DNA of 62,967 nucleotides, counting the filler, from Reclinomonas americana ATCC 50394 (Eukaryota), in NCBI GenBank assembly GCA_048213135.1. It is 17 parts of 17 records of this genome, joined end to end, with 100 filler letters (N's around TTAATTAATTAA, not from the genome) between each part and the next. Parts side by side here need not be neighbours in the genome. Positions count along the whole stretch, not along the records: positions 30,428 to 40,631 come from AFZH01019833.1; positions 40,732 to 42,955 come from AFZH01019834.1; positions 43,056 to 45,893 come from AFZH01019835.1; 14 more parts are not named here. One strand, 5' to 3'. Below are positions 1 through 62,967 of the stretch, one piece after another (position 1 is the first letter of the stretch; every line of letters starts with the position of its first letter). The notes beneath the pieces were generated by a model that made no database searches, was not told the DNA's origin, and was given only the letters and a program-made list of their open reading frames with translations. The position numbers and the translations under genes were made by a program.

Positions 1-7
1 CAACAAC

Positions 8-52
<45 letters not shown>

Positions 53-206
53 AAACAACTGCGGATAAACACAGATCACATATCTCACTCTCTTTCCCTT
101 CTCCCCCTCTCTCACATACTCTCTTTCCCTTCTCCCTCTCTCACACACTCTCCTCCCCTTCTCTCTCTCTCTCACACACACACACTCTTCTCTCTCTCTC
201 TCTCAC

Positions 207-327
207 CAAATCGATTGAGAAACTCGACAATCTGCCGCACGCCCAACAACGCCTTCTCGCTGAACTCGCGTGCCTCCCAGTCATCCTTCAGGTCTTGCCC
301 CGTCAACGTGTTCGCTCCGTACGACAT
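207..327 (-). CDS. BRK1: BRICK1/HSPC300 (WAVE/SCAR complex subunit), first coding exon; the rest of the gene is not identified in this window
   Basis: ATG at 327 gives MSYGANTLTGQDLKDDWEAREFSEKALLGVRQIVEFLNRF, then a phase-1 GTGAGA donor. This matches the BRK1 pattern DWxxRE(F/Y)xExxxxx(I/V)xxIxxFLNxF. Confidence 0.8.
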
Positions 328-578
328 TGTGGAGAGAGAGAGAGTGAGAGAGTGAGTTTGTCCCGTCAGTTCCGACGTCTTCGCCAGCGCGTTAATGTGG
401 CTTGCATGGGCTTGTTCTGCAGCTGACGGGCTGGGCTGCACGATGGCGTTTGCCGATGCGCGCAAGGACCACCCGTTGCTGAGATATGCGCGCGTGAAGT
501 CGTGCAGAGTTTGTCCTCTGTGTCATTCTTCTTCTTGTCGCGCGCGCGTGTGTGTTTGTGTGAGCAGCTGTCGACACA
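328..578. promoter_or_regulatory. Compact divergent (bidirectional) promoter region between BRK1 and SNRNP70
   Basis: Head-to-head ATGs at 327 (-) and 579 (+), about 250 nt apart. No specific motif identified. Confidence 0.5.
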
Positions 579-2200
<1,622 letters not shown>

Positions 2201-2300
2201 NNNNNNNNNNNNNNNNNNNNNNNNNNNNNNNNNNNNNNNNNNNNTTAATTAATTAANNNNNNNNNNNNNNNNNNNNNNNNNNNNNNNNNNNNNNNNNNNN
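2201..2300. other. Artificial contig spacer (N44-TTAATTAATTAA-N44). It recurs at 8349, 16039, 19066, 27225, 30328, 40632, 42956, 45894, 47423, 48732, 51869, 53985, 55335, 56829 and 61646
   Basis: The same 100-nt linker each time, with stop codons in all six frames. Confidence 0.99.
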
Positions 2301-5300
2301 CTATCTTGTTCCGCAACATCAGTGTGATAATGGCGGCGGGTTCGCGTTGCGACGAAATGCGCGTAAAGTTGACCACGTCCGACGCAAACACCGTGACACT
2401 GGCGTGCTCGGTGATCATTGGCTTCTCCGGCGTGCCGTCCGTGCGTTGCAGCTGTGGGATTGACAGTGAGCTGCTGCACCACACTCTCCTCTTTCCCCTG
2501 CAAGCATGACTGACCTCTTCGACGACCTGATCCACCACGTGTGGGGGGAACGCAGCGCGCAAAAGTGTGCGATTGGCGGCACCGATGGTGACCAGCTCTT
2601 GCAGCTGTTCCTGGAACTCCTTGACGCCCTCGATGAAGCACGAGAAGAAGCGCTTGCTGAGGAAGCGGCCCTCGCGCACGCGCACATTGACCGGGAATCG
2701 TGTGCCGTCGCGGTGAAGACCCAGAGTTGACAGAGCTGCGGGTGGAACACACACACAAGTCAGTCAGTCAACGACGACCGATTCCGTCACCATTCACAAT
2801 AATGACTCACCGGCGCCATTGACCACTGTGGAGCGGCCGGTGCGCAGGTAGCCAGCAATGTAATCATTGTGTCGGTCGCGGTGGGCGTCGTCGCCGACCA
2901 GCTCCTTGACGTGCTTCTCCTTGAGCTCGACAGAGTTCCAGCCAAAGAGGCGGCAGGCGCTCTCGTTGACGTAGGTGATTTGGCCTGTTTATGTGCAAGT
3001 GTGAGATGAAGCTAGGCTAGTGATTGCCAAGTGGTAGACTCACCCTTGTCGTCGGTCACAACGACACCCTGATCGTACAAGTTGACAATCTTGGTCAACT
3101 CGTCCACGCGCTTCACCACATCTGTCATGGCTCGTCTCTCGAGACTCAGATCTGCGGTTCATGGTGAGTGAAGGGAATGTACAAGCAAACTAGAAGATCC
3201 ATCACGCACCGCGAATGTGAGCAATGTAATACTTGGCGTCGCCATTCACCGTCTCCGTAAGTTGAATCTGAATGGGCACCAACGAGCCGTCACGGCGCAG
3301 ACCAGACACCTCGCGACCACCTCTGTGCTGAGTGGTTAGGAAAGCCAACAGGAACCACTGCGGAGGAGAGTGCACTCACGGTTGGAAAATGGAGGCCTCG
3401 CCCGTCTCCTTGTATCGCTCAATGTACTGATCGTGATCGTGGCAGTGCGGTGCAGGCATGAGCATGTTGACCTTTTGGTTCAACTGTTGCGTGTGGCAGG
3501 AGTGATTGAGTGAGCAAGCAGTCACACGTGGTCCATGAAGAGCAGGGGAAATATCAAACGCACCAGCTCCTCCTTCTCGTACATGAAAGTGGTGCACACG
3601 GCCTGGTTGACGTACTCGATCACGCCATCCGTGTCGGTCATGACAACCAAGTTTTGCGCGCCGTCCATCATGGCGAGAGTGCGATCCTCGATCACTGTGC
3701 ACGTGCACGTTTGTAAGTCGGCTGTGTTGCATCGGTGGCACTCTTTGCCTCTGTGACGCAACTCTTGTCCTTTTCGCGCTGCTGCACCTCCTCTGTGCTG
3801 TCGTGGATAAAGGCAGCGAACACTCGCTTCTGCATGGGAATAGAGTGAGCGGCATTTGTCGAGAATGGGGAGAGTGCAACGTCACGCAACTGTCTTCATC
3901 ACAGCCTCCGATACCGAGACGTACACAGGCACCGTGCTGCCGTCCTTGCGATACAGCGTCGTGTCGATGCTGCGGCCTGCACGACGACAAGACAGTCAGA
4001 TCTGGTGTCTTGACACTAAACACATTTGCGCAGCGAGACGAACCAACAAGGCGACTCTTGCCAGTCGTAATGTGGCCGGCAATGAGCTCGTCGTGACGCA
4101 CGCGCACCTGCAAGAAATTGGTGAGTCCGCAAATTCAACCTGGGAGAAAGCCAAGATAGTGTAGGACTCACCTCCGGCGGCGTGACTTCCTTGATATTCA
4201 TGCCTTGCAGCTCTGGAGGAACACAATCACAATCGTTAGTCTCACCATCCAGTTGCTTGCTTGAATCACATCCCGACAAACCGTCCATGGTGTAGCCAGT
4301 GATCTTGACCATGGCAGCATTTGCCATTTGGATAATGCCCTTTTCGTTAGTGAGCACCACGGCATCGGCTGTGAAAAAACATTAACAAGTGAGTGAGGTT
4401 GCTCGTCTCCGCCACCATGGCCCACCAAGCACGCAACTCGAAGCCTGCAGCACCGAGATGAGCTTCTTCTCGCCCTCCTTCAGAGTCTCCGCGAGGCTGG
4501 CCTCCGTGATCTCCTCGCCGTGATAGGCAAAGTCGTTGATGATGCTCACAGTGGCCACCACCTTTTGCGACAAACCCAAAAAGTGAGTGCACTGTCTCGT
4601 GTGCTAGACGCAGAGGAAACTCACCTCCGGCGGCAGCTGCAGCAGCATCTTGCGGACCTGATCGCGCTTCTTCTGGAACTCAACGGCCGACGGAATCACC
4701 ATAATGGCCATCAGCACAATAAAGACCACAATCTGTGCGATGCCTCATGTCAGCCACAACCGAAGATGATCACCGGTTCTGCACTTTGGACGCAACTCCA
4801 GTGGCAAACATCACGTCCACAATGAGACGCGAGTTGTCAATGTCGTCGGTCAGCGTGTCCAGGAAGATCTTGGCCGACTGCTGCAGGAACGCCGCCAGAC
4901 CAGGCTGACTGAGTTCCAGCGTGTTGGCGTAGCGGTCGGCCACAATCGCGTACGAGTTGACCGGGATGCCTTGGTTCATGCTCGCCACGGCCGAGAGGAT
5001 CTCAATGGAGCGAATCATCTGCACATGAACGGTGAGTGATTAACAGAACGGGAAAAGAGGATGAGACTTTGCTGGTGGTGCACCAACGCACCAGCGAGTT
5101 GTACGTGGAGCAGTCGGCATTGCGCTGTGCCTCGGCAATGAGATCGTCGTACACGGCAAACGCGGAGTCGTCGCATCGGCTGCCATACAGCAGCTGCGAG
5201 TGCTTCACGAGACGAATCGGTGCACCGGCGGCCGCCGGGTCGGTGAGACGCAATGTGTCGTGCGTTTGTGAGACCTGTACAACATAAACTCGAGTTAGTT

Positions 5301-8300
5301 GCATGCATCACACTGCCTATGTCTTGGCGCACACTCACCAGTGACATGGCCGGTGTTAATAAGTTGATTGCACTCTGTGGCGAAAATACACCGTCTCGAG
5401 TGAAGAGTGTGGATTCGACGCCACCGGCCGCAATGTCCAACTTGCTTGTTTGCACGCACTGGTGCACCGAGCACACCAACGCCAGACTCTGGTAGTACTT
5501 GGCATGGCGTCCCTCGGCGAGGCGGACGGCCGCCGCCGTGGCGTTGACGCTCGAGCGCAGCTGCATGGTCGACGCCCACCACACTCCAAACACCAACAGG
5601 AAGAGGATAAAGACCATGAACACCGCCATGGCCAGATTGCGCCAGATGCTCTGTTGCTCCTCCTCCACCGGACCCAACTGCGCATCGAGTGAGACACATG
5701 AGAGAAGAGGAGTAGGAAAAATGATGTAGTCTAGAGAGAGACGCAACGCTGTCACCACCACCCTGCGCCAACACGCTGTCGGGCACTGAGCGGTAGAGGC
5801 GCAGAGCGGCTGTCTTTGGCACCGCAAAGAACAGTCGCAGAGCAAACTGATTGCGGTTGAGGTACATGCGGTAGCAGGGGAGGAAGACGGCCAAGAACAG
5901 TAGGGAACCGACGCCCACACACACGGCAAACGTGATGAGGGACTGCGAAGTGTGTGAGAGAGAGAACAGTAAGTCATCAGTGCTTGTGCTATGCTCCTCT
6001 ACTCCGCAAGTCGCACTTCACCTTCAGGTTCTGCTGGTTGGTTTCGCGCGACTGGAAGCTGGCGGTGTAATCAAGCAGCGTGTTCAGCGTGTCGCCAATG
6101 GCCTGCAGTCCGTTGCGCACCACATTCAAGTATGCCGGGCTGTACAGCAGCTGGTTGCGGCTTCCCCACGTGCGGGTGGCCATGCTCTGCACATTCTCCA
6201 ATCGTCAGCACGCTGGTGGGAAAAGGAGAATGGCACTGTCTCCGCACGACTCACCAGCGCGTCCTGTGCCATGGCCAGCACGGCTGCCTTGAGCTGCGTC
6301 GGTCCGACGGACATGGTGGCGGGCTTGGTCTCGTCGGTGCTGCGGTAGTTTTCCGTTGTACTGTAGCGTGAAAGATGATGATGATGAGTGAGACGATGTC
6401 TTTCTGTGATCAATCGAGCAAGTGACGCAACATGCTGCTGGTCAGCAACGAGTCCCACTGGTGTTCTTTTTCGAATAAGTCGTTGAAGGTCAAGGCCAGG
6501 TTCGTAGCATTGCCTGCCATCCAAGTTTGCAGTTGAGCGCGCGAGTCATTGTCGTTGAGACTGAGCCACTGGCCGAGTTGCACGGCTTGCAGAGTGAGGA
6601 GAGAGGCGATGTTGCTGGTGTACATGAACAACAATTAGTTGACGATCAACGTGACTGTCGCCATTGTAGCACATGTGCGCAACTTGGTCTCCGTGCTCGA
6701 CTTCCACCACGTGGCAGTGTGCTTGTCGTGTGCCAGCTTGCCGATGGTGATGGCGTAGGTGACAATCATCAGCAGCAGGAGCGCAAAGCTGATCATCAGC
6801 GAGACGGTGAACATGGTGCGGTTGGAGCGACTATTGGGATGTAGGCAGAGTGAGTCACTGCTTGTCATAGGAGAAGATGTCATTGCGGAAACTGAACCTC
6901 TTGGTGTCGGCCATCTTGAGGCCGAGCGACATGTCGTCGTCGGTCTCCTCGCCCTTGCCAGCGCCCTTTTTGCTGCTCTTGCCCGTGGCACGCGAGGCGC
7001 CACTCGTGCGGCTTCCGGCCCTGCAGATGGAGCAAGGTGAGATGCAAAATATAGTTGGGTAGAGAGACAAGAGGAAAGCTGACGCACCACTTGCTGGGGC
7101 GAGAGGATGCTCCCGACTTGCCAGTCATCACCGTGGAAGTCTCCAGTGCATCATCGTGCATGGCGGCACCCTTGGTGGACCTGCGCGGCTCCGGTGTAAT
7201 CACTGGCGACGGAATAGCATTCGGCAGCGGTGCCGTGTGGCGTCCGCGAGGTGAAGCACCGGGAGCTGTGCATGCTGTCAGGAGGAGGATTGCATCGCAA
7301 AACAGAGAAACAACTGCACTCACCAGCGAGGAACTTGCCGACGCCGCCAATGTGCTCCGAGTGATCCGTGTCGGTGTCGTCGACTCCGTACACATTCGGA
7401 CCTGTGTACTCGTAGTTGCCCTTGACGTAGCTGGTCTCGTCGCCCTCTTCGTCGGACTCGGAGTCGGTGGCCACGTTGATCGGGTGCACCTTGTGGCCGC
7501 CCTTGGGCGCCTGCTGCGGCGACGAGTGTCCAACACCACGGCTGTGCTCGCACAGGCGGCGACGCAGTTCGCGCAACTGATCATCAAGAACGTGTGAGAT
7601 GCAAAGTGGAAAACAGTGAGTTTCCTGCTCTGCAAGTGTTCATCTCACCTTGGTCGCACGCGCAGCATCCTTGACCGCCTTGTTGGCGGGACCACCGCCG
7701 CCGACCGGTTCCGCCAGGCCGCCAGTCATGCTGGTGATGCCCACCGCCGCAACGACCGTGTTCACTGGCGCGTGCTCAATGTGCTCGGCCTGCTGCCACA
7801 GGCGCGAGGCCTTGATGTCATCCTTCTCAATGTTGCCGGCAAACTGCACGCAGGAGGAAGGTGAGTACTTTCGCCTTTCTTCTCGATCAATCTTGTCACA
7901 CTGCGGCACGCAACGTTGGCATAGCTGCGCAGCAAGGTGGCGTTCTGCGGGTACTCCTCCAGCAGCGTGGCGAACTCTTGCACGCAGAACGTGGTGCGCT
8001 TGTCAATCATCGACATGAGCGGCCACACAGCCGTGATGTTGACGTCCTCTTGCAGAATATTGCCCCAGAAGCGGCGGTACAAGAGACTGTGTGCGGGTAG
8101 AGGGGAACAGTGAGAAGAGAAAGAGACGTAAGCAAGCAATTGCATAGTGACGAAACTGCAGCTGGTGCATGTTCTTCTCCAGCACCTTGAGGCGATTGGC
8201 GAGCGACGCCGAGGAGCCACCGCTGCCGCCCTCCATGTGCTGCGACATGCGAGCCAGCGCAAAGTGCATGTCCAGCGGCAACTTGGTAGGCTCGCCGACA

Positions 8301-10065
8301 TCTGCGAAGGCAAAAGGAGTGAGCACTCAAGAAAAGAACGAGAAGTCGNNNNNNNNNNNNNNNNNNNNNNNNNNNNNNNNNNNNNNNNNNNNTTAATTAA
8401 TTAANNNNNNNNNNNNNNNNNNNNNNNNNNNNNNNNNNNNNNNNNNNNCCACTCACCAATGAGGCCGGCAACGGCACCCCACATGCACACCATGAGCCAC
8501 CCGACGGCGGTCTTGTTGAAGTTGACGTTGAAGAAGGGCATGCGGGTGCACGACATCCACGTAAGGACAGCGATGCTGCCAATGCCGACCACCGAGTGCA
8601 ACGACGGCAGCCAGCGCGACAGCAGACTCAGGAAGATCAGCACTGTGCGGATCACAGTCACAAACACCATCCAGCGTGCGGCCAGTGGCCCGCAGCTGAG
8701 CTGACGGCGGTTCATGCGGGCTTCGTTGCAACTGGATGGGGAGAAGGGGCATAAAAGGGGAAGGGGGTGAGAGGGGGAAGGAAAGGGGGAAAGGAAGGGG
8801 AGGGGAAGGGAGAAGAGAATGAGATGGAATGAAAAAAAGGGAAGGGAAGAGGAAATTGTGAGAAGACGCTGCTGGAGGGGGAAAAGAGGAGGAAAGAGAA
8901 GGAGAAAGGACGGAAAGGGGATGAGAGGAAAGGGATGATGTAGAAAGGAAAGCGGGGGGAAGGGGGCCACGCGAAAACCCCAAGACAGAGAGAGCGAGGG
9001 GGGAAGAGAAAGCAAAGCGCCTGAGAGGGAGATCTAAAGGGAAGAACATGAGAAACCGAAAGAACACGGAGTTCTGCGAGAAGAGAAGACACGCGGGGAA
9101 GAGAAAGACAGAGAGAGAGCATGAGTGAGTCATAATAGTGAGAAGGGACATGAGAGTGAAAGAGGGAGAAGACGCATGATAACAGTCGGAAGCGAAGATG
9201 ATCTGAGCAACGGAGACGAATGAAACAAAGCACACAAAAAAAGATAGAAAAGGAATGCAAGACAAGATGAGTTGAAAGCAAGGGACAAGAGGTGTTAACT
9301 GTGAAGGAAACTAACTGCTGTTCTCCCTCCTCTGAAACGCACCCGTAAGCACAGATAATGGACACGGCCGAGACGAAGGTGGCGAGCAGAAGGCCCACCA
9401 CACCCTTGATCATGTTGTACGCAGTGCTGCAGTCTTCGCCCTCGGCCACCGTCTGCTGTCCAAGGCGAATGCGATTCACGATCTGCGAGTCTGCATCGGT
9501 CTCGCACATAAACGGCGTAATCAACGCCAGCGCCACCGGCACTTGCAGCACCGAGAACAGCAGGAAGCCGTGCCCGTTGATGTAGCCCATGGCGAGGCGA
9601 TTGAGGCGCGGCAAGCGGATCCGCGCAAAGTGCGTCGTCAGCGTCACAATCACCGCAATCATCAGCAGCAGCGCATACACCGCCGCCACCACATATGCAA
9701 TCGCATCGCTCAACACCGATCCGCTAATCGTCGGCACCAGCGATGCCGGAATGAAGATCGCGCGCACGACAATGCTCGGGATCCCGCCCTGCGTATATAT
9801 ACCGCGGATCAATCGATTGATGACCGTTACATGTACAAGCGCCAATCACAATCAGTCAATAACTCACCCACAAAAAGTAGGGGTTGAGTGTGAGCGCGAG
9901 GAGCTGCCAGGCGGCCCAGAACAGCAGCACGCCCTCCCAGAATCTGTTGCTGCATCGTTGCAACGGTCGCGCGTTCTCCAATAGTCCAATAAAGTAGTCG
10001 CGGACGGCTGACTCGCTGCCGCGGTCCTGATCGCCATTCTCGTTGGCCTCATCGACGTTGTCCAT
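2301..10065 (-). CDS. TmcB/TmcC-like multi-pass membrane protein with 3 PAS domains and a C-terminal class III adenylate/guanylate cyclase domain. Many short introns; spans the 8349 gap; 3'-truncated at 2301
   Basis: N-terminal hydrophobic segments at 8450-10065. TmcB-type helical motif FWGNIL...EFATLLEEYPQNATLLRSYA|..FAGNIEKDDIKASRLWQQAEHIE (~7750-8080). Further TM segments follow. PAS domains at ~3900-4370, ~3210-3670 and ~2620-3080. Cyclase start TLLRAAFPPHVVDQV...EHASVTVFASDVVNFTRISSQREPAAII (2320-2570). Confidence 0.8.
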
Positions 10066-11163
10066 GGTCGCTGTCAACGCGTCATTTTCACTCTGCGGGT
10101 ACCCTTGACTGATGCACACACAAAAGACAAGTATAGTCAGTGTCGATGTGTTCGTAACCACTCTCTCTCTCACACAAAGGAAAACACCCTTTGCTCTGTT
10201 TCCACTATCGACCACTTGTGTGCAGCTCTCTCTCTCTCTCTCTCTCACTCTCTCTCTTTCCCTCTGTGTGTGCTCACCTGGGTTCACGCGCGACAGGATT
10301 CGCCTTCTCCATTTTCTCTCTGTTCCTTTTTCAGTTCACACACTTGGTGCACACACACGCGCGCGCTCTCTTTTTCTTCTCTCACACTCTGTGCGTGTGT
10401 GTGAGCGCGTACAGTCTACCAGTCAGTGTGCGACTGGGTGTGTGTGTTTTCTTTTCACAAGTGATTGAGTGATCTTCTCTCACACGAATCACGACGACAA
10501 TGAAAAACCGAACGCTGCAACGGTCAATTGCTGTAATTGGGATCTTGCGACGCCAAGGCATGTAGCACCCCTTTCTGCAATACGCGCATGCATGCATCCA
10601 CTCTCTGTTGCAATTGCGAGGATACAGGCGAGCGCACTTGCTCTCGGCGCTGTGCCGAGTCAAATACCACGTCGGTTTTCGATTGAGAATGCATCGATTG
10701 GCGGCTTTTCATTCGCGCGCGCGTTGTTCTGTCGTGCACAGGACGACTGGCCATGATTGGGTGCGGATGGTCGTCGCACTTTCGCGCGTTGCTGCGACGC
10801 GCTCTCTGAGGTGGAACTCCGCCACTGATGCGTGTTCGGATACGCACAACGGGCGGCTGTTACGCTGACGCTGCTCCCTCGAATCATTCCGCCAACGGCC
10901 CGATGGCATGAATGTGCATGTCCGGTGCATCAGTCACGCTCGGGCACATCCGTCACCAAGTAAAACAGCTGTGCGTGGAAATTGGTGCAGCGAGGCGTGA
11001 GTGGCCAGCTAATCACATCAAAACTAAGAGTTTTCGGCTCGAACGCACCGACGTGAGGCCAACTGCGGTGAATCGACCGAGCAGCTGGCGTGGAAAGAGG
11101 GGGGAAAGAGAGAGGAATGGGAAGAGAGCGACACGAGCGCACAAATGAGCATTCGGTGCGCTC

Positions 11164-14009
11164 TCACATGCAGGGGAGAGCCATGAAACAAGAAAGCATC
11201 TCCCAAATAGGCGAAATCGCCCAAAACAGCGAGTATCTATTTACCTGAGCAAAGTCCTCGTCTGTTTCGAAGAAAGGCCGCGGAAGCACGCTCTCCTCCA
11301 CCGGCTCCTCCGTTATCACCGACATTTTTTGCCTGCCACACGAAACACGCGCAGGTGAGAAGCGGTGAACAGGAGAGAGAGAGAGAGAGAATACGGGCAC
11401 CAGCTGAGTCCGCGCAAGTCGGTGACGTACTGGCGCACTTCCTCGGCCAGTCCCTCGGCCACCAGCACGCCCGGTTTACCGTGGCGGCTGAACCCCGCCA
11501 GGTCGAACCGGCGTGCCCAGTTGACGATACACGCCCGTTTCTGAGTCGAATAAATGTGGTGGAAGCGGATGGAGACACGGAGGAGTGCTGGCGAGGAAGG
11601 CGGGGAGGAGGCGGAGGCAGGCGAGGAGGAGGAGGAGGAGGAGGCGGCCACAGCGGATTTCTCGGTATCGCACTGTTCCTGTGGAGATGCAAAGAGAATA
11701 TGGTATGAGTGTATTCGGTGATACAGCAGCAGGAGAGAATGACGGAGAGAGGGAGAGGAGAGGGGAGGGAGGTGGGGGTGGATACCGCCGTGACCTTCAG
11801 ATGAGGCCGCGTGTTTTTCACATTCTCTCAGCCAATGTGAAACGGTAACAGAGTGGGGGGTCCAGCCGGTGAGAATGCGGCCAGGAGTAACGACAGGCCG
11901 ATTCCAAAACTCAGATCCGGAATCGAGAGGGGCGAGAGAAGAAGAGAAAGACAGAGAAGGGGACAGAAGGCGGGCTGCCGAGAAGCGCAGGAGGCGAATA
12001 GAAGGAAGAAGGAGAAGACCGATTCCATCAACGACGGCGACGTAGCACACACTGAGGCAAAGAGATGAGTGGGTAGACGGGAAAGACCACAAAGAGGCAC
12101 AGGGGACCAGAAGACACTCGGAGGTGGATTGACCGAGGCAAGAAGAGACGAGTAAGCAAGCAGAGACCGATTCCATCAACGAAAGCGACAAAGAGGACAA
12201 GAGACGAGCCAGCAGGAAAAGATCAAAGTCTTCAGCACAGGCGACAAATGAGCACCAGCATGCACTTGGAGGGTGGGTTGGGCGTGGCAAGCAAGCAAAG
12301 ACCATGTGCCTTCAGAAAGCGATATCGAGGACGGGCAGACACTTGAGGGTGGAGAGACAAGAGACGAGCAAGAAGGAAAAGACCAGTGACATACAAATGA
12401 GACTGAAGAGGACCATCAGAGGCAAGAGACGAGCAAGCAGAGAGGGACTCCGTGCCTGCAAATGAGAGACAAAGAGGGCCAGCAGATACTTGACGGTGCA
12501 CCAAGAGACCATGAATCCACTCAATGGTGGATTGGCCTCGAAACATGAGACGCGGAGGCATGTAGGAATGGACGCCGTGCTTCCAAACGAAAGCGATAAA
12601 CAAAGTCCAGCAGACACTCGAGGACGGAGAGACAGGGGACGAGCAAGCAGAAGGAGACCAATGACATACAAATGAGACTGAAGAGGACCATCGAGAGGCG
12701 AGAGACGAGCAAGCAGAGAGAGACAAAGAGGACCAGCAGATACTCGCGGGTGCACCAAGAGGCCATGAATCCACTCGATGGTGTATTGGCCTCGAAACAA
12801 GAGACGAGCAAGCAGAGGTGACCCCGTGCCTCCAAACGAAAGCGATGAACAAAGTCCAGCAGACACTCGAGGGGGGAGAGACAGGGGACGAGCAAGCAGA
12901 AGGAGACCAATGATCCACACAAGAGACTGGTCCATCGAGAGGCCAGAGACGAGTCAGCAGGAAGGAAGCACAATAATTCCAACGAAGAGACAAAAAGTAG
13001 AGCAGCAGACACTCGAGAGCGTGGGCGAGTGAGCAGGCAGAAAGTTCATGCGCCTCCAACGACAGCGATATCGAGGACGGGCAGACACTCGAGGGCGGAG
13101 AGACAGGAGACGAGCAAGCAGAAGGAGGCCAATGACTCCAACGACAGAGACTGAAGAGGACCATCGAGAGGCAAGAGACGAGCAAGCACAAAGAGACCCC
13201 GTTCCTGCAAACGAAAGACAAAGAGGAGGAGAAGCAGATACTCGCGAGTGCACCAAGAGACCATGAATCCACTCGATGGTGTATTGGCCCCGAAACAAGA
13301 GACAAGTAGGCATGCAGGAATGGACGCCGTGCTTCCAAATGAAAGCGATGAAAGAAGTCCAGCATGCAGCAGAGGCTCCAGTAAGTTGGCCCCCAAACAC
13401 GTGACAAGAACGCAAGCAGGAAAAGTCCATGTGCCACGACCACACCTTGCAATCGCTCGGAAGCCGAGACAAGTAGAATGCCAGTCTCTTCCACGCAGCA
13501 CTCACCACCATAAACTGCACGGCTTCCAGTGTACACGGTTCACCAGTCACAAACATGCTGCTCAACAGCCGCTCCACCATGACTGCATTCAAGCGATCCC
13601 GACTGCGACTGCTCAGCTGCTGTTGCTGCTGTGAGGCCTTTGCTATCTCTCCAATCAGAGTAATGGATGGAGGAGCAGTGAGAGGGTAGGTCGATGGCCA
13701 CACGATTTGCAAGCGATCTGCGAGGTGTTGATTGGTAAGTGAGAGAATGTGTGTGTGTGTGTGTGAGACAGAGTGATGCACGCAACAGGTGACACTGGGG
13801 TGCTCTGCAGAGGCTGCGTCCAGCGAGAAACGGCATGGGCGATTGTCGTGCAGTGCCTGTGTGTGTGCTGAGTGTATGAGAGCACAGTGAGTGGAAAGAG
13901 AGTGTGTGTGCTTGTGCACCTGTGTGGCATCGCTGTCTATGTGTAGCTCGTCGGCGTAGACGGCTTGCAGTACTTGCAGCTCGTCTAGTCGGTCGTTGTG
14001 TTGGCTCAT
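11164..14009 (-). CDS. RWD-domain plus DUF1115 protein (RWDD2-like), spliced, with a ~1.8 kb repeat-filled intron
   Basis: N-terminal RWD: DELQVLQAVYADE...LQIVWPSTYPLTAPP. C-terminal FHHIYSTQKRACIVNWARRFDLAGFSRHGKPGVLVAEG...VRQYVTDLRGLSW|QKM matches the RWDD2 pattern. 3' end is approximate. Confidence 0.75.
12050..13370. repeat. Composite degenerate tandem repeat within the RWD-gene intron
   Basis: Recurring blocks such as CCATGAATCCACTCRATGGTG(T)ATTGGCC (~12508, 12763, 13261), GCAGACACTCGAGG and GAGACGAGCAAGCAG. Confidence 0.8.
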
Positions 14010-14339
14010 TGGCGATGGAGTGGGACGGAGGAAGAGTGTCCTCGGAGGACGCATCAGTCTTGTGCCTTTTCTTCCACTCCTGCCTTTCCTTGCCAAGCCA
14101 TCAGGGAAGACAGGAGGTCAAGGTTTGCCTGAACCGTGGCATACATCCGCAATACACTCTCCAGCGACCTCACTCGGAAAGTGGCGTCCATACTCCACTG
14201 GAAACCTCTTGGCTCGATCCTGTTCCTCACGCTTTCACCCCGTCTCTTCGCTTTGCCCCCATCCTCTGTGACACGCCCAGCTAGTTGCTGCGTTAATTAA
14301 TAATGATCATACATGGTGACTGCCGGGACCGGTCAGCGC

Positions 14340-25235: not shown

Positions 25236-26324
25236 ATGTCATCAGTTCCTCCTCTCATCTGCCGACTCTTGCACGATCAATCCATGGCGAGCTGCATTGC
25301 GATCACTCCCGACAGTCGGCACATTTTCAGCGCGGGCGGGTCGCTCCCTGACGCACACGATGCCACGATTCGAGTGTGGTCGCTGGTGAGCTGCCGTGTA
25401 GTGTGGCAACTGCCTGGCAGCTGCGGAGCTCTAGCTTCAATCACTGTCAGTGCCGACGGCCAGCATGTGGTTGGAGGTGGGAAGTATGACAACGCAGTGT
25501 GGTCACTGGAGAGTGGAAAACAAGTGCGGCGACTCAAGGGACACATAAGAAAGGTGAACGCGGTCGCTGTCACCCCCGATGGCCAGCACATTGTGAGTGG
25601 CAGTGATGACAACACGGTGCGTGTGTGGTCGGTGGCGAGTGGAGCGCAGGTGCGGCTACTGCCGCATTCGTTTGCGGTAAACGCGGTCGCTGTCACATCT
25701 GATGGTGCGCACATTGTGAGCGGTGGCCGTTCTGACAACACGGTGCATGTGTGGTCACTGGCAAGTGGAGAGAAGGTGCGACTATTGGAGAGAGTTGGAG
25801 GTGTCGTGTCGATTGCTGTCACTCCTGACGGGCAGCACGTGGTGTGCGGCGGCAGGGGTGACATTGCGCGTGTTTGGTCGCTGGCGAGTGGCGTGGAGGT
25901 ACGGCAACTTCCTGTGAGCGGCAGCGTGGTTTCGGTTGCTGTCTCCCCCGATAGTCGGTACATCGTGACAGGGAGCTACGGCAGCACAGTGCAGGTGTGG
26001 TCACTGGCGAGTGGGAAAGAGGTACAACGGCTGCAAGCGCAAGAGCAGTGTGTGTATGCCGTCGCCGTGACAGCCGACGGCCAGCACATTGTGAGCGGCA
26101 ATACATACAACTCTATATGTGTGTGGTCGTCTCCGTGTGGCCTCGCTCGATGTGAGGTGGAGTGCGCGCGTGCGGCGATGCTCGCCGTGCAGGAGATGCA
26201 GCGCGATGGAGAAGAAGAGATGGACTCGCGCTGCCTGCCGGAGATGGTGTTGCGGTGCTTTTTGGTGGAAGATGCAGAGGCCGTTCTCTATCGATGCTCT
26301 ACAGATGACGGAATGCGCCTGTGA
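25236..26324 (+). CDS. 7-bladed WD40 protein, array copy 5, head-to-head with the NACHT gene
   Basis: MSSVPPLICR start and tail SPCGLARCEVECARAAMLAVQEM...SRCLPEMVLRCFLVEDAEAVLYRCSTDDGMRL. Confidence 0.9.
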   Translation: MSSVPPLICRLLHDQSMASCIAITPDSRHIFSAGGSLPDAHDATIRVWSLVSCRVVWQLPGSCGALASITVSADGQHVVGGGKYDNAVWSLESGKQVRRLKGHIRKVNAVAVTPDGQHIVSGSDDNTVRVWSVASGAQVRLLPHSFAVNAVAVTSDGAHIVSGGRSDNTVHVWSLASGEKVRLLERVGGVVSIAVTPDGQHVVCGGRGDIARVWSLASGVEVRQLPVSGSVVSVAVSPDSRYIVTGSYGSTVQVWSLASGKEVQRLQAQEQCVYAVAVTADGQHIVSGNTYNSICVWSSPCGLARCEVECARAAMLAVQEMQRDGEEEMDSRCLPEMVLRCFLVEDAEAVLYRCSTDDGMRL

Positions 26325-26626
26325 GGGAAGTGGGGAAGAGAGGAAAGAGGGGGAAGACGGAGGAATGGTGGCTCTTTCTTGTGTATTTGTAAACTTTCGA
26401 CGTCGGATGAATGTAAGAGAAGTAAACTCGATTTCGAAGTGCAGGTTCGAGAGTCCAGTGCACGAGGGTACAGAGCCTGCACAATAACCGCTGGGTTTAG
26501 GATATCAGGCGTACAAGAGCAACCATTTGAAGAAAACGTCGACTTCACGAATACATTGGTAACCGTTGAACAGGACAATCTATCCTCGCGCGCTTTCAGA
26601 GAGAAGAGAGAGAGAGGAAGACGACA

Positions 26627-27068
26627 ATGGCGCTCTACGCACAAGTCATCGACGGCGACGGGCAATACACATATCCTTCTTGACGCCACTTTCGCGCCCA
26701 TTCTTCTTCTCATTGATCACTCTGTTCAACCTTGACTCTCTCTCTCTCTCTCTCTTCTTTGTTTGTTTGTGTGTGAAGCGCACTGGCGAGCTGGAGGCTG
26801 CTTTGGAGTCGGGTGGACTGACGGATCGTGGACTCGGCTACACAGTGTTGGCCGTGCTGGGATGCCAGAGCTCAGGAAAGAGTGAGTAAGGGAGAAGACA
26901 ACTCATTTTGCCGCGCTCTTTTGTCACACACACACACACACATGCACACACACACACACACACGCACTTGCACACACATGATCACACACCTCGTCGTGTG
27001 TCACTGACAAGAGAGTGTGATCAAAGAGACAAGAAGGCCAACTCACCTCAGTCTCTCTCTCTCTCTCT

Positions 27069-27150
<82 letters not shown>

Positions 27151-30100
27151 CTACTCTCTCTACTACTCTCTCTACTCTACTACTCTCGCTACTCTACTAC
27201 TACGTACCGTACGTACGTACGTACNNNNNNNNNNNNNNNNNNNNNNNNNNNNNNNNNNNNNNNNNNNNTTAATTAATTAANNNNNNNNNNNNNNNNNNNN
27301 NNNNNNNNNNNNNNNNNNNNNNNNACTTAATTTAACTAAACGGTTAAAGTTTAACGAAGTAGTGGTAGTACTAACGAAGAACGAACGAAAGGAACCGAAC
27401 CTACTACCTACTCCTCTCTCTCTCTCTCTCTCGTCTCTCTCTCTCTCTCTCTGTTCCTCTCTCTCTCTCTCTGTTCCTCTCTCTCTCTCACACACACGCA
27501 CACTCTGTTCCTCTCCACATGATCACACACCTCATCGTGTGTCACAGACAAGAGAGTGTGAACAAAGAGACAAGAAGACTAACTAATCTCCTCTCTCAGT
27601 CTCCCTCTCCCTTCCTCTCTCTCTCTCCCTCTCTCTCCCTCTCTCTCTCCCCTCTCCCTCTCCCTCTCTCTCCACGTGTCACAGACAAGACAAAAAAAGC
27701 CGACTCATTTCAGTATCTTCTCTGACAACTCATCTCTCTCTCCTTCTGCCCTCTCACTCTCTCATTCTCCCTGTTGCCTCACGTGTCCATCACCACATGG
27801 ACACTGTATGTGTTTCTTGTTTGAGCAAATGCCGATCATCTGCAACTGCTGATTGCTGCATGCTCGTGTTGCGCTTCAGGCACGCTGCTCAACATGCTCT
27901 TTGGCCTGCAATTCCCCATGATGGAGGCCTCGAGTGGGCGTCATCAGACCACCCGCGGTGTGTACGCCTCCACCGCCAATTCGCCTCCGCTGGAGGGCGC
28001 CTGCCGCGGACGCATCATGGTGTTCGACACGGAGGGCACCGACTCGCGAGAGCGTGCGGAGCGCAGTGCCTCGTTTGAGCGCAAGATCGGCCTCTTTGCA
28101 CTGGCCGTCAGCGACGTGCTGCTCATCAACTTGTGGATGGCCGACATTGGGCGGTACAATGCCGCCAACTATGCCCTGATCAAGAACGTGTTTGAGCTCA
28201 ACCTGCAATTGTTCCAAGTCGAGCAGTTGCGCATCTCCCCTTCCTGACTCAGTCCTCTCCCGTCCGCTCACTCCTTATTTTGGCGGGGACGAGCGCAGCA
28301 GCAAGAAGACGACCATCTTGTTCGTGATCCGCGACCACATTCGGCAAATGACGCCGCTAGAGCGCCTGCAGGAGCAGGTGATTGACGACATGAACACGAT
28401 CTGGAGCCAGCTGAGCAAGCCGGACGCGTTTGCCAGCTCGCGCGTCGAAGATTTCTTCACGCTCCGTTTCTGCTCGCTGTCGCACAAGGTGCTGGCGGGC
28501 GAGGACTTCAACGCCGATGTGCGACAAATGCGTGATCGGTGTGTGTGGGGAGAAGGAGGAGGAGGAGGAGGGGGAGAAGGAGAAGAACGGAAGACGGTAG
28601 AGAGGGTGGGACGACGACGACGACGACGATATGTCATTCTCCTTCTCCTTTTCCCTTGTCTCGTCCTCGCTTCCTCTTCCTCTTCTTCTTCTTCTTCTTC
28701 TTCTTTGTCCTCTCCCTTCTCACTCTTTTTCGTCTTCCTTCCCTCCTTCCTCCATCCTTCTCCTTCTCCTCCTTGGTGCGTTTTATCCCCTGCCATTCTT
28801 TGTACTTTTCTCATCCTCCTTTCACTGTCTGCCTTTCGCTATCTTCCTCTCTTGTCTGTGTGTCATTCTCTACTCCCTGTCGCTCTCGCTGTCTGTCTTT
28901 AACTCTCGCATTCTGTGTGTGTCATTCTCTCCACTCTGTCATTCCTTTTCTCTTCCTATCTCTCTCTCACTCTCTCTATGTCTGCCATTCGCTCTCTTCT
29001 TCTCATGTCTGCATGTCATTCTCCTCTCCCTGTCTTTCTTTTTTCTCTTTCTCGCTCTCTGTGTCTGTCATTCGCTCTATTCTTCTCATGTCTGCATGTC
29101 ATTCTCCTCTCCCTGTCATTCTTTTTCTCTTCTCGTGCTCTCTATGTCTGTCTTTTGCTATCTTCTTCGTCATTCTCTTCGCCCGTCCCAGTCGCTGTCT
29201 CTCTTCCTTCTCCGTCTCTGCCTCTGTTCAACTTCGCTGCCTCTCTTCGCCTTCTCCGTCTCTCGTCAACTTCTTCCTCTGTGTGTGTGTGTCTCTCTCT
29301 CTCTCTGCATCAGGTCTTTCGCTTCTCTTCTTCTCCGTCTCTCTCTCTCTCTCTTCTCGCACTCTTCGTCGTTCTCCTATCTGCTCTCTTTCTCTTTCCC
29401 TTTCTCTTTCCCTTTCTCTTCTTCCTCTCCTTCTCTGACTTTCTCTCTTCGCCATTCTCTTGTCTCCGTCTCTCTCCCCCCTTCTTTCTCCCTTCGTCTC
29501 TGCCTGCTACTCTCTCGTCCGCTCCGTCACCCTCGTCGAATCTTTTCCCCCTCTACCCTCCCTCCCTCCTTGCTCCTTCCTCTCGCCTTCCCCTTCCGCC
29601 CTCTCACTTACCCCTCACTCCCTCCTCCCCTCTCCCCCTCAGGTACTTTTCGCTCTCGGGGGCGGACTCTGTGCTGACGGTCCCGCCGGAGCCGAAGCGA
29701 GTGCCCGCCGACGGCTTCTCGGACTATGCACGCAATCTGTGGGATGCCATTCGTGCCAATCGCGACCTCGATCTGCCGACGGAGCGGCAAGTGGTGTCCA
29801 CCTTCCGCTGCACCGGCATTCTGCAGGAGGTGATTCAGACGCGTGCGCAGCCGCTGTTTGATCGCATCAGCACGGACTATCACCGTCACAACATGGCCTA
29901 CAATCCGTTTGGGTTGTCGGTACAGGAGATGCTCGAGGCGTGCTATGGTAAGGAGGGGGAGAAAGGGAAGAGAAGGGGGAAGGAGAGGGAAGAGAGGGAG
30001 GAGAAAGTAAGGGAAGGAGAGAAAGAGGAAGAAAGACGCAAAGAAAGAAAGAAAGAAAGAGAGAGGAGCTTGAAGAGGATGCGGACAGATGCAGATGACG

Positions 30101-30160
30101 GATGTGTGCACAAAGACAACGGCATAGATCACAGACTTGCAGTGAAGAGAATAATCGCAG

Positions 30161-30213
<53 letters not shown>

Positions 30214-33200
30214 AGAAGAGAGAGTGTGGAGAGAGAGAGAGGAGGAGGAGAGAGTAGTTAGTAGTAGTAGTTCGTCTTACTTTCGTTACGTACGTACGTA
30301 CGTACGACGACGACGACGACGAGGTAGNNNNNNNNNNNNNNNNNNNNNNNNNNNNNNNNNNNNNNNNNNNNTTAATTAATTAANNNNNNNNNNNNNNNNN
30401 NNNNNNNNNNNNNNNNNNNNNNNNNNNAGAGAGAGAGAGAGAGAAAGAAAGAGGGAGAAAGAAAGGGTGTGTGAGAGAGAGAGCGAGGGAGGTAGAGCAT
30501 TGTAAGTGATTGCATTCTTCGTGACACTGGTACACAGAGAGTTCGTCGTCTTCTGAATGTCAACGTCGGTGGTCATCTCTGTTTTTGCGTGTGTGCTCTA
30601 TTTTCTTCCTCTCTCACCTTCACATCTTGCACGTGCACTCCTGTCTTCGCAGGCTGTCGTATTTGGCGCTTTCTTCTGTTTCATTCTCTCCTCCCCTCTC
30701 CCCTTGCCCCTGCGTCTGCTCATTCCACCCTTGTCACCATTCTCATCTTGCACTTGCACTCCTGTCTTCACAAGCTGTCGAATTTCGCCTTCGCTTTCTT
30801 CTGGTTCATTCTCTGCCACCGTTCTCCTCCCCTCTCCCCTTCCCTCTGCGTGTGCTCTTTTTGCACCGTTCTCATCTTGCACGTGCTCCCCTGTCTTCAC
30901 CAGCTGTCGAATTTCGCCTTTCCATTCTCTGCCACCGTTCTCCTCCCCTCTCCCCTTCCCTCTGCATGTGCTCTTTTTGCGCCTTCACATCTTGCACGTG
31001 CTCTCGTGTCTTCACATGCTGTCGAACGTCGCCTTCCTTTTCTTCTGTTTCATCCCGTGTGTGCTCATTTCTTCCAGTTGTCATTCATTCTGCATGCGCT
31101 TTCCTCTCTTCACGAGCAGTCGAGCTCCGCCTCTCCTTCTTTCTCTTTCACTCACATCCCTTCCCCATCTCTCCCCTCCCACAGGCGACTACGAGAAGCG
31201 CACTCAGTTCTACGACCCGGAGATCCGCGCCACCAAGCGCCGCGAGTTGCACGGCAAGCTGATGGAGCTGTTCCAGCCACTGTACGTGCGACAGCTGTCG
31301 TTCCTGCGCCACCGTCTGCTGGCCGTGTTTGCGCGTGACTTTGACGACGTGCTGCGTGAGGCGCCCGTGTGCGTCAAGTTCACCGACACGTTCCGCGAGC
31401 TGCGCGGCAAGATCATGGTGGAGTTTGTGCAGGGACTGCAAGGTGTGGGCGATAAAAAAGGAAAGAGAGAAAGAATATTTTTACTCACCCCTTCTCCCAC
31501 ATTTGCGCACAGCCGAGACCTCGGAGGCCGCCACGTGGACGGAGGGTGCCGAGGAGCGCAAGTTGCTGGAGGAGGAGCTGGATCGCGTGATTGCCACTTC
31601 GCGTCGATCGCAGATTGACGCGCTGCACATTTTGCTGCGCAACAAGACCGAGCAGCGTGTGCGCGGCGAGATGCAGCCGGTGCTCAACAGCCAGAGCGAC
31701 AATCTGTGGACGGCGGCCAAGGAGATTCGTGAGCAGCTGCTGAAGGCGACGGAGAAGGATTTGATGCCGTATGTCATTGGCTTTGAGATGAGTGACGCGG
31801 AGAAGGAGAGCCTGCAAAAGGCGCTGCATGATGCCGTCGACACGGGCATTCTCGCTTGCTTCCGCGATGCTGTTGAGCGGCTGGGTGGTGCGCTGCGCAA
31901 TCGGTGAGTGGGAAGGGGGGAGAAAAAGGGGAAAGGGAGGGAAAAGGGGAGAAAGCTGAGGAAGAGAGGGAGAAAGCAGAGGGAGAGAGAGGGAGGTGGG
32001 AGGGGAAAAATAAGAGGAAGATGATCTGTTGTTACCGAGAACGCAGGGCGTGAGAGAGCGAGACTGAGGGGGAAGAAGTCTGCTTCTGCGACGGAGGAGC
32101 AAGTCGATCTGATCCTTAAGGATGGGGTGATCGAGAACAGGGTGAGCGGGGAGAGAGACGACAAGATCGATCGAGAGTCATTTGAGCTGCTGAGAGCACG
32201 CCAGAGAAGCAAGGCGATCTGATCCTTGAGGATGGAGTGAATGAGTGTCGGGAAGCCAGAAAGAATGACGGGAGAGAGAGGGAGAGAAACGGAGAGTCAT
32301 TTGCGCTGCTGAGTGCAGACGACAAAACGATTTGATCGTTGAGAATGTAGAACCAGTGCAGGAAAAATAGCGAGAGGGGAAGAACTTCGGTCGGGCCAGA
32401 AACGATGAAGTCCTTTGAGCTTCTACATTCATGACAGGGGGGCAAAGGATCTAATCGTTGAGGGCGGAGTGAACGAGAGCAAGAAAGGAAAAAGAGAGCG
32501 AGGGAGGGGGAAAGATGTCATGTGAGCTGCTGAGTGCATGACAAAAGCACCAAAATCTAGTTGACGAGGAGGGGAGAGAGAGACAGAGACAGAGACGAGT
32601 CTCACGAAGAGAGGAACGGGGAGTCATGAGCGCTACCAAGTGCTCGACAGAGAACAACACAATCTTGTTGACAGGAGAGAGAGATTGTTCAGCGCTCACT
32701 CACCTGTTTTACATCCCAGCTTCGACGACGAGTTCAAGCGCGACGCTTCGGGCATGCCGCGCAACTTTGTCAGCGAGCAGCAGATCCGCGAGTGCTTCTC
32801 GCGTGCACGACGCTCGGTGATGCGCTCGCTCGACGACTTGTTTGTGTTCCGCTTGACGAACCCCTACGACGAGTTGCATCTGTTTGACATTGACGCACCG
32901 GTGAGTGCTGTCGACCAGGGAAGATGGAATGGATCATGAAACCAAACCCTTTCCTCATCATTGCAGGACTCGGCCGTCAACGACGTGTATGCCGTGGTCA
33001 ACTTCCCGCGCGGCGACAAGGCCGAGCAGGCCGCCGAGGCCGGTCATTTCCTCATCGATGTGCGTGCCGTGCACGATCTGCACCGCCAGCTGACGCTGCA
33101 CGCGGAGAGCTCGTTCAACGATGCGGCCAATGCGCTGGTGAGTGCGAGTGCGCCGCGACACGATGCAAAGAAGTCTCTCACTCTACTACCGTACAGAGGC

Positions 33201-33691
33201 GCAACGAGGCCGCTCGCGGTCTCCCGCTGTGGGTGTACGGTGCGTGCACAATCCACTTTCCTTGCACAAACAATGACAAACTCACCGACAAGATTCCCAC
33301 GTTTGCAGCGCTGTTGGTGATTCTCGGCTGGAATGAGTTTGTGGCCGTGCTGTCGCACCCGATCGGCCTGGTGCTGCTCATCGGTGCCGCCACGCTCGCC
33401 TACATGTACTACCAAGTGCCGCAATTCCGCGCCTACCTGGCACTCTTTGGCCTCGGTGCGTGTTTGGCGATGTTCGTGTCGCGTCGCGAGTCATGCTCTT
33501 ACTGTCTCTCTCTCTCACACACAGCGGCACCACTGGCTGCGGCGGCTCCTGCGGCTGCAAGCGCCCCAGCTGCGCCAGCCAACAAGGAGTCGCCGGCACC
33601 GTCGCCGACACGCAGCGCCGCCGCACCCTCCGCTTCGTCGGGATCATCATCGTCGGAGAGCGGCAGCGGACTCCGCCGACGCATCACGTGA
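26627..33691 (+). CDS. SEY1: SEY1/RHD3 atlastin-like ER-fusion GTPase, multi-exon, spanning two gaps
   Basis: MALYAQVIDGDGQYT|GELE...YTVLAVLGCQSSGKS|TLLNMLF, QTTRG, DTEGTDSRER, FERKIGLFALAVSDVLLINLW, LFVIRD, VPADGF...WDAIRANRDLDLPTER and C-terminal LPLWVYALLVILGWNEF. Confidence 0.95.
26671..26783 (+). other. U12-type AT-AC intron (SEY1 intron 1, 113 nt)
   Basis: 5' splice site ATATCCTTCT, branch-like CCTTGAC at 26730-26736, 3' end ...CGCAC. Removing it joins AC|T (Thr) and restores the frame. Confidence 0.85.
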
Positions 33692-34799
33692 GCACCGAGA
33701 AATCCAGCACGACAAATCAGGCGAGGAAGGCTTCTTTCTTCTCTTTTACACCAACCGCCCATCATCATTACACGAAATCAACCACATGCCGCGAGTCGCC
33801 AATGAGCAGGAGAGCAGGTGCAGGGATGGGTGTTATCTCGATTTGCACACCAGTGGTCAGTTTTGCGAATCGCATCAGGGGGCTCTTTGTGCACACCAGT
33901 GGCGCATCTGTGGTCAGTGTCGCCAGGAAGAGAATCGTAGCAGACGGGCACTGTGCAGAGAAGGGCGTCGGAGCAGGTGAGAGTTACTCCGAGAAGAGAG
34001 CACGTGGCTGTTCAACGCATCTGTGATCAGAGACGAGCACGAGAATCGTGACGCAGAGTGGCCGTCTCTTCTTCACCACGCAAACCAGTGGCAGCCAGCT
34101 GGCTGAAGAGCAACGAAGAAAGTGTGTCCTTGTTTCCTTGTTGTACACCAGTGGCGAGTTGTCATTGTGCATCTTCGATCGCTGATGCCAGGCGAGTGAG
34201 AATCGCAGAGCACAGATGGCCTTCTCCTTCATCAAGCCTTGCAGAGGCTGGCGCAAGTGATCACTGAAAGGCAGGAATGAAAGAAACAAGCGCCTGTTTC
34301 CCTGTATTTGCACGAAAGAAGATCGTTGTCTTCTGTGTCTTCGATCGCTGGCCAGGCGAGAGAATCGCAGCAGAGAGGCCTTCCTCTTTGCTCAGCCACA
34401 CAGTGGCAGGCTGGCACGCGATCACTGAAAAGCATGCGCAAGAAGGAAGTGAGTGCCAGTTTCCCTTGTATGTTGCACAAGAGTGGTGAGTTGTCTTATG
34501 CTGTCTGCGATCGGTGACAAGCGCAAGACAACACAGAGGCCTTGCCCTTACACTCAGAGGCCCAGAAAGCAAGTGCGATTTCACAGGTGTCATTGTGCAG
34601 AGAGAGAATCGCCACCCGCCGCCTCTTGCTCTTCTCAATGTACACAAACATTCATTCATTATTACACAACCACACAGCGCACGAAGACAGCTGCCTGTCA
34701 TGCGGCGACCGAGAGCATCTGTAATGCGACACCAACTGCACGCAACAATCAATCAGTCAGTGAACTGCCATCACAACAAGAAACACCCCTCCGTGACTC

Positions 34800-35159
34800 A
34801 CCACTGCCAGCGGCAATGCGCGCGCCACTGCTCAACGCTCGCATGCGTTTAACGACCGGAGCAGGCGGAGCAACAATGGCGGTTGCTGCAATCTTCTTCT
34901 CGTCATTGCCAAATGCAACAGCACGCTCTTCCGCGGGCGAGAACATGCCGTGCTCATCGTCATCGGCCTTCCATGAGTGATCATCACAGTCGTCGTCATC
35001 ACAGTCAGTGTCGACTTGCTCGTCTTGTGAAGGAGGCAGAGGTTGTGTTGTTCGGGTTGTTGTTGTCTTGCGCAGCTTGCGTTCAGTGATGGTGGCGATT
35101 ACAGTGAAGAGGATGATCAGCACGTAGAGTGCCATGTAGAAGCAGGAGGAGACGGCCAT
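34800..35159 (-). CDS. Possible first exon of an uncharacterised protein with an N-terminal TM/signal anchor and an acidic tract
   Basis: ACAAAATG start context, hydrophobic MALYVLIILFTVIATI, and a GTGAGT donor near 34800. Downstream exons not resolved. Confidence 0.35.
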
Positions 35160-36165
35160 TTTGTTGTTGGTCAGCGCTCACAGGCGGGCAAGAAAGATTG
35201 CTTTTTGAGTCGGGTTCGTCGGATTGCGAGCTCCGCGTCTGTCCGAGCGGGCGCGAGCGCGAGCGCCGACGCCGATCCGCATTTTGCTCCGATTCACCGC
35301 GCGGGAAAACTGTTTGTGTGTGTCGCGAGAGATGGTTGGTGTGGAGTGGGAGGAGAAGAAGGCAGCGCACGTGCTACGCGTGTGCTGCTGGATGAAAACG
35401 AGCAATGTTTCGTGCAATGTTCGATTTGGTTATTATTACCTCCCACCGATTTAGCACTTTGCGGAAGACCGTGCTGACGCATGCATGGTTAGGTTCTTGG
35501 CATGGCAGCAGTCGGTGTCGGAGCGCGGAGTCGCTCACGGAGCATGGTTCTGAATTCGAACAACACAAGTTGGAAATTCGTTCGAGCACTGCTCGCGATC
35601 GGCAGCACGCTCTGCTCCCGGAAACGAAACGGAAATGGTGTATTTGGGTGTGCTGCCGATGATGCAGACGACAGCACCACCGGATCTATCTGAACGCTTT
35701 TTCTTCATGATCATTTCTCTTGCAGAATTCGAAACGCCAGCCATCGTTTCCGTGCTGTCTCTGTTTCTGGTGCTCACTCAAGATTGTGATCATCATGCAG
35801 CTGTTGCTGTTGTTGTGAGTTCATGCTTGTCACGAGTCATGCATGGTTTCACTGCTGAAACGCCAGCGTAAGGCATCTCAACTTTCTCTCACACTGTTTC
35901 CGTAAAGTCTGTCTCTGGTGCGCACTCAAGTTGGGTGTACAGTGATCATCACCCAGCTGCGTTGTTACGTGGCTCACAAAGATTGTTGTTATTGCTGTCA
36001 TTCTCTTGTACGGTGCTTCTCACACGTCTTAGTCTTCGTGTCTCTGACGCACACCCATCACAATGACCACCGCCATGCTGCTGTGTGCCTCTGCTAACCG
36101 GCACACAGCCGACCATCCCAGTCTGTGTATCCAGTCTCGCCACAAACGACTGCTTCCAATCGATT

Positions 36166-39100
36166 TCACGGCGACGATGGCGCAGCTGCGGTGGTTGTTG
36201 GTGATGTAGCGTGCGTCGCCGTTGGTGGCGCCGCAGACATCGGAGCAGCCACATACGGCGGTGGCAATCTCACCCTCGAGAAAGTGGCCCTGAGAATGCC
36301 CACCAGGTCCGTGGAGGAGGGTCGATCCACCGGCTTCGCCTGCAACACCAGCATCCGTGTCAGCAACACGCAGACGCAGCTGTCGGTTTCCCCATCACGC
36401 AACTGCCCAGCACATTTCGATGACTCGACGATGGTCAGCGCTCAAAAACGGGTGATCCAGCGCGCCGGGCATGCTTCCCCGACGCACCGAGTCCAACAGA
36501 TGCGACGCTCCCACACCATCGTACGGCTTGGTTCGCGTGACACAGCACCACAAAATGGTGCCGAAGGAGAAAATGTCGGCACGCTCGTCGTACTGCACCC
36601 ACACATGAGCGGAAGGAGACAACCATTTGCACACCAGCGCGTAGAGCTCACCGGCTCCCCCATGAGCACTTCTCGAGCCGCATACGCCGGTGTTCCAACA
36701 ACAGTGCGCAGCTGGACCAGCGTGCGCCATTCCTTGGCCTCACCAAAGTCGCAAATCTTGACAGTGCGGCGATCGTCACTCACGAGAATGTCTGTCGCAC
36801 AGGGCGGGATGAGCGTGGCAGTTCACAACCACAGAGCGCCACAAGGTGGGACGCAACTCTCGGGTTTCAAATCCCGATGAACGACTCGTCGCGTGTGCAT
36901 GTGTTCCAGTGCCTCAGCGACTTGCACCAGCAGTTCGATCAGGTCGTCCGTCCTGTAGGCATCCTCGTCGATCAACGACTGCAGCGTGATCGGTGAGCCA
37001 TCAGCCTGCCCGATGTACTCGAGCACCAGAGCGGGTCCGCCAGGCATCTGCTCACACACTGCCAGGATCTTGACAATGTTCTGGTGACTGGAGAGCCAGT
37101 TAGCCAAGCGATCGACGCTTCGGAGAAGCAGAGAATGTGAGACGCAACTCGAGCCTCATCAGCTGCCGTTCCTCATTTTCGATGGCTTGCAGCAGCTTCT
37201 CTCTGTTGGCTGTGTTTGCGTGACACACGTACTGCTTGTACGCTACGTCCACCAGATCGCCTCCGATCATGCAGGTGGCCCGGAAAACCGGTTGTTGACC
37301 TGTTGCACGACAAGACGGGGAAAGCAGAAGTCAGCGACGAACTGCAACTGTATAACTTACACGGACGACTGACCGACTGCAAGTGGGTGGCTGTGCGCAA
37401 TAGCGTCTGCCTGTACGCGTGGCGCGCGAAGCACGAGTCGTTCGAGAGCAACCTTGAATTTCTCGTCCGTATCTTGTAACGAGTGCACTTCTGCGACACA
37501 GAGAACGGCGAATGAGGTGAGCGCAATAATGATTCGGCACCACACGACAGATGACGCAACTGTCGTATGACTTGGACAGCTCCTCGATGCACGGGTGATT
37601 GGCGGGGAACAGCTGATGCAGAATGTCGCGAATGGTGCGCATGCAATGCCGGTACTCGCTGTCGGACAGGGTCGCCGACGCCACCAGGTGCGAAACACGG
37701 TTACGCATATCTTTCAGCTCCTTCACCATGTCAATCTGTGGGGTGAGAGTAAGAAGGGGGAAGCGAAAGGGTGGGGGAAGCGAAGGGGGTAGACGAGGGG
37801 AAGAGAAGGGGGAAGAGAAGGGGGAAGCAAAGGGGAAGCAAAGGAAGATGGCAGAAGGGGGGAAAGCAACAGCGATCTAGTGCAGACAGAGAACGCAACA
37901 ATGGCCGCGTCGGTCGTCTTGTCCAGCATACGGATAGCCAACCGATCCTGACCGGGCGAAGCGCCGACACGAACGGCATAGTTGCCCACGTTGGCATGCG
38001 TGCAGACTGCGACTGGCACATACGAGATCTCCAGCAACAGTGTTGACAGCAGCGTCACATCCATCAGCGCGGTCGAGCCCGACCTCTTGAATTCTCGCAC
38101 AGCGTCGTATTTGTCAGCGAACACCTGCGCCACACGCCGAGACTTCTTTCCGGCGGCGTCCAGTGAGAACCAGGCGTATCTATGCATGGTACAGGTACGA
38201 AGAAGTGAGACAACGAGCTCAGGTACCTCCAAAACAAACGAAGATGCTTTTCCACGGACCTCTCATCCCCACATTTCTAAGTCTGTGTGTCTGCTCTCTC
38301 TCTCTCACGCTCTCCTCTCTCTGCACTTCTGTGTTCTTCCCCTTCTTGTCGTCCAAACCGCCCCTGCCTCTCCCACTCTCTGTCTCTCTTTCTCACTCGA
38401 TCTCTCCCTATCCGTCTCTCCTCCCTTCTTCATTCTCTCTCTCTCTCTCACACACACATTCTGCCTCTCTCGTCGACGCTCTCCTATTTCTTGTAGCCCC
38501 GCACTATCCCTGACTCTCTCTCTCTCTCTCCCGTCACTTCCTCTTCACACCCACTTCCCTTCGCAGCACAATTACTCACCGATCTGGAACGTTCTTCGTA
38601 CAGAGCTGTTCGATATCGTACTCGCCGGCGGCGAACTTTGCCGTAAATCGTGCCATGTGATCCACAAAGAGCACGCCGAGAGCCTTGGGGAGCACCTTGT
38701 ACATCATCTCGTCGAGCATGATGATTCGCCGTCGCTTGCTGTAATGTTGCCAGCGTTAGTATTTCAGCAGCTAGGGAGGTGGCAAGCACGATGGCGCCTG
38801 TAACGCACCTGAGGAACTTGGAGTGCATCTTGGAGCCCAAGTTTTCGGTCAATGACTTCTTTTCTTCTTCCGCAGCTTTCAGTGACCGCTGTAGATCAGC
38901 CAGCTGCTGCTGCAGCTCTGTGACAACAGGAGCCAGTGCCGCTCCTTGCGTGTCCTTGAGTTCCTGGAGTCGTCGTTCACGTTCCTCTCGTTCGGTCTGC
39001 GCCAGCCTGCGCTGCGTCTCGATTGCCGACTCCAGCACCTCAATCTGCTGTTGAGCTTGCCTCTGCAGCTGGTCCTTTAACTCCAGCTGTCTGCGGAGAT

Positions 39101-42100
39101 CCTCCAATGCTGCGAGGTCTTCTTGTTGCAATCCCACGTGCGTAGGCTGCAAGAGGACACAGATGCAAGTGAGCGCTGGTCAGACGGCAATAATGACGAG
39201 AGGAGTGAGACGGACAAACCTGGCTGCTGCTGTACTGCAGGCTTGAAGAGCCAGCTGTGCCAAGGGAATATGAGCATGCACAACAAGATCACGCAAAAAT
39301 AGAGAGAAAAAAAGAGCATGGGAGAGGGACATGCAAGGACGCCCAACAGGCAACACAGGAACATCACACGCACACATACACGAACACACAGACACAAAGC
39401 AACAGAGACACGCATGGACGCAACACACGGCAACACACAAACATACGCAGAGAGAGAGAGAAAGAATGAGAGAGAGAGAGAGAGACGCGCGAGGGGCGCA
39501 TAAACGTGGCAGACAATTCGGAGAACACAGACAAAACAGGCACACATGCGCATCCGCACGTACACGGAGGGAGAGAGTGCAAAGACACACACGGACGCAA
39601 ACCCGTACAACAGACAATAAAGTGAATGCAAACAAACACAGGTACACCGACACACACAACGTACAATACAGAGAGACACGAACGGACGCGACACACGACG
39701 TACAATACAGAGAGAGAGACAAACAAACATACACCGACACACCCGTACAGCAAACAAACACGAATGTAGTGTGAGCAAGAATGAATACAAGCCCAGCACA
39801 TTCGATTCACGCACCTCCCGCAGATCTGGTGGGCGATCGCGGTCGCAAGCGCGGGGCACGCCGCTCGAGCTGCTGCACGACATTGAGATGCCCTTTCCTC
39901 CGCGCCACTTGCACAGGCGTGTTGCCATCGCCGTCGATTCGGTCGATGAGATCCGGGTACTTGTCGGCGAGTTGAATGGCGACTCGTACGTGCCCGCGAG
40001 TGGCTGCACAGTGCAGTGCGGTGGAGCCGCGTACACAGTCTTGCAGTGGGCTCGAGGTGACGGCAAATGCCGCGTCGCGGGAGCAGCGCTGGGTGTCTTC
40101 CAGCAACCAGTCCACCACCGAATGCACGCCATACGTGGCGGCGGCCATGAGCGGCGTCCAGTTGCCGTTGCCCAACGTGGCTGCAAGCTGCCGTCCCATT
40201 CCGCTGTCGCGCCACAGGTACTCCAACACCGGGATGTGACTGCGACGAGCGGCTGCGTGGAAGCACGTACAGCGATCGTCGTCGCGTTCCGAATCGGCCA
40301 GCAGAATGGCGGCGCCCTCATTGTCCACCAATGTTCGCAGCGCCGCCACGTCTCCACGCTGCGCAATGCGCCATGCCTTCTCACGAACTGCGAGGAGGAG
40401 AAGGGGGGTGAGTTGAAGGGGGGTGAGGAGAAGGGGGGAGAGAGAGAGAGACAAGGCAAAGAAAGAGGAGAATAGGAGAGAGACACGGAAAAGGAGGAGA
40501 ACAACAGGAGAGAGAGAGAGAGAGAGAAAGACAATACAAAGGAAGAGGAGAAGGGGAGAGAGACAAGGCAAAGGAAGAGGAAAAGTGGAGAGAGACACCG
40601 TAAACGGAACCGAGAGAGAGAAAGACAAGGCNNNNNNNNNNNNNNNNNNNNNNNNNNNNNNNNNNNNNNNNNNNNTTAATTAATTAANNNNNNNNNNNNN
40701 NNNNNNNNNNNNNNNNNNNNNNNNNNNNNNNACAAGGAAGAAAAGAAGAGGAGAGAGACATGGAAAAGGGAGGAAACAACAGAGAGAGAAAGACAAGGCA
40801 AAGGGAGGAGAACAACCGAGAGAGAGAAAGACAAGGCAAAGGAGAGGAGAAGAGGAGAGAGACACGGAAAAGGGAGGAAACAACAGAGAGAGAGAGAGAG
40901 AAAGACAAGGCAAAGGAGAGGAGAGAGACATGGAAAAGGGAGGAAACAACAGAGAGAGAATTCAAGGCAAAGGAAGGAGAACAACCGACAGAGAGAAAGA
41001 CAAGGCAAAAGGAAGAGGAGAATAGGAGAGAGACACGGTAAAGGGAGGAGAGCAACAGAGAGAATGAGGAGAACGGCAGAAAGAAAGTGATCAATAACAA
41101 GAAAGGAGAACCAAAAGGAATGCAGAGAGAGAGAGAGAGAGAAACACAGAGCAGAGGCTGCGAAACCGCGCAATTATCATACCTGCATCGCCGCCAGGGG
41201 TAGTTTTCGGACTGCCGCTGCCGTCAGTGGAAGCGGTGGCAGCTACTGCTGAGCCCGACGGCCCCGCCGCCAGGTCCGGATTCCGTGTCTGCCTCTGCAG
41301 GTCCGCCACTTGCATGCGGGCCAATTCGTCGGTGAGCAAGGCATAATTATGCTGACGCGCCACTGCGATTGCCGTCTTGCCCGCGGCATTCTTGGCCATC
41401 AGCAGCTCCGGGTACGAGCCGACAAGCACGTGCACAATGTCAACGTTACCACCGGCGGCCGCATAGTGCAGCGCGGTCGATCCATCGTGGTTGGTGGCCG
41501 CCACCGCAACATCGCGCGGGCACCGCCTCTCGTCCTGCAGCAGCCACTGCACCACTTCGGCGTGGCCGTTGCCGGCAGCCACCATCAGCGGTGTCTCGCC
41601 GCTGTCGGTGCGCCGTCGGGCGAGGGTGACGCCGATGTCGCCAGTCGACCACAGAAACTCGAGAATGTGCAGGTGGCCACGCTCGGCGGCGCAGTGAAAG
41701 ACCGACGAACCGACGACGTCCATGGCGGTGTCGCGGTTGAGGAGGATGCGCGGGTCGCCGCCGGTGAGGGCGATGAGGTCGCGGAGGGCAGGGAGATCGC
41801 CGGCGTGGGCCATTTCCCAGGCTTTGGGGAGGGTGCTGCAAAGGGGGACGAAGGGGGAGAAAGGGGGACAATGGGGAAAGGGTGAGAGAGGGAGGGGGGA
41901 AGGGGGAAGGGGGAAGGGGGGAGAGGGGAAGGAGGGGAAGGGGGAAGAGGGGAAGGGATGAGGGACTGTGTGATTGTGGTGTGTGCGCGTGTGCGTGTGT
42001 GTGTGCATGAGAGAGAGAGAGAGAGAAGAAACGAGAATCAGCGTACCCAGCATAGCATGAAGACTACAAACAGTGAAGAGCAGGTTTCGCGAAAGAGAGC

Positions 42101-42750
42101 AGTGCCACAGGAAGTGAGTAACGACGAATTCTAGTGAGCAATCCAGCTTGTGGAGGGCACAGAGAAAGCAAGCAAACACTGAGCGTATCAAAGGACGTGA
42201 ACGAAGCGGACGAATGAAGTGAGTGGCATGAAATGATGAGAGAGAGGAGGAGGAGAAGAAGAAGAAGAAGAAGAGGAACAAGAACAAGAAGAAACGAGAA
42301 TCAATCGGATGCAGCTTCTCGTCAACAAACAGTTAAGAGCAGGTCTCACGAGAGAGTGGTGATACAGGAAGTAGCATGACATCTCATGAGCAATCCAACT
42401 TGCAGAGCACAGAGAACGATTCCAGGAACGTGAATGCAGCGGACAAATGAAGTGAGTGGCATGAAAGGATGAGAGAGAGAGGAGGAGGAGAAGAAGAAGA
42501 AGAAGAAGAACAAGAACAAGAAGAAACGAGAATCCATCGGATGCAGCATCTCGTCAACAAACAGTTGAAGAGCAGGTTTCACGTGCGACCGAATGAGAGT
42601 GGTGATACAGGAAGTAGCATGACATCTAGCGAACAATTCAGCTTGCAGAGCACAGAGAGCAAGAGGGCGGTGGAGTGAGCGTTTCCAAGAACGTGAATGC
42701 AGCAAGCGAGTGGCACGGAGTCTCATAATCATCGCCACAACAGAGAGATG

Positions 42751-42786
<36 letters not shown>

Positions 42787-43055
42787 CAGGAGAAGCGATA
42801 ACAATGCGACACGTGTCGAGAAGAGCGACCGCTGCAAGTCGACACAATAAAGAGCGGAGAGAGAATGCGCCACGACAAGGCAAAAACACGACGAAAAATC
42901 CCGTGACACGAGAAATCAGTGACGAAAAGAAAAGAGAGAGAGAGAGAGTGTGTGTNNNNNNNNNNNNNNNNNNNNNNNNNNNNNNNNNNNNNNNNNNNNT
43001 TAATTAATTAANNNNNNNNNNNNNNNNNNNNNNNNNNNNNNNNNNNNNNNNNNNN

Positions 43056-43101
<46 letters not shown>

Positions 43102-43533
43102 AGAGAGTAACGTGACGTGACAGAAAATAGTGGCCTCCGCAAGGCAATCGTGACACAACAAGAGAATGAGCCACGACAGTGTAAACAAGGCAAAAACACG
43201 ACAAATCCCGGTCATCACTCAACCATGACACGAGAAATCAGATGCAAAAATATCGAGGAGAAAAGAAGGCAACACAATGCCTGCAAGTGAGTGACAGTGA
43301 GACACACATGAGCGGTGTAAAACCCGACAGAACAACCTGTCACAACCACTCATGACAAACTCTGATAATGTCCGCCACTCACACACAAGCACTCACACAC
43401 AAGCAAGGAGACACACACATAAAAGAGCACAGAAAACACAGGAGAAAAAGACATGACAAAATTTTCACAAAGAGGGCACAATAAGACGACAAGCAGCAAA
43501 ACGCAACTCTGGTGAAGGCGGAGGTGCCGACAT
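36166..43533 (-). CDS. Ankyrin-repeat / coiled-coil / HEPN-like / protein kinase multidomain protein, spliced, spanning two gaps
   Basis: Exons 43533-43508, 41835-41183 (ANK block 1) and 40387-39815 (ANK block 2) have matching phases. Coiled coil at ~38810-39150. HEPN-like MDVTLLSTLL...MVKELKDMRNRVSHLVASATLSDSEY. Kinase motifs VAYK, HRDLKPE|N, VKICDFG, GTPAYAARE, ADIFSFG, IEMCW..P..RPS. Confidence 0.8.
42050..42720. repeat. ~240-nt degenerate tandem duplication in the first intron of the ankyrin-kinase gene
   Basis: GAAACGAGAATC...CATC/CTTCTCGTCAACAAACAGTT..GAGAGTGGTGATACAGGAAGTAGCATGACATCT repeated at ~42290 and ~42525, with a weaker copy at ~42030. Confidence 0.75.
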
Positions 43534-44340
43534 TGTTTATGTGTGAGTGAGAGAGTGTGTTTGTGACGAGTGAAGGTGCGTCGGGTTGCCGGGAATGGAA
43601 CAGAACTCGGGGAAAGAAACACGACAATGATAAAAGAAGAGCGCGTGTGAGGGAGAAGAGAGAGAGAAACAAAAGGAAGAATGAGAAGAAGAAGAGAGAG
43701 AGGAGCGCGCACGACGACGAGCGCAAGTGAGGTGACAGACAGTGATAAAGCGAGTGAATTGTCTTGCCGCGCAAATGCAGTGCGTTAGAAACGGTCGCCG
43801 TCACATAGCATGCTGAGTTGACGGCAGCGGTGGGTCTCTCTCTCTCTCTCTCTCTCTGTGCGTGTGCGTGTGTATGTGTGCAATTGGAACACAACAACAA
43901 TAACAGCAACACAACAATTCATTCACCATGGCCAACAAACAAGCAACAGCTGTCTTGGCTGTCTTGATGACTGTGTCCAACCATATCCATCTCCAAACAC
44001 GAACATAAACACCAGTCTTGAGGCAACAGCAGGTTCGAGTGCATGTGTGTTTCGTTCTCGCGATTGGATCCATGAAAGTGGACCAGAGGTGCACACCACA
44101 GTGGACGAATGCGGAACTGCAGGTGGTGCCTGGCAAACAAGGCCAGTCCCATGGCCATTGGAAAAGGCTGCATCTAATCGATTGAATCACTCAATCTCCG
44201 CACGCAAACTTGTGAGACAACCCCCTCTGCTTGTTTCACACTGTGCGTGCTATTCTTTTTCTGTTCTCATCAGGCTGCTGCTTCCAGTGTTTCTCCACAA
44301 GTGCATTTTCGCATGGCTCAACATCTCCTCGGAAAGGGGC

Positions 44341-45195
44341 ATGGCATCCCTCAACAGGCCTCAGCTCGGCCACCGTTCCGTCGCCGCGACCAAGCGACCC
44401 TTCAGAAAAGTTGTGTGCTTGTGTGCGTGTGTGTGCGTGCGTGTGTGTGTTGCGCGCAACCAAGAATGGATTTACACAGTGGAGGAAGCACGTCGGTCTG
44501 CCATGGAATGGGGTGCGTTTTGCGTGCAAGAGCCGCAGTCAGCCAGCCGCGTTTGTGACTCTTCTTCTCCTCTTGTGCGCAGTGGAATCCAACCCGGATC
44601 ACGAAAAGCAGCGGATGCAGGAGGAACTGGAAACGCTCTCGGAGGAAGATCGCCAGCGATGTGAGTGGACGTCTTTTTGAGAAGGTTCTTGCGCGTGGCG
44701 TTGCGAGACCAAGGCGTACGTATACGGCCACAGGGCTCCTGTTCCACGAAGCCCAGGCAGAGAATCTTCGGCTGAAGTGAGTGGTGTCGTGTGCCGCGCC
44801 AACAACTCGTCGTTTGTTCAACCGCGTGCACGGCACAGAAAGTTGGCGGCGTGCTTGGACACAGCACGACGCGACTTTGCGGATGACCTTCGGCAGCTGC
44901 AGGTGTGATACTGAGACCTCGTTGCGAAGTGGCCACCCTTCCCAGTCACAGATCTCTGTTCTGTTGTTATCAGGTTGGCTCGGAGCCTCTGCGGGAGCGA
45001 GCTGTGGAACTGCGTCGCATCCCCCTCAGTCGTGAGCGGCTGCCCGTGTGTGACTACGTCGTTGAAGAGCTCAAGCGGCTGTCGCCTGCCGACGCATCGT
45101 CTCTGTCCGTCTCCGTGGGTTTCATGAGTCTGTTGGACGCCATCCGGCGCATTGCTTGCCGCCAGTGTCATGTTTGTCATGCGTACGGATTGTAG
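44341..45195 (+). CDS. Small spliced hypothetical protein
   Basis: ATG at 44341, several donor and acceptor signals typical of this genome, and coding-like segments (EKQRMQEELETLSEEDRQR; last exon VGSEPLRERAVELRRIPL...). No family recognised. Confidence 0.35.
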
Positions 45196-45689
45196 TAATC
45201 AGCGCTCCGTTGTGATCCCGTGCATATTGGCGACGGAAAGCACGAGTCGCACTGTGAACACACATCGTTCTGCTTGCCAATGCGGCGCTTATCAATTGGC
45301 GATGGGAAACGCACTCACGTTTTGTAGTCACAGCGCGACCAATGAACCGGACTGTGGAAAATCACCGCGTTTTTTTCTTTGTGTTGCGCGTGAGGTGAGT
45401 TTCTCTGTGGCCTCGCTTTCTCTGTTTCATTGCCGCACACGTACACGTGCATTCTGTCACACCTTTTTTGGTTTGTGTATGTTTTGTGCATGCGTGAGTC
45501 ACCGCCAATGCGCGCGCTGACGTCAAAGCGCTCACGTCACCACGCACATGGACAAACTCAATTCACACTCTGCACACGCAAACATGCACATTGCCTGACA
45601 CACACACACACACGCATCTCTCGCTCTTGCGCACGTGCACTCACGTGTGTGTTTGCGCGCGCGCGTCATCTCTCACACAGGCAAACAAC

Positions 45690-47875
45690 ATGGCCGAGAA
45701 ACGAGCTCATTCAGCGGTGAGTGCAAGGGAGGAGAGAGAAGAGAGCGTGAGAGAGAGAGAGAGAGTGAAAAAGAGTAGACACACACACACACACACGCAG
45801 AGAGAGAGAGAGAGAGTTGTCACACACATTCTCACTCTCTTTGTCTCTCTCTCTCACTTTCAGCTCTCTGACGGGGACGATGTCGACGCTGGANNNNNNN
45901 NNNNNNNNNNNNNNNNNNNNNNNNNNNNNNNNNNNNNTTAATTAATTAANNNNNNNNNNNNNNNNNNNNNNNNNNNNNNNNNNNNNNNNNNNNGGCAGTC
46001 CAGCAGAGAAGCGACGCAAGACGACAACTGATGCAACGTCGACTTCAACCACGACGACGACGACTTCGGTGACGGTGAATGGGAATGGTGGGAACGTCGA
46101 TGTCGTCGGTGGTGCGGGTGCAGGACAGGCGCCGCCGCCGCCGCCACCGCCATTGTCGAGCGAGCCACCGCCGTTAGGAGAGGGTTTGTCTTGCAGGGAG
46201 AAGGGGGGGAGAGAGAGGGGCTTTATCGTGTCAGTTTCCACTTGTCAGTTTCTGCTGTCTGGCACTAAGTGGTTCTCTCATCAGTTTCTGCTGTCTCTGT
46301 ATTGAGCGTTCCTTGCCCTTCACTTGTCAGTTTCCACTGTCTTCCAGGCTGCTTGCACTGCGAGTGATTCTCGTTTCAGTTGCTGCTGTTCCTGCTTTCA
46401 GCATTCCTCACCTCCCACTTGTCAGTTTCTGCTGTCTTGCATGCTACTGGCACTACAAGTGGTTCTCTCATCAGTTTCTGCTGTCTCTGCTTTGAGCGTT
46501 CTTTGCCCCTCACTTTGTCAGTTTCACTCTCTTCTGCTTGCACTACGAGTGGTTCTCGTTTCAGTTTCTGCTGTTTCTGCGTTGAGCGTTCCTCACCTCT
46601 CTCTTGTCAGTTCCATTCTCTCTCATGCTACTCTATGGTTTTCGTATCAGATACTTCTGTCTCTGCTTTGGGCGTTCCTCACCCTCGCACTTGTCAGTTT
46701 CCACTGTCTCTTATGCTGCTTGCTACGAGTGGTTCTCCCCTTGAGTGGATCGATCTTGCATCCTGTGGGCGTTCCTCACTTTTCACTTGTCAGGTTGTGT
46801 TGTCTTCCATGAGCTACTCGCACCGCAAGTGATTCTCTTCATCAGTTTCTGCCATCTCTGCTTGAGCGTTCCTTGCCCCTCACTTGTCAGGTTCACCCTC
46901 TTCCTTGCTGCTTGCACTACGAGTGGTTCTCTCCATGAGTCGATCGCTTGTTAACTTGCATCCAGTGGGCGTTCGTCATCTCTCAGTTGGAGCTTTTTCA
47001 CTGCCTTTCTTGCGATCTGCCCCTACCTGCTTTCACATGCTCGCTGTCGGCTTGCATTCTCCTCATCTCGTTCTTGTCAGCTTCCACTGCTCTCGTGCTC
47101 TTTGCACTCTGTGAGTGGTTCTCTCATCAGTTGTCAAACTGCATCCATGGGCTTCGCTCACCTCTCGCTTGTCAGTTTCACTCTCTTCTGCTTGCACTAC
47201 GAGTGGTTCTCTCATCAGTTTCTGCTGTCTCCGCTTTGAGCGTTCCTCACCTCTCGCTTGTCAGTTCCATTGTCTCTCATGCACGAGTGGTTCTCTCCAC
47301 GAGTGGATCGATTGTCAAACTTGCATCCTGTGGGCGTTCCTCTTTTCTCTCTTGTCAGTTCTCTCTGTCTTCCATGTGCTTTGCTTCTTGCAGTCCACCT
47401 GCCCCGCTCTCTCTCTCTCTCTNNNNNNNNNNNNNNNNNNNNNNNNNNNNNNNNNNNNNNNNNNNNTTAATTAATTAANNNNNNNNNNNNNNNNNNNNNN
47501 NNNNNNNNNNNNNNNNNNNNNNCGCCGCCGGCGCCATGGCCGGCGCGGGCGGTGCGTCCGTAGGCTCCGGCAGTGGCGCCGACAGCGACGACGATTCAGG
47601 CAAGGGCGGTGGCGGCAGGCGACGAGGATCGACCGGCAGCCGTCGGGAGAGCGGTGGTGGAGATGTTGTGTTTGTGCGTGTGTGCATCTCTTGAGGTTGG
47701 TCGACAGCGGCTCAACGCGCGGTGCGCACAGGTCGGTCAGCGACGAGAGAAGAATCGCCTGGCCGCGCAACGCAGTCGCGAGAAGAAGAAAATGTGGGTG
47801 ACGGAGTTGAATGGGCGCATTCAGGAGCTCGAGGAGGAGAATCGCGGGTTGCAGGAGCGCATTCATCAGTTGGAG
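45690..47875 (+). CDS. bZIP transcription factor, spliced, spanning gaps, 3'-incomplete
   Basis: Basic region and zipper RREKNRLAAQRSREKKKMWVTELNGRIQELEEENRGLQERIHQLE (~47732-47875). Linkage to upstream exons from the ATG at 45690 is inferred. Confidence 0.75.
46230..47400. repeat. Degenerate intronic minisatellite
   Basis: Recurring TTGTCAGTTT, GCACTACGAGTGGTTCTC and TTGAGCGTTCCT blocks. Confidence 0.8.
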
Positions 47876-48930
47876 GTGCGTTGCAGGGAAAGGGGAGGGA
47901 AAGGAGAGGGAGGGGTGGGATGGGAAGGGAGGGATAGGGAAGGGAAGGGATGGAAAGGGGAGGTCGGGGTTTATGTGCTTCCGGTGAAAGGGACAGATGA
48001 GGCGCCCCGCTCTCGAGTGCGTGACGGCGATTTCGAACAGATACAACTATGTGGAGGTAGTTAGAGAGAAAGAGATTTGATGTTCCAATGATGTGCTGTC
48101 TGCCTCTCTTTCTCTCCATGCATGTGATTCCCTTTGCTTCCCCTTTTTTTCCTCGCTGTCGATTCGAACAGATCCAACAATGTGGAGAGAGCGAGAGAGA
48201 GTACGAGGGACAACACGAGAGAATTCGTTTTCGCAACATGTCATCTATTTCTCTTGTGAGCGCGACATCACGTCTTTCTCTTTCTCTCTCATTCTCCACT
48301 TTCTCTCCATGAATATACTCCTCTTCGCTTTCTTTTGGCTTCCCCTTTTCTTCCCTCTCTTCCCCGTCGCTTCGCCCTGTGTCTCCCTGGCGACCCGAAC
48401 CGATGCACCTATGTGGAGAGAGTGCGAGAGAATATGAAGGACAGAACGAGAGAACGCGTGACGTCTTCCTCTTGTCTCTCTCGCTGTATGTCTGTTTGTC
48501 TCTTCGTTTGTCGTCCATCTCTCTCTCGCCATGCATGTGCTTCCCCTTCACTTTTCCCCTCTCTTCCCCCCTTCACTTCCCCTTCGCTTCCCCTTCGCTT
48601 CCCCTCCGCTTCCCCTCCGCTTCCCCTTCGCTTCCCCTCCGCTTCCCCTTCGCTTCCCCTTCGCTTCCCCTTCGCTTCCCCTTCTCTCCCCCCTTCTCTC
48701 CCCCTTCTCTTCCCCTTCTCTTCCCCTTCTCNNNNNNNNNNNNNNNNNNNNNNNNNNNNNNNNNNNNNNNNNNNNTTAATTAATTAANNNNNNNNNNNNN
48801 NNNNNNNNNNNNNNNNNNNNNNNNNNNNNNNGGAGGTCTTGGTTGCATTGCGTCTCCGGTATGGTGCCCCGTCAGCCCCTTCGGAGAGGCATTTGCGTCC
48901 GTGTCGGCTATGGTCGCTCCGGAGTTTGCC

Positions 48931-49995
48931 ATGTCCGTTGCCATGCCCCTGCTTGCCGCGCCGATCTCGCGGCGCGGGTTCGGGCGTTTTCTTGCCGGCA
49001 CCGGCCTCGCCGCCTGGGCCGGGCTGCACAATGCGCCCGTGGCCGCCGCGTCGATCCCGCTGCGTTTCACGCTCGACTGGCGCTTCGAGGGACCGGCCGC
49101 GCTGTTTCTGACGGCGCTGGACAAGGGCTATTTCCGCGATGAAGGGCTCGACGTCACTATCGAGCCCGGGACCGGCTCGCGCGAAGCGATCCCAAGGGTC
49201 GCGACCGGCGGTTTCGATGCCGGTTTCGGCGATGTGAACACCCTGGTCCGCTTCCGCGACGATAACCCGACTGTCGATCTCAAGGCGGTGATGATGGTCT
49301 ATGACCGCCCGCCCTTCGCGATCGTCGGGCGCAAGAGCCGCGGTATCAGCGCCGATCCGAAGAGTCTGGAAGGCAAGAAGCTCGGCGCGCCCGCCGCCGA
49401 CGGCGCCTTCGCGCAATGGCCGGTGTTCAAGAAGGTCAACGGCATTGACGATGCCAAGATCAAGCTGGAGAATATCGGCTTTCCGGTGCGCGAGCCGATG
49501 CTGGCATCGGGCGAGCTCGATGCGATCTTCGGTTACGCCCATACCTCTTTGATCAATCTGAAGGCGCGCGGCGTGCCGGCCGACGACATCGTCATGATGC
49601 TGATGGCCGATCATGGGGTCGAGCTCTACGGCAACGCCGTCATCGTCTCGCCGAAGCTGCTCGCGGAGAAGCCGCAGGCGGTGCGCGGCCTGCTGCGGGC
49701 GATCACGCGCAGCGTTCGCGACGTCGTCGCCGATCCGGAGGCGGCGATCGCCGGCGTGCTGCAGCGCAACGAGGGCGCTCGTCCCGAGATCGAGCTGGAC
49801 CGCCTGAAGATGGCGCTCGATCACTATGTGATGACGCCGAATGTCAAAGCACTCGGCTTCGGCGGTATCGACAAGGCGCGCTGGCAGAAGGGGCTCGATC
49901 AGATCGGCCTGACCGTCTCGTTCAAGGACAAGGCGAAGGCCGGCAACGCCTTCGCCGAAGGCTTCCTGCCGGCGGAGGCCGAGCGCGCGTTCTGA
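48931..49995 (+). CDS. ABC transporter substrate-binding protein, NMT1/THI5 (SsuA/TauA-like) family, with Tat-like signal; start approximate
   Basis: SRRGFGRFL twin-arginine motif; FTLDWRFEGPAALFLTALDKGYFRDEGLDV; LYGNAVIVS. Confidence 0.85.
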   Translation: MSVAMPLLAAPISRRGFGRFLAGTGLAAWAGLHNAPVAAASIPLRFTLDWRFEGPAALFLTALDKGYFRDEGLDVTIEPGTGSREAIPRVATGGFDAGFGDVNTLVRFRDDNPTVDLKAVMMVYDRPPFAIVGRKSRGISADPKSLEGKKLGAPAADGAFAQWPVFKKVNGIDDAKIKLENIGFPVREPMLASGELDAIFGYAHTSLINLKARGVPADDIVMMLMADHGVELYGNAVIVSPKLLAEKPQAVRGLLRAITRSVRDVVADPEAAIAGVLQRNEGARPEIELDRLKMALDHYVMTPNVKALGFGGIDKARWQKGLDQIGLTVSFKDKAKAGNAFAEGFLPAEAERAF

Positions 49996-50115
49996 CCAGC
50001 GTCGTGGCTGACCTTAGGCCAAGGTGACAGCGGCTTTCGGCTTCGCCTATCGTGCGCCGCTTTGCAAGCTCGCGCCGGCCGGCGTGGGCTCGATCCGTCA
50101 TTTTGGGCCTGCCGC

Positions 50116-51732
50116 ATGCTTCCCGATATCCGCGACTATGAGCGCTTGCGCGCTGCCTTCCGCTGGCGGGTTCCGGAGCGCTACAATATCGGCGTCGATT
50201 GCTGCGACCGCTGGGCAGCCGTCGATCCCGGCAAGGTCGCGATCCTGGAGGTCCAGCCCGACTGGTCGGTCGTGCCCGTCAGCTATGGCGAATTGCGGGC
50301 GCAGTCGAACCGTCTTGCGAATGCGCTGCGCAAGCGTGGCGTCGGCGAAGGCGACCGGGTCGCGATCCTGCTGCCGCAAGGGCGGCTGGTGCCGATCGCC
50401 CATATGGCAGCCTATAAGCTCGGCGCCATCGCCGTGCCGCTGGCGGCATTGTTCGGCGCCGACGCGCTGTCCTATCGCCTGCGCGATTGCGGAGCGAAGG
50501 CGCTGATCACCAATGCCGCCGGGCTCGCCAAGCTCGGCCAGATCGAGGAGCCGCTGCCGGAGCTCCAGTTGGTGATCTCGGCCGACGGTCCGGATGGAAA
50601 GGCCGAAGGGCTCGCGCGCCTGCTGGAAGCTGAAGGCGATCACTTCACGCCGCTCGACAGCGGGGCTGACGACCCGGCGCTGATGATCTACACCTCCGGC
50701 ACCACCGGCAATGCCAAGGGTGCGCTGCATGGCCACCGGGTTATGCTCGGCCATCTGCCGGGCGTGGAGATGCCGCATGAGTTCCTGCCGCAGCCGGGCG
50801 ACCTGCTCTGGACGCCGGCGGACTGGGCCTGGGCCGGCGGCCTGCTCAACAATTTGCTGCCGGCGCTGCATCACGGCGTGCCGATCGTGGCGCGGCCGAC
50901 GGCGAAGTTCGACCCCGACGAAGCCTTCCGCCTGCTGGCCGATCTTAGCGTGCGCAATTGCTTCATCCCGCCGACGGCGCTGCGCATGCTGCGGGCGGTC
51001 GAGAACCCGCGCGGACGCTACGACCTCAAGCTGCGCACGGTGGCGTCCGGCGGAGAATCGCTCGGAGCCGAGACGCTCGCCTGGGGGCGCGAGGCGCTCG
51101 GCCTCACCATCAACGAATTCTACGGCCAGACCGAGTGCAATCTCGTGCTCGCCTCCTGCGCCGCGATTGGCGTGGTCAAGCCGGGCTTCATCGGCAAGGC
51201 GGTGCCGGGCCATGAGGTCGCGGTGGTCCGGCCCGACGGCAGCATCTGCGAGCCGGAGGAGGAGGGGCAGATCGCGGTGAAGCGGCCCGACCCGGTGATG
51301 TTCCTGCACTATTGGCGCAAGCCCGAGGCGACGCAGGCCAAGTTCATCGGCGACTGGATGACGACTGGCGACCAGGGCTCGCAGGATGCGCAGGGCTATA
51401 TCCGCTTCGTCGGCCGCGACGACGACGTCATCACCTCGTCCGGTTACCGGATCGGCCCGGGCGAGATCGAGGATTGCCTGCTGCGCCATCCGGCGGTGGC
51501 GCTCGCGGCGGTGGTCGGCAAGCCCGATGCGCTGAGGACCGAGATCGTCAAAGCCTTCATCGTGCCGAAGAGCGGCTACTCACCGTCAAAGGAGCTCGTC
51601 GCGGAAATCCAGGGCTTCGTGCGCAAGCGGCTGGCGGCGCATGAATACCCGCGCGAGATCGAGTTCCGCGAGGAATTGCCGATGACCACCACCGGCAAGA
51701 TCATCAGGCGGCTGCTGCGCGACGGCGGATGA
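50116..51732 (+). CDS. AMP-binding acyl-CoA synthetase
   Basis: IYTSGTTGNAKG, EFYGQTE, TGD, GRDDDVITSSGYRIGPGEIE, LPMTTTGKI. Confidence 0.92.
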   Translation: MLPDIRDYERLRAAFRWRVPERYNIGVDCCDRWAAVDPGKVAILEVQPDWSVVPVSYGELRAQSNRLANALRKRGVGEGDRVAILLPQGRLVPIAHMAAYKLGAIAVPLAALFGADALSYRLRDCGAKALITNAAGLAKLGQIEEPLPELQLVISADGPDGKAEGLARLLEAEGDHFTPLDSGADDPALMIYTSGTTGNAKGALHGHRVMLGHLPGVEMPHEFLPQPGDLLWTPADWAWAGGLLNNLLPALHHGVPIVARPTAKFDPDEAFRLLADLSVRNCFIPPTALRMLRAVENPRGRYDLKLRTVASGGESLGAETLAWGREALGLTINEFYGQTECNLVLASCAAIGVVKPGFIGKAVPGHEVAVVRPDGSICEPEEEGQIAVKRPDPVMFLHYWRKPEATQAKFIGDWMTTGDQGSQDAQGYIRFVGRDDDVITSSGYRIGPGEIEDCLLRHPAVALAAVVGKPDALRTEIVKAFIVPKSGYSPSKELVAEIQGFVRKRLAAHEYPREIEFREELPMTTTGKIIRRLLRDGG

Positions 51733-51968
51733 GCGGCGTCGCACGGCGCACGGTCTTCGCCGTCACCGTCAGGCGGATGTCGCCGAGGCGTTGCGGCAGC
51801 GTGACGGCATGGAGACCCGGCAAGTCGGCGAGAATCTCGCGCTGGTGGCCGCGCCGGCCGAGCCAGGCNNNNNNNNNNNNNNNNNNNNNNNNNNNNNNNN
51901 NNNNNNNNNNNNTTAATTAATTAANNNNNNNNNNNNNNNNNNNNNNNNNNNNNNNNNNNNNNNNNNNN

Positions 51969-52897
51969 CTCGAGATGAAGCTGATCGGCCCGGAGGTCTC
52001 GGCATCGTCGCCGAGCGCATGCCCGCCGCGGCGGACGCTGTCGCAGATGCTGTAGGCGCGCCCGCCATTGCCGGACGGCATGCTGGCGATGTTGCCGCCG
52101 AAGCCGCCCCATTTGCCGAAGCCTTCATCGAGCAACTGTGCCGCCTTGACGGTGCGCTCGGCGCCCGAGCTGGCGCCCATGACGACGGCGATCAGGGTGC
52201 GGCCATTGCGCGAGGCGGTGGAGACGACGTTGAAGCCGGAAGCGCAGACGAAGCCGGTCTTCATGCCGTTGATGCCGTAATAGCGGCCCACCAGCCCGTT
52301 GGTGTTGTTCAGCACCTGCTTGCCGAGCTGGACCGCGCCGGTGTTCCAGTAGTCGGAGTAGCGACCGAACTCGTTCATCAGCGCCATGGCGAGCACGGCG
52401 AGATCGCGGGCGCTGCTCTGCTGGTCGGGATGGTGCCAGCCATTCGGGTTGACGAAATGGGTGTCGTTCATGCCGAGCCGCTGGGCCTCGGCGTTCATCA
52501 TCGCGACGAAATTCTCGACATTGCCGCCGACGCCCTCGGCGATGACATAGGCGATGTCGTTGGCCGACTTGACCATCATGATGCGGATGGCGTTGTCGAG
52601 CGTGATCTCCTGGCCGGCCTTGATGTAGACCTTCACCCGCGGCTGGCTGGCAGCGAGCTTCGAGGCCGGGATTGCGGTCTCCAGCCCGATCCTGCCCTCG
52701 CGCACGGCCTTGAGCGCGAGATAGAGCGTCATCATCTTGGTGGTGGAGGCCGGATGCCAGGCCTGGGTCGGGTTCTCGCTCGACAAGACGGCGCCGCTCG
52801 AGGCGTCGACGACGATGCTCGTGCCGGCCAGGGCCGGAGCGGCGGCAGCGAGGAGCGAGGCGAGCGTGGCGCCGGCGGCGAGGCGAAGTGCGGTCAT
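51969..52897 (-). CDS. D-alanyl-D-alanine carboxypeptidase (peptidase S11), 3'-truncated
   Basis: Signal peptide; PASTTK (SxxK), SAND (SxN), FVNPNG, KTG. Confidence 0.9.
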
Positions 52898-53074
52898 CTG
52901 GAACTTGTCTTGACGTGGGTTGAGGGCTTCAACGCGACGCGTGAGGCATTTTCGAGACGGCGGGCGACAATTCTGCCTCGCTGATGATGCATACCTATCC
53001 TTCCTCGGGTGATTTGCCTAGCGCCGCATCGCGGTCCAAACCAGCGAGGTGCTTTTTCTTCGGGGTCTTCGCGC

Positions 53075-53977
53075 GTGAGCTTCAGCCTTCTGTGGATACC
53101 GGTGACGCTCGCCGCCTCGCTGCTCCAGACCGCCCGCAACCTGACCCAGCGCTCGCTGACCGAGGTGATCGGCGTGGTCGGCGCGACGCAGGTGCGCTTC
53201 CTGTTCGGACTGCCCTTCGCGCTGCTCTTCCTCGTCCTGGTCTGCCTCGCCAGCGGCGCCCTGCCGCCGATGCCCGATCTACGCGCCTTCGGCTTCGCCG
53301 TCTTCGGCGCGCTGACCCAGATCCTCGCCACGGCGCTGATGCTGGCGGCGATGCGCGAGCGCTCCTTCGCCGTAACGACCGCCTATACCAAGACCGAGCC
53401 GGTGCAGGTCGCGCTGTTCGGTACGGCGCTGCTCGGAGACGCGCTGGGCTGGCCGAAATTCATGGCGATCGTGGTCGCTACCGCCGGTGTCGTGCTGATG
53501 TCGTGGAAGCCCGGCGACAAGCTCAGTGCTGCCGGAATGCGCCCCGCGGCTCTCGGGATCGGCGCCGGCGCGGCCTTCGCGCTGTCGGCGATCGGCTTTC
53601 GCGGTGCGATCCAGGCTCTGCCGGAGGGGCATTTCCTGATGCGGGCGACCACGATCCTGGCGTTGGGGCTCGCCCTGCAGACTCTGATCCTGACGCTCTA
53701 CATGCTCGTCGCCAACCGGCCGGCGCTGATGCTCAGCCTGCGCAATTGGCGCCGCTCGCTGGCCGCCGGCTTTCTCGGCGCTGCCGCCTCGCAATGCTGG
53801 TTCATCGGCTTCTCGCTGACGACGGCGGCCAATGTCCGCACGCTCGGGCTGGTCGAGGTGCCGCTGGCGCAGATCGCCTCGCGCCGGATCTTCTCGGAAG
53901 GCACGAGCTGGCGCGAGCTCCTGGGCATGGCGATGATCGTCGCCGGTGTCGGTGCTCTCCTTCTGCTGGCGATTTAA
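53075..53977 (+). CDS. DMT/EamA family transporter
   Basis: About 10 hydrophobic segments in two repeats; RFLFGLPFA, AYTKTEPVQVA. Confidence 0.8.
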   Translation: MSFSLLWIPVTLAASLLQTARNLTQRSLTEVIGVVGATQVRFLFGLPFALLFLVLVCLASGALPPMPDLRAFGFAVFGALTQILATALMLAAMRERSFAVTTAYTKTEPVQVALFGTALLGDALGWPKFMAIVVATAGVVLMSWKPGDKLSAAGMRPAALGIGAGAAFALSAIGFRGAIQALPEGHFLMRATTILALGLALQTLILTLYMLVANRPALMLSLRNWRRSLAAGFLGAAASQCWFIGFSLTTAANVRTLGLVEVPLAQIASRRIFSEGTSWRELLGMAMIVAGVGALLLLAI

Positions 53978-54084
53978 AAACCGGNNNNNNNNNNNNNNNN
54001 NNNNNNNNNNNNNNNNNNNNNNNNNNNNTTAATTAATTAANNNNNNNNNNNNNNNNNNNNNNNNNNNNNNNNNNNNNNNNNNNN

Positions 54085-54569
54085 TTGACGATGGCGTAGT
54101 CGAGATTGGCGTTGAACTCGACCGGCTTGGGCTCGAGTTCGAAGACCTTGGCGCCCTTGCCGTCCTGCGTCAGGAAATCCATCACGATGATGGCGCGCAT
54201 CGGCGTCATCTCGCCGCTCTGCGGCAGGCAATGATGGTTTGTGAGGACATAGTCGCCCGGCAGCAGCTCGCCGGTGCAATGGGCGCCGGACTGTTTGCCG
54301 GTCTTGTTGTCCTTCAGCAGGATGTCGATGCGTCCGACGGGCTTGGCCATCTTGGCGAGCGGATCGCGCTGATCGAGTTCCGCGATCGGCTCGAAGGCGC
54401 CCTTATTGTTCTCGATATGGGTGGCGGCGTCGCCGGTGCTCTGCCGGCGCGGCATGCTGATCTTGCCGAAATCGCTGGGGTCGAAGCCCATCGTCTGGGC
54501 CGCGGCAGGCCCGGCAAGGGCAAGGCCGATGGCGCCGATGAAGGCGGCGCGGATGTTGGTCCCGGTCAT
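54085..54569 (-). CDS. Secreted trypsin-like serine protease, 3'-truncated
   Basis: Signal peptide; VGRI...CTGELL...VLTNHHC (catalytic His); LDYAIV (catalytic Asp). Confidence 0.8.
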
Positions 54570-54917
54570 ATTGGTCTGCAGCCATGCGGGCATGCGCTCA
54601 TTCCTCTCCTCAGCGAATCCCTTGCGGCGCTGCCGGCTGCCGCCTTGCAGCTCGATCGGCGCCAAGGTTGTGGCGGCAATCGGGCGGTTTCGGGACGATA
54701 GTCATCCGCACGCGCTTGGGGAAGCCTGAGCGCTTTTCGCGCCTGCGGAGAACTGGGGAATGTGGCTCGCGTGATACGAGTCGTCCCAGGCGATCGAAAG
54801 GAGGCCCGGGACCCATTCGGGAACCTCTTTCGGAAAGGCATAGGAACGGATGCCGGATCGGCGCCGCTGCGCGGCTTGTCCGGGATGACGCCGTGCTTGG
54901 TGTCGAAACCTGCTGGT

Positions 54918-55334
54918 TCAGCCCTTCTTCGCCGCCAACCCGGCGACGTCGGCGATGATGCCGTCGAGGGCGAAATCCTTCGGCGTGTAAACCCGGGCGA
55001 CGCCCATGTTCTTCAGCGCGTTCTCATCGTCTGGCGGAATGATGCCACCGACCACGACGGGAACATCCATGCCGGCGACGCGCAGCCTAGCCGTGACGTC
55101 GCGCACCAGCGGCAAATGCGAGCCGGAGAGGATGGAGAGGCCGATGATGTCGGCCTCGGTCTCCTTGGCCTGCGTCACGATCTCCTCGGGCGTCTGGCGG
55201 ATGCCGCCATAGGAAACCTGCATGCCGGCATCGCGGGCACGCACCGCGATCTGCTCGGCGCCATTCGAGTGGCCGTCGAGCCCGGGCTTGCCGACGAGGA
55301 AGCGCGGCGCTCTGCCCAGCCGCTCGGTCGCCTT
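54918..55334 (-). CDS. meaA: C-terminal B12-binding domain of ethylmalonyl-CoA mutase (MeaA/Ecm), 5'-truncated
   Basis: FLVGKPGLDGHSNGAEQIAVRARDAG (DxHxxG), IGLSILSGSH, VVVGGIIP. Confidence 0.85.
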   Translation of the reverse strand, partial: KATERLGRAPRFLVGKPGLDGHSNGAEQIAVRARDAGMQVSYGGIRQTPEEIVTQAKETEADIIGLSILSGSHLPLVRDVTARLRVAGMDVPVVVGGIIPPDDENALKNMGVARVYTPKDFALDGIIADVAGLAAKKG

Positions 55335-55434
55335 NNNNNNNNNNNNNNNNNNNNNNNNNNNNNNNNNNNNNNNNNNNNTTAATTAATTAANNNNNNNNNN
55401 NNNNNNNNNNNNNNNNNNNNNNNNNNNNNNNNNN

Positions 55435-55909
55435 CATAGCAGATCGACATCCCGACCAGCCCCCAGGGCGTCTCGACCAAGGTCGCCCGGTCGCCGCCGG
55501 AAAAGGTGTTGGATTCGCGCCAGGTCTCGCCATTGGGCAGGTCGACATCGAAAAGGTGGATCTTTTCGTAGCGCGCGACGATCTCGCCCTGGGGGTCGAT
55601 CATATAGGCGCGGTTGGCGATCTTCTCGCCGGCCTTGACCGAGAGCGAGCCGATCTGCAGCCAGACCTTGGTTTCGCGCGCCGCCTGCCGCAGCCCGGCC
55701 AGCACGTCGTGCTGATCCTCGCTTTGGCTGGTCTCGCGCAGGCGCTTCGTGTCGCGCTCGCAGAGATTGGTGACCTCCGGGGTCTGGACGAACTGCGCCC
55801 CGGCCGCCGCGGCCTCGCGGATCAGGCGGACCGCATCGTCCCGATTGCGCAGGGGATCGCGCGTCGAGCGCATCTGGACGCAGGCGGCGGTGAAGCGCGG
55901 CGCGGTCAT
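55435..55909 (-). CDS. Carbon-nitrogen hydrolase (Nit1-like), 3'-truncated
   Basis: TPE, YEKIHLFDVDL and GMSICY give the E-K-C catalytic triad. Confidence 0.88.
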
Positions 55910-55921
55910 CGGACTACTCCC

Positions 55922-56182
55922 TCAGGCGGCCTTCAGCAGCGGATCGAGCTCGCCGCGGGCATCGAGCGCGTGCAGGTCGTCGGACCCGCCGACATGGCGC
56001 CCGCCAATGAAGATCTGCGGCACGGAGGTGCGTCCGCCGGCCTTGGCCGTCATCTCCTGGCGCAGCTCCCTGTTGCCGTCGACATCAATCTCCTCGAAGG
56101 CGACTCCCTTCTTGGTCAGAAGGGCCTTGGCGGCCTGGCAATAGGGGCACCAGCCCGTGGTGTAGATCGTGACCTGCGGCAT
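55922..56182 (-). CDS. grxC: Glutaredoxin 3
   Basis: MPQVTIYTTGWCPYC...SVPQIFIGGRHVGGSDDL. Confidence 0.93.
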   Translation of the reverse strand: MPQVTIYTTGWCPYCQAAKALLTKKGVAFEEIDVDGNRELRQEMTAKAGGRTSVPQIFIGGRHVGGSDDLHALDARGELDPLLKAA

Positions 56183-56227
56183 CTGCCTATCCCGAAAGAC
56201 TGTTTCGCCTTGCAATATAGGGAGCCG

Positions 56228-56828
56228 TCACGCGTCCGTCACGACCCGGGCGAAGGTCAGCACGTCGACTGCGCTCGCCCCGCCGCGCAGCAAAGCGCGC
56301 GAGGCGGCGTTGACGGTCGAGCCGGTGGTCAGCACGTCGTCGACGAGCAGGATGCGCCTGCCCTCGACGAGCGGGCGCATCGCCGGCAGGACCTTGAAGG
56401 CGCCCTGTAGGTTGTCGGCGCGCTGCGCCTTGGTCAGCCCGACCTGCTGTCTGGTGCGCTTGACGCGGGCGAGCGCCTGCGGTGCGCAAGGGTGGCCGGA
56501 TTGGCGGGCGATCGCCGCCGCCAGCGCCGCCGCCTGGTTGAAGCGCCGCGTCCACAGGCGGAAGCGATGCAGGGGCACCGGCACGATGAGGTCGGCCTCG
56601 GCGATCACCTCGCGGCCCGCCTGCGCCATCATCCGGCCGAGCATCAGCGCAAGCTCGGTCCGGTCGCCATATTTTCAGCCGATGCACAAGCTCGCGCGCC
56701 GTGCCGTCGAAGCGGCAGGCGGCGCGGGCCCTCGCGAAGACCGGCGGATCGGCGATCGCGGCCGGCGAGATCAGTTCCGGGCCAAGATCGACCTCGAAGG
56801 GTGTGCCGAGCCGCTCGCAATAGGGCCG
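56228..56828 (-). CDS. comF: ComF family phosphoribosyltransferase-like protein, 5'-truncated, with an apparent +1 frameshift at 56672-56675
   Basis: VPVPLH...RRFNQA, RADNLQGAF, LLVDDVLTTGST. The expected LKYGDR is recovered only after removing one A from an AAAA run. Confidence 0.85.
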
Positions 56829-57607
56829 NNNNNNNNNNNNNNNNNNNNNNNNNNNNNNNNNNNNNNNNNNNNTTAATTAATTAANNNNNNNNNNNNNNNN
56901 NNNNNNNNNNNNNNNNNNNNNNNNNNNNGGTTACGCAGCGTCGGAAGACACCGACGGCCCGAGGTCGGGCGAAGGCGTAAGCGTCATCCGCATGCCTGGC
57001 GGGTGCGATTTGGCGCCCGCCGGAACTGTTGTTGAGGCGGCCCGTTCCTCATTCGGGGGAACAGGAGGTCATCATGCGGGACGGTTCTGGAAACAAGCTG
57101 AGCCCCGAAGAGGCGCAGAAAGTGAAATCGATCCAAGGAACGCCGGACAAGGAGTCTGTCAGCGACATTTCGATCGACCCTAACGCCGATAAGGATACCG
57201 GGGAAGCCGACAAACCCAAGGTGCCGCCGCAGGACAAACCGGCGGCGGGAGTTGGCGAGAGCTAGCGGCGGCGCCTGACCCTCAACTTTTCAATCGGAAA
57301 AATGCGGGCGTTGGTACCCGCGCGTTCCGTCGTTTCCGGTCGCGGCAGGGATTTGCCGTACCCCTCCGCGCGGCTAGCCGAGGCAGCGTTCCACCTCTTC
57401 ATCCTCCACCGTCGCGGGCCGCACATTCGTGGCGTAGGTCTCGCCAGTCCGGTCTCTGCCATTCATTGAACGAAACACGGGTACCGATCGGCGGAGCCTT
57501 GTTCCCAAACGCCGAGCCGTGAACGTACATGCCGGTATGCTCATCTGCGCCGACAGGGCGGATTCGGCCGCTATTTCGACCAGCGGACCATTGGTAAATT
57601 TCGCCAA

Positions 57608-58213
57608 TCATTGCTCATCTCCAAGCCGCTGCAACGCGGCCCTTAGCCTATCGACGGGGCCTTCAGTGCCTGCGTCAAGCTTGAGGCCCCCAACGGCCTC
57701 CCTAAAGCGGTCAAAGGCCGCATCGCTGGCCGATAAAGGCGTAACCCGCGCCTCGCCGTTCGAGGGGTCATCCACGACGGAGATCTCGAACAGTCTGAGC
57801 TCGTCGAGCCAGCGCTTAGTCGGACCCGAGCCTGCCGTCTTCTGAATGACGCTGTAGCCGATCGACAGACCATCCAGAGCGCCTGCATCCATCAGCGACA
57901 ACAGCCTGCGACCGTAGTCGGTGTCTAGCGCCAGGAGTTTGCCGCGGACAAAGAGGCCGTGGCCGTCCTCGCGCATCTCTGTCCAAATGCCGATAGGCAA
58001 ATCGTCCCAGATGTTACCGCTGTCCGCGTGCATAAGGCGCATATGCGGAAGCCGCCCCCGACCTTTCCAGGCAGCTAGCGTTTTGGCGAATGCGCCGCGG
58101 GAAATCCGGTCGCCGTGGGAATCGAGGTTCTCGAAGACGGCGCCGTATCCGCTAAACTCGCCTGTCTTCGTGTCGACGCGACGCTCAGTGAGCCTAGTTC
58201 TTAGCTGGTCCAT
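57608..58213 (-). CDS. HK97-family phage prohead protease
   Basis: GEFSGYGAVFENLDSHGDRISRGAF, H, PIGIW...EDGHGLFVRGKL, LDGLSIGY, LFEISVVDDPSN; GAGG RBS upstream. Confidence 0.9.
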   Translation of the reverse strand: MDQLRTRLTERRVDTKTGEFSGYGAVFENLDSHGDRISRGAFAKTLAAWKGRGRLPHMRLMHADSGNIWDDLPIGIWTEMREDGHGLFVRGKLLALDTDYGRRLLSLMDAGALDGLSIGYSVIQKTAGSGPTKRWLDELRLFEISVVDDPSNGEARVTPLSASDAAFDRFREAVGGLKLDAGTEGPVDRLRAALQRLGDEQ

Positions 58214-58351
58214 TGCGCCTCGGCGGCGACGGGCGCCGCTTGTCTGAACCGCGCTCCAGAGCGGCGCGCTTGTTCATGGTCTTGCCGGCCGTGGACGAGC
58301 GGTCGATCTGGGTGGCGTATTCGGCGCGTGGCCCTAGTGCCGTTTCCTTGG

Positions 58352-58948
58352 TCACAGGTAGCCCTCGGGAACGTCACGCTCGGCGATGTACCCGCGGCGG
58401 ACACCGTCGCGCAGGGCGTAACTGGCGTGGTCATTGCGCTTTCCCGGGGTGCCGAAGAGGTCGCTGCCAAAGTCGTGGAGGCCGCCCGAGTCGAAGCCCG
58501 CCACTTCAAGCCGATGGCGAATTTCGCCCAGTTTCGCGTGAGCTGCGACGGCCTTGGCGAGATGCTCGAAACATTCTCGAGCAAGCGCCTGCTGCTCAGG
58601 CCGGAACTCCCGCGCGACCAAGCCGGAGGCCGTCAGGCGCTCGGCACGGATCAGACAGGAAAGCTCATGCAGCGCGTCCTTTACGAGTTCGCGGCGCTTC
58701 GCCAACGCTGACAAGCGTTCGCGTACGTCTGCTGGCGGTTCATATGCCGAGCCGCGGATAAGGGCATCCACCTGAGTTTTCCGATCGTCGGCGAACCGGG
58801 CTGAGGCTTGTTCCTGCGCGATCTGCCGGCACTCGTCCTCGATGGAGCGCTGCTCGACAATAAGAGCGGAGTGCCGTCGCTGCAGGTCTCGCAACTCCGG
58901 TGAGATGTCTTCAGGACTCGGAATGGGCTTGTTGAAGTTTACCTTCAC
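58352..58948 (-). CDS. Hypothetical coiled-coil-rich protein (mobile element)
   Basis: The GTG start overlaps the upstream stop (GTGA); helical, charged sequence. Confidence 0.55.
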   Translation of the reverse strand: MKVNFNKPIPSPEDISPELRDLQRRHSALIVEQRSIEDECRQIAQEQASARFADDRKTQVDALIRGSAYEPPADVRERLSALAKRRELVKDALHELSCLIRAERLTASGLVAREFRPEQQALARECFEHLAKAVAAHAKLGEIRHRLEVAGFDSGGLHDFGSDLFGTPGKRNDHASYALRDGVRRGYIAERDVPEGYL

Positions 58949-59442
58949 AACTGAGCTCCAGACGTGGGAAGAAGCGCGCGGGCAATCTGCGCGATGGCGC
59001 GACATTCGATGGCAATGAAGCGCTGCAGACCGCGCTGAGGGCCTGCGGCGCGATAGACGGCGCTGCCAAGGAACGCGACATTGTCGCTGACGACCACCTT
59101 GTCATCGCGAAAGTTAGTGTCTCCACTGCGCCAGCCTGCGGCTTCCTCCACCAAGTCGGTGAGGGCGGTTTCGAGATCCAGGTGATTGTTGCCGCTGTGC
59201 AGGGGCATTGAGCCGAGCGCCTGGCCGTGACGAACCGCGTCCTTGATGGAGGGGCCGGCAAGAGAAAGGAGGGCGCGAGAGATGGTCCGAGGCGTTGGCG
59301 GCGGGGAAACCGGGCGACCAGAATCGATGCGGCCGGAGGCCTTTAGGGCGCTGATGACCTGGCGAACGAATGGTTTGGGCAAATGTAGATGCTCAACGAA
59401 TACGTCAACAACGTCTCCAGCGAGCGGAATGGAATTGGTCAT
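58945..59442 (-). CDS. Hypothetical protein (mobile element)
   Basis: ORF MTNSIPLAGDVV..., translationally coupled to the next gene. Confidence 0.5.
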   Translation of the reverse strand: MTNSIPLAGDVVDVFVEHLHLPKPFVRQVISALKASGRIDSGRPVSPPPTPRTISRALLSLAGPSIKDAVRHGQALGSMPLHSGNNHLDLETALTDLVEEAAGWRSGDTNFRDDKVVVSDNVAFLGSAVYRAAGPQRGLQRFIAIECRAIAQIARALLPTSGAQL

Positions 59443-59468
59443 TGAATGAAAACCAGAGATTGAAAGCG

Positions 59469-59501
59469 AAAAAGAAAGCGCCCGGCGAACGGCCAGGGCG
59501 C
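59469..59501 (-). terminator. Putative Rho-independent terminator
   Basis: Minus strand reads GCGCCC-TGGCCGTTCGCC-GGGCGC followed by TTTCTTTTT, just downstream of the 59578 stop. Confidence 0.55.
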
Positions 59502-59577
59502 AGTACAATTGCCGGGAGGGCAAAAGAGGGAATTGCTTCCCTCCTACCCATAATGCGAAGACGCTGCAAAAAAGGGA

Positions 59578-62967: not shown

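Follow-up and report, generated by a model that had tools for sequence, protein, structure and literature searches.

The minus strand of the window, by which we mean the whole 62,967-nucleotide stretch of Reclinomonas americana ATCC 50394 DNA that was analysed (filler included), carries a 13-exon GT-AG gene model that runs from an ATG at 43533 to a TGA at 36168-36166 and whose spliced frame of 3,180 nt (1,059 codons plus stop) contains no internal stop codon (Table 1). The product reads, in order, as ankyrin block 1 (ANK1), ankyrin block 2 (ANK2), a 108-residue helix, a domain with an RNRVSH motif, and a kinase bearing the motifs VAYK, HRDLKPEN and DFG. The ankyrin blocks, a coiled coil, the Rx4H motif and the kinase motifs had been listed in the first-pass annotation, and all of them were confirmed in position on this strand, the coiled coil as a Q/E/L/R-rich helix and Rx4H as RNRVSH. 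From these data, we infer a single transcript across the ankyrin, helix, HEPN-like and kinase exons, which would have to cross two artificial linkers between contigs as well as a splice junction that is ambiguous.

Table 1 Features of the minus-strand gene model and the contig linkers that lie within it
Feature	Position	Strand	Details
Exon 1	43508..43533	-	ATG 43533-43531, 8 codons + 2 bases (MSAPPPSP..), donor GTTGCGT; contig 43056-45893
Artificial contig linker in intron 1	42956..43055	.	N44 + TTAATTAATTAA + N44
Ankyrin block 1 exon (ANK1)	41183..41835	-	Acceptor TTTGCAG, donor GTATGA, phase 1; contig 40732-42955
Artificial contig linker in ANK1-ANK2 intron	40632..40731	.	N44 + TTAATTAATTAA + N44
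Ankyrin block 2 exon (ANK2)	39815..40387	-	Donor AG/GTGCGT, phase 1; block 1 paralogue
Long-helix exon	38809..39121	-	Coiled-coil-like; 5' end uncertain, alternative starts 39175 or 39146
Exon 4, start of putative HEPN-like domain	38580..38738	-	Contains E-x3-K; placed by junction phases; TACTAAC box in preceding 70-nt intron
Exon 5, middle of putative HEPN-like domain	37900..38179	-	MDVTLLSTLLLEI at 38064-38026; donor GTTGCGT; sole in-phase acceptor in open frame
Exon 6, C-terminal half of HEPN-like domain	37561..37735	-	RNRVSH at 37705-37688
Exon 7, linker into kinase glycine-loop region	37374..37490	-	Placed by splice junctions
Kinase, five exons	37299-37149, 37087-36858, 36791-36652, 36592-36404, 36339-36166	-	Pfam matches and motifs; P/A/T-rich tail, TGA 36168-36166
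Kinase motifs	VDVAYK 37252-37235; HRDLKPEN 36879-36790 (intron-split); CDFGEAK 36753-36733	-	Model translation

Codon-usage scoring, trained on the other ORFs of the window and applied to 12 exons (exon 1 was left out), ranked the model frame best of the six frames in 10 of them, including the helix exon and exons 4 and 5. Exon 7 and the last exon failed this comparison, and exon 7 is for this reason the weakest exon of the model. The donor hexamer GTTGCG(T) is common to 6 of the 12 model donors and is present in other minus-strand genes as well. Its occurrences in the window are strongly biased towards one strand, with 18 minus-strand copies and 2 plus-strand copies, and it appears to be a splice signal particular to this organism. 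When the segment 45893-41836 was scanned for ATG-opened frames ending in a phase-2 donor, four candidates for exon 1 were obtained, and the GTTGCGT donor was found only at the one starting at 43533.

Both ankyrin blocks lie well above the Pfam Ank_2 cut-off of 27.3 bits, with 71.6 bits for block 1 (E 8e-20, and E 8.1e-18 for Ank) and 68.1 bits for block 2 (E 9.9e-19). The two blocks are paralogues that share 39% identity over 176 residues (E 2e-34). Their use as mutually exclusive exons was considered and ruled out, because their entry phases differ. The 13 relatives of the ANK2 exon were generic ankyrin proteins, and a kinase or HEPN family occurred in none of them.

The following exon was predicted by AlphaFold2 to form one helix over residues 4-111 of its 112 (mean pLDDT 90.9), and in 28-residue windows, up to seven of the eight heptad a/d positions are hydrophobic. 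Its frame is open for 112 codons with the first ATG only at its end, and the exon therefore needs an upstream ankyrin exon. The way in which ANK2 is joined to it is ambiguous: the best-looking acceptor, CAG at 39147, does not match the phase of the ANK2 donor (39815/39814), and the model would need a second-best splice site here, for which there are three in-phase alternatives (acceptor 39122/39121, acceptor 39176/39175, or donor 39879 with acceptor 39147). A micro-exon placed in this intron before the GTTGCGT at 39424 was also considered and was dropped for lack of an AG in the ~150 nt upstream. Thus, the earlier claim that splicing with matching phases joins all these parts held for the open frame and for the passage from exon 1 through ANK1 to ANK2, where the phases agree at both junctions, but not for the best acceptor of the helix exon.

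The first-pass annotation had also described two gaps in the model. These proved not to be sequencing gaps within a scaffold; the window contains 16 artificial 100-bp six-frame-stop linkers that join separate contigs, and each of the two gaps is one of them. The model therefore covers three contigs, with exon 1 and ankyrin block 1 lying on contigs other than that of the remaining exons. An assembly or annotation artefact must be weighed, in which the contigs are not adjacent, or in which ANK1 and exon 1, and possibly ANK2, come from separate paralogous genes, so that the product would be a helix-HEPN-like-kinase protein with or without ANK2. Such an artefact would fit the artificial chaining, the bacterial contigs that follow in the same chain and the out-of-phase acceptor at 39147, and agreement of phase at two junctions is expected by chance about once in nine cases. 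However, the linker at 40632-40731 is flanked on either side by copies of a GA-rich minisatellite unit, on the same strand, and this unit is confined to the contig ends abutting the linker: all of its pattern matches in the window (6/6 and 7/7) fall within 40444-41044. The parts also share one orientation, their phases fit, exon 1 has the lineage-typical GTTGCGT donor, the helix exon lacks its own start codon, and ANK2 is the sole coding-like sequence upstream of the helix exon on its contig. The other linker, at 42956-43055, is closely flanked by GA/CT microsatellites (42754-42782 and 43059-43107). The continuity of the minisatellite together with the matching phases suggests that the order of the contigs is right, and we consider the artefact very improbable.

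The kinase was matched by Pfam on three separate exons (Pkinase, E 3.6e-12 and 7.9e-09; PK_Tyr_Ser-Thr, E 1.1e-06), and the solved chains nearest to its C-lobe exon are EGFR (7e-10) and TAK1 (4.5e-06), as in a TK/TKL-like kinase. It retains the beta-3 Lys, the HRD Asp, the catalytic Asn, the DFG Asp and the residues of subdomains IX and XI, so that it looks active and is predicted to be catalytically competent. The glycine loop is degenerate in the model (..AVGQQPVFRA.., with a single Gly against GxGxxG), a reading that rests on the uncertain exon 7/8 junction, and about 50 P/A/T-rich residues separate the kinase from the stop at 36166. The nine relatives from the search with the kinase exon, with 34-47% identity, comprised six kinase proteins with TPR, one with WD40 and two with a kinase only; a HEPN or ankyrin family was found in none of the nine.

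The interpretation of the whole protein depends on the region between the helix and the kinase. Its RNRVSH motif (model residues 679-684) has R, N and H all intact, with a polar residue after R, and fits Rx4-6H. When exon 6 (57 residues) was searched by itself, rather than as part of the spliced domain, its best two matches among 24,736 Pfam models were both HEPN families, and both were aligned over the Rx4-6H region of the catalytic motif: HEPN_DZIP3 (PF18738) with E 0.0031 and 17.7 bits over model positions 82-122 of 144 (41 positions), below the 27-bit gathering cut-off, and HEPN_Swt1 with E 0.0085 and 16.8 bits over positions 78-113 of 115, below the cut-off of 27.5. In an atlas feature search, exon 6 scored 0.85-0.86 to clusters with PF18738 or DUF4559, values that count as leads only because they lie below 0.9. 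A PDB sequence search with the same exon returned designed repeat proteins only. In the putative domain, exons 4 and 5, which form the N-terminal two thirds, had no Pfam match, exons 4-6 had none in NCBIfam or PADLOC, and no homologue of exon 5 was found among 227 candidates; a metagenome scan with exon 5 gave one locus, which had no matching ORF and was judged spurious.

These results could also be explained if the middle region were not HEPN at all, but a lineage-specific helical spacer in an ankyrin-coiled-coil-TK/TKL-like kinase, with RNRVSH arising by chance. Six-frame translation of the window yields 31 matches to R[NQ]xxxH, so the motif alone is not above chance and RNRVSH takes its weight only from its context. 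Matches of similar E-value arose by chance in the same Pfam scans (such as that of the ANK1 ORF to Peripla_BP_3, at 0.0048), and the sub-threshold scores, the unmatched remainder of the domain and the lack of relatives among those searched agree with this explanation. A protein of this kind would be comparable to ILK and TNNI3K, ankyrin-repeat kinases of the TK/TKL class, which likewise have N-terminal ankyrin repeats followed by a TK/TKL-like kinase, but have no HEPN-like domain between them. Against it stand the two best Pfam models, both HEPN and both aligned exactly over the catalytic helix, and the independent feature search, a lead only, which pointed to clusters with PF18738 or DUF4559. 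We regard a chance motif in a spacer as somewhat unlikely. The first-pass assignment of this region to HEPN thus stands as far as the two top matches of exon 6 carry it, but it is not borne out by scores above threshold or by matches in the rest of the domain.

If the domain is HEPN, it is probably of the DZIP3/Swt1 kind and not KEN. The KEN family belongs to the HEPN superfamily, and the R, N and H residues of the motif are needed for the RNase activity of KEN and PrrC (PMC3710099). No piece of the model matched the KEN/Ribonuc_2-5A profile in Pfam at E up to 0.1-1, and the RNxxxH domain lies N-terminal to the kinase rather than directly C-terminal to it, the position of KEN in RNase L and Ire1.

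The protein had initially been described as the domain set of RNase L in a permuted order, and, like the antiviral enzyme RNase L, it would combine ankyrin repeats in one chain with a kinase fold and a putative module of the HEPN superfamily bearing Rx4-6H. The order in RNase L, however, is ankyrin-kinase-KEN, while here it is ankyrin-helix-HEPN-like-kinase with a long inserted helix, and exon 6 matches DZIP3/Swt1 models instead of Ribonuc_2-5A. The kinase domain of RNase L is a pseudokinase, whereas the present one has all the catalytic motifs. The likeness is therefore an analogy of parts, seemingly assembled independently, and not a relationship, because the domain falls with DZIP3/Swt1, shows no sign of KEN and precedes the kinase. 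Similarly, Ire1 couples a kinase to a HEPN-superfamily RNase with dimerisation as the expected switch, as would be the case here with a predicted RNase; its KEN domain, however, lies on the C-terminal side of the kinase, in a protein of the ER membrane (PMC3710099, section 9), whereas here the HEPN-like domain precedes the kinase and no membrane segment was seen.

The closest kin, judged by the sub-threshold matches, may be HEPN proteins of the DZIP3 type. The DZIP3/hRUL138-like family is the best, sub-threshold, Pfam match of exon 6; Table 1 of PMC3710099 gives ankyrin repeats and NACHT ATPases as its fusion partners, and ankyrin repeats occur in this gene and NACHT in a neighbouring ORF (19793-23962). 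That table gives a kinase fusion for KEN alone and none for the DZIP3/hRUL138-like family, which the same paper describes as mainly animal with lineage-specific expansions, unlike the present window, which looks microbial-eukaryotic. The initial view, in which an ankyrin-coiled-coil-HEPN-kinase protein was not recognised as a described family, is in line with that table and with a literature search, in which no description was found. No homologue with the same architecture occurred among the 227 exon 5 candidates, the 9 kinase-exon relatives and the 13 ankyrin-exon relatives.

Our tentative reading, which we consider possible, is that one 13-exon gene encodes a cytosolic protein of ~1,059 residues with two tandemly duplicated ankyrin modules, a dimerising helix of ~100 residues, a DZIP3/Swt1-type HEPN domain with intact R-N-x3-H and a competent TK/TKL-like kinase, and that this protein would work in the manner of RNase L and Ire1. 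The ankyrin and kinase domains, the helix, the motifs and the open spliced frame are observed directly; the HEPN fold, dimerisation, RNase activity and any part in defence are predicted. The ankyrin modules would bind a protein or small-molecule cue; the helix, possibly together with kinase-kinase contacts, would pair two chains, so that their HEPN domains would together make up a composite RNase site, as is usual in the superfamily; and autophosphorylation of the kinase might gate HEPN pairing or relay the signal. The functional logic of sensor, kinase and HEPN RNase would be that of RNase L and Ire1, reached from a different HEPN family and with a different domain order.

The same gene could, on the other hand, encode a HEPN-type domain whose role is not to cut RNA but to activate the kinase, the real effector, upon binding RNA or another ligand. 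The kinase looks fully active, and such a protein would resemble PKR, a kinase with dsRNA-binding domains, with HEPN in their place. Some HEPN domains, such as those of Swt1 and MtlR, are non-catalytic RNA-binding modules (PMC3710099, abstract and section 9), and one of the two Pfam matches of exon 6 is to the Swt1-like HEPN. The inactive HEPN versions covered in PMC3710099 have mostly lost the motif, however, whereas R-N-x3-H is intact here, and we consider a non-cutting domain unlikely.

Some hints of a defence-type repertoire come from the neighbouring ORF 19793-23962, which encodes an RNxxxH-NACHT-pentapeptide-WD40 protein and lies 13 kb away along the contig chain. The likeness between its RNxxxH domain and the middle domain described above is not significant, since the observed score was reached in 41 of 500 shuffles; BLAST aligned 13 residues around the motif (E 0.037). 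With the neighbour's domain, PADLOC returned CARF_HEPN at E 0.025 only and NCBIfam gave no match, and AlphaFold2 run without an alignment reached a pLDDT of 37, too low for the fold to be used. A full-library HMMER search with its 224 residues gave a single match, to an NHL-repeat protein, which was judged spurious. An antiviral or stress role of the ankyrin-HEPN-like-kinase protein is pure conjecture.

In its widest form, the proposal of an RNase L/Ire1-like protein would describe a convergent device in a microbial eukaryote, with a DZIP3-type HEPN RNase that lies under an ankyrin sensor and is regulated by an active kinase and a coiled coil, and its gene would belong to a lineage-specific innate-defence repertoire that also includes HEPN-like-NACHT-WD40 proteins, such as that of ORF 19793-23962; we regard this as quite unlikely. 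If the HEPN assignment fails, an ordinary ankyrin-coiled-coil-kinase protein remains. If the model is real, a HEPN module coupled to a kinase would be seen for the first time beyond the KEN family, so that kinase-gated RNA cleavage would have been invented independently in a protist, and DZIP3-type HEPN architectures, described mainly in animals, would have an example in a microbial eukaryote. This gene and its RNxxxH-NACHT-WD40 neighbour would then give a way into the innate immunity or stress signalling of a lineage that has been poorly sampled.

The ankyrin-helix-HEPN-like-kinase gene is real as sequence. Its model was read from the minus strand, and the junctions were then checked by script: 13 exons are spliced into 3,180 nt (1,059 codons and a stop), every intron is GT-AG and internal stops number 0. 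Because the junctions were picked to preserve the frame, its openness is to some extent circular as evidence. In an independent check, with codon statistics learned from four other ORFs of the window, the frame of the model came top of all six in 10 of 12 exons, exon 1 being left out as too short, and the score failed in the linker exon and the low-complexity last exon. The heptamer GTTGCGT is the donor in 6 of the 12 model introns and occurs in the window in 18 minus-strand versus 2 plus-strand copies, the remaining minus-strand copies being located in other contigs, where minus-strand genes are present as well; this bias and distribution suggest that it is the organism's own splice signal and not an artefact of junction choice. 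As a 5′ splice-site consensus it is unusual in that position +3 is T and position +5 is C. A TACTAAC box was found within the 70-nt intron 38808-38739.

Coordinates of the gene model, its junction variants and other features of the window
Feature	Position	Strand	Remark
Exon 1	43533-43508	-	ATG, 8 codons + 2 bases
Exon 2	41835-41183	-	ankyrin block 1 (ANK1)
Exon 3	40387-39815	-	ankyrin block 2 (ANK2)
Exon 4	39121-38809	-	long helix
Exon 5	38738-38580	-	HEPN-like domain, start
Exon 6	38179-37900	-	HEPN-like domain, middle
Exon 7	37735-37561	-	RNRVSH
Exon 8	37490-37374	-	linker
Exons 9-13	37299-37149, 37087-36858, 36791-36652, 36592-36404, 36339-36166	-	kinase, tail, TGA
In-phase alternative	exon start 39121	-	AAG acceptor; open frame, 1,059 residues
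In-phase alternative	exon start 39175	-	CAG acceptor; open frame, 1,077 residues
In-phase alternative	donor 39879, exon start 39146	-	upstream GTGCAG donor; open frame, 1,046 residues
GTTGCGT (18 copies)	3762, 3890, 4437, 4796, 5747, 6431, 7914, 13786, 14428, 24262, 34746, 36403, 36857, 37148, 37560, 37899, 39424, 43507	-
Contig linkers within gene model	40632-40731; 42956-43055
Interrupted RHD3/Sey1-type GTPase gene	28180-32000	+	RHD3_GTPase E 1.5e-23
Single 1,389-residue ORF	19793-23962	-	N-terminal VRNEMVH region, then NACHT, pentapeptide repeats, WD40
Three paralogous WD40 ORFs	16091-17326, 17435-18583, 25110-26324	+	common N-terminus MSSVPPLICR, conserved C-terminal tail RCLPE.VLRCFLVEDAEA
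Bacterial-type ORFs	48832-62967		AMP-binding enzyme E 2e-69; Peptidase_S11 (S11 D-Ala-D-Ala carboxypeptidase) E 7e-56; NMT1/THI5-like binding protein E 1e-36

The 62,967-base window is a chain of contigs: it contains 16 pairs of N runs, 32 runs in all and each exactly 44 N long, and every pair encloses TTAATTAATTAA. These are identical 100-bp linkers with stops in all six frames, such as serve to chain separate contigs, so a feature that lies across one of them need not be continuous in the genome. The gene model covers three contigs (30428-40631, 40732-42955 and 43056-45893). The contigs up to ~48.7 kb, with a GC content of 46-59%, CT/GA and CA microsatellites and interrupted genes, look eukaryotic, as the RHD3/Sey1-type GTPase gene confirms. 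The contigs at 48832-62967 (GC 58-66%, bacterial-type ORFs without introns) appear to be bacterial sequence co-assembled with the eukaryote.

Judged from the matching exon phases and the repeats at their ends, the contigs of the gene model are probably in the right order and orientation. One GA-rich minisatellite is common to both contig ends at the linker nearer ANK2; two unit patterns gave 6/6 and 7/7 matches in 40444-41044, all on a single strand and lying to either side of the linker, with 0 expected in shuffles. The GA/CT microsatellites near both sides of the other linker are weaker evidence. A 232-bp unit repeated twice (88% match) was also observed at 42195-42658, inside what is presumed to be the first intron; AGA and AG microsatellites lie close to it. 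The first-pass annotation had described splicing with matching phases, and this held for exon 1 with ANK1 (phase 2 end, one-base start) and for ANK1 with ANK2 (phase 1 end, two-base start), but not for ANK2 with the helix exon at its strongest acceptor: the ANK2 donor AG/GTGCGT (exon end 39815) is phase 1, whereas that acceptor, CTCTTGCAG, which sets the exon start at 39146, requires phase 0. This mismatch, together with the linkers, would fit a mis-joined gene model, which we nevertheless regard as highly improbable. Three in-phase alternatives are available, and the helix exon, which has 112 open codons, lacks an ATG until near its end and scores as coding, needs an upstream coding exon, ANK2 being the sole candidate on its contig.

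Most of the domains proposed in the first pass were recovered. Both ankyrin blocks matched Ank_2 in Pfam (E 8e-20 and 9.9e-19) and are paralogous (39% identity over 176 residues, E 2e-34); their use as mutually exclusive exons was ruled out because the entry phases differ. The claimed coiled coil stands as a single helix, predicted by AlphaFold2 without alignment at residues 4-111 of 112 (mean pLDDT 90.9). Its heptad a/d positions are hydrophobic in up to 7/8 per 28-residue window, and it may form a coiled-coil dimer. Three exons each matched a Pfam kinase family (E 3.6e-12, 7.9e-09 and 1.1e-06), and the expected VAYK, HRDLKPEN and DFG are present within VDVAYK, HRDLKPEN and CDFGEAK, along with GTPAYAAREV, DIFSFG and the Arg of subdomain XI. 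In the model the glycine loop comes out degenerate, but that stretch depends on an uncertain junction. The kinase is termed TK/TKL-like because EGFR (7e-10) and TAK1 (4.5e-06) are the closest solved chains to its C-lobe exon.

The middle domain is rather more probably a true HEPN domain than something else. RNRVSH lies at 37705-37688, exactly where the Rx4H motif had been placed, but R[NQ]xxxH has 31 matches in six frames of the whole window, so the motif by itself proves nothing. The two best Pfam matches of the 57-residue RNRVSH exon are both HEPN families, HEPN_DZIP3 (E 0.0031, 17.7 bits, residues 5-45 on model positions 82-122 of 144) and HEPN_Swt1 (E 0.0085, 16.8 bits, positions 78-113 of 115), and both alignments cover the catalytic-motif part of the models. 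These scores lie under the cut-offs (27 and 27.5), and chance matches of comparable E-value, such as Peripla_BP_3 at 0.0048, occurred in the same scans. A language-model feature search, read as leads only, placed this exon near clusters partly carrying PF18738 or DUF4559 (0.85-0.86), with two unnamed clusters ahead (0.90 and 0.89). Two introns interrupt the domain, which was scored exon by exon on unbroken translations; exons 5 and 6, the expected first two thirds, had no match in Pfam, NCBIfam or PADLOC. The HEPN-like assignment is only partly upheld, and a plain ankyrin, coiled-coil and kinase protein with no HEPN domain, which would account for the silent exons though not for the agreement of the two best matches, is considered somewhat unlikely.

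If HEPN, the middle domain is by its Pfam matches of the DZIP3/Swt1 kind and not KEN: no piece scanned matched KEN/Ribonuc_2-5A in Pfam, and only a P/A/T-rich tail follows the kinase. A sensor-kinase-RNase is the preferred, though tentative, reading of the gene product. The ankyrin modules would bind a cue, the long helix would pair two chains, two HEPN domains together could form the RNase site, and the kinase may gate their pairing or relay the signal. That the HEPN module instead senses RNA or a ligand without cutting RNA, and in this way drives the kinase, appears unlikely.

The neighbouring ORF at 19793-23962 has, from its domain matches, a STAND-type layout (NACHT 2.7e-07, pentapeptide repeats 1.6e-08, 14 WD40 stretches), effector, NACHT and repeat being the arrangement of STAND defence proteins. 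Its VRNEMVH region gave weak HEPN signals (HEPN_Swt1 E 0.077, PADLOC CARF_HEPN E 0.025) and atlas values of 0.93-0.94 to clusters that carry PF18738 or DUF4559 in part. Structure prediction of the N-terminal domain gave no fold (pLDDT 37), its similarity to the HEPN-like domain was not significant (observed score reached in 41/500 shuffles), and a search of 1.84 billion representative proteins returned no relative of it but one NHL-repeat protein, judged spurious. The three paralogous WD40 ORFs flanking this gene suggest a local family expansion.

Exon 6 had 0 matches among 227 candidates. The kinase exon had 9, at 34-47% identity (6 kinase+TPR, 1 kinase+WD40, 2 kinase only), none with a HEPN or ankyrin family; the 13 ANK2-exon matches were generic ankyrin proteins that lacked any kinase or HEPN family. 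A single metagenome-scan locus was judged spurious. The lineage seems poorly sampled, so little weight falls on the absence of the architecture elsewhere. In the accessible part of PMC3710099, KEN is the sole HEPN family listed with an S/T/Y kinase fusion, always C-terminal to the kinase; that of PMC8195603 places HEPN RNases among the death-domain and STAND expansions of animals and mentions no kinase. In line with the first reading, which did not recognise ANK-CC-HEPN-kinase as a described family, no paper on an ankyrin-HEPN-kinase protein was found in the literature covered, which stops short of the full architecture lists of PMC3710099.

The proposed permuted RNase L set survives as a common set of parts, but there are differences in domain order, in HEPN family and in kinase state, and by this comparison the likeness to RNase L would be functional and convergent. 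The ankyrin-HEPN-like-kinase gene is plausible as a variant of known architectures, its most interesting points being putative.
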